NCBI GenBank assembly: GCA_907165135.1
Contig: OU015566.1
Span: 1,550,001 to 1,614,000 of the forward strand
Reading direction: 5' to 3'
Length of the DNA stretch: 64,000 nt
Source of the DNA: Oikopleura dioica
Lineage: Eukaryota; Animalia; Chordata
This document shows, in pieces, positions 1 to 64,000 of the stretch. The notes below the pieces were generated by a model. That model worked only from the letters and a program-made list of their open reading frames with translations. It searched no databases and had not been told where the DNA came from. A program made the position numbers and the translations under genes. The stretch's first letter is position 1. Each line of letters starts with the position of its first letter.

Positions 1-2
1 AG

Positions 3-1346
3 GTAATCTCTTGCGAGCGACTTGGTAAGCCGGACAGAGGAAATATGCGATTTCACAAAATCGCTAATGTGAACAAAGCTCTTGATTTCCTTAAAAGAAA
101 AGGTATTCGATTGGCATCCATTGGTGCCGAGGAGATCGTCGACGGCAACGTCAAAATGACCCTTGGTATGATCTGGACAATCATTCTCAGATTTCACATC
201 CAAGACATCTCTGTGGATGATTCTTCGGCCAAGGAGGGTCTCCTTCTTTGGTGTCAGCGAGAAACCTCGACGTATAGTAATGTTGACGTCAAAAACATCG
301 ATAAAAGGTTTTCAGAATACAGTTAATATAAGATGAATAAATAATATTTCCGAGCAAAATGAGATGAAATAGAGGGACAGCTTGCATTTTATTTTCAGTA
401 GAACAATCTAGATAAATTCGAAAATTTTGCTTTGATAAAAAATTTTCTAGCTGGAAAGATGGACTCGCTTTCTGTGCGTTGATTCACAAACATAGACCTG
501 AGATTCTGCCACAGTTTTATGATCTTAAAAAGGTACTTTTAAAATCTGATGGCATCTTTATTCTCCTTCATAAAATACTTGCTCAGGAAGATCCGTTTAC
601 AAATCTCAACTTGGCCTTCGATATTGCTGAAAAACACCTCGACATCCCAAAGATGCTCGATGCTGAATGTAAAAAACATATCTTATTGACTATTTGATTC
701 AATGTTAAGATCTTGTCAACAATCCAAAACCTGATGAGCGTGCTGTCATGACATATCTTTCCAGCCTTTACCATTGTTTCAATGAGAGGCAATATCAATT
801 ATTGAATTAAATTATCAACCTTATTTTAAGTAATCTCAATAATAATAATAGCGAAAATTTAACGAAGGTAAATGACAATGGTTCCAAGAAAAATGATACC
901 GACGAAAATCTTATGAATGAGAATTCTGCAGCAAAAATCATCGATGATTTTAATGAACTAAATCTGAACCCGGATTCTTCGGTGCACCCGAAAACGATTC
1001 AAAAGGATTATTTAAAGTCGACAGGAGAAAGTTTTGACATTAATAAGAAAACAAATTCTGGAATGATAAATAAAAAGACGACGGCTCAAGAAGAATTCAA
1101 AAAGCAAGAAACCTTGGAAAAAAAGAATGGTTCTTTCTTGATATGTTTTAGTAATTATTTATTTTTCTAGCGTTAACTAGAGAATGCAAAATTTGCTGTG
1201 AAAATTTCGACGAAATCCGTTTTGAATGTGTTCTTCTTTGTGGACATCGATTTTGCAAAATTTGTATTCAAGAGATGCCCCAGAAGTTTTGCCCTGTCTG
1301 CAGAAAAGGTTACAGACCGGAACAAGCTATCAAGCTTTTTGACTAA
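3..1346 (+). CDS. Alpha-actinin-type actin-binding domain (CH1-CH2) fused to a low-complexity linker and C-terminal RING-HC finger; 5' end lies outside the window
   Basis: Exons translate to actinin ABD motifs ([39 protein letters not shown]; [18 protein letters not shown]; [19 protein letters not shown]; PDERAVMTY). Introns 308-450, 533-586, 669-709, 789-830 (GC-AG) and 1130-1170 keep one frame to [19 protein letters not shown], stop at 1344-1346. Confidence 0.8.
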
Positions 1347-1451
1347 GCTGACTGTCTGATAATTAAAAAACGAATCGTGAAGTGAAAGTGTATTGAAAAG
1401 GGCAGTATGAAAAAAAGGAATATTTTCAAAGGCGAATAAACAGAGAAAAAA

Positions 1452-4400
1452 TCATACAACGAAGTCGAGATAGTAGACCATTTGGCGACGATTATTCCAG
1501 ACGAAGAGAGCTTTCTCGCGCATGTTGTATTGCATTTGCACGATATGACTAAAATAAAAAAAATTTCGAAATCGACGAAGAGAATTATTTACTGATAGCT
1601 GTCTGGGTACTCCACATGAATATCTCTTGTTCTTCCGCTGATTGTATCGATCGCGTATCTATAAAAAAGAAAGAAGAGCATTCTTTTGAAAGTTTACCGA
1701 ATAACACCATCTTTCTTCCCATCAGGCTCGGTCGCATAGAGGACACCACACATCATGAAGATATGCCCTATCTGCTTTGTCGTCGTAGAAGTTTCGATAA
1801 TTTGCTTGACGCTCAAATCCTTAGGGTCGAGGAGCTGAAGCTTCAACCGCTCTTCTTGGTGGTAGTCTTGTGGGCTTACTGACGGGTAGATCACCTTAAT
1901 TTTATTTTTTGAAAACCAGTAGGTAGATGAAAATCCTACCCAGAGACCCCGTTGATCAACCGAAAGCGTAATCCAACTATGCCCTTTCCACGTAAAAGGC
2001 GAGTCAGAATCGTAAATTGCGTCGGAAAGATGTGTCCAGGCGACCATCTCCTGATCCTTCAGGTTGTAACTCACGATATTGCTGAAAACAGAAATTCTTC
2101 TCAATAAGCTCATTTTTTCCTTACCGGGTAAAAGCCCGATTGTAGTAGAAATGCTCATTGTAGACCACATGACCAGTTCCGATGTAGTAGAAGGGGAGAG
2201 TGTGGCGTTTTCGATACCGGAGGTCCTTAAAATGATTAAGAAAAGGGATGAAGAGGGGGGAGGGACAAACCCTGAATCGTTTGGTATCAGAAAACTCCAG
2301 AAGATGATTTCCATAGTAAAAATTCGCGACATAAACGGCTCTTCTTCCACTAGAACTTTTCGGCTTTATTTCGAGATGATCATTTATAAATTTTGAAAGA
2401 GAGAAAAAGTGGTATCTTGAAATGGGAATGATCAATTAGACGGGTAGGAAATCATTCAAATAAATCTCTCATTAGGACGCCTGTGGCGGTATAAGCGAGC
2501 CGCCACCGGATCTCATGGATCATCTCTCGCGCACTCTGAGTTCCTTTGGATCCATCATCCACGCGCCTTCGCGGCGACCCCATGTGTGGAAAACTTTTGC
2601 CTGTCTTCGTGTTTTACAGACAATAGAAGCTAAAGAATCTCTTATTTCCGACTTTTTCGAAAAAAGGGAAGTCTAAAAGATAATCTTCTAATGATAGCCA
2701 AGCTTAAAATTTATGATTTTCGAATCGAAAATTTTTCGATACCTACCTCCTTATTTCAATCAAAATATAAATCAAGTCTTTTGTAAAACAAATCCTTTCT
2801 CACATTATTCAGCGTCCATGTGCAAAGGCTGTTGCTGATTTCTCGCCGCGACTTGTCATCTCGTTTCCTTTTCGTTTGTGACATCACTTGAGTGATTGGT
2901 TTTGGTGTTGTTAGGAGAAGCGTTGTTGGTTTTGAAGTTGGAATGGAAGTTGTTGATTTTCGCGTCGTTGTAGTTATAGTTGTTTTCTTTGTTGTTGTCG
3001 ATGTTGTCGTCGTTGTCGTAGTCGTGCTTGTCGTGGTGGTTGTGGTCGTTGGTTTCTCTGTTGTTGATGTGGTTGTCGTTGAAGTGGTCGTGGATGTTGT
3101 TGTCGTTGTTGTTGGCTTCTTTGTTGTCTTGGTTGTAGAAGTCGTTGATGTTGTTGAAGTGGTCGTTGTTTTGATGGTTGGTTTTGAGGTTGTTGTAGAA
3201 ATCGTTGTTGTTTTTACAATTTGAGACTCTGTTGTTTCATTATCTTCAATGTTTAATCTCCTCGTCGTAATTTCATTGTTTTCATGAAATTTGTTTACTT
3301 TACAATCGGTTGACAAAATTATACGTTCTTTTGAGTGATTTTTTAAAGCGAAATAGATTTTGCTAACCAATAACTGAGCTAAGCGAAACATCCATTTCAA
3401 ATAACTTTGAAGTCATTTTCGGCTGATCCGTCGAGTTTTTCTCCTCGATCCTTGGCATTGTTCTCGTCAAAATGCCAATTGTTGCCGGCGCAGCTGGAGG
3501 ATTTTTGGTAGGCGTCACGATTTCCGGCTCTTCAAAAGGGATAACGGTTGTGGTTTCTGTTTTCGTTGCTGTTGTTGTTTCAGAAATCGGCGTTGTTGTT
3601 TGCTTTTCTTTTTCAAATCGCGTCATTTCTGGAAGCTCAAAAACAGCACTTGTCACGGATTCTTCATTTTCCAGCGTCTGAAAAAAGAGGGATGAGAAAA
3701 ACTTCCGTCGAACCGGATTCGAACCAGTGACCTAGAGATAACTGCTAACCCTCTACAGTCTCCCGCTCTGCCAACTGAGCTATCGACGGGCGGAAGTGCT
3801 AATTTTATGAACCATTAATATACAAGATATCGGCTCGACACAATTTCAGGAGTTAAGAAGATTTGGAGTGACAAAACCTGGAGCAACCGAAATTTTCAAA
3901 CCGATTTTTAAGGGTGTTAGGGGCCTCCCGGCCCCCTCAAACCCTGGCGAAAACCCGGCTTTGGGCCCGGGCTTTCTTTTGACCGAGTCAGATATCCTTA
4001 ATTATGACTTTAACACCCTTAAAAATCGGTTTGAAAATTTCGGTTGCTCCAGGTTTTGTCACTCCAAATCTTCTTAACTCCTGAAATTGACTTTTGCCCA
4101 AGATATCATATTTAATCCCCCTCTACAAGATTTAAAGAAAATATGTTTATTTTTTTGTCAAAAAGAAGTTCCAGAAAATGCCATAAATAACTCTTGAAAC
4201 AGCGAAAAAACATATTTATGGTTCCTGCTTCAAATATTTAATACCGTTGTTTCCGCCGTAGTCGTAGTCGTAATCTGCTCGTTTTCGTCAGCTTTCTGCT
4301 TCCGCGCGCTTTCAACGAGCTCTTTGAACTTGCTCGACTTGTTCTCTTCCTCGATGATTCCGACAAGATTGTCGAGTTTTGACTTGAGAACGGATGTCTT

Positions 4401-4869
4401 GTCCAGAAGGTTTCCGGAAAAGGACTTTTCCATTTGGACCATGGCGAGGACCATGTGGCTCATTGTGTCGTGCATTTTGTTGAAAGAAATTGAGGTCTTG
4501 AAATCTTCGAGCTCGGTTAACACTTCTCGTAGTTCCTTTTAAATGAGTTTTCAAATATAATATAATATAATATAATATTGGATTTTGTCTTCAAACTCAT
4601 TTCTTGATCGTTGCACTGTCGTCCGGCAAACACTCTGTTTTCACTGGAGGATCTTCGCATGTGCACTGACAGTCGCTCCCAGAAGATATCGCTTCGACGG
4701 AAAAGAAGATTTGAAAACCCTTGCCATTCGGGCACGGCTCTCGCGAATCTTCATGCAATTTGCATCGGCATTGGCAATCACTCCCAATTCCATTCGATTT
4801 AAGGGCGTCAACGGATATCTGAATCGACAGTTTTCGACTTTTTCCCATTAGTTTAATATTTAAGCTCAT
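1452..4869 (-). CDS. OLFML2: Olfactomedin-like 2 (photomedin-type) secreted glycoprotein, multi-exon; 5' end not resolved
   Basis: N-terminal CQCRC...[17 protein letters not shown] motif as in OLFML2A/B, then a coiled coil (4245-4520) and a Thr-rich mucin stretch (2890-3240). Olfactomedin domain motifs [47 protein letters not shown]; stop at 1452-1454. Confidence 0.85.
3704..3789 (-). tRNA. trnY-GTA: tRNA-Tyr(GTA) with 13-nt intron, nested in an intron of the olfactomedin gene
   Basis: CCGTCGATAGCTCAGTTGGCAGAGCGGGAGACTGTAG[AGGGTTAGCAGTT]ATCTCTAGGTCACTGGTTCGAATCCGGTTCGACGGA. Acceptor stem pairs, A and B boxes present, T5 Pol III terminator immediately downstream. Confidence 0.95.
3841..4089. 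mobile_element. Foldback/MITE-like element with 79-bp perfect inverted arms
   Basis: 3841-3919 is the reverse complement of 4011-4089, around a 91-bp GC-rich spacer. No clear TSD. Confidence 0.8.
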
Positions 4870-6062
4870 AAATAACCCTCTTTTTTATTCCCCAAAAACC
4901 GTTGACCTTGTTGAAAAGCTCAAAGGATGATATCACGCTTTTGGATTAGCAAGGACACGGTGGTAAAAAGTTGTGGTCTGTAATTGACTACTGTTTTTGC
5001 TTCATTTTATTTTGATTTGATAAATCACAACATTATTTGAGCCGAGCGATCAATCCATAAACGGCTGTAATCATCATAATTTAAACACTTTTGTCAGACT
5101 TTGACGTCCGCCGCCTTTGTTGCGTGTTTAAGACTAGCCATTATCGTTAAAATCGAGGCAGGCCACTTCAAAAGATCTTTTCGAGTTAATCTACTACCGA
5201 CGAAATTGAATTAAGCTCATCAATGAATCAGCAAAAAAGGAAACAATTATGAAAAAAAAACAAAGTTTTTCCACAAAAAAATTGGATGGAAAATCCAAAT
5301 CTTTTAAAATTTTCTATCAAATTTAACGTCCTTTTATATTAATTTCACTTTTTTATCAACGAAATTTTCTATCAAAAATCAACATATCGACTTTGTCAAG
5401 TTTTTTGCCTCAAAAATAGGATAGGACTTGCTTTTTAGGCAAAAAAATTTAGATGAGTTTTTCATTAATTACCTGATTAAAAATTGCTATAAAAATTGCC
5501 GCTTTTAAAATTCTTCTCATTCTTGCCCTTCTTTCTTTTTTCTCGATTCTGTCTTCAAAAATTTTCAGTTTTCATTTTTTTATTTTCTTTGTCAATTTCA
5601 TTCTTTTTTCGATCCTCTTTCTTGTTTTTCCTTCTCGAGCTTGTTTAGTTTCTTCAGTAAAAATTATCGGCGGCGCTGTTTTTTTATCTCTTTTTTTCTT
5701 TCTACGGCGCCCTCGGAAAACAACGACGGAAAAACGGTCAACAGACGGGCTGAGAGGAAAAAGGGTTGAAAAGGTGATAAGGTCACAAAATCGCTGGGCA
5801 AAAGAAGGACTCCTTTTTTTGAGGCTTTCAAGGGAGGTGCTTACAAGCGACACTTTGTGACAGATGCTCTCGCCAAAGCCGAAACGGGACAATGTCAACA
5901 GCTAAGGCCCAGTGAGATTAGCTTCAAGGGCAGCTAGCGTTGTTTTATGATTTAGGGGATATCGGCAAAGGATTATTTTTTGACTCATGTTTAGGCTCAT
6001 GTTTATTTTAAGCTTTTAATATTTCGCCAAGAGATTTTTTTATATTTAAAAGAACTGGAACC

Positions 6063-6270
6063 CTAACCCTGAGCTTGCTGAGCTGTTGTCAAAATGGAGC
6101 TCGCGTCTTTCAAAAGCAACTGAGCTGAGCTGAGCTAGCTAAGCTGAAGTCAAAATTTAGCTAGCTGAGCTGAGCTGGCTTTTTTTAGAAAAAATGAGCT
6201 GAGCTTAGCTGACTCTCTTCTCGAAATTGCTGAGCTGAGCTGAGCTGAGCTTAGCTGTAGCTCAGGTTAC
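6063..6270. repeat. (CTGAG)n-rich element with imperfect inverted ends
   Basis: Many GCTGAGCTGAGC runs; ends TAACCCTGAGCT ... AGCTCAGGTTA; CCCTAACCCTAACCC nearby at 6361. Confidence 0.55.
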
Positions 6271-6666
6271 TTAGATAGGTCAGCTAGCTAAGTTCAGAAA
6301 ATTTGCAACTTTGAAGCTAACGCTAACCGGAACCCCGACCTATACGGCTAGGATTCGTAGCCCTAACCCTAACCCCTTTTTTCGACCATTCTAGCGCTCT
6401 TCAATAATATGTTTTTTTTTCGAAGCTGTCCCGTGCAGACCAGGTGGCAATCATAATTACGTTATAGCACTTCTCTTCAGAGAGCTGTGACCTTATGAAA
6501 ATCACCATTTCGCCCAGCTCATCTGTCAACGCCGGAAATCTCGAGTGCGACCACCCTCAACTACAAATGTCAAATCGAAGACATTGATCGGTTGCGTCTT
6601 GATTCACAGCCAAATATTTTTCGTTTTATAATCTGAGTGAAGATTTGGAAGAGAGGCAATTTATCA

Positions 6667-8180
6667 TGTCTTCGCAGGTTTTCTTCTTGCTTTGCCAAGA
6701 AACTCTTCGCTCAAAACGGTCAAATTATCCGCTTTGGAAGTTTCCAAATTTTCTTGTAAAACAAAAATTGACTCAGTTGTCGAACTGTCAGGAAAAAAGT
6801 CGTGACGACGACTCTCATAAACCGGGTTTTTCGTTTTTATCTTCAGAATTGTTTTTCTTTCTTACTCGAGATCAACTTCGATGGTTATAGAGGAAGAGTT
6901 CGAGAGCAATTCAAATGGGCAGCCCAAAATCAAGGTGATCAGAATTCGAAAAAAAGGAATAATGTAGATTTGAAAGTGTCTCGACTGCCATTGGATTGGC
7001 GTTCTAAGACAGAAAGATGATAAGGTCTACTTGTGCCCAGAAGAAGTTTTGTCTACGAGAAGCGTTCACACACGCAAACGCGACTTGAAGGAGGGGTAGT
7101 CGTGTTTAACAAGCTTTTTTTCATTACTCAAAACTTGAATATGATCACCCCATTTATTCAGAAAGAGCCGACGATGAAAAAAGTCGCCAGAAAATTGACC
7201 CTTGGAAAGCACGGATTCTCAACGCCCGGTCAGCAACGTTTTTACCTTGGAAATGGTTCAATCTTCTGGATAACCATCATCCTTATTAGTAATTTTCGTT
7301 AAATATAGTAGATAAAACGCTGTTTTTCCAGCGAATTGGTACTCTCTTCAAAGGTCACGAGGAGTAACGACATTTCTTACTTCGACTTGTCACCGCAACT
7401 ACAAAAAATGCGTGAAAATCACAACAATGGATTACTGCGGCCATTTGATGAAGGAATGCCACGAAACCGAGATGTTTATTCTTCCCGAGCCAATTTCAAA
7501 GATCGACCATGCAAAGGCTGAACCCTTAGTTTTCTCCGAAGAAGAAAATGATCTGAATTTCCTCCGATGTCAGAAGAAACAGTTCTACGACCAGAATATA
7601 TGCCGCCATCTTTGCTCAAAGACACTCGTACTTGAATCAACGCTGGCTAGTCCAGTTTCTCCTTGTGAATCAATTTGCTTCGAACTGACTAAATCAAGTA
7701 AGGGTGCCGGTGAAATCTGCCCAACTCAGAAATATTGCCAAACTGGCTGTCCGTGTCCTTTTTATGACTGCGAAAAAATGGAGTCGCGACAAAAAATGAT
7801 TCCTGTTTTTGAAACAAACTCAACAGATAGTATCAAATCGGGGACTTTCAATACTGAAACAAATACAGGCAGTAACATGGAGTTGATCACTGCCCGTTGG
7901 AATGAACGAGAAAATGAAAAACGCTTATTCTTTAAAATAAGCTTTTCCGATTTTGATGAGAATTTTCAAACAATCAATACTTCTGACTCGTTCTTTTCTT
8001 ATGAACGTTTTTGCTGACTCTTTTTTTAAATTAATCTCAAATCGACAAAAACGCAAAGTCGATGGGTGCAACTTTTTTAAATGGCGAGCACTATTTGGTT
8101 GATGCGATTGGTAGCTTGATGAGGCTGAGAGAAAATGGCGATACACCTATTTTTATCCCGAATCGGCATAAAAAAATGTA
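6667..8180 (+). CDS. Uncharacterised multi-exon Cys-rich protein (CPTQKYCQTGCPCPFYDC motif); ends approximate
   Basis: ORF 7033-7302 splices in frame (intron 7255-7331) to ORF 7412-8017, which has a dense Cys cluster; probable last exon GATFLNGEHYLVD at ~8060-8180. Confidence 0.5.
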
Positions 8181-8564
8181 AGTAGAATTTTCATATTTTT
8201 GGCAACTGATTGGCCGGTAAGCAGAATCCAGGATTCTGATTGGCTGTAAATTTCTTCGAAAAAATTGTCTCGATTTTTTTTTGTCGGCTCCTAACTGATC
8301 CCCCTTAATAAATCTAAGAAAATGATTTTCTCGTCTGTTTAGAGGTTTTTTTGTATTCCATTTTGGATCCTCGATTGGAACTCATCACATTGAGATTCGT
8401 TTAAAAGAGAACGACAAGAAGATCTTTCCCGTGGTGGCCATCTGAAAAAGGTCTTAAAATAATAGAAAGTCACTAGTAATTGTCTTTAACATGATTTTTG
8501 ACCAGAAACAAGTTCTCCGACTGCACGAAGCGATAAATGCTTTTATTTTGCTCCAGATTACCAT

Positions 8565-8879
8565 TTGAATCGATTTGAAGAGGCGCAAGGCTACATCGCG
8601 AGCAACCATTTCAACGCAAAAATGAGTTCAGTCAGCTTCAATGACATTTTCTATTTGATGAGTGTGACGATGGGCGACTATTATATAAAACTGTCCAAAA
8701 CAGTCGCACTTAACCGTTTAAGAAAAAGTGAAGAGCTAGAAAAAGGATGGAGAAAAGATGAAATACAGCTTCCGCCAGAATTCAGAGACTTGGATCCTGT
8801 CCATATCATCCCTTTGATAAGAGTTCAAAGAAGAATACTCATTTTTTTTGGGTTAAAACAATTGATGGAAATGATTTAG
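8565..8879 (+). CDS. Possible exon of an uncharacterised protein
   Basis: 104-codon open frame after a plausible acceptor (ctccag); no recognisable domain. Confidence 0.3.
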   Translation: MNRFEEAQGYIASNHFNAKMSSVSFNDIFYLMSVTMGDYYIKLSKTVALNRLRKSEELEKGWRKDEIQLPPEFRDLDPVHIIPLIRVQRRILIFFGLKQLMEMI

Positions 8880-9030
8880 TGGATCAGGGTGATAATTGGC
8901 CGGTCGGCCGAATACAGCAATCTTATTGATACTCAAAAATGCACTTCCATAAATTGGTTAAATCCCCTATTACTCAAAAAATCTCAGCAATATGAACAAG
9001 ATATTGTTTTTGAATTCAAAATAGAAAGAT

Positions 9031-10408
9031 ATGGGTAGACTTCTTCTTATTTTGGTCACAAGGAGTGTTGTTCTATCAAATTCACTGTACTCATTGTTGT
9101 TGGAAGCTGGCGGAAAATTTTTAAGGAGGGGGTCGACGAGAAAAATTTTTTCGCTTTTTCAAAATTTTGGTTATTTTTTTGGATTCCTTAATAAAAAAGG
9201 AACATTTTTCGTCTCCAGCTTTTTTGGCATTGACCAACTTTTTTTACCAAAATTTTCGTATCATTATCAGTAAAAAATTCCAAGTCTCGGCGCTTTTGGT
9301 AAAATTCTCCGAGAAAAATGAGCAAGAATGACGATTTTTAGGAAAATCGCATATTTTTAGTGAACAGAAAAATTTTTTTTTAATAAAAGCAGCCCGTTTT
9401 ATATTGCCGCCGTCGTATTTTAAAGGGTTTCAACTTACTATTAATTTAATTTGACGAAGAAAAAAAATCCCGTTTTCGAGATTTTTTGGTAACGAGTATT
9501 CCCCACTTTGACTCAATTTTTTGAAAATTTTTTCGAAAAAATTTTTTTTCTCGTTTTCGCCGCTGTATTTTTCAAACACTTTTCTTTCCCCCTGAAAAGT
9601 CAGAATTCGCCTATCTAAGCAGGTTTTTCCGGATTTTTGGTTACAGAAATCCCGATTCTCGTCGACCTCCCCCTTAAGCTTGGGAAGCGAGTGGATTGGC
9701 TCTCTTGTTAAATACGAAGAAAAATCTATCTGTTATTCAAGGTTGTTTGCTTTTGATGATCTCTGGTACACAGACCAAGGTGGATTCAACAACGACGAAT
9801 GCGAGTATTTTGGAAATGGAATCATCCACGAGGAGAGAATCTTTGTACAAAATTATGTTTTTGATTCACTATTTGAATTTGTGTTTAACTTTGAAGAAAT
9901 AAACATGGACATTATCCAGAGGGACGCCAGAAAGAAAATGCACGTGACGAGCAATCCCTATTTTGCGTTTCACGACGATGTCTTTCCCGCTTTCGCGAAA
10001 AATGCCGCCTCTCAGCCTCAATTTCCTCATCCAAGTTTCTACCACCAAACGATCATTCCTGACAACTTCTTTTCTTCGTTAGAAGAAATGACGCATATTT
10101 CAACCATTGAAATGAACTCGAATCGTAATGAGAAACTTCGATTTCAAATTTATTATCAATCTATTTCTTCCGTTGCAGTAGAAATAAATATTCTTGAATG
10201 CAATTTTATTAACGAAGAAACACTTTTTCATTTTGGAATCGGCAAGAATGGCTCGTTTTGGATCGAATCTGACTTTTTCAATAATCGGTTCATTTTTAGA
10301 AAAAGTTCATCTGAAATACAAGATTTTGAGCTTTATTTCAATTCAAATCATTTATTAGAGGCATCTTATATCATTGTTTTTGAGGTTAACTTTGTTGAGG
10401 GGAGATAA
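9031..10408 (+). CDS. Uncharacterised protein with hydrophobic N-terminus, whose ORF is interrupted by a TIR element that can be spliced out as an intron
   Basis: ORF 9031 (MGRLLLILVTRSVVLS...GGKFL) joins ORF 9680-10408 in frame when 9125-9673 plus one TTAA is removed. May continue into the kelch-like exons downstream. Confidence 0.6.
9125..9673. mobile_element. TTAA-flanked non-autonomous TIR element (MITE), candidate introner
   Basis: TTAA|GGAGGGGGTCGACGAGAA ... TTCTCGTCGACCTCCCCC|TTAA: 18-bp TIR with 2 mismatches; TTAA at 9121-9124 and 9674-9677. Confidence 0.85.
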
Positions 10409-10699
10409 CAACGAGTTAAATAAATTCCTATTAAGAACGGGAACAAAAAAATGATGAATTATTCGAGAATAAAGATAAAAGGACTGGAAAATAATAAGAA
10501 ATCAAAAGTCAGAATATTCAAAATGGACGGCAAAGCAAGAGTGAAGAATTTTATTTATATTACTGAAGTTGTCTCTCAGATTAATGTTATCCCATCTTAT
10601 GAGAAGCCTTATGCGATTTTACCTAATTTCCGAAATGGCGAAATGTCAAGAATAAAGGAAATATCCCTCTGAAGCCCAATTTATCACGTAGAAAGCTTT

Positions 10700-12060
10700 A
10701 AGCACTCTATTTATTATTCTAGAAATGCAATAGTAAATGATCGGTTGCATATATTTGGAGGGAACGATAATCAAAAGAGAGTAATAACAGTTTTATAATT
10801 CATTATGATATTTTAATTATTTTTTTATAGATCGCAAGATTAGACGGAACTCAATTTTTTGAATTATCTCTTCGCCTTCCTGAAGAAAGTTCAGGATCGC
10901 ATTATGTTTTAACAATTGAGGAAGGCAGCAAAGGTATCTTATTGTTTTACTTTAATTATTTTACTTGTAATGATGCTCATTCTTTAGCGAAAGCTTAAAA
11001 AGAAAAGAACATTTCAAATTCATTTTTTCATATATATTTGCGATTCATCTCAATTATGATTGTATACCGTGGTTTTCTATCTTAAGAGCGCCCAACTTAA
11101 GAGCGTTTTTGCCAATATTTTCCATATTTTGTCATCTGCAAAAATTCCAACTTTAGAGCGTTTTCGGTTATTTTAAATTAATAATCAGAATAACGTCTAT
11201 TTCAACCTGAAAAAATCATTAAAAAGTTGTTTCTGGCGCTTTTTCTTTGGTAAAATCATTGACTCTGATTCAAAGATCAAAAATATTTTATCATATGTAG
11301 CCTATATAATATAGGTAAAAATGACCTCGGATGCATTGTAAGAGTTCTGAAAAGAGTTCTTTTTAGCATCATTTTTTCCCACTGTCATCCTTGTTTGATC
11401 GTAATTTTTCCAACTTAAGAGCGTTTTGATCAACCCTTGTCATCCGAAAAACGCTCTAAAGATGGAAATCGACGGTGTTTAAGTAATTATTTGTAATTGT
11501 ATGTGCCACATTTTCAATGAATCGACAATAACATCGACTTTTAAACCGAGGGAGGTTCATACAGATGGTGAGCTTGGCTTCTACAATGATCGCTTGATCG
11601 TGATCGGAGGGTATTATGCATATGGAGTTGTTGAGGAATTGACTCAGAACGGATGGAAAATTCTTAAAAATATGAAGCACCCGAAGTAATAATTGAAAAA
11701 AGACATGTTTATTGAAATAATATTTAGAAATATTTATTTTTTTACTGCAGTCGGACTTCCTTCTGGAAGTCTTTTGACTATCTCAGGAATGCATTATATG
11801 AGACGGAATTATTATCCAGACCCGGAACCAATACAAGAAATCTGGCGATTACGCAGAAACGAATGGTCTTTAGCCGGTTCGCTTATTACAGTTAGTGTTT
11901 TTTAACGTTTGATATTTAATCAAGGCATTTATCAAGGGGAGAGGCGATTTCAAAAAAAAACTTTTTATGTCGTTTTTCTAGATCAATATAATTTGTTCAA
12001 CTCCAGGCTTAATGATGAGGCCTTTATTTTGTTATTGCTGTTTGTAACTGCTTTCTAGTT
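10700..12060 (+). CDS. Kelch-like beta-propeller protein exons; boundaries approximate
   Basis: Repeated GG-type blade motifs: NDRLHIFGGNDNQKR, FYNDRLIVIGGYYAYGVVEELTQNGW, SGSLLTISG..IWRLRRNEWSLAGSL; separated by short introns. Confidence 0.55.
11151..11461. repeat. Intronic inverted-repeat element
   Basis: CTTTAGAGCGTTTTCGG (11151) vs CCGAAAAACGCTCTAAAG (11444-11461), plus extra AACTTAAGAGCGTTTT copies. Confidence 0.4.
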
Positions 12061-12786
12061 CCATTAACGCCAAAAATAGTATAAAGTGATGATTATTAAA
12101 GTATATGCTATGACCCTCATCTTTTAGCCAAGAGTAGAACGGACTATAAATAACGATTTTCGGCTCGAAATTTGCCCATTATATATGACGTTTGATTGAT
12201 AGGATGTATCTTCAACATCGGCAATTTTATTTGAAGGCTCCATTTTTATTTTTCCAGGATATATGAGTAATGGATGGCAATCGTATGACCTTCCGATACA
12301 GAAAATATCTCTAGGTCAAGGTCCGCTATTACTAATAGCCTATTAGGTATTAATTTTTCCAAAAAAAGTTTAAGAAAACTAATAACATCTTGTTGAGGCA
12401 AATTTTGTAGCTTGAATAAAGATTCAAATGAAGAAATAATTGGAACTCGTATTATTGGAAAACAATTTCGTCATGCTAAGAAGCCCTTTGTTTTTTTATC
12501 GCCCGTGAATATATTTTAGATCTGTCATCAGTTTTCAGCAAAATAAAATCAATTTAAATTATTTCAAAAAGAAAGATAAAAAGATTTTATCATTTTTTTA
12601 TATTCCAGTCAGTGAATCAGAAAATCTTCTTCCCGAATTCGGTCTTCTGAAAAAATAAGGCGATGCCTTCATCAGTTCTGGACTATGAAGCGAGTCATCG
12701 GAAGAGATGTCACTGTAGCAATGTTCACCGCCTTTTCCTTCAGTCACTTTTTCTTCATTCTCGTAGTACTGAATACGAAAGGAAAA

Positions 12787-15700
12787 TCAAAGGCTAGTGC
12801 TTTGCCATACCGAATTTGTAGCTCCACAGCAATGAACGAACTCCTCAATATTTCCGACAATCGTTCTGCTTCTTGTCCCATCAAGTTTCGCATAAAACAG
12901 ATCATTCACGAAGAAAAAAGAGTATCCATCATCGCTGCCTTCGAACGCAGCTTTAATTCTGCTTGAATATCGCAGTCCTGGAATCCCGAGTCTCCGAGTT
13001 GAAATTCTTTTCACAATTCGATTTTCCTTCTCATCGAAAATTGAGATGAAGCGGCCAGCGATCAAGTAGGTGTAGCGGCGGTAGTCGTCGTTTTTACCTG
13101 TTCTTCGGTTGATGGCTGCAGTAAGTCTAGTTTATAAGATTATTTTTGAAACTCAAATCAGCCCTTTCGGCTCGGGGTGAGTTTGGTTTTCATTAAGAAA
13201 AAGATTCAAAATTCATACGATCGAAAACGCACTATGCTTAATATTTTGAAGACAATTATGGTTTTTCAACATCAAATTCGGCCGTTATTACCTCATATTT
13301 TTTGGAAGACCCAGTTCTGTTATAGACTTTGGAAAGCCGGGGAGAATTCTATTTCCATTGTACTCCCAATATTGAGCTCCAGAAAAGAATCGGACATTAC
13401 CAGTCGACCAAGGAAGATTCAAACCATCTAAACATTTTCAGATCTCCTTTCAGAGGAAAAGAACCTGGGACCATGTAAACCGCATCAATATGCGAAGGAA
13501 GTCCAGCCCAGTAAGATTCGACTTGAAGAGGTCCTCGCATTGACCATTTTTGATCATAAAAATGATGCTCTCCCGTAATTCGCCACAATTCACGACCCTT
13601 GAAGATGAATGTCTCGGATCCCCATTGAAGAATCGAATCAAAATCGCCATCGCAAAGGGAGTTATCATCGTAATTCGGTCTCTAGAAATCTTCAACGAAA
13701 ATTCCGTGTCATTTTTTACCTCGTTGTCGTCAATGTCCGGCTTATAGGTAGTTCTTGATCTTGTTGTCCATCTTTCTGTGGTGGTAGATCTCGTTGGTCT
13801 TGTCGATTGTCTGGTAGTCGTCGTTTCCATTTCCGGGAATTTCGTCGGATGAGTCATCCTTGTCGTCGTTGTTGGCCTCGACGTCCCCGTTGGAGGGCCG
13901 TAGAGCTGTTGAATTCCGTAAATATCATCCGCCGGCATTTTGAAGTTCTTCGTGAAATGGTACGACGGATACATCACGGCTTCTGGATTATTCGAGTGCC
14001 CAAGACCAAGGCTGTGTCCAAACTCATGAACTGCGACTAGAAAGAACGAGTACTCCCCGCCATCGCAAAAGCCCCACTCTCCATCGTTATCATAATTATC
14101 CGTTGTCGCGCACCAAAGAAGATTGTCCGTTCGACCTACTGTTGTGCAACTACTGTAACTGTTTGATTGAAAAATGAAGGGAAAATGGCAGCGTTTTCCA
14201 TTCGCATTTCCTCCTATAGCATCGTTTGGGCTGAATAGAAGTCAGGAAAGGGGGAAATAATGGGACTTACTGGGCGGGGCAAAAGCCATATCTATCCTTG
14301 TCCTCGTATCTTCGATCTGGACTGCACCAGAGATACCCATCTGTTCTCCCGTCAGTTGTGCAGGAATGATAAGTCTTGCCCTGAAAATCAAAAGGGAAGT
14401 TACAAGCTTCTCCTTCCGCATTTCCGCCATATGTATAAAGCGATCCTTCTCCACAAAATCCCCATTTTTTATCTTTGTCATAATCGTACGTCAGCGAGCA
14501 CCAGGTAAAATCCGTATTTTTGTACTTCAAACAGCTTCGGTGCTCGATCCCGTCTTTTGAAAACGGAAACTTGCAGTAGTAATTTCCTCCTTCCAGATGT
14601 TTCCCGACAGCCTTTGTGATTCTTCCTTCCCCAAGCGTCCAAAATTCATCCTCGTCAAAGTGCGCGTCTCCTTCGAGATCATTTGGGTAACCAGGGTCGT
14701 TGAAGAAAGCATGGGCGAGGGTTCCATGTTGCCCGTCGAATGGATAGCCATCCCAATGATCTCCGCGGCCGAATGAGATTTTGATATCGGCCGAGTCGTC
14801 TGCTGGGCCGAGATTGACCGGGCGAAGGTTGGCGACTTTCTCCCACTCGTGGAAAGCTTTGTCTACTGTATCATCCTGGATCTCGATCGGGAGATCATTC
14901 GAGTAACCGAACATTGAGTAAGAAACTGTATTGCCTGGCCAGGCAGGGCCGCCGATCTGGTACTTTGCTGGACCAGTGTTTTTCGAACGACTTTGATTCT
15001 GACTTTCGAAATCGGGTTTTCCGCATCTCGGTTTTTCAAGAACTTCCATCAGCTGTTGATCCAGTATCCCAGTTTCTCTCAAACCATATTGCTTTTGAAT
15101 TTTTTTAACTATCCCTGGAATCGAATTTTTAGCGATTTGAGCATTCTTCTCTGTGTAGCCAAATCGCTGAGCGAAATCAAGGAGGACTTCCTCTTCCGAA
15201 AATGATTTTGAAGAAATTCTTCCTGGCGGCTCGATGTTTTTAAAGTGTTCCATGCTTCCAGGATTCAACCGGCCTCTCTTTATGTGAATCTCATCTTGCT
15301 TCTCTCCTGGCGGACCAAGATGCCCAAAATGAAGCTGTTTCGGGACCCAGTTTGGCAGGTCTCTGTTTCTAGCAGACATGGCGATCGGACCTTTTCCCGA
15401 CGACCGAAAGTAGTTTGGCAAAGTCTTCATTTTGTCCTCCAGCAGAGAAACTAGCTCATTTGTGAGGGATCTGTCCCTAGAATCAACAGAATCGGCAACA
15501 CGACTGATTTTTTCAGAAAGCGAAAGTTCATGAGGAATTCTAGCGATGATTTGGTACTGCTCAAAAATCAGCTGTTTTTCCGTCTCGGAGTAGTTTTTGA
15601 TCACTCTTGAAGCCGAAACCCCTTTAATTTCTTATCACTTTTCTCATCAAATTTTTCTACCTGGAGCACTCGGCTGCCACTGACTATTTATGGGAACTTT

Positions 15701-15787
15701 TGGACGATCTCTGAAAGATCCTGGAGCTCCTCCTCTTTGGCCATCTACCGTTGCTTCTAGAAGAAGCAGATAAAAAGATAACTTCAT
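12787..15787 (-). CDS. MMP2/9-like: Gelatinase-type matrix metalloproteinase (MMP2/MMP9-like)
   Basis: Signal peptide [12 protein letters not shown], cysteine switch PRCGKPD, catalytic domain with three fibronectin type II inserts, zinc motif [12 protein letters not shown], Met-turn VMYP, Thr-rich hinge, hemopexin repeats. Confidence 0.95.
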
Positions 15788-16364
15788 TCTTATTCTCAGA
15801 GACTCAGAACTTGACCTGAGGTTGGCCCCTAATTTGTTTGTTTGGGCACACAATCATCGTGATCATCAGATGATTTTAGGATAAATTATTTTAAGAGAAT
15901 CTGCAGAACATTATTTATCCAAGATTTTTGAATCAAGAATAAAGAAAATTGATCTTTTGATTTTGTTTTTATTTCAGAACCGCAGACAAGTCGTAACGAT
16001 GGGTCGAAATTAAAAGGCGTTGATCTTCGAATTCGAACGATTGAAGTCGGGTCAATTGGGAAGGGAAAGATGAACGACGAAAGATGTGTTTTTTTTCAGA
16101 AAAGAGTTTAAACAAAACATAAAGGAGCAATATTTATACAAGGTTGAAATTCCAAAGGATAGAAAGGTTGAAATTGATGAAGAAACAAAAAGAGCAATAA
16201 ACCTTTTTTATCAAGTCAAATCCTGATTTTTACGAGTGACATTACTCATAAACTAAAATTGATAAAAGCAATTAAAATTCCTAAAAGTGAAATTTGGAAA
16301 CAAAAAGAAGTGAATAAGCAGGCAAGCAAGTTTTTTTCTCGAACTTTGCGATTTTTTCGTTTTG

Positions 16365-16605
16365 AGCAAACTGCTCAGGGCTTCATTTTTGGCCAAGCGA
16401 TGAGCGGTATTAGAGCGGTGAGCGAAATTCCAGCGGTATATGAGCAGAGTGATAAATAAGAGCAGATAAACCTCTATTTGCTTCGACGCGAAAGCGGATT
16501 CTCGACTCTTCTCTATCACTCCGCTCGTTTACCGCTCCGATTTCGCTCAACGGTCAAATATCGCTCATCGCTCAGGAACAAGTGAAACCCATGAGCAATT
16601 TTTTA
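16365..16605. mobile_element. Degenerate foldback/MITE with ~100-bp imperfect inverted arms
   Basis: Left arm (CTCAGGGCTTCA...GCGATGAGCG...GAGCGAAAT..GAGTGAT) matches the reverse complement of the right arm at roughly three-quarters identity by eye. Confidence 0.55.
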
Positions 16606-17321
16606 AAATTTTTCAATTAAGAACTTTGATGGAAAAAAATATTTTACGAATATTTTTTTATAATAGTGCCTTGATAAAATAAAAAAGGGAAAAATAAAAC
16701 ATTATTTATATCATGTAAGAATATAAAATAGTAAAAGTCGTATTAACATAAAATAATAAACATAATTATCTGGCGGCTGGTGGAGCATTCGTGTCTTTTT
16801 TGGTGGAAAGGAGAGTTTGGATCGTTTTTGAAGAAGTTATTTTTTATCAGTATTTTCTACGAGTTCGGGGGAGTGCTTTTTTTCTTTTCAAATGGAAATG
16901 TTTTGGGCGGGCAACTCGCCCCCGGTCAACAGGGCATCCGTCGTTTCCTTTGAAGCGTCGTCGTCGCTCCAGCCGTTGCGACCAGGCACCTTTTGCGAAC
17001 ACGATTCTGAACACACATCTTTAGCGAAAAACATCACTTTCTCAGGCGGCGACAGAGGGGTTTAAGATCACTCAAAAGCTGAGAATTTTTCTATTTGGCG
17101 CACTACTATAAGAACCAGCCTCAAATGAATGTAAATTTTCGTGATATTTGCACCCTTATCCATAGTTTTTGGGGATTTGAAAAGGTCATGTGACTTCAGA
17201 TGATACTGAAAAGGAAAATCGAAGGTCTGTCAGGGCCAACTCGCCTTTTTCGTGGCTATTTGAGGTCACGTGACCTTTCAAAAGTCCTTGAATCCTCAGA
17301 AAATTGTGGAGAAGGGTCTTT

Positions 17322-18745
17322 TTAACCAAGAAATATACACAAATGTAAACCACAGTTGCTTCTACTGTAGTTTTTGGTCTTATTTCTTTGTCGGATGGAT
17401 GTGGGGAAAGTATGAAAAGTTAGCTTACCATTTGGGCTGCTGGGGATTTGCGTAAATTGCATCGATTGTTTGATTGCAATGGTCGTCTTTGATCTGCCGA
17501 TCAGCTTCACTTCGTGCCGGTACGTGTAAACATACAGAAGATAGATGAAGCAAGAGATCCACTCCGCTAAACAAGCGCTTGTTGAAAAGGTGATCAAGAA
17601 AGAGTTGCCCTACTCATTGAAGAATACATTTCCCAAGTGTAGTAGCCCTCCGTCATCTTTTCGTAAGTGATGTTGTTGCAGCCCTGGATGAGTTCTGTGA
17701 CGGTTTCCATCTCGCCCTGCGCGTTATATATGTGTTGCTTGACGACCATGGTGATGATCAAGACAGCGATGCAGACGAGGATCAACCCTGTCAGTAACAG
17801 ACGCCACCTGAATAGAGAATCGATAGATTGGGCGAAAAGCGGACTCTTTGTCCCAAAACTCAGTTTTCTGCTTTAGAAGCCTAGATAGGTAGAATGGTGT
17901 TTCTATGGCAACTATTCCCATTTTCCACCGATTAAGTGATACTTTCGTACCTGTAAATTCTCTTGAAGTAAGCACATTTAGTCTGAAGCGAGCATGTAAT
18001 AAGCGTGGTGATGCAAAAGTAGAAGCCGCCCAGGATGAAGCAAAGAAAAGCGCCGGAAAAGTGAATGTCAGCGGCTTGGTTGACTTGAAAACAGCCGATC
18101 AGCACCAGTCCCATCACGGACATCATTCCCATCCAGTAAGCGATTTGAATGAGCTACAAAAAGGGATTACTTTTGAGGGAAAACAAAGGGAAGAAAACAA
18201 ACAATCCGACCTGCTTATCGATTGCTACAAAAACGAGAAGCCGCTTGCGGCTTTGAGTTAAAATTGAAGAAGAAGCCGCATTCTACAGGCTCAACGCGGC
18301 TTCTTTTCTTATGCAAAAGTGAAAGGACTGAAGAAAAAGCTCTTGGCATCTTCTCCCAGGAATTGGCATCTTCTCCCAGGAAACGCGGATTAAGGACTTA
18401 CCTTATGTTTTGGAATGACGAGTTTCCAGACGTTGTAGACGTAGTGGACCATGTTCCCGAAGGACCATGCCTGCAGAATGCATAAAAACGCGAAGAACTG
18501 AAGCTCTGGCTGCTCGGCGCCCAGATGACTGATCTTAGGGACACGGTAGATTGACTGTACAAGGGCTCGCTCGTATATCCTTAACTTATTAAAGACGCTT
18601 GAGAAGAGGCTCTAGAGGTTCTGAAGAGACAGACAAAAGTTTGTCTCGAGTTTTCTTGCTGAATAATTGACCCTTTTTCGAGCCCTTTACAAATGACAGT
18701 TGACCCATGAGACGAGGAACAGGGATGAGTAGCCAATTACTGTAA
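17322..18745 (-). CDS. DRAM/TMEM150 (Frag1/DRAM/Sfk1) family multi-pass membrane protein; ends approximate
   Basis: PKISHLGAEQPELQFFAFL (cf. PYISDTG..PE), GLVLIGCFQV...IHFSGAFLCF, SACLAEWI motifs; ~6 hydrophobic segments over short exons. Confidence 0.75.
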
Positions 18746-19321
18746 ATATGGTTCTTCATTGAATCTTATTAAAATCGCCAGTTCGGGGGAGACGCAATTT
18801 AATTAGCCAGGACGCGAGCTTTTCTACAGGGGCAAAATAACAACAGTATAATTGATTTCGCGCTTATTAACTTTCTCGGGAACTAATGTAGAAAAAAAAA
18901 CGAAGGTTTCTTGTAGAAATTTTGATGATCAAAGAACCATTCCTGTAAAACAAATATAAAGAATAGGTAAGAGGTCCGTCCAATACCAGTTTCCCATTTT
19001 CTTCTTAGACGATTCGACATAAATTGTCCATTTTCCGAGTTTCGTAAACGAACTACATGCGATCCGATGACATGCGACAGACTACACGCGTAAATCTGAA
19101 AATACGTTAATCAAAAAACGGCTTATTTGGACAATAAGAAAGACGCTTGAAAAAAAAAGAAGAAGAAAGAAACCGCAGGTTCCGCCAGAACAGACGCCGC
19201 AAATCAATGTTTATGAGCACAACCCACTCATATTTATTGAACCCAAGTTCTGGGCTCGCAAACCTGTGCAGAAATCTGAGTCAGGGTCCTAGTCTGGGGC
19301 CAAGACTGTAGGCTTGGAAAC

Positions 19322-19455
19322 CTGTGTAGAAAACCTAACTCAGGGTCTGATAGAGCTGTGACGAAAAGCCGCGAAGCGGCTTGTTTAAATACGAAGCCGC
19401 CTGTGCGGCTTTTCGGTTCAGCTCTTTCAGACCCTGACTCAGGATTTCTACACAG
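19322..19455. repeat. Short palindromic dispersed repeat, copy 1
   Basis: 29-bp inverted ends CTGTGTAGAAAACCTAACTCAGGGTCTGA with 3 mismatches; internal hairpin AAGCCGC-GAA-GCGGCTT. Confidence 0.75.
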
Positions 19456-20171
19456 ATTGCCGAGCTCAGATCAAGACCCCTTAGAAAGACTTCAGGGAGA
19501 CTTTGTCTGTATTTCTTTCGTAACGAAAAATTCTCGATTGTTCTTATTTTTTTAAATCGCCTAGAATCAGGGATTTGTGTTTCTCGTCGCACAAGATGTT
19601 AATTTTAGCATGTTTCAAATCTGGCACTTGTGAGATCCGGATCTGAAGCCGAGAGGCATAAATCCATCAAAGCACCCGATCAACAAACAATTCAATATTC
19701 TCGTCTTTTCTTCTCATTATCCGCCTTTTTATCGGCGACAAAGACCGATTTTCGAAGCGCAAATATGAAAATAGACAAGTGCGGTTGACACTTACACGGT
19801 TTTATGCTTGATATGTTTCTCAAATAACACAATTTTACAAGTTATAAGCTAGCAGCAGCCTCTTGCCTGTCACTGAAGCCGTGACTAGTTGATGAGTTTC
19901 GAGTCAGATGACGAATATTGCCAATAACTCTGGCTGTCTGCAAAGAATAAGGCTGAACAGTCCATTGACATCTGACTTCTCGAAACGCATCATCTACTTA
20001 AGGCTCTGGGGCAGGGTTAATTGCGTAATGGAGGGTTCGATTGAGTTTGAAGTTGAACTAATGTCTCTCAAATTGTCGCTAGAATTACTGTACCTCAGCA
20101 GAACTATCGTTTAAATTTTAATAAAAAGCTAATACTGGCATTAACTTGGCTCTTGGCTCCAAACCGTTTGA

Positions 20172-20243
20172 AGAAAACCTGACTCAGGGTCCTGAAATAA
20201 AGGCTTTTCCACGTAGTTTTCGAGACTCTGAGTCAGGTTTTCT
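20172..20243. repeat. Short palindromic dispersed repeat, copy 2
   Basis: 20-bp inverted ends AGAAAACCTGACTCAGGGTC / GACTCTGAGTCAGGTTTTCT. Confidence 0.7.
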
Positions 20244-20519
20244 CCAAAGGATGCGGAGCCTCGACTTGGCTTGAATCATAGAATTCTCTTTGAAGACAGT
20301 TTTTATTGCCAGAAAAGGCAATATAGTTTTAACGCTTTATTATAAATGGTATCGCGCCATATTTGCGCGGAATGTGAAAACAAAGGAAAGCCGATCGTAA
20401 AGGCCTTAGAATCAACAAAGCTAAAATAAGTTACATAATTGTCAGGCCTTTTTCAGTCCTCAAAAGTTCAATTATTAAAACACATTCCTAAGGTACCAAT
20501 AGGCTCGGCAATCTGACTC

Positions 20520-20695
20520 AAAAAGACTGAATCATGTCCTGAATAGACCCTACTGAAAAGCCGCGTAGCGGCTTTTTCCATCAACAAAGCCGCGAAGCGG
20601 CTTCGACTGAACTCTAACTTTCACTCAAGTCTTTTTTGACGGACCAATTCGCGGCTTTTCTAGAAAGCTTTTTCAAAACCCTGACTCAGGTTCTG
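20520..20695. repeat. Short palindromic dispersed repeat, copy 3
   Basis: Hairpins AAAAGCCGC-GTA-GCGGCTTTT and AAGCCGC-GAA-GCGGCTT; end CCCTGACTCAGGTT. Confidence 0.65.
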
Positions 20696-21079
20696 CCCAG
20701 TTTGTCTCAATTTAATATTTACCACAAATCTTCACCAACTGATTTTCAGAACAAAATTCTCCTTGAACAAAATATTCTCTTTTTCCCCTTTATTTTCTCT
20801 GCAATATTTTCTATTTTGGCTATTTTGAATTTGAAGGTGGATATTTGAAACGCGAGGTGACTCTGTCTCGCGGTGAAATGGCTTTTGGCGTCCCGAAGTG
20901 GTGCGCTGAGCCGATCGGATTGGCTCAGCCGAGACCAACCCTACCGCGCCACTGAGGGGCCCTGGAGCCCAATTTCGTCTCAGAATTCTGCCAGAAAACG
21001 GGGAGCAAAGCCCTGTCCAGGGTTAATGAGCCACTTGAGATTCCTCCTAGCAGCTCAATTTTTTTTCTAGATTGATGAC

Positions 21080-21270
21080 TGAAATATTCAGTCTATTATT
21101 GTTATTAATTATAGTTAAATTAATTATAAATATATTAATTTTATTTTTTTTTATTATTTATTATAAAAATATAGTAAATATAAAATATATTAAATAATAT
21201 TTAATTTAATTTAATAAATATAAAATATATTAAATATAATTAGAAAAAAAAATAAACTAATTATTGAAAA
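21080..21270. repeat. Near-pure A/T low-complexity tract
   Basis: Almost no G/C over ~190 bp. Confidence 0.8.
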
Positions 21271-21983
21271 CAGATTGATACTATGCTCCTCATTGTGTTA
21301 GAAAATCTTTTGAAGGAAAGAGATTGATTATCTAAATTATTAAAAAACCTCATACTTGCGACACGGAGCCGTCGATATTGATCATCAACACCTTGTTTTT
21401 TCTTTTCCTATTTTTTTCAAAATCGAGAATGTTAAATTTTCAAGATCTTTCGCTGCCCGTGACGATTGGAGGTCTTATTCTATTGTTCTTGTAAGTTCCT
21501 TTGGGAGTTCTGAAGATACTAACAGTTTTGTTTCTAGCGCTGGAGTTTGTGTCGAAACTTGTTACTTCTATCGTTTGAGAAAAAGGTTGAATTATTTGCG
21601 AAGAGATGAGTTTGAGTGCTACAAATAAAATTCAAAGTTCTTTGAATTGTTTTTTATTTTGAAAGATATTTAATAAAACAGCAAATATTATATTTTAACA
21701 GTTTTTGAAAAATAAAGCGACCGAAAAATATTGTAACTAGTAGCTCTGATTTGGCTTCATTTTTGAGTATACGAGCATTGTCGAGCCGTGTTTATATATT
21801 GTCATCCCTCTCAGCAGGAGATCAACATTTGGATCGATCTAAGTTTCCATAAAATTGTTGGTCAAATTTTGCCTTCTGCTTGAACGAGCCATTCTGACTA
21901 CAACAAATCAAAACACCACGATTGGAATAAAATTGCAGTAAATTTTTCAAGTCATCATCAAATAAATGAGAACATAGAGTTTA

Positions 21984-24900
21984 TTATTGCGACAGTCCCA
22001 ATTTCAATGAATGAATTTCGCGATCAACAGCATCCAGTTCAATTTCAAGCTGATCCTTTCGTTGTCTCGCTTTATGTCTGCTTGCACCATCAGTGCCAGA
22101 ATCGAGCATGCGGAGGGAGCGAGAAAGTTCGGAGCGTTTTTGTTTCATTGATTTTAATTCGTGTTCCATCGAGTCGTATTGTTTCAGACGGCTGGCGAAG
22201 CGGTTTGCTACAGTATTTACTGAAAGAAGATTCAATTCTGTGCTCTGCGATCCTGTCTGGAAACCTGAGTCAGGGTCCAAAAAGCGGCTTTTCCAAAAAA
22301 AAGCCGCAAAAATCATTGTCAAACGGTCCCACGCGGCTTATCCCTTCAAGCATTTTCAGGACCCTGACTAAGGTTTCTACTCAGGTTTTTGACATTTTCT
22401 ACCTTGATTTTCAGGCCAAGCATCAGAAGTCACAGAATTCTCCCGTGGTGATCGTTTCGGGCTTCTCGTCGCCAAGTCCCAGTTCGAGTGCGATTTCTGA
22501 ACAAGTTTTCATTTTTTAATTACAATTTTCTAACAGTGAGTCCAGTCGAATTTCGCTGAGAAGTTGATCTGGTCGACAATCGAGAAATCTGAGAAAGATT
22601 GGAAATTGACTTCGTTTTCGACAAATTCGTCCGGATCGAGTTGCCAGTAGTCGTTGTTGTTTTCGTCGAGCGGCGGCTTTCGGCGAGCGAAGATAGGGAC
22701 ATTCTAGAGCCATATCGCGGAAGATAATTTGGGACTTCTTGCTGCTTTGGTTTCTTTGGGCTGCCAAGTTGACGATTTGGGTATTTTGGAGTGGAAGGTG
22801 AATTGAGGCTCAAGTTGTGCATCGAAACTGATGATGAAAGATCAAGCCTAGATTGAAAATACAGTCATTCTTACGAATCTGTTTAGTACCTTGGAGACCA
22901 GTAATTTGATCCGCGCAAGTCTTCGCTTTCGTAGCTTGAATCGTTCGAAATTAGGTACCCGCTGAAGTCAGAATGGTCATTTTTGGTCATCAATTTTTGT
23001 TGTTCTTTCAGCCCAAAACTGATTAGGTACACCAGGGACTACTTTTTAGTCCAAGAAAAAATAATTTTTTTTTTGAAAAATTTTCCACGTGACCATTTTC
23101 TTAGGAATAAATCATGTTTTTTGGCTCCCATTTGTAACCCCATCCCACCCCATCTTTGAAATAGGTACAGATCGAAAGAGCGTAAAAAACGCTTTCCAAA
23201 TATGTTATTCATCGAACGGCCAGAAGCGGCCGAAAAATTCTAGAGCCAAAAGAAACCTGAAAATTCAAAATTTTCGTCGAGCCCCGGTGTTCGAATCCCG
23301 ACGATGACACTTTTTTTCGGAGCGTATTTATTCTGTTTTTTCTTCAAAAAGAATACTTTTGGACCGAAAACTGAAAAAATTGACATCTTGAGGTCGCTAG
23401 AGAGCATTTCCAAAAGAAATTAATTCAGAATAACTTCTTAATCTTCTAAATAGTAGAAATTAAGAAAAAAAAAACACCATAATTTACAGAACCGGAAAAA
23501 ACACCAGGGAAAAATATTCAAACGGGTGCGGGTGGGGTTGGGGAAAGGGCTTCTGTCTTCTCATCCCGGCCAATGTCAAGCCCATTTTTAATTGAAAGCC
23601 AGGGAAGGGGGCTGAGACGGCCCTTCGGGCCGTCAAGCCCATTTTTAATTGAAAGCCAGGGAAGGGGGCTGAGACGGCCCTTCGGGCCGTCAAGCCCATC
23701 TTTAATTGAAAGCCAGGGAAGGGGGCTGAGACGGCCCTTCGGGCCGTCAAGCCCATTTTTAATTGAAAGCCAGGGAAGGGGGCTGAGACGGCCCTTCGGG
23801 CCGTCAAGCCCATTTTTAATTGAAAGCCAGGGAAGGGGGCTGAGACGGCCCTTCGGGCCGTCAAGCCCATTTTTAATTGAAAGCCAGGGAAGGGGGCTGA
23901 GACGGCCCTTCGGGCCGTCAAGCCCATCTTTAATTGAAAGCCAGGGAAGGGGGCTGAGACGGCCCTTCGGGCCGTCAAGCCCATTTTTAATTGAAAGCCA
24001 GGGAAGGGGGCTGAGACGGCCCTTCGGGCCGTCAAGCCCATTTTTAATTGAAAGCCAGGGAAGGGGGCTGAGACGGCCCTTCGGGCCGTCAAGCCCATTT
24101 TTAATTGAAAGCCAGGGAAGGGGGCTGAGACGGCCCTTCGGGCCGTCAAGCCCATTTTTAATTGAAAGCCAGGGAAGGGGGCTGAGACGGCCCTTCGGGC
24201 CGTCAATCCCATTTTTAATTGAAAGCCAGGGAAGGGGGCTGAGACGGCCCTTCGGGCCGTCAATCCCATTTTTAATTGAAAGCCAGGGAAGGGGGCTGAG
24301 ACGAAAGCCAGGAAGGGGGCTTCGGGCCGTCAATCCCATTTTTAATTGAAAGCCAGGGAAGAGGGGCTGAGACGGCCCTTCGGGCCGTCAAGCCCATTTT
24401 TAATTGAAAGCCAGGGAAGGGGGCTGAGACGGCCCTTCGGGCCGTCAATCCCATTTATAATTGAAAGCCAGGGAAGGGGCTGAGACGGCCCTTCGGGCCG
24501 TCAATCCCATTTTTAATTGAAAGCCAGGGAAGGGGGCTGAGACGGCCCTTCGGGCCGTCAATCCCATTTTTAATTGAAAGCCAGGAAGGGGGCTGAGACG
24601 GCCCTTCGGGCCGTCAAGCCCATTTTTAATTGAAAGCCAGGGAAGGGGCTGAGACGGCCCTTCGGGCCGTCAAGCCCATTTTTAATTGAAAGCCAGGGAA
24701 GGGGCTGAGACGGCCCTTCGGGCCGTCAAGCCCATTTTTAATTGAAAGCCAGGAAGGGGGCTGAGACGGCCCTTCGGGCCGTCAAGCCCATTTTTAATTG
24801 AAAGCCAGGGAAGGGGGCTGAGACGGCCCTTCGGGCCGTCAAGCCCATTTTTAATTGAAAGCCAGGGAAGGGGGCTGAGACGGCCCTTCGGGCCGTCAAT

Positions 24901-26667
24901 CCCATTTTTAATTGAAAGCCAGGGAAGGGGGCTGAGACGGCCCTTCGGGCCGTCAATCCCATTTTTAATTGAAAGCCAGGGAAGGGGGCTGAGACGGCCC
25001 TTCGGGCCGTCAATCCCATTTTTAATTGAAAGCCAGGGAAGGGGGCTGAGACGGCCCTTCGGGCCGTCAAGCCCATTTTTAATTGAAAGCCAGGGAAGGG
25101 GGCTGAGACGGCCCTTCGGGCCGTCAAGCCCATTTTTAATTGAAAGCCAGGGAAGGGGGCTGAGACGGCCCTTCGGGCCGTCAAGCCCATTTTTAATTGA
25201 AAGCCAGGGAAGGGGGCTGAGACGGCCCTTCGGGCCGTCAAGCCCATTTTTAATTGAAAGCCAGGGAAGGGGGCTGAGTTTTGAATACTCTCTAGTGCCA
25301 CCAAGATGAATTTTTTTCGAATTTTTGAAGTCAAAATTGAATTTTTGAGGGTTGAAATAGTACTGTTACAAGGTTTTAAAAAGCCAATAATGTTTTAAAA
25401 AAACCTTACTTTTTCGAATTTCGATGACCTCTAGTGACCCCAAGATGAACTTTTTTTGAGTTTCTGACCTCGGAATAAAATTTTTAAGGGTTGAATTAGT
25501 ACTTTCACGTGTAGTTAAACCGCAAATAATGTTCTGAAAAAAACGCATTTTTTCGATCTTTGATGACCTCTGGTGACCCTAAGATGAACTTTTTTCGAAC
25601 TTTTGACCTCGGAATCGAACTTCTAGGTACTAAATTACTATAGTCCCAAAGTTTCATCGAAAAAGGGATACGTTATCGACCACTTATTTTTTTCAGCGGG
25701 TACCTAGTTCGAAATCATATCATTTTCATAATGCGATTGCTCGTTTCTCCGGTACAGCTCAAGTTGTCTCTCCAAATTTCGAATTCGCTCTTCTTGTTCA
25801 CCGATTTTTCTCTGTTGCTCGATCCGCTGGTCGGTCTGATTCTTTACCTACGGAAAAATTACAGTCAAAAAACTGCTTTGAATCCTACCTCATCAAAAAG
25901 CTTGACGATCAGCTTTTCTTCTCGCTCTCGAAATGATGCTTCTTGCTCCCGATAAGCCTCGGCAAAAGCCTTGTCTTGGTTCAGAATTTGTTTGTAGAGA
26001 CCTTCAACTTCTTTTTCTTTCGCAGCAAGTCGATCTTTTGTATGCGCCAGGTCCAGTTCTAGCGCTCGAGAAGAGGTGTTCTCCAGCTTTGATTTTGTCA
26101 TATTTTCTTTAACAGAATTTTTACAATAATCAAATTCTCATTTTTACCTTTTTGGAAATTGAATTCTTCGAGTATTACTTTTTCTGATCTGCCCTCGGGC
26201 GTGTTCGGCCTCGTATTCTCCAAACTGTCTGATTCGTATTCACTGAACAACGCGCGCTCAGAATTATGTCGATAACATTAATTTATTAAAAAGAAAATAA
26301 TCAGAAGAAAATCGATCTTTTTAGCTGACGTACTTGTATTGCAGAATTGGAACATCTGCCAGATTTTCACTTATAGGTTCATCCATAATTAACCGAGGAC
26401 CTGAAAATTATCGTCTTCGGCCAAAGAGGTTCTGTTCTTACTTGTGTTGGTGGAAGAAATGCCACTTTCCCGCTCCATTCTCGTCAAAATCTCGTCCAAA
26501 TCGCCTTCTTCCTGAAATCTCTGAAGCTCTTGATTCGCCGCCAAATCAAGAATTATCCCGTCCGTCATTTTCAACTTGTCTGATTCGCCCTCGGGCGTGT
26601 TATCCTCTGCTCGAGTGCCCATCGAGCGCTCACTTGATATCCTCTCTTCAGCTTTGGACTCGGCCAT
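21984..26667 (-). CDS. Uncharacterised coiled-coil protein; one exon is interrupted by a 2.75-kb TIR element (disrupted allele or new intron)
   Basis: ORFs 26389-26667, 25865-26101, 22520-22822 and 21984-22322 splice into one frame through canonical introns (e.g. 25849-25889, 22253-22402). The frame ...ENDMISN / DSSYESEDLRG... is continuous across the empty insertion site. The C-terminal helix loosely resembles MPHOSPH9/enkurin-type tails (weak). Confidence 0.75.
22260..22377. repeat. Short palindromic dispersed repeat, copy 4, filling most of a 150-nt intron
   Basis: GAAACCTGAGTCAGGGTCC / GGACCCTGACTAAGGTTTC (1 mismatch in 19) inside intron 22253-22402. Confidence 0.75.
22952..25706. mobile_element. 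2755-bp non-autonomous DNA transposon with 15-bp TIRs and 9-bp TSD (Mutator/Merlin-like TSD length)
   Basis: TSD GTTCGAAAT at 22943-22951 and 25707-25715; perfect TIRs TAGGTACCCGCTGAA / TTCAGCGGGTACCTA. Three ~140-bp subterminal repeats at ~25280-25630, with a partial inverted copy near 23385. No transposase ORF. Confidence 0.9.
23575..25278. repeat. 57-bp minisatellite, ~30 units, each with an 8-bp-stem hairpin
   Basis: Unit TTTTTAATTGAAAGCCAGGGAAGGGGGCTGAGACGGCCCTTCGGGCCGTCAAGCCCA; hairpin GACGGCCC-TTC-GGGCCGTC; few variants (AAG/AAT, single-G indels). Confidence 0.98.
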
Positions 26668-27713
26668 TTTTTTTCTCTCTCTCCTTTTTTCGACAAAAAG
26701 TAATGTTCAGCTGCCCGCGCGCTCGAGGGCGAGTTTGATGGGTCTCAGGGGAGGAGAAAGACGATTATGCGCGATGAGCTTGTTTTTGAGATGGTCTGAA
26801 GATAATTTTTAGTTGAAGACTTTTTTGTCTAAACTTAGGCAAAGGATGCATATCTTTAAAATGTTAGTGTAAATTCATGATAGTAAATCATTGATATTCA
26901 TCAGAACGAAGCTTCCTAAGATTCTAGTAAATTATCGCTTCAAGTAATCGACCGCTTTATATTTTATCAGATTCTGAACAATCTGAGGACTTCTGGAAAT
27001 GGCGCTCTTCTGCCCACATTGAGGGCCCCTCAGTAAAAAGGCGAAACCAATCAACAATATAGCCTTAGTTATGTAAACGAATAAAATTATCCTTTTTGAT
27101 TTGTGAGAGTTGGGTTGCCCTATAAATTGATGAAAACATAAAATGAAGCTTGAAAATGTTCTATTTTTGTGATAATCTCAAAATTTATCATCATTTTCGT
27201 CCATCCAAAAATTTGAACAATATAAAGTTACCTTTAAATAATTATTCTTTCTCTTTTACCAAGAAAATTTGTCTCTGCCGGTACGTTTTGTCGCAGCGAT
27301 CAAAATGGAAATATTTTGACAGTGCCTTCACATAAGCATCGATAATGCGCTTGATAAATAATGCACGGATGGGAAAAATTATGTCTACATTATAAATGCA
27401 AAATCAAGCTGGCGGATAATTTGTGAAAAGTAAATAAGGCCTGTCGCATCATACCGTGACGAATGTCTCACTGCGGGTCATCAAATGCATTTGATTACAA
27501 GGAAGACAAATATAGGCGCTTATCATTTTATTTCCATAGCTTTGCTACTATCAGTCAGATCAAAATAGTTTGTCTTTTCGCACTTCATACATAGCAAAAG
27601 CAGTTTAACAAAATGAAAACTGGCGGTCACTTAGAGTGCCGCTCGGTGAAAAATGAAAGAAAATATATAAATAAAGAGTGAACTTTTTGAAGAATTCAGG
27701 GTTTCGGATTTGT

Positions 27714-30700
27714 CTAGAAGAGGAGGAATGAAGCGAAGAGGGCTAGAAGTGTGGTGAAAACTCCTGTTGCTGCGGCCGCACTTGTTGTTGATGTTGAGTG
27801 GGTTGTCGATGGTGGAGCAGTTGGGTTGACGCAGTTGTCTTCGCCTGAATTTGTGGTCCAGAGAATGCTGGAAAAATGTAACTTTACCTTCAAGGCAAGG
27901 TCTTTGGTGACCCTCGTTGCAGTTTTCTTCGGAGCAAGTCTGCTTGCAAGTTCCATATCGTCGACCTTGAGAGTCAATATCGTCGAGCTCGTAGCAAGTT
28001 GGATTGCCAAACATCTCTTTCACGATGAATGGGGAGCAACCCTTGTAGATTGACTCGATGATAGTTCCATCTGCGTTCTAGAAAAATTTTCATAAATTGG
28101 AAGATAATTCTTTTTTCTTACGTAATGAGCTTCTGTTCCAGTGTAGCAGCTAGCGCAGGCGTAACATGGACATTCAATCGTATCCACAGGTGTTTCTCCG
28201 CAGCTTGGGAGGCCGTTGACGGTTCCGTCTTCGTACTCGTTGTAGTTGCAAGCGTAGCAGCTGTGGATGTGCTCGTCCTGGTCGTCCTCGAATTTTTCGG
28301 CGACGGGCGTCATCTGTGCGTTTCCGAAGCTGTTTTCGTAAGAGATCTGGCAATCCTTGAAGTAAGTTTGACCATTGGCACCAGTGAAGTCGAAGCACTC
28401 TTCTGTTGCCTTCGATCGGGAGCAGCCTCGTTTGAATCGGAACTGGTGGACGCCATTCGAGTACCAATCGGTTTCGATTTCAGACATGCAGAAAGGCTGT
28501 TCATTGTCGCAGACTTGAATGGCAAGTCCAGTTGGATCGTCGGAGAGACATCCGGGATCACCGAGACCGATAGTGTTGTTAAACTGGTCGACAGTGACGT
28601 CGCACTGGTAGCAGCTGATAACATCACATCCTTCATCATATCCGGGAATGCAGGGTCGCTTGTGCTCTTCGTTGCAGTTTGTGCCCTTGCATGTCTCTTT
28701 GCAGACGCCAAGAAGTCGTTGTTCGTCGGCAGGATCGTTGATGGCACCGCATTCTTGGCCGAGGAACTTGTCGTTGAGCACGAATGAGGAGCAGCCCTTG
28801 TGAACTTGTTCTCGGTAGATATCGCCGGAGTCCTAAAAGAAAAATAAGCCGTGTTAAAATTTATCTTAACTTACAAAATGAGCGTTGGTTCCAGTGAAGC
28901 AGCCTCTATTGGCATAAAGAGGGCAGGCTTTATCAGCATTGCCGATAAGCGCAGGTTCATCACCACATTTACTGTTTCCAGAAGTATCTCCATTGTCTTG
29001 CTCGATGAAATCGCATGTGTAGCAAGAGTCTTGAATGTGCGCTGGGTCAGCGGCGTCCTAAAAGAAAGTTCTAGAAAATATATCCTAGACCTTCTTTACC
29101 TGGTATTTGAGAGCAGCGTCAGTCATTTCCTTATTGCAACCATTGCCCTCGCAGTCGCTGAAGCAATCTTTGAAGAAGTATTGACCGTTACCGGTGACAG
29201 AGTCCACGCATTCTTCAGCAACTTTCTCAGCAGCACAGCTTCGCTTGACTTTGTAGTATTGCTCACCTAAGATCTGTTAGAAATTGATATTTTGATGAAA
29301 ATAACCTGTAATAAGCCAGTCAACAGCGATTTCAACCGAGCAAACTTGAGCATCCAGAGGACATGGGAGAAGGTAAGTGTCACTTGGAGTGTCAGTGAAG
29401 CAATTAGCATCACCGATACCGATGGTCTTGTTGCTAGAATCGACAGTAGTTGTGCACTGGTAGCAGGAAATCGATCGCTCGGGAGTTCTCGAGTTGCATC
29501 CATCAGTGTTGCAGGTCTCTTTGCAGGTCTGGTATTTGTCGGTTCCGAATTCCCAATCGTAGCAGGGGATGTTTCTGTTGTCAAAAGTAGAGCAGCCTTT
29601 GTAATCTTCTTCGAGTTCATTAAGACCCTCGGTGTGCCAAGAAGCAGCAGTGAAGCAAGCGGCATTCGCGTAAACTGGGCACTCAACAATAAAGCCTTCG
29701 TTTGAAACATCTGGCTTTTGGCATTCCTCTCGAGATCCACCGACAATTGCCCCGAACTGATCCTTAGCGTATGTGCAAGAGTGACACTCGAGCGTTTCAC
29801 CGTTTCTCGCATCAAAGAGAGACATGACGTAATCAGACTCATCACGATCATTACATTGCTGTCCAGCGCAGTAAGACATGCAATCCTTCCACTGCATCAT
29901 GCTTGTCTCTCCGACAGTGCATTCTTGTGGTGGTGGTGCAGCTTTTGGAGCGCATCGTCGGTCCATTCGGACAAGCTGCTCACCCTTGAGGTACCAATCA
30001 ACAAGCATTTCGGTTCGGCACTGTCCGGACTCGCACTCGACGAGCATATCGGCTCGTGGATTGTTAAAGCAAGCTTTGTCGCCCTGGCCGTAAACATTTC
30101 CAAGATGATCAAGAGTGACCATGCATTCGTAGCATTTGAAGCTGTTATCTGGCTCTGTTGGTGGAGCATGGATGGAGTCAAGGTTGCAATTGGCAGAAGA
30201 GCAGGTTTCTTTGACAGCGTTGAAATTGTCGCCACCAGGGAGAGCGCCGGACATGTATTCAGGGTTGTTATCATCATCAAGTCTAAAGGAAGAGCAACCC
30301 TTCCAGACTTCTTCCAAGTTTTCGCCATTGTAAGCATGGCTGTAGCTACCAGTGTAGCAGGCAGATCGAGCATATCTGGGGCAGCTTCCCTTGAGAGAAG
30401 AGCTTGGCTCCCAGCAGTTTCTGTTTCCGGAAACAGTCCCATCTTCATTTTCAAGGTATTTGCATTGGATGCACTCGTCGATATCGGCGTAGTCTTCCTC
30501 GTCGTCGAAAAGAGAGCCAATGGACTCAAGATCGTTGTTACAACCTTCTTCCTGGCATTGAGTGAAGCAGTCCTTGTATCGGAATCCGGAGGTTTGAGAT
30601 GCACCAGTGATGCATGGTTGGTTGGTATTGGTAGGAGCAGGGACACATTTTCGTCGAATCGTCGTTTGTTGATCTCCTCGAGCGAACCAGTCGACAAGAA

Positions 30701-33700
30701 TCTCAGTCTCGCAGGTGTCGGATCCGGTGGGACACTCAGTCAGAGAAAGTCTATCTGCGTTGTCGAAGCAATTAGGGTTGCTATTTCCAATGAGATTTCC
30801 TTGAGCATCAATAGTAGCAGAACACTCAACGCATCTGTGCTTAGTGCTGAGTTGTTTGGTGTTACAGTTGCTCGAGCCACAAGTGTTCTTGCAGTTGGTA
30901 TGGTCAAGTCCGGAAACACTGGTGCTAACACACTCATCTCTGTTGGTATTGAGTGGGAATGGAGAACATCCACGGAAGTCCTCTTCGATTTCTTCACCGT
31001 TACCAGAATATGATTTGTGGAAAGAAGCAGCACTGTAGCAAGCAGCATCGGAGTATTTGGGGCAGACCCTTGATGGAACTGCGGATGGGTTGCTTCCACA
31101 GTCTTGGTTACCATTGACGGTTCCTTCATCTGATTGAGTGTAGGCGCATTGTCTGCACATAGCAACATTTCCAGTTGTGAACTGATCCTCGATTTCTTTA
31201 ATTCCGCTGTTGCAGCCGGCGTTTTCAGTTGGATCACACACGGAAGAGCAATCTTTGTACTGAATCAACTGGGTAGATCCGGTGTAGCAAGGAGGAGCGG
31301 TCTTTTGAGTAGTGCAGCCTCGGATCATTCGGTAAGTCATTTCACCCTTTGCGAGCCAGTCGATTTCAAGATCGGCCTTGCAGAAGTTCCCCTCGGGACA
31401 CATCTGGAGGAACTGAACATCTCCTTCAAAACAGGCAGTATTGCCAGATCCGAGAACTTCTCCTTCCTGGTCAAGAGTTACAGAGCAAACTTGACAGAAA
31501 CTTCCATCGATGGGACCTGGGTTCTCGCCGATGGGATCGGGAACGATGTGTTTGTCGTTACAGTCATTGCTGTTACATGTTGTCTTTGAAAGGGAGTATC
31601 CAACGCCGTCGATGATTGAGGTGACTTTTTCATCCTCTTCAAGGACGAAAGCGGAGCAGCCCTTGTAGGTCTCTTGCTTGAGAACGTTATTGTAGTTGTG
31701 GTTGGCGCTTCCAGTGAAGCAAGCGTTAGACATGTAGTTTGGACAGTCAGAAGAGTCTTTCCATGTATCATCAAGGCATTCCCTATTTCCATTAACAGTT
31801 CCATCATCGAACTCAGTGTACTTGCAAGTAAGACACTTATCAACCTGTCCACCATTGTACAAGTCACCGACTGAGAGGTCATTGTTACAGCCACTTCCCT
31901 CGCATTGAGCGATGCAATCTTTGTATTTCAAGAATTGTGAGTTTCCAGAAATACACTGGCCATTATTGTTGTCAAGTTGGGCTGGGCCACAAGATCGTCG
32001 AATCTGAGCAAGCTGGTTTCCATTTGGCGCCCAATCGATGATCATCTCATCTTGGCAGACACCGGGACAGGCTGTAAGGGTGTTATCGGTGAGTTTGTCG
32101 AAGCAAGAAGGATCGGAAGCACCAAGAAGCTCACCAGTATGGTCCATGGTAGCAGTACAGACGTGACACATGTTGTCTTTGTTGAGTGTGAGCTCGTCGG
32201 TGTTGCAGTTGTTGCTGGTGCAGGAGTTCTTACAAGTAGTGAAAGAAGTTCCACCGCTGAAAAACTCATAGCAGGAATCATTGTTTGTGTATTCAAATGG
32301 AGCGCAGCTTCTGTGTTCATCTTGAGCAATCCCGGTTGAAACCTCATGTCGGCCAGCAGCGTGAATGCAAGCAGCATTTGCATATCGAGGGCATGTCAGA
32401 GTTGGAACATTGCTTGATCCATCAATACCTTCGCCGCAATTGGGAAGTCCATTGCCATAACCACTATCATCAACGATGTACTCGCAGGTGTAGCAAGAAT
32501 CAACAGCGCCGACATCGTACTTATCAGAAACGGATTCAAGGTCAACATTACATCCGGATCCCATGACAGATGGATCGCAGAGGGCGGTGCAGTCTTTGTA
32601 CTGAATGTAAGAAGATGATCCAGTAAAGCACTGAGTTTCAGTTTTTTGAGTTGTGCACTTTCGATCCATAGTGTAAATCATTCGACCCTTTGGATCCCAA
32701 TCAGACAGAAGCTCGGTTGCGCACATGTCGTCTTTGTTGGGACAGGTCTGTGCGTAGCCACGGCCATCAGCGAAACAACCCCGGTCGCCAAGACCAAGAG
32801 TCTTGTTTGCACTGTCGACGGTTTCAGAACATTGCTGACAAATCGCCCAATTACCAGAAATAGGCATCGGTGGATCAGTGACTTGCTCGTTGTTGCAGTC
32901 TCGACCACCGTTGCAGGTATTTTTACAGTAGCCTTCGAAGCTGTTTGGAATTTGGTCACATTTTGGCGCGGTTGGTGATCCTGTATCGATCGCGAAAGTC
33001 GAGCAGCCTCGAGTGGATTTTTTCAGAAGAACTCCAGTAGCGTCGTTGAGACTTGTGTAAGAAGCAGTGAAGCAGCTTGCCGAAGCGTAAAGTGGACAAG
33101 CGACGCTGTCGACTTTGTTGGTGTTGTCAGGACAGCTCGGGTTACCATTGACAGAGCTAGAGGTCTCCTCGTAGTCGCAACTTTTGCAGCTTTGCTGAAT
33201 AAAGTCTTTCTGATCTTCAGACTGAGGGAAAAGAGCAGCGACGCCCATGCCAGTATTGCAGTCATCGCCATCGACGTCGGGATCGCAGTTCTCATAGCAA
33301 TCCTTGATCTGGTAGGCGACACCACCAATTGAGCCCTGGAGGACGCATCCGTCCTGAACAAGATCTTTCTTGACGCAGCCTCGTCGGATGGTGTAAAATG
33401 GTTCGCCGTTCCATGGCCAGTCGACTTCCATGTCAGTCTGACAGACGTAGTCACCGTCGGCGGGGCACTCCTCGGACATGGCATCATCAGCATCGTCCCA
33501 GCATCGGATGTCGCCAGAGAGGGTATTGTTGAATTGGTCGACGGAAACGGAGCAGGTCTTGCAGCTGTTTCTCTTGGTGATGATCTTGACGTTGCAGTTG
33601 TTGGTCTTGCAGGTCGATTTACACTCGCTGTAAGCGCCGCTATCAGTGACACCGGATTCGCACTCTTGGATGATATCGTCAGTTGCTCCCTCAGCAAGAT

Positions 33701-34364
33701 CGAATCCAGAGCAGCCACGATGATCTTCTTCAAGGTAGTAATCATTTCCTTGCTGTTGCTCGTAAACCCATTCGTGTGCATTAAAGCAAGCTCGGTTAAG
33801 GTATTCTGGGCACTGTCGAGATTCGATTCCAGGATCTTCAGGATTCTCGTAGCAATTTTCGTTGCCGACGACATTCCCGTCACTGAGCTTGACATAGCTG
33901 CATTTTCTACAGGAAAGGTCGGGTTTTGCATCAATTAGGAGGTCAGGAAGCATGTCAGTGTACATCTCAGCGCCGTTGCAGTGGTTGTTATTGATGGTAG
34001 GGTCGCATCGGCGAAGACAACTTCGGTAGAGAATAGGAGGGTGGGGAACGATGTTGTCATTTCCTCGGCAAACGGTGAAGTCATCGGCTTGGGGGTACTG
34101 GATATCGTTCTGAGGAACGCACTCTCGCTGGAAAGTAACCAGCTGCTTTCCATTGAGTCCCCAATCGTATGAGACGCTCATTCCACACTTATCGTTTACA
34201 TTTTGGCATTGCTTTTGGTAGTCTTGGCTTGGATTGTCGATGCAGTCAAGATCTTCAAGGGGCAGGGGTTCCCCCATGTGATCCAAACGCGTTCTGCATT
34301 GATAGCAGGATAATGCGTTTGACACAGTGGCCAGCGAGGACCAAAGTGCCAAATTTAGACGCAT
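27714..34364 (-). CDS. Giant (~2,100 aa) GPI-anchored protein of 18 tandem Ly6/uPAR-like Cys-rich domains (9 A/B pairs)
   Basis: Signal peptide MRLNLALWSSLATVSNA. Repeats start CxxC and end C-x(3-8)-CN as LU/three-finger domains do. A 1695-aa first coding exon plus 4 short exons, then a Thr/Ser stalk and hydrophobic tail (AAAATGVFTTLLALFASFLLF*). Confidence 0.88.
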
Positions 34365-34499
34365 CTGAAAAGTATTTTATGATTTTGAAAAATTCCAAGA
34401 AAAAAAATCAGCAAAGATTTCAGAAAATCTTTTACTAAATTTCGATCTCTTTTACTTACCTCGGTTTGAAGATTTGTGCCGGCATTCTCCGTCCGGTTG

Positions 34500-34507
34500 T
34501 ATTTATA
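34500..34507 (-). promoter_or_regulatory. Candidate TATA box of the LU-repeat gene
   Basis: TATAAATA on the minus strand ~40 nt upstream of a GTAAGT donor that splices to the acceptor directly before the ATG. Confidence 0.35.
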
Positions 34508-35731
34508 CCGCCGTACTAGTTCCATAAAGTAAAGGGCATCCGGTGCTATCGAAAGCAAAAAGTCGCGAAAACGAAATTCCGGTTCAAATATCAAACTTGC
34601 GCCAGCGCTGCAGCGATAAGTTTTACAAGTCGATAGCATCTTCTATCGCGTGAATAGACAGCTAAAATACGAAAATACAGTGGATAAGAATCGCCAGGAA
34701 TGAGCTAGAATGGAACGCTGCCCTACATCGTAAGATTGCGAGATTTTCTTAGGAGAATTTGAAACTTTCTGAATGGAGACGTCATTCTAGAACAAAAAAG
34801 GAAGAATAACCATAAGAAAATCGGGTTAAACCAATTTATGAATGGAGGGTTTTGATTGGCCGACAGGCCAAATTTAGCAATCTCATTGGTCATCAAATAA
34901 TGTACTTCCATAAATTGGTTGAGTCAAGTAAATGCGATATTTTGTCTTTCTGGCTGAATAATGCATCCGATTTCAAAATTTCGGCCGAAAATTCATTAGG
35001 AAAATTTTATATTCAAAAGTGTAATGGAATCTTATATCGCGTGGAAGGTCTTTTATGCTTCGGTTGACTGCTTTCCATCCACTTTGTTAAGAAAATATAA
35101 AGTTACCCTACGAGCCGTGCTGATTACCTTCCACAAAAAGCGCATCGAGAGAAAAAAACTTCAAGGTAATAAATTTAAAATTTGTTAATTCCGATATCTC
35201 TATCTTCTATCAAATCGCCTAGATAATCAAAAGTAAACCTGCAGAGTCTTGCACTTTGCCATTTGCATCTTTTGAGACAGGGCTCAATAAAAATGAAACG
35301 CAATAAAAATGGTTTGCAGCTTTGAAAAATCATAAAAATCCAACCTTTTTCGGAAAAAATTCTTGAAATTTTTAGCAAGAGAAAATTGTCTTTTCGTGAA
35401 AGAAGGCCTTTATTGAAGGTAAATTCTAAAAGACAAAAATGATTTGATTTTGAAACGCAAAAGATTATTATATTGTCTTTTGAGTGTAGTATTTTCCGTT
35501 CTCAAGTCCGCGCTCAGCGGGAGAAGGTCTCTCCTTCTTGTCTTTTTGATTTGGCGAGAATAATCCTTTTTGGTTCAGCCCCAATTTCGGCTTATTATTT
35601 GTGACATCTTCGGCGGCTGAATTTCCTCCACGCTTGTTAAATAATTTCAATTTTCAGAAAATTCAAAAACTCAGAAAAAAAATTTAACAAAAAAACTTCA
35701 AAAAGAAGACTAAACAAAAAATTCCAGCAAG

Positions 35732-37350
35732 ATGAGTTTTGAAGTTCTCGCTGGAATATCAGAGAAGCTTCTGAAATATTCGACTCCGTTTGGCCATATG
35801 TGGTGAGAAAGTAACATTAAAATGAATCGAATTTTGAGAGAAACCCTATCCCCAACCATAACCCTAACCCTAAGGAACGCATTGACATTTCTTTGCCGGC
35901 TTCTGCCCGCTACAACGATAGGAGACAACGTCTACGGGGATGAAATGTCCGATTTCGACTGCGTCACCACCCAACCAGGCTGTCCCCAAATGTGCTACAA
36001 CCTGTTCGCCCCGATGAGTCACGTGCGCTACTGGAGTCTTCATGTAAGAGAAATCCAAGATCAGCGAAAGTGAGAAAATGGTTTAGATTTTATTCCTCAG
36101 TTTCCCGCCACTTATCTTCAGCTTTATTGTTGCTAACCACTCTGCCACTTATGCTGCAATTAAGGTATCAACATATTTCCTGACAGCGCAATTTTGAACC
36201 CCTTTTACAACACTCATCAACTAAGCGCTGTTTTCCAGTAGATTTTCGTCCCGAATTTACTCGATTATAGGAAGTAGGGGGCAGGGTTTGAAAAGTCACA
36301 AATTTTGGCTGAGCCTGAGCACGATTGAGCAGCCCCGTGCTCAAATTTGCTCATGCTCAGTGCTCTGAGCATGCTCATGCTCAGACTTTTCAAACCCTGG
36401 TAGGGGGTCAAAGTCGGGCAGCTCCTTACCCTTACCCAGGGGGCTAAGCCCCCCCAGGACCCTCCTTAAGTTAAACAAGGGGGCGACGCCCCCGGGACTC
36501 CCCCGTTAACCCTAATCCGGGGGAGGGGGGGGGGGGGGTTCGAAACTGAAATAGCACTTTGAGGGCCACCCCTTATTTACTTTATAGGTCAACCTAGGGT
36601 AGGTATAGGTCAACCTAATTTCTTCGAATTAAGAGTCGCTATGACGATAAAAAGAACAACTCCGACTACACCGGCTCAGAACAATATACGTATGTTGTCA
36701 TCCATCCTCAAGCATGATGTTGTTTTTTCTTGTTTAGGAAAGACTTTGCATATCTGAACAAAATGAAAAAGAAAACTCGAAAGGATCTTGTTGAAGAAAC
36801 CACGGTCGAGGTTGTTTGGTCCCCAAGTTTGCGCCGTTGGTACGTTATTCAGGTAAGAAATCAAGGCCAGAACATGATGAGAGGTCTGATTTTAGTCATT
36901 TGCGAAGATGCTGTTGGAGATTTTCGGCCTCGTCGGGTTGTATTATCTTCAAGTTCAACAGACAAAGACGGTGAGTTTTTTCATTCTTGAAATTCTGAAA
37001 AAATCTTTTGAAAAAAAATTTGTTTTCAGACGAATTTGCTGAAAGTTTGGGTCGTTCCTCAGCGATATTTGTGTACGTTCGGCGCTGACGTTCAAAACTA
37101 CGCGTGTTCGCAGGACAAAGAGGTGCCCTGTTGGGTGTCTCGGCCTTGGGAGAAGACCATCTTTTTGCTCTACATGCTGAGCATGGGATTGGTTGCTATT
37201 ATCGTCATCATGGTGCGCTCCTTCTCTTCTTTTTTTTATTGAAATATCTTTTTTAAGCTGGACTTGGGATACACCTTGAATAAAATCACGACCAAGCGGC
37301 TTCGAAGAAGAAAACAGAGAAAAGCTCTTTTGGAAGCGGCGACTGAATAA
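35732..37350 (+). CDS. Connexin (gap junction protein), multi-exon
   Basis: YSTPFGHMW; extracellular loop 1 DEMSDFDCVTTQPGCPQMCYNLFAPMSHVRYWSLH; loop 2 YLC...C...CWVSRPWEKTIFLLYM; four TM segments; stop at 37348-37350. Confidence 0.95.
36282..36399. mobile_element. 118-bp hAT-type MITE in a connexin intron
   Basis: 16-bp perfect TIR CAGGGTTTGAAAAGTC / GACTTTTCAAACCCTG; 8-bp TSD GTAGGGGG at 36274-36281 and 36400-36407. Confidence 0.88.
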
Positions 37351-37691
37351 GACCAAAAATGCAATCGAAAAAATCATCATTCCTGTTGTTTTACTTTGCT
37401 TTACTGCCTTGTTACTAAATTGAAAAATCATGAATTAAATCTGAACTCGCCCGAGTGGATTTTTCGCCACAGCTGTCTTTTGACAAATTTTGTTAATTTT
37501 TTAAAACATTTTTAATATGAATAAGAACTTCTTGTTTAGAACTGAAAAGAAAACATTTCTTAACCGGAAATGAGTGGGCACATGGGTACATTGTACAATG
37601 TACAATAATTACCAATGAATAAGCCTAACTAATCGGCTCATTACTGAAATCTCTCGCCCTTGAATCCTTCTTCCGAAAAACCGATCTTGAA

Positions 37692-38665
37692 ATGATCCTT
37701 TTATTCATTTTCCCATGCATTTTTTCTTTCATTCTCAGAGAAGAAAACTTGCTTTTCTCCGGGCGGAAAATTTTTTCGGACAAAATTTGTGAAGCAATGA
37801 GTCAATTTATCGAGGGAATCGAGTGCAGAGATAGAAAGTTCAGACAAACTCAGTGCCTGGACGGAGAATGCTTTTGCGTCGACGAAGTTACTGGAGATGA
37901 GCTTTTGCCAATCAGGTTTTTATTTTTCGAAATTCTAGTATTTCACAGCTTGGAGGGTCTCTGGCTCATCGCTCAATCGATGGTCGAATTTGTGAATGTT
38001 GGAGTTTCTTGCATTCAACAGTCGAAACCAATTTTTCTGAAGACGAGAATTTAGAATAGAATTTTTAGTAGAACTTACCAAAAGTTTTTTATCGTGACTA
38101 TTGTGATCTCCATGAAGAAAGGATGAACCAATTGTTGCGATTCTAGGAATCATATCTGCGCTTGAATGTTGAGCAGAAGTAAATAAAAAAAGAAAATTCA
38201 CAAAAATAATTTTCATTTTTTTTTTCTCGAAACAATGATTTTTGCTAGCTTGATATTGGTCTTTTATTTTCTTGATTATCAATTTTTTATTCAAATCGCG
38301 CCACAAATCACCCAACTTTAAATTTATTCAGGCGAATTCCAGATGATGGTCGGCGTTACTTAGAATGCAGTCGAAATCTGCCATGCTTGGACTTTTGGTA
38401 TGGGAGTTCAAAAAACGATGTGGTTTTTGAATGCGACGCAGGGGGATCTTATACGAGCACGCTTATTGATCTCCAAACTGGACGAATTTGGGCGATTTTT
38501 GGGGAAGAAAAAGAAGCTGAGGAAGAAGAAGAAGGGGTCGATTCTAGAGTTGGTTTCGCTGAATATGAAGAAGAGGAGGAAGAAGAAGTTGAAATCGTCG
38601 AGGTTGAGGATGATGGTGGCGTTACTCAAGAATGGGATGCTTACTGGGATTTTTACTGGGCATGA
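37692..38665 (+). CDS. Small secreted thyroglobulin type-1 repeat protein with acidic tail (testican-like C-terminus)
   Basis: Signal peptide MILLFIFPCIFS; Tg1 motif QCLDGECFCVDEVTG. Intron 37916-38331 joins in frame to a second degenerate repeat and an E-rich tail ending WDAYWDFYWA*. Confidence 0.7.
37935..38216 (-). CDS. Candidate 79-aa secreted peptide precursor nested antisense in the Tg1-gene intron
   Basis: MKIIFVNFLFLFTSAQHSSA signal-like start; GTAAGT...CAG 42-nt intron (38037-38078); the whole model lies within host intron 37916-38331. Confidence 0.55.
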   Translation of the reverse strand: MKIIFVNFLFLFTSAQHSSADMIPRIATIGSSFLHGDHNSHDKKLLVSSTKNSILNSRLQKNWFRLLNARNSNIHKFDHRLSDEPETLQAVKY

Positions 38666-38757
38666 GACCATTCAAATAAACCGAAAGATGATAAATCTGT
38701 TTGTGATTTTATTCAGCAAGATTCTTTATTACTGTGCCTTTATAAAAGTCTGTTTAA

Positions 38758-39058
38758 GGACCCCCCGTCAGCTTTTTTCGAAAAATAAAATTTCGGATTT
38801 TTTAAATTTTCACCCCGAAAATGGATTCTACGGGTCAAAAAAGGATTCTGAGGCTCCATTTTTTGGGGGTCTATCTCGACTCTAACACCCTCAAAATCGC
38901 ATTTGAAAATTGGACTTTTCATCGAAAATTGACGAATTTGCGCTAAATTCGGCAAAAATATTGATTTTTCTGAAGCAAGTTTAACCTAAGGACGCATTGA
39001 GAACCAAAAATGTGGTGTTTTAAAAAATTCCATTTTTCGAAGGAAAAAGCTGACGTCC
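38758..39058. mobile_element. TTAA-flanked MITE, intergenic
   Basis: TTAA|GGAC(CCCCC)GTCAGCTTTT ... AAAAGCTGACGTCC|TTAA. Confidence 0.6.
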
Positions 39059-39327
39059 TTAAAATGATAAGAAATCCCTCATTCTGCTTAGAGATTTGTC
39101 TGTTTACGAGTGCATTAGTCAGGTCCCAATGATTTGTAACAAAGTGGACAGGAAAGATTTCGCAGCTAATTTACAGTTCACACGCTTGACGACCTCTTCA
39201 GCACTAGGTGTCGATCCCAATCCGGGCCGCGAGCTCTTCGTGAAAGTCAACTCCTCAGTTGCTTGCTCGACAACTTCTCAACCTTTCTTTTTTTCGTCTT
39301 TTTCAAGAGTCGAAGAAATTACAAAAG

Positions 39328-40153
39328 ATGGCCCACGAGTTTACTGAAGAACAGATTGAAGGTATTTCTTTCAAATTTTTTTTATAATTTCGAAAAAAAA
39401 ATTCTAGAGATTTTCTTTTTCTCTATTTTTTCGATGAAAAATGGTGTTTTTCAAAGAGGAAAAATTTTTGTCATCAAATCAAGAGGGAGAAAATTAGCCA
39501 TTTTTGTTCAGAATTCAAGGATGCCTTCGAACTCTTCGACAAGACCGGCGAAGGAATGATCAAGTACGGCGAGTGCGTCAACCTTGCCCGATGCTTCGGC
39601 TACAACCCATCTGAATACTCCGTCCTCCGTAAGTCAAGAAGTCAAAAGTCAAAAGTTTAGACAGAGTTCAATCTCAACGCCAAAGTGAGAACATAACCCG
39701 CAACCCATCCTTGTCACCACGAACTCATCAAAGATTGACACTTGTTCTTGTTTAGTCCTCCTCTGCGGCGGTGACGAGGAGAACTTGCCAAGCAAAGAAG
39801 ACATGGCCACCAAATCGCTCTCCTTCGACGACTACTTGCCAATTCTCTGGGCCATTTCTAACTCCACCGATCCCGGAAGCTACGAGGACTTTTTGGAGGG
39901 TCTCAAGGTCTTCGACAAGGACGGCAACGGAACTGTCAACTCTGCCGAACTCCGACACGTCCTCACCTCTCTTGGTGAGAAAAATTAAGATTATCAACCT
40001 CCTCAATATTTTTTTTCAGGTGAAAAGCTTACCTCCGCCCAGTTTGATCAGCTCACCGAGGGTATGGAGGGTCCCAACGGCGCCATCAACATTGAGGAGT
40101 TCATCAAGAAGATGATGTCTGATTCCGATGAAGTCGAACCTGCTGCTGAATAA
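39328..40153 (+). CDS. MYL6-like: Myosin essential (alkali) light chain
   Basis: [22 protein letters not shown]; [36 protein letters not shown]; 4 exons; stop at 40151-40153. Confidence 0.95.
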
Positions 40154-40318
40154 AGACATTTTATATTACAGCATCTGCTTTGAAATCGCTTGGGGAGCGA
40201 CTTGAAGCTTTTTTTTGTAAATCGGAATAAAAATCACACAAAATTTTCTTCCAAATGTTTTTTGAAGTCTTTTGCTTTTGTCAAAATAATTTTTTTTTAT
40301 TTGATTTTCTGAAAAGAT

Positions 40319-41619
40319 TCACAAATGGCAATTTTTGATGCAGTTTTGGTTAAAAAATTTTTTGGTCATTGGATTAATCAAGCACAGTTTGACCCCACAG
40401 TCGAGGTAGAGATTCTGATCCGTAGCAGTAAACGCAAAACTGATGAAAGAAAAGTGTGCCGAGCCGTTGACGGAATTGTTCGATGTGAAACCGACGTATG
40501 ATGATGGGTTGCAGGTGTCTTTGAGGATGTCGAATTTGTAGCCGGTTTTGTCGGGTTTTTGGTAGACCGTGCATTTCGTCAGCTTAATTATTCTGATAGG
40601 AGGGAGAAAAGGGATATCGCTTACCTGGAAAGAGTAGGATGTTGTTCCAAGATTCAAAGTAGTGCTTACTTTTCCACTTATTCTTTCACCTTAATTAATT
40701 TAAAAAGCCTAATTTAAAAAATTCATTTACCGATCGTTATTTGTTTTTTCGGACCCCAAAGAGACATGGAAAAAAGTGAATCGAGCTTAAAATAATAATA
40801 AATCGTTTGAAAACAAAACAACCCAACCTTATTTGTGTCGCCAACAAGAAGTGGCGTAGAGCTGAAATTTACGAGGAAGCTGTTGCTCATTGTCGTAACG
40901 TAAGTGTCGTAATGGCATTCGGCGTTGAAATTTTTCGATTTTGTCAAGACTTTTTTTTGGAAAGAAAAACATTTTTTTTTCTATAAAAAACTTGTTTTTT
41001 CTCTCCCGTTTCCTATTCCAGTCGTCAGGAAAAACTTGTCAAGCCCATAAACCGTCCATCTCGCAACAATGCCCGTCTCATTCTGCGACCAAAAAGTACC
41101 ACAATCGCTCAGTGAAAAATTCTCTTCAAACCAGCCATCTTTTGGCGCGGTTTTTCCAATGCAAGAGCCGATTCTAAGTCGAATATCCTTCCACTGGGCT
41201 GCATGAAGATTCGGAAAAACATGCTGGACATGGACGCGGACAGTGATTTTTTCTGCGTTACATTCGATTATCTCTTTTTGGTAGACGCACTTCTTCTGGA
41301 TTGGGTGGTAGATTGATGCACCAGGACAGACGTTTACTTTTTTGGACATTTTTAGCATGAAAAAGAGGGGTTTTGAAGCTTTTTCTTGAAAAATTTGTTT
41401 TTTTTTTTGAAATCTTTTCTTGAAAAATTTGGGCTTTTTCGAAATTTTGGATTTTTTTTTCAAAAAATTTGCGAGAAAACTTGATAAAATCCTCGATAAA
41501 GGAGGCCTACTTGCTAAAATATCCGTTCCTCCTTGACAAATTGATGCTAGATCTAAAAAATGCGGTTGCTGATGTTGAGAAATCACCATTTGAGCTAAGA
41601 AAATCAACAGTTTTTTCAT
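40319..41619 (-). CDS. Secreted zona pellucida (ZP) domain protein without a transmembrane anchor
   Basis: Signal MKKLLIFLAQMVIS; ZP-N (IECNAEKITVRV...FSLSDCGT...AECHY); ZP-C (LTKCTV...DILKDTC...AHFSFISFAF...LYLDCGVKLC). Confidence 0.8.
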
Positions 41620-42110
41620 TTTTTTTCTCTATTTTTTCAATTCGGAAGAAAATCAATTGAGCTGTTTTTCAGGAAAATGCAATTGCTTGATCTTGTGTCC
41701 TTTAAAAATACGAAATGGTGGTTGCACCACACCTCCACCAAATTGCGTTAATACTAAGCTGAGAAAGACAAGCCGCTTTTGAGTTTGAGATAACATCTCA
41801 AAATGACAGATAATGGTCATTTCGCTGCGATCTGTCAAAATTAACAAATTGCAAGCTGACAATTTACTATTTGATGAAACCGAAGTATAGTTCCTTAAGG
41901 ACTTTTGAAAGGAGTTTTTCTTCAAAAGACACTCTTGAACCTAATCGTTTCCGTTCCCTAAAGCATCATTCGAAATTTGGCCGCCAGAAAGCACGATATT
42001 TATCGAAGCTTTGAGCAAATCGTAAAAGTAAACAAAAAAGACGGTGAAAAAGCGAGCCACTCCCCTTTTTATTTTCATTTGAAAAGTCCTCGAGAAAGAA
42101 AAAGAGAAAA

Positions 42111-43185
42111 ATGTCGGAGTTGATTTCCTTCGAAAATCCAGTTTTCAAGTACTATGCTTTGGCAGTTGCGGGGACTGCGATAAACATGTTAATCAAGGTA
42201 AATCCCTTAACTTCTCAATGCACGTGGTCCAATCATTGGACCACGGCGACTTTGACCCCCTGTAATTCCTGTTGTAGTTATCTGTTTGACCGAAATTTTG
42301 TAATGTGAGCTGACAGGACAAAAACGAACCACTCTGTGAAGTTTCGAATGAAAACTCAAATGTGGTGGCGTTTCGCGCCAGATTTCTCTTTTGCTCTCTG
42401 GTGAAAAATCGGAACGGATTTTTCGATTAACAATTGTATATTTTTATAGAAGAGGGTTTAAGCTTTCTAGCAATACATTTACGAGCTTTTTTACCCGACG
42501 GAAACGTCAATTAGAGCCAAAAGTCCTGAGCGCTGTTTTTCACACTCTGAATTTGGCGCGCCGCGCGGGGCTAGATAATGCATTGTGGTCCAATAATTGG
42601 ACCCCGTGTTTTGAGCGCTTAGTCGCGCGCCCGTGTATTGAGAAGTTAACATGTTTTTGAACAGAAATAAGGGCCAGAAAAGGACTAACCCTTACCCTAG
42701 CACTAACCCTAAGCCTAACCCGTACGTTTAACCTTACTCTATATCCTTACTCTATATTAAATCACTTTTTCTTAATAAAAAATTTTAAGGCCCCACTCAC
42801 TGCGCGACAACGATTCAAGCACGGCGCTTTCGCGAATCCCGAAGACGCAAAGAGCGCGAAACAAGACAAACCAAGAGTCAACGAAGAAGTCGAACGAGTT
42901 CGCCGAGCTCATTTGAACGACCTCGAAAACGTCCCCGGTAAAGTCCTTTTTATTTTCCTTTTCAAAATTTTTCTAGTTTTCTGGGCGCTCGGTTTCATTT
43001 TCGTCCTCCTCGAGCCAAGCGAATCCTCCGCTCGAAATCACTTCCTCGGCTTTTTGGCTGCCCGAGTGGCGCACTCCTTTTTCTACCTCTGTCAGATTCC
43101 TCAACCGACTCGGGGCCTCGCGTTTTTCGCCGGAGTGGGCATTGTTGGATCCATGGCTGTGCAAATTATTCAACGAGCTCTCTAA
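42111..43185 (+). CDS. MGST1: Microsomal glutathione S-transferase 1 (MAPEG family)
   Basis: FANPED and EEVERVRRAHLNDLEN signatures; FLAARVAHSFFY; IPQPTRGLAF; 3 exons. Confidence 0.95.
42211..42645. mobile_element. TTAA-flanked TIR element in MGST1 intron 1
   Basis: TTAA|CTTCTCAATGCACG ... CGTGTATTGAGAAG|TTAA (1 mismatch in 14); internal palindromes GGTCCAATNATTGGACC twice. Confidence 0.7.
42685..42732. repeat. Degenerate (CCCTAA)n telomere-like tract
   Basis: CTAACCCTTACCCTAGCACTAACCCTAAGCCTAACCC. Confidence 0.4.
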
Positions 43186-43267
43186 CAACATGAATAAAAA
43201 CAAAATTATTGCGTCTTTTTACAGTTTTATTTTGAAAAGTTCAAAATCATATATGACTTTTTCGGCA

Positions 43268-43561
43268 TTATTGATAAATAATTTTTGGCTCAAAAAAAGA
43301 CAATTTTGCCAATTTCCTGATATGATTAGCCATCCGGCGACTTTTGTGCCCAAGTTTGTAAAGATAACTCTTCGCCAAATCAAAGAACCCTTCGATGATC
43401 AAACAAAATATAAAGATGCCAGCAATTATCGCAACTAAAATGGCATGATTCCAAGCTAAGGTCAGGTCCTTACCAAAAAGAACATCGATTTCTAGGTGAA
43501 TCGAGCCGAGGTTTCCATTGACACCCATAGCTTTTTCTGAGTTCAGATTCGATCCCGTCAT
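43268..43561 (-). CDS. Possible small single-pass membrane protein
   Basis: 97-codon ORF with one hydrophobic segment (AILVAIIAGIFIFCLII) followed by a basic tail; no domain recognised. Confidence 0.3.
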   Translation of the reverse strand: MTGSNLNSEKAMGVNGNLGSIHLEIDVLFGKDLTLAWNHAILVAIIAGIFIFCLIIEGFFDLAKSYLYKLGHKSRRMANHIRKLAKLSFFEPKIIYQ

Positions 43562-44516
43562 TTTTTCTTAATAAACTTAGAGCTGGATGATTTTAAGATC
43601 AATTTAACGTCTCTTGTCCCTTATTTTCCAAAGTTCAATTATTTCTAATCAAATTAAAAGCCAACTTTAATCTAAATAGAGCTTTTTTTCTTGGAAATGT
43701 TCATTTTTTATTTTCTTCTTTTCTCTTTTTGTAAATTTGATTTTCTGAAACTGTAGCTTTTTGGAAGTTAATCCAATTTTTGCTCATCTTATATCTCCGG
43801 TCGAATCTAAACTCAATTTCTTTTTCGAGGCTATTCATGACAGCATTGCTTCAATTTCATACTCTTCTGACTCCGAATTCCATCAATGCCGAATCGGGCT
43901 GAATTTAGCCTTTGCTAATCTTACGCTAATACGAAACATATGCGACGTTGAAAATATATATAAGAAAGGGGCAACTAAAGATAGGCCCGAAATTATTGAT
44001 GATCAAAACTAAAAAAAGCATTTTTGGTGAAATAATTATTCGAAAAAAAATGTTCGAAAATGATTTCTTTCTGGCTCTTGGAGCTCAATATTCAAGAGAT
44101 ACCCTTAATTTTTTTGCTCAATATTTGTTCTCTCTCTTTTCATTTTAAAATATCTCGTTGGAATTCGATCCTTTTTATTTTTCTCTGATTAAATTTCTTT
44201 TTTTAACCTCTGAAGTGTCGTCGAGAGCACAAAATTCTTGGCTAGGGAACCCGAGGGATCAGGAATATTACATTAGCATACGTATAATTATTCATGTGAA
44301 AAATGCTTTTAGCAAAGAAAAAAGGAAGAATATGTATAAAACACGGTAAAAATGGAAATTCCATTATGGAAAAAAAGACATATGAAATTTTTGATTTTTT
44401 GATCGATTTATTGAAAATCGAAATATGCAGAGAAAAATAAAGAAAGAATAAAGTTTGAATAGTCAGAAGTCATAAGTTAAATTTTCCAGGAGCGAAATTT
44501 TCAAATTCCGCGGTGT

Positions 44517-47500
44517 TTAGTTTTTCCATTTCTTTTGCCATGGTTTCTTTGAGCTCCATTTGCCCTTGGAGGTTTTTGTTGCTCGTGAACTCGAAGCGGC
44601 GCAAGAGTTGTCCGGCTGGAGAGTGAAGCCATCGGGGCAGAAGCAAACGCCGCCGTTGATCGTGGCTTTGCAGTTCTCGCAGTTGTCCGCGTTGGCGTCA
44701 CAATCGGCGACTCCGGCGGAGTTGTCGACGTTGAGCTCGGTGTGGACGCGGATTTGGGTGCCGGAAGCAGTGCTGAAAATGATTTTAGGCATTGTTTTCA
44801 TTTTTTCTCTTTTGATTTTGAATAGAAACTTACTTTGAGCCTGGGCAAGAAGCGTCACTACACGATCCGGAATTCAAGTCACAGAGCGAAACCATGCAGT
44901 TGAAGTAAACAACATCGGAGGCCAAGTCACCAAGAACGGAATCAGTGACCATCAATCGGAACTGATTAGTGCCAGACCATCCTTCGGAAATAGAAACGAA
45001 TCCTTCTTGACCGGATGTGAGGCAACCGTCAGTGACAACGTCGATGACATTGCCGGCATTCTCGTCGTCGGCGTTGTAGGCGTCAGAGAACCAGCATCGG
45101 TTGGCTTCAAGCTGGAATCCCTGAAAATAGAGCTTGTTAAGATTGATTCGAAAAATAATCTTTTACCTCTGGAGCGACCATTCCAAGATCAGAGATTATC
45201 GAGCTGCTGCTGATGACTTGATCAGTTGGAGCAACGGTATGATAACCAGCGTTGGTGTATTTGGCGACCATGACATTTCGTCCTTCGACAACATTGTCCA
45301 TCTTCTGCGCAGTGGCGAGTTCTGTGTAGCTGCTCAAATCAATTGGATAAGAGCATTCGAAGCTGCTCCAGAACTCGGCGACATCTCGCTGGAAGAAGTC
45401 AGAGACCATCTTGTAGCCCTGGATGCCGGCGGTGTAGGTGACATGAGTGGAGTTGTATGAAGTAGAGGCACCGCATTCGGACTTGCTTCGGTTGATTCGG
45501 AAGACGTATTCTGCTCCAGCATCGAAACCGAGTCGACCTCGGCAGTTTGCATCAGCAGCAATGGAGGAGAAGTCATCGACCTGCTCGCCGACGACATGAA
45601 TGTCCTTGAGCATGAGGCCAAGCTTGTTAACGACACACTTGTTGACGCGCATGGTAAGGCCAGCGCCATCGCAAGTTCCGGAAATGTAATCCGCGACATC
45701 GATGCTTTCAACTTCTGGAACCAAGCTCATGTCGCACTCGCAGCCGGAATCGCCACAAGCAGAGAAGGATGAAGCGTCACAGCTTGAGAGAGTCTCGCAG
45801 ACAGGAGCAGCTCCGACAGAGGTGCAACCAGTGATGCAGACATACGAGCAATCTGGACTGAAGGCCATCTTCTTGTCGAATGGAGAGCCTTCTGGTTTGG
45901 CATCGCAGACAGAAGTGTCGGCTGGCGGAAGGAACTCGACGACAGGGGATGTCCAGCTGATACCGGTGTCTTCTGCGACGGAAGGATCGACAGCGGTGAA
46001 AACGAAATTGGCGCTGACAACGTCACCCTAAAAATTGAAAGCTTGAACCAAAGTTTTAAAGTTTAATTTTTACCTTGACGACAAGATTATCGAAAATACT
46101 TCTTCCATCACCAGGAGTGAAATCAACTGAAGTCAATCCATCTAGATTCGGACTGGCAGGGCCGGAAGTAACGACCTGATCACCAAAAGTGACCTTGATG
46201 TTCCATGGAGTAGCGACGAAACCAACAATGGGCATGATCTCACCATTGGTATCCTTCATAGCGAAAGAGAACTTCTGGTAGAAATCGAGGCCGAGAATCT
46301 GTGGCTCAGTTGGCTCAGAGAGAACGAGAAGTTCAGCTGGACTGGTGTAGACGACGGCTTCGAGGGCAGCATCAGCGGCAGCTTGCTTGGCAGCGTTCTT
46401 TTCCTCGGCAGTTTCAAGATCGTCGAGTGGAACATCGAGAGCTTCTTCGACCTTCTCGAGGAAGTCTTCGATGGATTCACCTTCAGCGATGTTATCGATA
46501 CCAAGGATGTCAGCGAGGGTTTCTGGCATCTCTGGTTCCTCTGGTGGTGGTTCTGGAGCAGCGGCAATAGCAACGCTCTCGTCAGCAGTGGCGGATGGAT
46601 CAATCTCAGTCTGGGTAGTGTTCATGACATTGTTGACAATGGCACCACCGCTGCCAGCGATTTGAGCACCAAGCTTGTTGTTCGCTTCAGCACCATTAGC
46701 AGTGTTGGAAGATGGATCGATTTCAAAGCCAAGAGTCATGCCTGGAGCATCTTCTTGTCTTCGGTTTCGGAATCGTGGGTTAACATCAACGTTGATGACG
46801 TCGTATCCAAGTGCAGCTCGTCGTTTTCTTCGCTGAGCACCAGTCTCAGAGATGACATTCATGAGTCGGATCTTGCTTGGATCGATTCCGAGAAGAGCAG
46901 CAATGTTGGCAGCGAGGTTACCGTTATCATAGAACTCATCCTCAGTAACTTCAGTCATGACGCCAAGTTCGAGGACAAGAGAAGAAACGACTTCCAAATC
47001 GTATTCGCTTCCTCCAGAAAGGATCATGTAGAATAGCTGATTGTTTCGATCGTGGTAGTTGGCACCACCGTGATTGTAGATAGAGTCAGTAAGTCCTGGG
47101 TAGAAAGATGGATCCGGCTTAGACCAGGAGATTGAATCACCCATGAGAACGGCATTAGTGGCCAATGAAAGCTCGCCATCCTTGAAGAAGTTCAATCTGT
47201 TTGGTCGCTTGGAGTAAAATTTGATGAGGATCTTGCAATCAGCAGGAGCATCAGCGAAGTACCATTTGGCCTTGAGCGGAGTAGTCGACGAGAAGTAGTA
47301 GTCGTACTCTTGACCACAAGCGACAGTGCTGTGAAGTGTCATCAATCGGAGAGAGCAAGCGTAACCGATGCAGCAAGAATGATCACATGGACCGTTGATG
47401 ATGTCAGCGTGACCATTGGCAACAAGAGCAAGAGGAGTCAATCGTCGGCTCATCTTGTCATTGTCCATCATGTCGTAGACGAGATCATAATATCGGAAGT

Positions 47501-50500
47501 CGGAAAGAGGACAGAACCATGCAGGACCCTCTGGTCGATAGTCGCAGTTTTCGTTTCTAACGATACCTCGCTCTTGAATGACATCATCGATTGGAATCTT
47601 GGAGCCATCCATGGCTGTGATGAGTGGCTTTGGAATTCGGTAGTCGCCAAGGCCATCTTGAGTATCACTGTAAGTTATAGATCCGCCATCAGCAGTTGGT
47701 CGAGTCACGCCATCCCATTCATATTCAGATTCAGCAAAGAGAGTACCGGGAACGTCGAAAACACCACCATCGATATCCATTACCTTGGCGTGCTTGTTTG
47801 CATCAGCATGGAGATCGACGCAATCAGCAATGTTGACCTTGTCAAGTGTAGGTCTGTCGAAGTGAACAAGATCTTCATTATTGACGTTTGTTTTTTGGTT
47901 GCCTCCCAGAAGCTGGATGGGGAAAGTCCAATCCATAGTCTTTGGATTTGTATTGAAGAGGAAGTCTCGGCCGCCGCACTTGGCATTGTAGTTGGCGAAG
48001 TGGCAGTCGAGCATGCAAGTAAGACCGTGATTATTGGGGTCTACATCAGCAGCGAACATCTCACAAATCGGGAATCCGTTTTTATCTGCATGGAAATCGG
48101 GGAAGAGGACAGCAGCGTGGTTCTTGACGATCTTAGGGTTCAAAGAGCCAGCATGTTTACTGAGCTCCATGTCTTTGTGAACATCCGCGTCGTAAGCACA
48201 GTCATAGAAGTCAGATTTACCAGCGAAGTAAGTGTTCTTGACTGTGTTTCGCTTGTCTTGTCCAGGTTTGATGCTCACACCGTAGAAACCGACCTTAGCA
48301 TCGACAACGACAGAGTCTTCAACGATGTGGTAATCTTTTGAAGAGAGCCATTGGAATCCATAATATGCGATCTTGTAGAAGTAGTAGCCTCCATACTTGG
48401 AGCATGTGTCTCCTCCGTTCAAGTTCCAGTGACCGATCGCGCAAGAGTGACCCATGTTGTTTGAGTAGCTGAATCCATTCGTATTGAAAGAGCACATTTC
48501 TGAAACATCGCAAGACTCTCCATCAGTCTGGAAGCACGAACCATCAGAACCAGTACATCTGTTGCCGGTAAGAACAGTATCGGTAGAGCCCTGGATGTTC
48601 ACACAAGATGGAAGTTGATCTTCTTCGAAGTTGACGTTTGTGCCGGAAGCGAAAGCACCCTTGTAGAGAGCAGTAGCCTCGACGTTTCCGATGACGTTGT
48701 TGGTAATGACAGTTCCGGCACCATCAGATCGAATGGCATCATCGACGACGCCCATGATGATGTTGTTATCGATGACAAGATTGTCCGTGTCAAAGAGAGC
48801 GGCGACGGCAGTGTGGTAAAGGTCGTGGAAAGCACATCCCTTGACGAAAGAAGCCTTTCGACCAAGAGCCTCATCAGCAGTGGTGTCAATGCCCCAGAAC
48901 ATGATGGCAGCTCGGTTATCATCATAACTGGTGTAAGCGTACTGACCCATACCAGTGAATTGAACGTTGCTGAACTGACCGTAACCGTGGTGTTCGTAGA
49001 AATGGGCTCCGTTCATTCGAATCCAGTTCATAAGAACGATTCTTCCTCCGACCTTGTCGTCTGTGGAGTCAGTACCGTCGATCTTGATAGATCGGGTCAG
49101 GAGTGTAACTTCAGCGGCTTGGTTGTAATCCACACCGTTTATGGTTTGAGTGGATGTAGTGGCGCCAGTGTGTCTGTGCTCAAGAGCTGGGAAGATAGCA
49201 ATGACATTTCCGCTGATAGATTGAATAGTCACGTATTCAGTGTGTCGATGCTCGTAGGAAGTTGACGCAACAGCGATCTCATCACCTGCCTTCCAGCCGG
49301 CGATGTCACCCATGACGGTGATAGCACTTGCGCCAGCGTTGACGGTAGTCATTAGCTGAACCCAGGTGTTGGCTGGGGCACAACCATACATTTCAATACC
49401 ACCAAAACCTCCCATGGCCTTTGGACCAATTGGTGGATTTCCTGGAGTAGCGCCGTAAGACTTGGAACTCTTATCACCGTTGATTTTGATGACAACTTGG
49501 GTGCCACATGGAATTGGGGCATCTTCAGAACCGATTACGATCTTTCCGTTATTATAAACGAAGGTATCACGTCGTTTTCGGCCAATATCAGCGGGATCAG
49601 TATGGGAGTTGATCAAGAAATTATCAGCTTCAATGGTAAGTGTATCGCCTTCTTGAAGAGCGGCAGCTTCGATCTCGAAAGTACCATCAACGATTGTTTC
49701 ACCGAGTTTGACAGTTCCACCGGAAGCAATGAATGCAGATCGGTCGAATTTGACGTGCTGAGTTTCTTGAACATGGAGTGGTGCGAAATCGTCCTGCATT
49801 GCGCATTCGATAAAATTGCACTCTACAAGCTCACCTTCAGCAGTTCCTGGCTCTGGTGGTGGTGGAATGCAATCTTTGTAGAAACACTTGTAGAATTCTG
49901 GTTTGATCAAAAGTTCTGTCCGAAACTGAGAGCGTCGCCATCTAAACCTGGTGACTCGGTGTTCCAGTTACCATTGAAAGTGTATCGGACAGAGTAGGGC
50001 TCTGTGACATTTTCAACATGATAAGTGTATGGATCAACAGAGAGCGGATCAGCTGGCCATTCTTCGACCTTGACTTGAACGTCGTCGTTTCGAAGGGTAG
50101 CAGTGTCGACTTTTTCTGGGAAATCGTGTCGGATAGTGAGCCACTCGCCAGTTTCGAAATCATCAATATCACCCGTGAAGGAGATATTTGAAATGTGATC
50201 CATGTTGGCGAAGTGCATTTCGTACTCTTGATTACCATCAAGGAGAACCATCCATCCGTTTCCTCTTGGTCGGCAATTTCTGAAAGGAGACTTGGCAGTT
50301 CCGTGTTCACCAGTGAAGACGGCTTCCATTCCTTCGAGAGAGTCAGGCTTGGCAGAATTGAACATGAATCGATGGGGCTTAAAGAATTTTCCACCACCGG
50401 AAGGTTCGCAGATCTGAGCTGGGAATGATCCTTCAATGGCGTATTTGCCAGAAGTATCGTCAGAGCACAAGTTCTTGTTGTAAGCATCTGATTTGGAAAT

Positions 50501-53500
50501 AACGTAAGTACCAGGAGTTCCTTCTGAGAAAGAGCCGTCTCTATCCAAAACAGCTGCTTCGTGCTCCCAAGCGTGGGTCATTCTTCTATTCGAGTTGAAC
50601 CAGCTGACCTTGGAGAACCAAGTGATAGCACCGCAATCGAAAGCGTTTGAACCGTAGCAAGGATCAAAAGCGACACATCGTCTCTCAGCAGCATCAGATG
50701 GGATTTCGGCCGAAGCGAGATCAGGTGTTGTTGTATCGTAGTTGTAGAAAGCAATATCGTCGACAGTGAAGGCAAAGAATTTCCATGGGGTTTCGATACC
50801 CATATCTCCGCAGGCCTTCAGTTCTGGGTCTCCATCCAAGTGACCGATGACAATGTTTCGTTTGAACATGGAGATCTGGTCTTCCATGCCCTCTTCGCCA
50901 TATGTATGAAGGAAGGATTCTTTACCAGCCAAGTTCGCGATCCAGTTGTTGGCAGTGATCATATTGAGGAATTGAATGGCACCACCAGTGGCAAACTCAG
51001 CTCCTCGCTCACAATGCCAGGCGAAGAAACCGAAAGTGTCGTCTGGAATAGGGCCGTTTTCGTTTTCAGCGGGAAGTTCTCCGAATTTGATGGCCTTTGG
51101 AGTTGGATCATCGCATTCACCAGAAGCAGTTGGGGTAAGATCGACGAAGATCCACATACCGTATTTACCCATTGAGTGAGCAGTGTTGTTGTAGAAAGCT
51201 CCGAGAGGTCGATTCTTGACACAGAAGTTCTGGTATTCTTCCATTTGAGCAGAAGGTCCAGTTGGCTCGTCAGATGGATTGAACCAAAAACCGAAGTGGG
51301 TTCCACCAGCAGCTCGGTTACCATAGAAAATATTGTTTGGATTTGGAATCCAGAAGACAGCGGGTGTAGAATCGATATTGAGAAGAGATGACGATTTCTT
51401 GTTCATGATACCCAAATTGTATCGCAAGATATTGTCTTCTTCAACAGCATCTTCGAGGAAGAAAGCGAGACCCATGACATTGTAGATGACGTTGTATTCG
51501 ACGGTGAGATTATGGACACCGTGCATGGTCAAAGCTCGGTTGAAAGTATTGTGAATACCGTTACCACGGACGTAAGATGTTGGAAGAGAGCCAGGAGTAT
51601 GGAAATGGATCGGGTATCGAGCAAGATTGAAAGCCTGACCGGCATGAGTGAATTCAGTGAATTCGATCTTGGCATGAGATGGCTTGTGCAAGAAGAGGAT
51701 AGCACCAAATTGATCAGATCCGGTCTCGTGGCCGTATCGATTCTGGAAGCACGTTTGGGTACCGAAAGCAGTTCCGACTCCAGCTTCGCACTCGTCGAGC
51801 TCTTCGGCCCAGGATTCTTGGAAGTCACCTCTGAAGAGAATGTTTCGGGTGAGAAGACCGACTTCAGCTCGAGTGCAAATAGTTCCAGCCCATCCCCAAC
51901 CGAAAGTAGAACCAGCGGGGCCTTCAGAGCAAACAGCAAAATGACGGTGCTCAAGAGCTTCAGTAAGAGTTACAGTGTAGCCATCATCAGAGACGTCAGC
52001 AATGACGCGTTTCTCGCTTCTGTGGAAGTTCGTGATATCACCAGTGGCCGCAATGATAATCTCGTTTCCGACGAACCAATCGTCCTTGACTGGATGAGTG
52101 AGAGTGATTTGACTATCGCCAGCTTCAGCAGTGACATCGAGTTCAGTCCAGGTAGTGGTCTTTGGACAACCGTGGAAGTCGAGAGAACCGAATCGGACAG
52201 CAAGTACCTTCGCTCCATAAATTGGGAGATTGATGGATCGTTGATGACCATAAAGTTGGATCATTGCATTGCCCTCACAGAATGGCTCCTCTTCAGTACC
52301 GATTTCGAAGCTACCGCCGTTGTTGATGACACCATATTGCATATGAAGCTCGATTCCGTCTTTTCGATCCCAGATGAATTTACCTCCGTCAACAATGAGA
52401 ACAGCGAGAACAGGAGTAGTTTCATCAAGAAGAATAACCTGACCAGCTGGGATGACGATGATTTCCCCTTCTTGAGGCTTGCAGCTATCATCGGAGCAGC
52501 CCCAAGTGTATGGCGAAGACCATCTATCAATGTACCAGAACTGAATGTCGGACTCAGCAGCGGAAGTATCAGCAACAGCTTGACCGGGTCCACCAGCAAT
52601 AGTGACAACAGGCATGACTGGTTCTTGAACTTGAGTTCTGTCGAAAACTCCAGTCTCGCAGACGATTTCTGTGTCACTAACAGAAGAGACAGTGCAAGCA
52701 CTATTTGCAACAGTGACAGTTGTATCAGCAACGCTCGATCCGAAACCGGATCCAGTAATGGTCAACTGAGTACCACCAGCAGTTCCACCTCGTTTTGGAT
52801 TGACACCAGAGATAGTTGGACTCAAGCTTTCGTCGACTGTGAAGAGGTTTCGTGCAAATCCAGCAGCAACGATCTCGCTTCCGTCAGCAGCATCGACAGC
52901 CACAACGCTAAAGAGGTTCGTACAGTTAGACATATCAACAGGAACAGTCATGAAGACAGCTTCTGTGTTGGAAACCGAGATCTGCTCAAGAGCAGTGTCA
53001 CAAAGAATAGCCGAAGTTGCTTCAGAGAAACCAGCACCAGAAAGTGTAATTTCAGTTCCACCACCAGCACCGACAGTGTTGGGTGTGACAGAAGAAACGA
53101 CAAGAGCGTAGGTCACATCGACGATATCAGAGATACCAGAAGCACCTCGAGTATTCATCTTGTATGAACCGGCTGGAAGAGGAGGCATCGTAACGGCAAG
53201 ATCACCGCTGAAGTCACCTGAGCAAGTGAGAGCCTGTTCAGTGACAATTGTATTAGGAGCAGTTGGCTGTTCAATAAGACTGCCGAAGTGATCAGCACGG
53301 CAGGTAATTTTCCATGCGTATTCGTCGACAGATTCGGCTTCGTCAAGATTGATTGCTTCAAAAAGCAAATCGCCCTTGTTGCTTGGTCGGGCTCGCCAGT
53401 GAAGATCCCCTTGTCGAAGTGCCCATCTTCCAGGTCCAAAGAAATCTGGATCAACAACAAACTGAGCTCGTTCTTGATCTGGCGTCACAGCATCGGCTTC

Positions 53501-56500
53501 ATTCGCTCGCATGATTTTATTGCCTTCTGAGTAGAGATACTCATAATCTTGATCATCATTGAATCTGATTGCGTAGATGTTTCTGCTAGCATCAACAGGG
53601 ATGAAGTCAACACCGCGTTCTTCTCCGTGGCCGTCGTAACATCTTCGGGGATTGTTCAGTTCTCGAGCGCTTCCGACAGATCCGATCCAACAGTTTCTGT
53701 AGCTACTAGTTTCAAAATTGTCGATCTTATCGAGGTCAAGTGGTGCCCAACTTTCGATGATGCAGTTAGTCATATCTTGAGATCGGAGTTCCACACAAGA
53801 TGGAACGTTGCAGTCGACGCGTTGATAGTCGAAACCGTTTTTTTCAAGACCAGTGTAGCAGGTTGGTCCATCTGTGCTCCAATGAGGGTTTCTACAGAAA
53901 TTATCGGAACCGTTCCATTCTGAATCTCCAGTGGTATCCCACGGAAGACATTCGTGACCGAAAAGAGTCTTTGACATTCTACCGTTGTAAGTGTATCGAC
54001 CTCTAAAATCGACCTCATCGTCATAGCAATTGTCAAAAGTATATCTTGTACAAAGAGGTCGCTTATCGATGTCGCCTCCATCTACATCAGCTCCCCAAGT
54101 GTTACATGCACCAAGTTCAGCTTCCGTCAGAAGACCATCACCTGCTTCGTTGACAGTTGCGCAGGTCATAGCACCATCAATTCGAATCCAATAACCGCGA
54201 GTAGTTGCGCCTGCGGTATTGATGATATCGATAAGATCAAGACGATCTTGTTCAGTTACAACGTTGAAAACATGTCTACGATCATCAAGACATTTTTGAA
54301 TGGCGTCTTCTGGAGTTGTCTGCGCAGTTGGACGTTGGAGATTATGGCATTGATAACCATCACCCCAGTGGCCTTGTCCCCACCATTCGTCAACATTCGA
54401 ATCGATGCAAGAGCAGGTGTATGAGAATCCATCAGGAATACACTCAGCATTTTTGTCACAATGATGATTTCCACTGGCACAGGGATCTTTGTAGACTGAA
54501 AACTCCATGTTCGTGTTTTCGCAATCTAAGAAAGAGCCAGACACAGTCACAGAGTCACCGCCGACGACGGCGCTGGCATCACTAGTACCAGTGATGGCGC
54601 TGTCTGATTCAGCCAAAGTAATTGTGACAGGAGAGTTTGATGTGTCCAAAAACTCATGAGAAACAAGCAAAGTGTATGCTCCAACACCAGCAGGCGCTGA
54701 AACAACGATCGATGAAGCAGACTCGACGGTCTTGTAGGCATATTTCTCAACAACAGCACCAAAGTCATCAGAGAAAGTGACAATCGTGTCTTCATCGAAG
54801 CCAGTTCCAGTGATGGTGATTCTGAAACCACCATTTGATCCACCAGAAACAGGGGAGACAGAGACGACTTCGGGAACGATTTCAACAGCAGAGTCGACGA
54901 AAGTTGCCGCTCCGACAGTTGATCGCCAGGTGAGCTTGTGAAGACCAGCGCCAACAGCTGGAAGAGCGCAAGAACCACCAGAGCAATCAAATGATTCTCC
55001 ATCGATACTACCAACAAGGGCATCGAGATCAGAACCAGTGACAGTGACAGAAGCCTTATCAGCTGCAACTTCGACAGCAGTGACTTTTGGAGTCATGGCG
55101 TCCGATACGGCAAGCTGAGCGGAAGATCCCCAGTCGCCAGTAACAGTAAATTCAGAAGGTCGAGATACGTCAGAAACGTCGACAGCTACTTTCTGGAGAT
55201 GACATGTGACTTCATCGTAGCTAGCAGAAAGAGTTGTGCAAGCAAATGAAGCGTTTGATCCTTCATATCCAATGCTGAATGTTTCGGAGCTTTCATCACA
55301 GGCAAATCCAAATCCAGAAATTGTGAGCTCAACATCTCCAAGAAGTGAGATTGGAGCCGGGCTGACAGAAGTGATAGCAGAATCCATATCAAGTTCAAAT
55401 GCTTCATCCACTTGAACAACAGATGAGAAGGTGTCTTCATCAGTGACAGCGTTGTAGTCAAGGAAGTACACGTCACCCATGGTAGCGATAGAAATGCGGA
55501 GCTTGTTGTCCTTGTAGATTGAAAGTCCTGCAGATGGGTCGATAGTGCAAGTGTACTGATTACCAGATCCACTTCCGGAGCAGGGGTATGATCCTTCGTT
55601 GTTGAAAACTTCGATTTCAATATAACTTGCGCAGCTGTCGACGTCATATGAGTCGAAATTGACAACAACTTCAGCGTTTACTGGAGTGCTAGAATGCTCA
55701 AATGGAGCCTGAGCATTGATTGTGAAGTCAACGATTCGTGGTGTGGCAATGAGTGAGTAGAAAACGTAGTGATCAGCGTCGACAGAGGCCTCGGCAGAAG
55801 TAACTCCGGCGACAGAGTTGCAATTTCCGGCAGGTTGATTCTTTCTCTTTCTAGCAGCAACGTGGGCAGCTTCGTTATCACCGATTGTAACACTGACTCG
55901 GGCGGCCTTATCGGTGGCACCAACAACGATAATTGTTCCAGACTGGAAGATTGTAGCGCCGTCAATGTAGCCAGTTGAGTAGTGATAAGTTCCTTCGGCG
56001 ACAAATTGGTGGATAAACGAATTCTGATCACCGTAAATTGGTGGTGACCACTTGGCACCTCCAGTGCTTACGGATCCAGCTTCGCTTGTTCTCTCAAACT
56101 CGAATTTCGGAACAGTTCCTCCGATTTGGATATTCCACCACCATTCGATCTCGTCTCCGACTTCGATGGTTGTGACACCGGACATGCTACCAGCGGCATC
56201 CATGATTCCGCCGGCACCAACAATAAGTCGATGGCGGGTGCTGACTCCAGCAGTCTGGCAGACGATCTGATTGTAATCGGCGGATTTGACGTCGCAAGAA
56301 TCTTCTCCGACCATGACGGTTACATCATCAGTAGAGCTCTCGCTGTGGGCGAAACCATCACCGTTGATAGTAATCAATCGGCCTCCAATAAGTGAAGAGA
56401 AGGCTCCGCCAATTCCTCGGATCTGAAGCTGTGTTGAACCAGAAACAGAGTCTGAGTAACCAACGCCGCAAACATCCACCTTGATATCAGCAACAGCAGC

Positions 56501-59500
56501 GGCGCTCATTGCAGAAGTCCGAGCGACGATTTCAGTATCAGACCAGCTGAGGACGGTGGCAGTATTATCTCCAATCATGACGGAGCTAGTATCGTCGTCA
56601 CAGCTGGAGGAGAAGCCATTGCCAGTGAGAGTGATTGTCTCGCCACCGATCACAGTAAGCTCAGACTGCGAGACAGAAGAAAGAATGGGAGTTGGACCAG
56701 CACAGCCTGGAAGACAGTCGGTATGAGCAGCTGTTCGGCAAACGAGGGTGTCGTAAGTGACCTCGAATCCAGTTGAGTCGCAGTCGACGACTTCGCCGTT
56801 CATGCTGACCTGAACAACTTGGCCAGCTCTGAAGCCAGTACCAGAAGCAGTGACGATTTGACCACCATTATTGGAACCAGTTGTTGGAGTAGACGAAGTG
56901 ACTGAGCTCGAGACAGAGACGAAAACGCCTGATGGGGCGTCACCATTCTCTGGAATGTGAAGAACGACCTCCCAAGAGCCGACTGGAACTTGCCCAACAG
57001 TGCAGGTCACAGATGACGCGGTATTTGAACAATCTGTAGATGCAACACCATCGATATGAATGTTGGCGTTCTTGAGTGTTCCAGAGTAAGAGTTCTTGTT
57101 GAAGTTGACCGTGATTGAGTCGCCAAGGGAAACAGCGTCGCCATCAGCAACACTCACACTTGTGACGGACACAGTGTGAGCGTTCGAGTATCGGAAATCG
57201 CAATTGTCGCAAGCTGATCGCTGACCATTGGCAATCACGACAACTTGAGGCTGATCGTGAGATGTGGCGGTCAAAGATCCAGGGAGAATCGGAGAGTAAA
57301 TACCAGCTCGTGTTCGTTCTTCAGTTCCACTTCGGAAATTTTGATGACGGCCGTTTGTGTTGAGAGTGAAGCTCTTCAGAGCGAACATTTTCATCTGACC
57401 ATGCTCGTAAGCCTGAATTCTGAATCTTGGACCCCATTGAGCAGAGCCGTATCTCGAAACGCGAACTTTGAGTCCGTCATCTTGAAGTTCAGGCCACGTC
57501 TCGTGGAGAGCATCTTGAATAGTGTACTGTGAGATGTGGGAACCAAAAGGTAGAGTTAGCTCGGTAGGACTGTCTCCGTAGGTGATTGTCATTTCTCCTC
57601 GGGGGTCTTCATTGATGTATGATTTTCGGAAGACGTGGACGTGAAGAATGTGTCGAACGTTGTTAGAGTTTTTGTAGTTGAATCGACCGTAAAGGTATTC
57701 TCGGGTGATATCTTCCTGGAAACCGTAATCATTTTCGTCCTGAACGGCGATGTTAGCATCCCACACATTAACTGGAACAGGAGACATGCTAGTCCAATCA
57801 GCTCCTGTCGAGTCTGTAGCAGCATCGGAATCAGCAGCAAGAGTAACATCACTTGGTGCCTTGATCTTAATGAGTGGAGAAATATATCCATTCACTGGAT
57901 AATCATGATAATCGTTCCAAGTGAATCGATAAGCAGATCCTCCATTTCTTGAATATTTGTCAACATGGATCTTCCAAATTGCAGTTCCGCCCTGTTTGAA
58001 TTGAGGTCGGGTAACCTGCATCTCATATGGTTCGCGCATCTTTCCGAGAACGAATTCATCGACGAAAATAGGCATGACCTCATCATTTCGAAGTTGAATG
58101 TGGTAGATTAAGAACTGATCTTCTGTTCGAGTGTGATCGTATCCTTTGTAAGCGATATGGCTGTCGATGAGGTCAAGAGCGTTCCAGCATCCCCACTGCC
58201 AAGATTCTTCATTGTTTGTATGGCCAGCGATTGGAACATACGCCCAGTTCTGCCAGTGTCCAGTGCTTCCATCAGTTCTAACATAGGAGTAGCGAACGTA
58301 GAGCAAGATTTTATCGATATCTCCTCGATGAGCAAAGCAAAAGTCTCCTGTTTCGAATCCATTAGCTGGACCAACCTGTTTATTTCCATTCTTCTGAGCA
58401 TGATGGTTGAAAATGTCCCAATGATGAGTTCGAAGAACTCTCTTTCCGCACCAAGCACCGACAGATCTTGTTCGATGCCACTGGTCAGGCCAGTAGTTGT
58501 TCTCTTCATAATCGTTCTGGAAATGAATCGGGTTCATGGATCCGGTTTTCGTGCACTCAGCCGAGAAGTATGGTTCCATAATATCTCGAACGGTATCTTC
58601 GAATGTTCCTGTGTTGTCTTTATCGTAGCCAGCAAGGGTGCCAGTTTCGACACAATAGTCATCTCCACAAATTTCCATTTGGAATCGTGGGCTGACATCA
58701 TCGTCGAAGGACTCGCCATCACCAAGACCAACGCCATTGTCCTTAAAGTCAACATCCCAGGCAACGTTGATCCACTGTGCATCACGGTTTCGATCTTGCT
58801 CGAAGTAGATATCTTGTCGGGCGTCAATGTAAGCAGCTTCGTAGAGCTTCTCATCTCTATCTCGTTTGAGATCATGCCAGGTTCCCGTACCATCTTTTCC
58901 GAGGTACTGGACTCCGACATAGGCGTAACCAGGTCCACCACCATTTGCCGCAGAAACAGAAATAGGGAAAGCTTCTCCCTTTGAGAGTGTGTAGAACGGA
59001 GAATGCGCATCAGGAGTATTTCTGCACTGCTTATCATTCTCGCCGCAAACAGCGTAGACATGGCCGATTCGTTCCCACTCTCCGTTCGATTGATCTTTCA
59101 CAGTCGAAGCTGTTAGGTCGTCATCAACGGCGAAAATGAATTTATAGACACCATCAAGAGGAGCAACAAAATTTGTTTCTCCTCGGATGCTCCAATGTTC
59201 CTGATTTGGTGAGTACTCTCCATAAAGGTGTTTCTTCGAGTTTGAGAATTTTCCTTGCATCAGGAGACCGTCCAAATCTCTATGAGCAAGATGATCCGCT
59301 AGCTCATATTCAGCTGTTGTTCTTTCCCATTCCAGCTGATAATCGCCTGTGTGACCTCGCAAAACTTTAACGTCGAACCCTCGATTTCCAAGGAAAGGGC
59401 CTGTCTTTTGATCGCATCGTCGAATTTGACAGTTTCTCCAGTGGCCTTCTGGAGTTTGACAATACGGCATCGCGTTGTACTGTGGAGTTGGATTTCGACA

Positions 59501-61786
59501 GAAAGAGCCTTCGGCGCAGACTCCATCCCATTGTCCGGTAACAGCAGTTCCATTGTAGAAATGACCACGCCCAGAGAAGCAATCGAGTTCCTCAACATGG
59601 TTGTCAGCATTGAAGTAGCCACCAAAAGCGTCGGTTTCTGGAGCCCAGTGTGCAGCGATCCAATCAGCAGTTGTCGCGAATTCTTTGTCAGCTCCAACTC
59701 TATCTTCGCCGACGTAATCGTAATGATCGCAATCGTCTTTTGTTTCCCAAACCCACGCCATGCACTTGGCGTCACGTCGGCAGAGATCTTCGCACTTTTG
59801 AGCACTTCCTGTTGCTCGTGAAAAGTATTTGAAATGAGCGTACTCGAATCCATCAAGTGGGACGAATTGTCTGTTCTCGTACCATGATCCTTCAGCTTCT
59901 TCACCAGCAGCGACTCGGCAAGTGATCTCAGTTTCGGTCATCGTAAGGACTTCGCAATCGACACCTCCGACTTGAATACTTACAGTGCCGCCTTTTCCGT
60001 CACTGGTAAAACCAGTACCAGTGACTGTAAGAATAGCTCCACCATTGACGGAACCGATTTGAGGAGAAACTGAGTTGATTTGAGGGTAGATTTCGAAGGA
60101 AGTTGGGAGAAGATCTTCATTTCCGAACCAATTCTGGTATCGGCCGTGAACATATGCTCGACCCTGGTGATGAGTCTGATAGGTGAAGTTGTAAGCACCT
60201 GGAATAGGAGCTTTTGGCAGCATTTGGATGATACCGTCGTTTCCATTCTTAATCGAAACCTGCATCTCATGAGAGATACCGCAGTTTTCATGAGTTCCGC
60301 AGTTTTGTCCATCGTTGAGGAAGATCTTGAGCTCGGATTTGAATCCATCGTTGTCATCAACAACCTTGGGCTGTTCGTGAAGACGGTTAGCGTGGAAGTC
60401 CTCGTCGTCAAGTCTTGCAACGACGTCGGTAAACTGTCGACCCCAGATTTCTGTGATACCAGGAATGCAGTAGAATCGAACTTTGATGTCTGGGCATTTG
60501 ATTGTTTCGATAGACTGGAGAGCGTCTTCACATCGAACACCTTCGAATGGAGAGAAGAAAGCAGTGTCGCATCGGCCGTCAGCATTGACATTAGCGGTAG
60601 TAAGGAACTCTTCGTCAAGTTCGGTGTTCCAGGCCTGGATCTTGACTGGCGATGTGCAGTGCTGGAAGTCAGCTCGGTTTCGAGAGTAGATTTCGGTGAA
60701 TGACTCCTCTTCAACACCATCTGATGGGTTGTCAATGTTGTACCAGCTGGTCCAGAAGGCACCGTCGTAGTCCCAGCTTCCTCGTGGTCGAGCTGGAGCA
60801 GAAGCAGATGGGTAGAAATGGTAGACTTTTGGAGCGTATCCCTCTTCGATGTTCATGTGACCAGCGTTGAGAACGTCACCGTCATCGATGGTCATTTTGA
60901 TGTACCATCTTCCGACGAAAGGAACGGCGGGGAAGAGACAGACAACAAATTGAGCGCCGTTGAGTGGTCGACCGTGAAGGGTCAACATACGGTCCAAGTG
61001 ACAGTCGACTCGGTCTCCTTCTCGCTCACCCCAGATCTTGTAGTTTTCACCCTCACCGGTTTCCTCGTTGTCGGAGGTGCCGCCGAGATCGATCTGCTGG
61101 GATTTCAGGTTGTCACCATAGATGGTCAAGTAGATTTGACCAAGTGGCGATCCGTTGGAAGGAGCGAGGCCGGAAATTTTTGGTGCTCCTCGGACAAGAG
61201 CGCTCGTTCGTGGCCGCTCTCGGGCGATGTCGACATCGGTGAACATGTCGGTGACGAATCGATGCTTTCGCGGCTGACGATCAGTGTCGATCGAAAACGT
61301 AATCGTATCGTAATCGACATATCTTGCGTCGTCTTCAAAGAATGCTCCGCGAATGAAGTACTCGCCGTCGTTTTCAAGGTCGGATGGAATGCCAAAAGTA
61401 CAGCTAAGGTACCAAGCGCCAGGCTTGGTCAGAGGAAGAGGTTCTTCATTTTCGACCTGAGATGGCCAGAGACGGAAGTTTTTCTCTTGAACCAGTTCGC
61501 AAAGAAGCTGGACGGTGTTCAGCTCATCATCGCGGTTTACAGCTTCAATTGCCCATCTAGAAAATTTACTGAGAAAAAAGTTCTCTAAGGAGAAATCGAA
61601 GATTCGACGAGTGTCACGTAACATTTTGTAAAGCAATTTTTACCTGTCAGAATCGGCAAGTTGCTTGAGTTCGGGCCCGTAGATCTCTACGCGATCGTTA
61701 GGGTGGTAGACTGGGTACTGCACGTTGGACAGCGGTAGATAAGCCGCCCGGGAGAGCCCCAGCAGTAAACTGCTTAAGACTATCAT
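44517..61786 (-). CDS. PKHD1L1-like: ~5,700-aa fibrocystin-L (PKHD1L1)-like protein with extra WxxW, PAN, kringle and EGF modules and a C-terminal ZP domain; no TM helix
   Basis: Signal exon 61644-61786 (MIVLSSLLLGLSRA). Many IPT/TIG repeats, a PA14-like region, two G8 domains (WYIDRWSSPYTWG; ETQHVKFD..), PbH1/TMEM2-like regions (ARYPIHFH, TFNRALTMHG), then ZP-N/ZP-C and EGF-like exons at 44517-46028. A frame junction at ~49910 needs a mini-intron or an indel. Confidence 0.93.
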
Positions 61787-62161
61787 CGTCAAGAGTTGAC
61801 TTTGTCTAAAAGGAAAATCAGATTTTGCCCTCGAAGGTGAAAATCGCTATTTAGGTCTGAAATTTTTAAAATTTCAAATTTTTTATTGAAAGAAAAATAT
61901 TTTTTTTTTCATAGAAACGAAATATTTTCAAGTTATCCGAGTTTTAATGATTTATTATTGGTGTGATTAAATATATTTTTTTTTCGTTAAAAATCTAGAA
62001 TTAGTTATTTTATTAATCAAAGCTTTTTTTTCTCCTCCTCGAAAACCCCTGATGAGTGATTTTGATATTTCTCTTATTCATATTTTATTACAAAATATTT
62101 TTAATTTTTTCGTAAAAATGGATGTACCTCTCTCGGCGATGAAGTTCTAAGTGATCAGAAT

Positions 62162-62764
62162 TCAGAGTATAGGCGAAAGCCGTGGCGGTGGTGGTGGCGC
62201 TCCTTTTGGCCCGCACATGATAACGGGGCTCGGCTGATAAGCAGCTACGAGCCCGAAGTATTTCTGATTTGACGTTTTGTACCCAACTGACTTTTTTAAA
62301 CGATAATTAAGGGTCACCCGGATTAAAACGAATCGATAAATTATCATCTTGTTTGAAATTTACGGAAAAATAAACGATTTTGAAGGAAAAAAAAGGTTGA
62401 TTTTTATTAAAAATAATTTTTCTAATTCACGAATATCTTCTTGAATCCCTTATTTTATTGTCAAAAAGAATGATCTTAAAAAATTTTTAAGAAAGAAATC
62501 TTGTAATTCTATGTTTCAAGAAGACCCACCCTTATTATCCGCTTCAAAAATTGATCCCTCGGTCAATCCTTTTAGCATCTTTTGATCCCACGCCGAATAT
62601 TCTAGCGCCGATTCTGATTTATGGACCGCGCGACATGACATTTCCCATGTTTCGATAAGATGAATTAGATGCTTTTCTCGGGCGAAATCTTGCATCGCGC
62701 ATCTGCGTCCTCCAAATGCTTTGGAAATGGCGTTGTCGACCATTGTCACTTTTGATAAAAACAC
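62162..62764 (-). CDS. Possible small two-exon gene upstream of the fibrocystin-like gene
   Basis: ORF 62516-62764 can splice in frame to ORF 62162-62347 (..EADNK|VGYKTSNQ..PPPPPRLSPIL*); no homology recognised. Confidence 0.3.
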
Positions 62765-64000
62765 ATATCAACTCAGACGGCGGCTCTATTTTGGGTGGCG
62801 AACGCACAAGTTGCCGTGCTTGGAATTAAGCCTTATCAGGAAGACTGATAAGCGGCCTTGTCCGCAGCCTCATTCTAGAGTATTCCAAATTTCCCTTTGA
62901 GTTTTATCATACGAACATAATTATTTAAGGGGGTAGTTATGGTTTAACTTGATCTTTGGTCGCAAAAATTACTCGAAATAATATTTGAACCGGCAGAAAA
63001 TCGAATTTTTGGCAAATTTTCTTAATTTTTTCGATATTTTTTCAAGAAAATTTCTGTAAAACAGCTCAAAATCCGCAAATTTATGATAAAAAAAAATCAA
63101 AAAACGAAGATTAAATTCATCGAGAATGAGAAAAAACGAAAAATAAGGGTGTCACTACGATAAATCTTCCGAATCCCCGTTTTGACCGGTGTTATCACCC
63201 GAGAGTCTAGTACCACAAGGCAAATTCTAGCGCAGCGCTGAAGATCTACTAGACTACGTCCTGCATGAATAACAAGCTGTAAGAATTTTCAAGAATCGCG
63301 TTCGAGAATGTCACGGGACTCTCTTTTCAGTACACTGAATTTAAGTCCACCCCCGGGCTGATAATAAGGGCTTGCGGTTTGAGCTTGTTTATCTTGAAGG
63401 GTGCTTATTTTTAGGTTGAAGGGCGGCTTTTCCTGAATCCAGAATTCTAGCGAACAGACTCGAATAAACAGAAAATTGGGAAATAATGCAATCAAAAACA
63501 TGCAGTCTTGCAGCCAATTAACGAAGACAACCTTCAAAAAAGTCAGCTACAACGGCATGGAAAGCCTCCACTTACAGCAGATAAGGGCTTATCAGAAAGC
63601 CAAATTGGTGCACCGCACCGCCAGGGCGGGGCCATTACTAAGGACCACTATCTCGCTGTTTTCTTATCATTTCAGGGTTTTACAAAAAGCTTTTACCGCG
63701 AAAATTTCTTCCAAAAGGATCAGAAATCAATTCTTTCAATGCGAAAAAGATGATTTTTTTTGATTGGAAATAAGTGATAAAAGAAAAAAAAATGACGCGC
63801 TCTTTATGATGAGTTTTTATTGCGACAAAGATAAAATGAAAAATATAAAGTACTTCGGAGAGAAATAATGATGGATCAGTGTTTTTCTATTTCTTGCGAT
63901 AAGACGAAAAATAGGGATGAACGCGACATACAGATCGATGCGGACCTTAATTGTTTACAAGCGAAGCACCCGATTGTTCAGGGCATTGGAGATTTTGTGA

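What the first reader, a model, noticed from the sequence alone, without database searches (positions are those of the whole stretch)
9121..9679. Transposon that behaves as a complete intron (candidate introner) in a coding exon
Seen: a 549-bp TIR element with a TTAA duplication splits one reading frame (empty site reads GGKF-L-S-LGSEW). The downstream TTAA plus the next G gives an AG acceptor at 9677-9678. Two donors inside the left TIR both restore the frame: GA at 9126 gives the exact pre-insertion protein (553-nt GA-AG intron), and GT at 9132 gives an RRG-for-S change (547 nt). Known: Oikopleura uses many non-canonical GA-AG introns, and TIR elements can create introns. Inference: intron gain caught in the act, with the TIR pre-wired as a splice donor.
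Basis: partly seen in the sequence, partly recalled or inferred. Interest (0 to 1): 0.85.

Follow-up and report, generated by a model that had tools for sequence, protein, structure and literature searches.

The report
Transposon in exon, possible new intron
A 549-bp non-coding transposon sits exactly inside a conserved coding exon of a larvacean-type gene and could be spliced out as a brand-new intron, but with one copy and no RNA data this is a well-formed candidate, not a demonstrated case.

Summary
TTAA (9121-9124), a 549-bp element (9125-9673) with 18-nt terminal inverted repeats (16/18 match), and TTAA (9674-9677) interrupt one exon (9025-10384). The gene belongs to a multi-copy family with no Pfam domain; its only named members are Oikopleura dioica proteins. 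Of 50 homologues spanning the site, 49 read straight through it with the spacing of the reconstructed empty site, and a paralogue's DNA carries a single TTAA there. Removing 553 nt (GA 9126 ... AG 9678) restores the family protein exactly.

Splicing is not shown. No other copy, empty allele or transcript was found in the window or in any collection I could search. The "pre-wired donor" claim is overstated: 29% of all G..AG pairs around the element are in-frame and stop-free. A more canonical-looking donor (TCA|GTAAAA, 9270) is also in frame with AG 9678.

Context raises the prior for splicing. The same gene has a 68-nt interruption with no GT-AG solution. A related environmental gene carries a different small TIR element in this same exon, has an empty-site counterpart, GC..AG boundaries built from a 3-bp AAG duplication, and dN/dS of 0.13.

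Verdict: plausible nascent transposon-derived intron (about 0.45); a gene-breaking insertion is nearly as likely. Transposon-derived introns are already known in larvaceans.

The parts
9121..9124 (+). left copy of the TTAA target-site duplication (codons TTA A..)
   Evidence: a single TTAA at the homologous site in paralogue L008
9125..9673 (.). 549-bp non-autonomous TIR element with an AT-rich interior and no ORF longer than 54 aa
   Evidence: no other copy in the window
9125..9142 (+). left terminal inverted repeat GGAGGGGGTCGACGAGAA; holds candidate donors GA (9126) and GT (9132)
9656..9673 (+). right terminal inverted repeat TTCTCGTCGACCTCCCCC; a C/T-rich run directly upstream of the candidate acceptor
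9674..9677 (+). right copy of the TTAA duplication; its last A plus flanking G 9678 forms the candidate AG acceptor
9126..9678 (+). candidate 553-nt GA..AG intron; its removal restores the family protein exactly (..GGKFLSLGSEW..)
9132..9678 (+). alternative 547-nt GT..AG intron (GGG|GTCGAC); replaces S with RRG, a +2 residue spacing seen in none of the 49 homologues that read through the site
9270..9678 (+). alternative 409-nt intron from the most canonical-looking donor (TCA|GTAAAA); in frame, but would add about 49 element-derived residues to the protein
9025..9125 (+). upstream part of the interrupted exon (KDMGRLLLILVTRSVVLSNSLYSLLLEAGGKFL-)
9679..10384 (+). downstream part of the interrupted exon (-SLGSEWIGSLVKY...IIVFE)
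8823..9024 (+). upstream 202-nt GT..AG intron at a position shared with paralogues (read through in P0094, P0096, P0235); contains a 75-nt repeat also found at 34846-34920
10385..10435 (+). inferred 51-nt in-frame GT..AG intron containing two stop codons
8445..8512 (+). 68-nt lineage-specific interruption of the same gene with no possible GT-AG boundaries (AA..AG, or GA..AA if shifted by one base)

Best explanation
A small non-autonomous DNA transposon (549 bp, 18-nt G-rich/C-rich inverted ends, TTAA duplication, no coding capacity) inserted into the TTAA that spans the Leu-Ser codons of the long central exon of a larvacean-type multi-copy gene. That much is shown. The rest is inferred: the insertion is tolerated because the pre-mRNA loses it as an intron. 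The 3' splice site would be the AG formed by the last A of the duplicated TTAA plus the flanking G (9677-9678), preceded by the C/T-rich right inverted repeat acting as a pyrimidine tract. The 5' splice site would be AAG|GAGGGG at 9126, where the exonic AAG comes from the left TTAA plus the element's first G. Using these sites removes exactly the element plus one TTAA (553 nt) and gives back the pre-insertion protein. This is the same logic as introners, where one splice site comes from the element and the other from the duplicated target. Pairing of the inverted repeats would bring the two sites together.
For: Transposon hallmarks are present and beyond chance. The site lies inside a conserved exon, and 49 of 50 homologues spanning the site read through it with identical spacing. 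A single TTAA sits at the homologous site of a paralogue. The flanking reading frames are long and intact in 33-36% GC DNA: 242 codons downstream, and further exons up to about 11884 still align to homologues. GA-AG introns are reported as unusually frequent in O. dioica, with an upstream AG as here. O. dioica has 11-12% non-canonical introns. The same gene has a 68-nt interruption that cannot be GT-AG yet restores colinearity exactly when removed. It also has other long transposon-bearing introns of 166, 202 and about 600 nt and an existing intron ending ...TTAAG. In a related gene (L001) a different small TIR element sits in this same exon. An empty-site counterpart exists (L013), the boundaries are GC..AG built from an AAG duplication, the 127-nt insert would shift the frame, 271 codons remain open after it, and dN/dS is 0.13. 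The inverted repeats form the closing stem in both the minimum-energy and centroid folds.
Against: There is no RNA evidence of any kind. Only one copy was found, so no family behaviour can be examined. The donor is weak and non-canonical, and reported GA-AG donors in O. dioica are followed by A, not G. Better-looking GT donors lie inside the element, notably GTAAAA at 9270, and a good acceptor (TTTTTGGTTACAG|) at 9646 competes. The 21-bp G/C-rich stem would bury both the donor and the pyrimidine tract, and the whole-element fold is not unusual (z = -0.91). Homology-supported introns of a neighbouring MMP gene are 37-40 nt and GT-AG, so a 553-nt GA-AG intron is atypical here. The gene has other oddities that could instead mean early decay: the 68-nt non-canonical interruption and in-frame stops at 10406, 10421 and 10670, which need inferred introns. 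The family is large, so loss of one member may be nearly neutral.
Confidence: 0.45

Rival explanations
1. The insertion simply breaks the gene. It is recent (or sits in a member already decaying) and is not spliced. Translation runs 50 codons into the element and stops at 9271-9273. The insertion persists because this family is large and redundant, or because the assembly captured a rare allele.
For: The upstream frame ends inside the element. Only a single copy was found. The TTAA duplication is perfect and the flanks are intact, which fits a very recent event that selection has not yet acted on. The donor is non-canonical. The same gene has other irregularities: a 68-nt interruption without GT-AG, and stops at 10406, 10421 and 10670. 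There are at least 60 family representatives at the 50% identity level.
Against: All other interruptions of the gene are 'clean': their removal restores the frame and colinearity, and no frameshift or stop lies within homologous exon sequence. If the 2 mismatches in 18 nt between the inverted repeats arose after insertion, the event is old enough that a 242-codon AT-rich frame should have broken. This argument is weak, because the repeats may have been imperfect from the start. The lineage tolerates small TIR elements in this exon under purifying selection.
Confidence: 0.35
2. The element is spliced, but from other sites. Part of it becomes exon (GT 9270 to AG 9678 adds about 49 residues; GT 9132 adds 2 residues), or use of the acceptor at 9646 shifts the frame. 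The product would be an altered or partly functional protein, or a mixture of isoforms.
For: TCA|GTAAAA at 9270 resembles donors of homology-supported introns in this window (GTAAGT and GTAAAA in the MMP gene) and is in frame with AG 9678. 130 of 450 G..AG pairs are in-frame and stop-free. The donor at 9270 lies outside the terminal stem, whereas 9126 and 9132 lie within it.
Against: None of the 49 homologues that read through the site has any extra residue there. A 49-residue low-complexity insertion inside the most conserved block would probably be harmful.
Confidence: 0.15
3. Assembly or haplotype artefact: the element is misplaced, or present on one haplotype only.
For: Nothing specific; a single sequence cannot exclude it.
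Against: The precise TTAA duplication at a site where paralogues have a TTAA, with perfectly in-frame flanks, is what a true insertion looks like and not what a mis-join looks like.
Confidence: 0.05

Closest known systems
Introners: small DNA-transposon families that create introns on insertion (Micromonas, Aureococcus; later found in many eukaryotes; Huff et al. 2016, Gozashti et al. 2022, as summarised in PMC11282704 and PMC9860276)
   Same: A short non-coding TIR element with a target-site duplication makes up the whole candidate intron. One splice site lies in the element end, and the other is completed by the duplicated target plus flanking sequence. Exact removal restores the coding sequence.
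   Different: Introners are defined as families with many near-identical intronic copies and RNA evidence of splicing; here there is one copy and no RNA. The candidate donor is GA rather than GT. A TTAA duplication was not mentioned in the two introner papers I searched for the term.
MITE-derived non-canonical introns of the larvacean Fritillaria borealis (Henriet et al. 2019, as described in PMC11282704 and PMC13326754)
   Same: Same animal group (larvacean-type gene family). The intron would carry inverted repeats at its ends, sits at a lineage-specific position, and depends on a permissive spliceosome.
   Different: Fritillaria introns are mostly AG-AC or AG-AT and are the majority class there. 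In this window, homology-supported introns are mostly tiny GT-AG introns, and the candidate boundaries are GA-AG.
GA-AG introns and transposon-insertion intron gains reported for Oikopleura dioica (Denoeud et al. 2010, as cited in PMC3443670 Table 1 and PMC8008620; GA-AG statistics in PMC7072748)
   Same: GA donor preceded by an exonic AG; AG acceptor; a genome with very high intron turnover. Transposon insertion is already listed as a source of new Oikopleura introns.
   Different: The window is not shown to be O. dioica. Reported GA-AG donors have A at position +3, whereas here it is G. Typical introns are about 40-50 nt, not 553 nt.
TTAA-duplicating DNA transposons (piggyBac-type and other TTAA-targeting superfamilies) and their miniature derivatives
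   Same: 4-bp TTAA duplication, short terminal inverted repeats, small size, AT-rich non-coding interior.
   Different: The termini read GGAGG.../...CCTCC rather than the CCC...GGG ends I recall for piggyBac (from memory, not tested). No transposase partner was found, so the superfamily is undetermined.

Membership tests
Introner (intron-generating transposon family) | Transposon hallmarks: terminal inverted repeats plus a target-site duplication | tested here: met
   18-nt inverted repeats match at 16 of 18 positions and TTAA lies on both sides; 0 chance matches in 100 shuffles. The duplication is supported by homologue spacing and by a single TTAA in paralogue L008.
Introner (intron-generating transposon family) | The element (plus one duplication copy) is the whole intron, with splice sites at the element end and the duplicated target | tested here: inconclusive
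   GA 9126 ... AG 9678 removes exactly 549+4 nt and restores the family protein. This is sequence compatibility only, and competing sites exist at 9132, 9270 and 9646.
Introner (intron-generating transposon family) | Many similar copies forming introns in unrelated genes | not testable with these tools
   There is no second copy in the 64-kb window or in 7 related loci. Scans of JGI metagenomes, GTDB genomes and IMG/VR gave only unrelated bacterial hits or none. The source genome itself is not available.
Introner (intron-generating transposon family) | Removal from transcripts shown by RNA data | not testable with these tools
   No transcript or orthologue of this gene is present in the protein collections; the best identity to window exons is about 81%.
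Miniature inverted-repeat transposable element (MITE) | Under about 800 bp, inverted ends, target duplication, no coding capacity | tested here: met
   549 bp; longest internal ORFs are 45-54 aa; AT-rich low-complexity interior.
Miniature inverted-repeat transposable element (MITE) | Multi-copy in the genome | not testable with these tools
   Single copy in all sequence available.
piggyBac superfamily derivative | TTAA target-site duplication | tested here: met
piggyBac superfamily derivative | Characteristic CCC...GGG termini and a cognate transposase with matching ends | tested here: not met
   The termini are GGAGGGGG.../...CCTCCCCC. The consensus is recalled from memory, not checked against a repeat library. 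No transposase was seen among the window ORFs examined, which was not a full survey.
Fritillaria-type MITE-derived non-canonical intron | AG-AC or AG-AT type boundaries | tested here: not met
   The six equivalent exact-restoring placements are TT..CC, TA..CT, AA..TT, AG..TA, GG..AA and GA..AG; none is AG-AC or AG-AT.
Fritillaria-type MITE-derived non-canonical intron | Inverted repeats at the intron ends and a lineage-specific position | tested here: met
   DNA of paralogues L001, L008 and L013 is uninterrupted at this site.
O. dioica-type GA-AG intron | GA donor with exonic AG upstream and A downstream; AG acceptor | tested here: inconclusive
   The site reads AAG|GAG...TTAAG|C. The upstream AG and the acceptor fit, but position +3 is G, not A. 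The species is not established.

The most novel reading that the evidence does not exclude
This is the first visible copy of a TTAA-targeting introner family in a chordate. Both ends start with G followed by a G-rich run, so in either orientation the far end reads as a C/T-rich pyrimidine tract followed by TTAA. Any landing at TTAA|G (about 1 in 4 sites) would then create a precisely excisable G(A/G)...AG intron. Together with the second small TIR family seen in this exon in relatives (AAG duplication, GC..AG), it would mean that oikopleurid-type larvaceans, not only Fritillaria, are gaining introns from DNA transposons now.
Probability: 0.15. Interest if true: 0.8.

Novelty: new member of a known kind. 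Interest (0 to 1): 0.5.

Why it matters
How new spliceosomal introns arise is a long-standing question, and larvaceans are the animals with the most extreme intron turnover. A transposon that makes up a whole intron, with the ancestral uninterrupted state still visible in dozens of paralogues, would be a directly testable snapshot of intron birth in a chordate. One RT-PCR and a presence/absence survey would settle it. If it is not spliced, it is an ordinary gene-breaking insertion in a redundant family.

Tried and rejected
1. An orthologue, empty allele or spliced transcript of this gene. Three protein searches gave at least 100 family members, but none exceeded about 81% identity to the window exons. 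This route gave no direct test.

2. Other copies of the element. A mismatch search and blastn in the window, blastn against 7 fetched related loci including 21 kb of O. dioica, and scans of JGI metagenomes, GTDB genomes and IMG/VR found nothing relevant. The hits were bacterial coding sequences that matched by chance (in the JGI scan, GC-rich contigs with a shared coding-like context) or there were none.

3. Pfam on the flanking ORFs: no domain.

4. Species identification through the MMP gene. The best named hits were vertebrate at 42% and Ciona at 37%, with no O. dioica hit, so I do not call the window O. dioica.

5. Relationship of the introns at 8178-8342 and 8823-9024 to the element. Only low-complexity matches were found; they share a different 34-75-nt repeat.

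6. Whole-element RNA structure as evidence. The z-score is -0.91 and not significant; only the terminal stem is notable.

7. Calling the gene a pseudogene from its in-frame stops. Each stop can be removed by a well-formed in-frame 51-nt GT..AG intron, but the region is too poorly conserved to decide.

8. L002, L008 and L009 as further clean examples of elements in this exon. Their upstream boundaries are ambiguous, so only the L001/L013 pair is used as evidence.

Full report
**1. The observation**

- TTAA lies at 9121-9124 and again at 9674-9677, bracketing 549 bp.
- The ends of the 549 bp are inverted repeats: GGAGGGGGTCGACGAGAA, and the reverse complement of the other end, GGGGGAGGTCGACGAGAA. 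They match at 16 of 18 positions (I1).
- Searching the 22-mer with up to three mismatches finds only these two ends in 64 kb; none is expected in 100 shuffles.
- The interior is AT-rich and low-complexity, with no ORF above 54 aa.
The two candidate introns are 553 and 547 nt.

**2. Both flanks are one exon of a real gene**

The 242-codon ORF downstream (to 10408) and the short frame upstream (from 9025) have no Pfam domain. An exhaustive HMMER search with the downstream ORF found 60 representatives, 47 of them at E below 1e-10. Word-indexed searches added more. Most come from marine metagenome assemblies. The only named members are 'unnamed protein product [Oikopleura dioica]' (P0069, P0222-P0224).

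Many homologues extend N-terminally and read without a break across the insertion site, for example P0094 ...SLLLEAGGKFLTLGSEWIGS....
- Of 50 family proteins spanning the site, 49 have identical spacing. The reconstructed empty site SLLLEAGGKFLSLGSEWIGS matches P0094 at 19 of 20 residues.
- tblastn of homologues onto the window stops at about 9135 and resumes at 9674 with contiguous query coordinates.
- Paralogue DNA (L008) has a single TTAA at the same codons (AAATTTTTAACAATTGGC).

TTAA is its own reverse complement, so the filled site alone cannot separate a target duplication from a longer inverted repeat. Only removal of 549+4 nt preserves frame and spacing, which supports a 4-bp duplication.

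**3. Gene context**

Homology mapping gives this structure:
- Exons at about 8047-8177, 8343-8444, 8513-8822, 9025-10384 (the interrupted exon) and 10436 onwards.
- Further exons at 10696-10797, 10823-10936 and 11558-11884.
- Introns at 8178-8342 and 8823-9024 are GT..AG. The second is at a position shared with paralogues and carries a repeat also present at 34846-34920.
- 10385-10435 is a 51-nt in-frame GT..AG stretch holding two stops.
- A TGA at 10670 can be removed by another 51-nt GT..AG stretch. That region is too poorly conserved to decide between an intron and a lesion.
- A 68-nt interruption at 8445-8512 cannot be GT-AG under any frame-preserving placement. Exact colinearity with P0235 and P0063 (FPVV.ICSPT) needs AA..AG or GA..AA.

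A neighbouring MMP2/9-like gene has 37-40-nt GT-AG introns. The genome therefore looks oikopleurid-like, with tiny and mostly canonical introns. This gene holds several long, repeat-bearing or non-canonical interruptions.

The species is not established. The MMP search gave no O. dioica hit, and no family protein exceeds about 81% identity to the window exons.

**4. Can it be an intron?**

Because the element starts with G and the base after the right TTAA is G, the direct repeat is effectively TTAAG. Six equivalent placements remove exactly 553 nt. One of them is GA..AG, with exonic AAG before the donor and the C/T-rich right repeat (CCTCCCCCTT) before the acceptor.
[quoted passage not shown] Here the downstream base is G.
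- O. dioica has 11-12% non-canonical introns (PMC8008620).
- The RNA fold puts the two repeats in a closing stem in both the minimum-energy and centroid structures. The overall energy is unremarkable (z = -0.91).
- That stem could juxtapose the splice sites, as proposed for Fritillaria and euglenid introns, or it could hide them.

**5. How special is the coincidence?**

- The upstream frame stays open 50 codons into the element, and the downstream frame is open 28 codons before its end. As a result, 130 of 450 G..AG pairs are in-frame and stop-free.
- The GT 9132 option therefore carries little weight, and its +2 residue product has no precedent among the 49 homologues that read through the site.
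- A more canonical-looking donor, TCA|GTAAAA at 9270, lies outside the stem. It is also in frame with AG 9678 and would add about 49 residues.
- A good competing acceptor lies at 9646.
- Exact-restoring G..AG boundaries follow automatically for this element at any TTAA|G site, in either orientation. That is a genuine but weak form of pre-adaptation.

**6. Evidence from relatives**

No other copy of this element was found anywhere I could search.

A second small TIR family (core AAAACCTGAGTCAGGGTC) occurs three to four times in the window. It also occurs inside this same exon in paralogues on environmental contigs L001 and L002.

L001 and L013 form a filled/empty pair at the DNA level.
- The empty site reads ...GTGACTCG-AAG-CAT....
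- The filled site has AAG on both sides of a 124-nt element. The total insert of 127 nt is not a multiple of three.
- The resulting boundaries are GC..AG, with GC from the element and AG from the duplicated AAG.
- The frame is open for 271 codons after the element.
- Coding dN/dS between L001 and L013 is 0.13, with dS 0.39 over 190 codons.

This is a more convincing introner-type event in the same lineage and the same exon. It raises the prior that small TIR insertions here are handled by splicing. It does not show when that insertion happened, and it says nothing directly about the TTAA element.

**7. What is known**

- Introners that use an element end plus the target duplication as splice sites are established in algae and many other eukaryotes.
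- MITE-derived non-canonical introns are described for the larvacean Fritillaria borealis.
- Transposon insertion is listed among the sources of new Oikopleura introns (PMC3443670 Table 1).
- A TTAA-duplicating example was not mentioned in the two introner papers I searched for the term.

The finding is therefore a possible new member of a known kind.

**8. Verdict**

| Reading | Confidence |
|---|---|
| Precisely spliced nascent intron (GA 9126 ... AG 9678) | about 0.45 |
| Unspliced, gene-breaking insertion in a redundant family member | about 0.35 |
| Spliced from other sites, giving an altered product | about 0.15 |
| Assembly or haplotype artefact | about 0.05 |

'Introner' membership fails for lack of copies and RNA evidence, neither of which can be tested with the data available. 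Interest is moderate: it would be high if RNA confirmed splicing, and ordinary if not.

Noticed in passing
window 19301-19480, 20146-20270, 22241-22400 (partial 19250-19290); L001 973-1099; L002 about 17-155; L013 about 1255: A second small palindromic TIR family (core AAAACCTGAGTCAGGGTC) is multi-copy in the window and sits inside the same exon of paralogues on marine-metagenome contigs. L001 and L013 are a filled/empty pair: 3-bp AAG duplication, 127-nt insert, GC..AG boundaries, 271 codons open after it, dN/dS 0.13. This looks like a real introner-type event.
   Followed up: partly
window 8445-8512: A 68-nt lineage-specific interruption between the exons ending ..FPVVAI(C) and starting SPTARSDKC has no frame-preserving GT-AG solution. 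Exact colinearity with P0235 and P0063 needs AA..AG or GA..AA. The only G-start options are GA..AG (92 nt, loses 8 residues) and GG..AG (77 or 80 nt), which loses 3-4 residues.
   Followed up: partly
window 10385-10435 and 10645-10695: In-frame stops (TAA 10406, TAA 10421, TGA 10670) in the same gene each lie inside a well-formed in-frame 51-nt GT..AG stretch. Whether these are tiny introns or early pseudogene lesions cannot be decided, because homologues are poorly conserved there.
   Followed up: partly
window 8886-8959, 34846-34920, 8209-8242: A 34-75-nt repeat (ATTGGCCGG...CAATCT.ATTG...) is shared by two introns of the gene and by a distant site (80% identity over 75 nt); probably another short repeat family.
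   Followed up: no
window 11092-11467: A 20-nt inverted repeat pair (11145-11164 / 11448-11467, 95% complementary) and further copies of CCAACTT[A/T]AGAGCG lie inside the gene's long intron (10937 to about 11540). This is another TIR-like element within an intron whose position is shared with paralogues.
   Followed up: no
window 3704-4089: A tRNA-Leu gene (3704-3789, minus strand) is followed 50 nt away by a perfect 79-nt inverted repeat (3841-3919 / 4011-4089).
   Followed up: no
window about 6060-6380; L002 1-16: Telomere-like CCCTAA runs flank a GAGCT-rich satellite upstream of the gene. A similar AACCCTAACC stretch starts contig L002, right next to its TIR element.
   Followed up: no
window 13290-15790 (minus strand): An MMP2/9-like gelatinase gene (Peptidase_M10 plus fibronectin type II domains) has 37-40-nt GT-AG introns. 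Its best named relatives are vertebrate gelatinases at 42% identity.
   Followed up: partly
window 46056-61636 (minus strand): Two giant open reading frames (1284 and 3909 aa) lie back to back. The first carries a G8 domain, suggesting a very large extracellular protein encoded with almost no introns.
   Followed up: no
L009 240-470: Another paralogue contig has a GC-rich palindromic insert ending ...CAAACAC directly before the TGG of LGSEW|IGS. There is no AG before the coding sequence resumes, so this is possibly an intron with a non-AG 3' end in a different larvacean.
   Followed up: no

Follow-up and report, generated by a model that had tools for sequence, protein, structure and literature searches.

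A recent transposon insertion in a coding exon of a constrained Oikopleura dioica gene, probably a truncating allele

Does a transposon lying within a coding exon of Oikopleura dioica break its host gene, or is it removed from the transcript as an intron? The question is raised by a locus on contig OU015566.1 (assembly GCA_907165135.1), in a stretch of 64,000 nucleotides (positions 1,550,001 to 1,614,000, forward strand) that we refer to as the window and from whose first letter all coordinates are counted. Its host group is noted for tolerating unusual splice sites and for gaining and losing introns quickly. A preliminary description of this DNA had recognized a transposon with terminal inverted repeats (TIRs) and a target-site duplication (TSD) inside a coiled-coil gene, and had proposed either a knockout allele or a GA-AG intron. 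Here, we report that the element is a derived and recent insertion into one exon of one gene, and that the outcome is probably truncation of the encoded protein, with the intron reading left without support.

The host is a lineage-restricted coiled-coil gene on the minus strand (21984-26667, stop codon 21986-21984). Our model, made by hand and checked by translation and by tblastn to relatives, comprises eight exons: exons 1-4 (26667-26442, 26400-26334, 26242-26148 and 26106-25889), exon 5 in two parts with the element between them (25847-25707 and 22942-22890), and exons 6-8 (22847-22535, 22496-22403 and 22219-21987). All seven introns are GT-AG. Pfam gave no family above threshold for any of the exon pieces, and when the C-terminal piece was searched with phmmer among 1.84 billion representatives, two matches only came back, both anonymous metagenome fragments, with no annotated orthologue. 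The C-terminal 77 residues are predicted to form a helical hairpin (pLDDT 90). The same gene displays intron turnover between lineages, and another of its introns has been enlarged by a MITE.

The insertion follows codon 249 of 480 and leaves pieces of 249 and 231 residues. On the gene strand the upstream junction reads GAA AAT GAT ATG ATT TCG AAC, then TAG GTA CCC, the in-frame TAG being the first three bases of the element; the downstream junction reads TTCTGACTTCAG/CGGGTACCTA, then ATT TCG AAC GAT TCA AGC (slashes mark splice points). Thus, the codons ATT TCG AAC are interrupted and a stop is introduced as previously described, and the far TIR does contain TTCAG preceded by CTGAC.

The element itself spans 2,755 bp (22952-25706) and is a non-autonomous DNA transposon. 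Its TIRs, TAGGTACCCGCTGAA at 22952-22966 on the plus strand and its counterpart at 25692-25706 on the minus strand, are reverse complements at 15/15 positions, with no identity past base 15. Directly outside them lie two copies of GTTCGAAAT (22943-22951 and 25707-25715; ATTTCGAAC on the gene strand), identical at 9/9 positions, so the perfect repeats that had been reported were confirmed by direct reading. A 15-nt inverted repeat directly flanked by a 9-nt direct repeat is expected about 2e-6 times in 64 kb at spacings of up to 10 kb. On the gene strand, one TIR reads TAG/GTACCCGCTGAA, with the stop at 25706-25704 and a canonical GT donor at 25703-25702, and the other reads TTCAG/CGGGTACCTA, with an acceptor AG at 22963-22962. 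About 60% of the element is a 57-bp minisatellite of 29.7 copies (23575-25278, TRF), each unit of which carries the hairpin GACGGCCC-TTCG-GGGCCGTC; two units fold at -49 kcal/mol (z = -3.7). The AT-rich arm holds a 139-bp repeat of 2.3 copies (25290-25615, TRF). The element has no coding capacity, its ORFs giving no Pfam match, and Rfam returned no family for it; ARAGORN called no tRNA at the tRNA-like B-box and T-run of the left arm.

We compared the locus with seven related contigs (L003-L009) from seven public samples, consisting of environmental metagenome contigs and one Logan run, at 71-93% nucleotide identity. The upstream part of exon 5 (25707-25847, 47 codons, ending ...YENDMISN) is conserved in all of them, and the downstream part (22890-22942, DSSYESEDLRGSNYWSP) is contiguous with it there. 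The site is empty in 7/7 relatives, with a single copy of the target, ATTTC(N)AAC, and the exons on both sides share one contig. Since the relatives read through the site without interruption, the two halves are one interrupted exon of one gene, and the filled state is derived and of recent origin. The idea that the halves might be separate genes, raised earlier as a way in which the interpretation could fail, is excluded by the same observation. Perfect TIRs with the TSD outside them and a single target copy at the empty sites further identify the insertion as that of a cut-and-paste TIR transposon. The empty-site orthologues that establish a single interrupted exon are new here. They bear equally on the possibility of an assembly artefact, in which the element was mis-joined into the gene or repeats were collapsed or fused into a chimera at this locus. 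An element so rich in minisatellite is difficult to assemble, and exact-protein look-ups of two window ORFs found no independent copy of this haplotype in public contigs; nevertheless, an exact 9-bp duplicate of the relatives' single-copy target, abutting perfect 15-bp TIRs, is the signature of transposition, and we regard an artefact as extremely improbable.

The superfamily is less easily fixed. Mutator-like elements (MULEs) have TSDs of 8-11 bp, typically 9, and TIRs of 18-613 bp; a minisatellite internal to one terminus is found in Rehavkus and in the aphid Phantom elements, and Phantom has been reported from tunicates (PMC6446971). The present element shares the 9-bp TSD and the internal minisatellite before one terminus, but its TIRs are of 15 bp only, rather than tens to hundreds of bp, and neither a transposase nor an autonomous partner was found for it. 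A Mutator-like assignment fits the TSD and the minisatellite, although by MULE criteria it is the TSD length that carries it, the TIRs being too short. Merlin elements, with TSDs of 8-9 bp, are also compatible. A hAT identity was rejected: hAT elements have 8-bp TSDs, whereas that of the element is 9 bp, and its end TAGGT departs from the hAT terminal consensus.

Is the interrupted gene one whose loss would matter? The preliminary description had suggested examining constraint on the exons 3' of the insertion. In single-change codons between the window and L007, we counted 44 synonymous and 4 non-synonymous changes downstream of the insertion and 32 and 9, respectively, upstream; on the window branch the counts were 11/0 downstream and 12/0 upstream. 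The host gene is therefore under strong purifying selection, and the suggested check came out on the side of constraint. The C-terminal exon is the best conserved, at 80-92% nucleotide identity compared with 66-71% elsewhere. The exons downstream of the insertion are intact and without decay, as is expected if the insertion is very young.

What the spliceosome would do with the element was assessed using a weight matrix from 14 hand-checked introns of the window, with GT donors searched first. Real introns scored 2.0-9.5 bits at donors and -2.4 to 10.2 bits at acceptors. The element carries its own pair of sites: the TIR donor TAG/GTACCC, at 2.5 bits, lies near the bottom of the range for real sites and is a modest match only, and the TIR acceptor TTCAG/CGGG scores 5.1 bits. 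Splicing through this GT and AG would leave 22 nt (3 + 10 from the element and 9 from the duplicate) with the TAG retained in frame, in agreement with the earlier statement that the canonical GT keeps the stop. Skipping of exon 5 was considered as a rescue and rejected, as the exon is 194 nt long and not a multiple of 3.

An alternative is that the element already behaves as a nascent intron, or that the allele is leaky: a permissive spliceosome would pair the acceptor at 22962 with a non-canonical or cryptic donor that precedes the TAG, and the frame would be regained with a small gain or loss of residues in a linker of low conservation. Four such donors give in-frame, stop-free products. Two are the GA sites put forward previously (at/GATTTC, 25716, and tc/GAACTA, 25710; together 25709-25716, minus strand), for which our enumeration reproduced the frame-restored products YENDIGYLISNDSS and ENDMISGYLISNDSS; the others are a GG at 25704 (TA/GGTACC), which would leave exactly 21 nt and add seven residues, YGYLISN, and an exonic GT at 25755. 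Precedent is not lacking: O. dioica is known to have introns of the GA-AG and GG-AG types (PMC7072748; bioRxiv 10.1101/2023.05.09.539028), transposon insertion has been proposed as a source of intron gain in Oikopleura (PMC3443670, Table 1), and MITE-derived non-canonical introns occur in the larvacean Fritillaria borealis (PMC11282704). Moreover, the acceptor is decent and the downstream exons are intact. The donors, however, score -9.8 bits (GA, 25716), -3.6 bits (GA, 25710), -5.9 bits (GG, 25704) and -0.5 bits (GT, 25755), all below the range of real sites and the two GA donors far below it, and among the frame-restoring pairs enumerated no donor exceeded about -0.5 bits with this matrix. 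The better canonical GT, 1 to 13 nt 3' of the GA and GG candidates, would compete with them, and many strong donors and acceptors lie inside the element. The O. dioica and Eurytemora affinis GA-AG introns resemble the candidates in their GA donor and AG acceptor, but the Oikopleura sites have a conserved AG upstream of the donor (PMC7072748), which both candidates lack; of the features reported for such introns, at/GATTTC has neither and tc/GAACTA the A only.

The introns of the window offer no parallel either. All 16 that were defined are GT-AG, thirteen of 37-46 nt and three of 91-183 nt, making the element about 60 times as long as a typical one; no non-canonical intron was demonstrated among the 16, although with GT searched first, 0/16 is compatible with a non-canonical rate of 10%. 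The window also carries a matrix-metalloproteinase (MMP) gene, a chordate gelatinase; splicing it against vertebrate MMP2 gave two of the 16 introns, both GT-AG. Nor is there a family of related insertions: the TIR 15-mer is absent elsewhere in the window even with three mismatches allowed, BLAST of the element arms against the window and nine fetched loci found no second copy, and in JGI metagenome contigs neither the element ends (a degenerate 25-mer) nor the minisatellite core (25-mer) had a match. With an element that is single-copy in the data searched and 2.7 kb long, the earlier suggestion of an introner-like event finds no support. Taken together, we consider a nascent intron or leaky allele unlikely. 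The stronger claim of intron birth in progress, with the 2.7-kb transposon already removed through a GA or GG donor to leave a 3-7-residue scar in a functional gene, is quite doubtful.

Our favoured explanation, which we hold to be likely, is that a recent TIR-transposon insertion in exon 5 has produced a truncating allele, loss-of-function or strongly hypomorphic, the splice choice being a prediction. A non-autonomous cut-and-paste element would have landed in exon 5 of a constrained gene. If it were retained in the mRNA, translation would end at the in-frame TAG; if it were spliced out through its own TAG/GTACCC and TTCAG/CGGG, the 22-nt footprint would still keep the stop. A stop is expected in either case because the TAG is in frame and is retained by the best splice signals. 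Translation is predicted to yield an N-terminal fragment of 249 residues, from which both the C-terminal helical hairpin, the best-conserved part of the protein, and the Ser/Thr-rich region would be missing. Complete or severe loss of function is the probable consequence. Of the two readings originally offered, the recent knockout is thus favoured by the seven empty sites, the perfect repeats and the in-frame TAG, whereas the GA-AG intron has poor donors that lack the upstream AG. What counts against truncation is that the splice choice is predicted, that in-frame alternative pairs exist and that the O. dioica spliceosome accepts GA, GC and GG donors (PMC7072748; bioRxiv 10.1101/2023.05.09.539028). 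The filled site was probably sampled as a single haplotype from a population that is polymorphic or kept in the laboratory. Loss of both copies of so constrained a gene is expected to be costly, which fits heterozygosity and rescue alike.

Under a split-gene reading, two units would be expressed: the upstream one ending at the TAG, and the downstream one either transcribed from a promoter within the element or formed by trans-splicing of a spliced leader onto TTCAG, and translated from the ATG at 22990-22988 or from the next ATG in exon 6. An open frame does run from 23038 into the downstream part of exon 5, with that ATG (22988-22990, minus strand; a feature of the element end that bears on this reading only) in frame with it (MTKNDHSDFSGYL-ISN-DSS...), and Oikopleura operons are resolved by trans-splicing (bioRxiv 10.1101/2023.05.09.539028). 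This reading is nonetheless purely inferential, and one protein is unlikely to be replaced by two half-proteins; we judge it very improbable.

The truncating allele can be set beside several known systems. In maize Ds, dSpm and Mu alleles and in C. elegans Tc1 alleles, splice sites at the ends of the transposon allow part of it to be removed from the pre-mRNA. These cases and ours have in common a DNA transposon in a coding exon, termini with donor and acceptor, and a possible short footprint, but the predicted 22-nt footprint here opens with an in-frame TAG and would give no protein rescue. Introners, transposon families that make introns upon insertion, are known from Micromonas, dinoflagellates, fungi and others (PMC11282704, PMC9860276, PMC12130899). 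They share with our element the TIRs and TSD bordering an insert in a coding exon and the aquatic host; however, introners come in numerous similar copies whose splicing has been demonstrated, whereas our element is mostly minisatellite, and their splice sites, supplied by element or TSD, restore the frame, which the best pair here does not. In Fritillaria borealis, most introns have AG-AC or AG-AT ends and GT-AG introns make up less than 10%, according to Henriet et al. (2019) as related in PMC11282704 and PMC13326754. As far as those accounts go, its MITE-derived introns also arise from TIR/TSD insertions in the coding sequence of a larvacean; here, in contrast, all introns defined in the window are GT-AG and the element borders have no AG-AC or AG-AT ends in register.

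In itself the event is unremarkable: a transposon has inserted recently and has most probably disrupted its host gene. Its value lies in how cleanly it can serve as a natural test, with a recent insertion, an empty site documented in seven relatives and a host gene under selection. Whether a fresh exonic transposon is handled by the spliceosome as a stop, a footprint or an intron bears on the transposon-to-intron hypothesis in tunicates. Finally, the locus reveals an unclassified DNA transposon family with a minisatellite, apparently still mobile in a very repeat-poor genome.

The coiled-coil gene lies on the minus strand, and its eight-exon model was built by hand from the sequence and verified by translation. 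Exons 1-4 occupy 26667-26442, 26400-26334, 26242-26148 and 26106-25889; exon 5 runs from 25847 to 25707 and, past the element, from 22942 to 22890; exons 6-8 occupy 22847-22535, 22496-22403 and 22219-21987. All seven introns are GT-AG (41, 91, 41, 41, 42, 38 and 183 nt). The element at 22952-25706 leaves 249 codons upstream and 231 downstream. Exon 5 ends in ...YENDMISN and the element's first triplet is TAG, in frame, the stop that the preliminary description had noted; beyond the element the exon resumes with ISN, from the duplicated target site, and then DSSYESEDL.... No piece of the gene reached the threshold for a Pfam family. The C-terminal 77 residues are predicted to form a confidently folded two-helix hairpin (pLDDT 90), and nucleotide identity along the gene is highest in this hairpin (80-92% versus 66-71% elsewhere). 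'Coiled-coil gene' is a fair label. A full HMMER search of 1.84 billion representatives with the C-terminal 78 residues returned only two matches, both anonymous metagenome fragments; apart from one Logan run, relatives came solely from environmental metagenome contigs of ENA and JGI, and the gene is limited to a narrow lineage.

Reading of 22800-25900 and a scripted comparison of the ends located two copies of the target-site duplication (TSD) GTTCGAAAT, at 22943-22951 and 25707-25715. Immediately internal to them, the terminal inverted repeat (TIR) TAGGTACCCGCTGAA (22952-22966) is the reverse complement of 25692-25706; the 9-bp TSD and 15-bp TIRs reported earlier are both perfect. Likeness between the ends is limited to these 15 bases, the chance expectation for the arrangement in the window is approximately 2e-6, and the TIR 15-mer has no further match in the window with up to three mismatches allowed. 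The 2,755-bp element is made up of a left arm that is rich in AT (623 bp), 29.7 copies of a 57-bp minisatellite (23575-25278) and a right arm (428 bp) containing 2.3 copies of a 139-bp repeat. Since its short ORFs matched no Pfam family and the element matched no Rfam family, it is non-autonomous. Within every minisatellite unit, a TTCG loop caps a perfect 8-bp stem (GACGGCCC-TTCG-GGGCCGTC). The predicted folding energy for two units is -49 kcal/mol (z = -3.7), and the approximately thirty hairpins in the pre-mRNA could impede processing. In the left arm (23270-23320), a T-run comes after a tRNA-like B-box (GGTGTTCGAATCCCGACG); neither ARAGORN nor Rfam made a call there.

With the ORFs of exons 4 and 6 as queries, seven related genomic contigs were retrieved, each from a different sample: L003, L004 and L006 (JGI), L005, L008 and L009 (ENA) and L007 (Logan, SRR23998815). 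In BLAST of these contigs against the window, the alignment stops at 25707 and restarts at 22951, with a 9-nt overlap on the contig, and the uninterrupted site reads ...GA(A/G)AATGA(T/A)AT(G/T)ATTTC(N)AAC GA(T/C)TC.... The nearest relative, L005 (93% nucleotide identity), stops four bases beyond the insertion site, and those bases, GATT, are of the empty state. All the others carry exons of both halves on one contig; the halves are therefore one gene rather than the two separate genes once considered, all relatives have the exon unbroken, and the insertion is confined to the genome of the window. A later division of this gene into two units is a minor rival, which rests on an ATG at 22990-22988 within the end of the element; on the minus strand the frame of the downstream part of exon 5 is open there from a stop at 23041-23039 and the ATG is in frame (MTKNDHSDFSGYL-ISN-DSS...). 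An assembly artefact, which would place the interruption in the assembly rather than in the genome, is a further minor rival.

Could splicing remove the element and restore the frame? All G-starting donors from exon 5 into the element were combined with AG acceptors near its far end, and 91 pairs keep the frame open. They include the two GA-AG pairs proposed in the preliminary description, whose arithmetic is correct: donors 25716 (at/GATTTC) and 25710 (tc/GAACTA), each joined to acceptor 22962. A weight matrix was derived from a small set of 14 window introns checked by hand; on it, real donors score 2.0-9.5 bits (leave-one-out) and real acceptors -2.4 to 10.2 bits, whereas these GA donors score -9.8 and -3.6 bits. 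An exonic GT at 25755 (ct/GTACCG) scores -0.5 bits, and a GG donor at 25704 (TA/GGTACC), one base ahead of the canonical GT, scores -5.9 bits; the remnant from its use would be exactly 21 nt. The donor that the element itself supplies at 25703 (ctag/GTACCC; 2.5 bits) resembles two more donors of the gene (AG/GTAC), and its own acceptor at 22962 (TTCTGACTTCAG/) scores 5.1 bits. This pair would remove 2,742 nt and leave TAG, CGGGTACCTA and the 9-nt duplicate, a 22-nt remnant that shifts the frame and begins with the stop, as had been pointed out for the canonical GT. The many strong donors and acceptors inside the element on the gene strand are all downstream of the TAG. In GA-AG introns of Oikopleura dioica, an AG before the GA is highly conserved and an A follows it (PMC7072748); neither proposed donor has the preceding AG. 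All 16 definable window introns are GT-AG, although GT was sought first and a non-canonical rate of 10% could still yield 0/16. Frame-restoring non-canonical splicing, conceivable where host donor rules are relaxed, is favoured by nothing in the sequence and seems unlikely.

Selection on the 3' exons, a check suggested earlier, was assessed with L007 using single-change codons only, with changes polarised by L004. Synonymous and non-synonymous changes number 32 and 9 upstream of the element (12 and 0 on the window branch) and 44 and 4 downstream (11 and 0). As judged from these codons, the gene is under strong constraint, with no decay downstream of the element. This absence of decay fits 'still functional' and 'just broken' alike; together with the perfect TSD and TIRs, it indicates that the insertion is very recent. 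The best-supported reading is a recent insertion truncating the predicted protein at residue 249, by which the Ser/Thr-rich region and C-terminal hairpin would be lost. Such strong constraint makes it probable that the material sequenced is heterozygous or polymorphic for the allele.

Intron content also varies in this gene. Intron 7 (22220-22402, minus strand; 183 nt) contains a palindromic MITE-like repeat at 22237-22388 with arms AAACCTTAGTCAGGGTCC and GGACCCTGACTCAGGTTT, and two further copies lie just downstream of the gene (19260-19470 and 20155-20260). Intron 7 is only 41-66 nt in the related contigs L001, L004 and L007, so an intron already present was lengthened by a second small element, distinct from the one in exon 5, and this event probably corresponds to what had been counted as a first introner-like event. 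In the 71%-identity lineage, exon 6 is split by an additional GT-AG intron of approximately 44-50 nt (L004, 1440-1500; L009, 750-800; L003, approximately 4425-4470), which is absent from the window (22760-22750) and L007; intron presence therefore varies between lineages. Window intron lengths cluster at 37-46 nt. The window also encodes an olfactomedin domain and a matrixin with fibronectin type II inserts, whose nearest named relatives are vertebrate MMP2/MMP9 (approximately 43% identity). One intron of this gelatinase-like MMP gene (13127-13291, minus strand) has 165 nt versus approximately 40 nt in its neighbours and holds a GC-rich hairpin (ACTCACCCCGAGCCGAAAGGGCTGATTTGAGT) that may represent one more small insertion. 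Three giant, single-exon, repeat-built Cys-rich ORFs on the minus strand (29277-34364, 46056-49910 and 49907-61636; 1,695, 1,284 and 3,909 codons) are reminiscent of larvacean house proteins; the one scanned against Pfam (29277-34364) had no match, and a 46-nt intron connects the two longest. Together with the short introns and the environmental sources of the coiled-coil gene's relatives, the gelatinase-like gene, the olfactomedin domain and these ORFs suggest that the host is probably a larvacean tunicate of the Oikopleura type. A tRNA-Leu gene (3704-3789, minus strand) adjoins a perfect 79-nt inverted repeat (3841-3919 and 4011-4089, 91 nt apart).

Mutator-like elements duplicate 8-11 bp of their target, a minisatellite precedes one terminus in Rehavkus and in some Phantom elements, and tunicates are among the reported hosts of Phantom (PMC6446971). 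The 9-bp duplication fits this range, but TIRs of only 15 bp, the lack of a transposase and the lack of any further copy in the window, the retrieved loci and the JGI metagenome contigs argue against the assignment. Transposon insertion has been proposed as an intron source in Oikopleura (PMC3443670, Table 1), and introner families of this origin are documented (PMC11282704, PMC9860276, PMC12130899), as are MITE-derived AG-AC/AG-AT introns in Fritillaria borealis (PMC11282704, PMC13326754), whose pattern the locus does not match. Being single copy in the sequences searched, with sites that do not restore the frame, the locus lacks the features that define an introner. Of the two alternatives in the preliminary description, the recent knockout allele is best supported, by the in-frame TAG and the empty site in relatives, whereas the introner-like intron finds no support. 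The locus is an exonic transposon-insertion allele, an already known type of event, and offers a ready-made test case.
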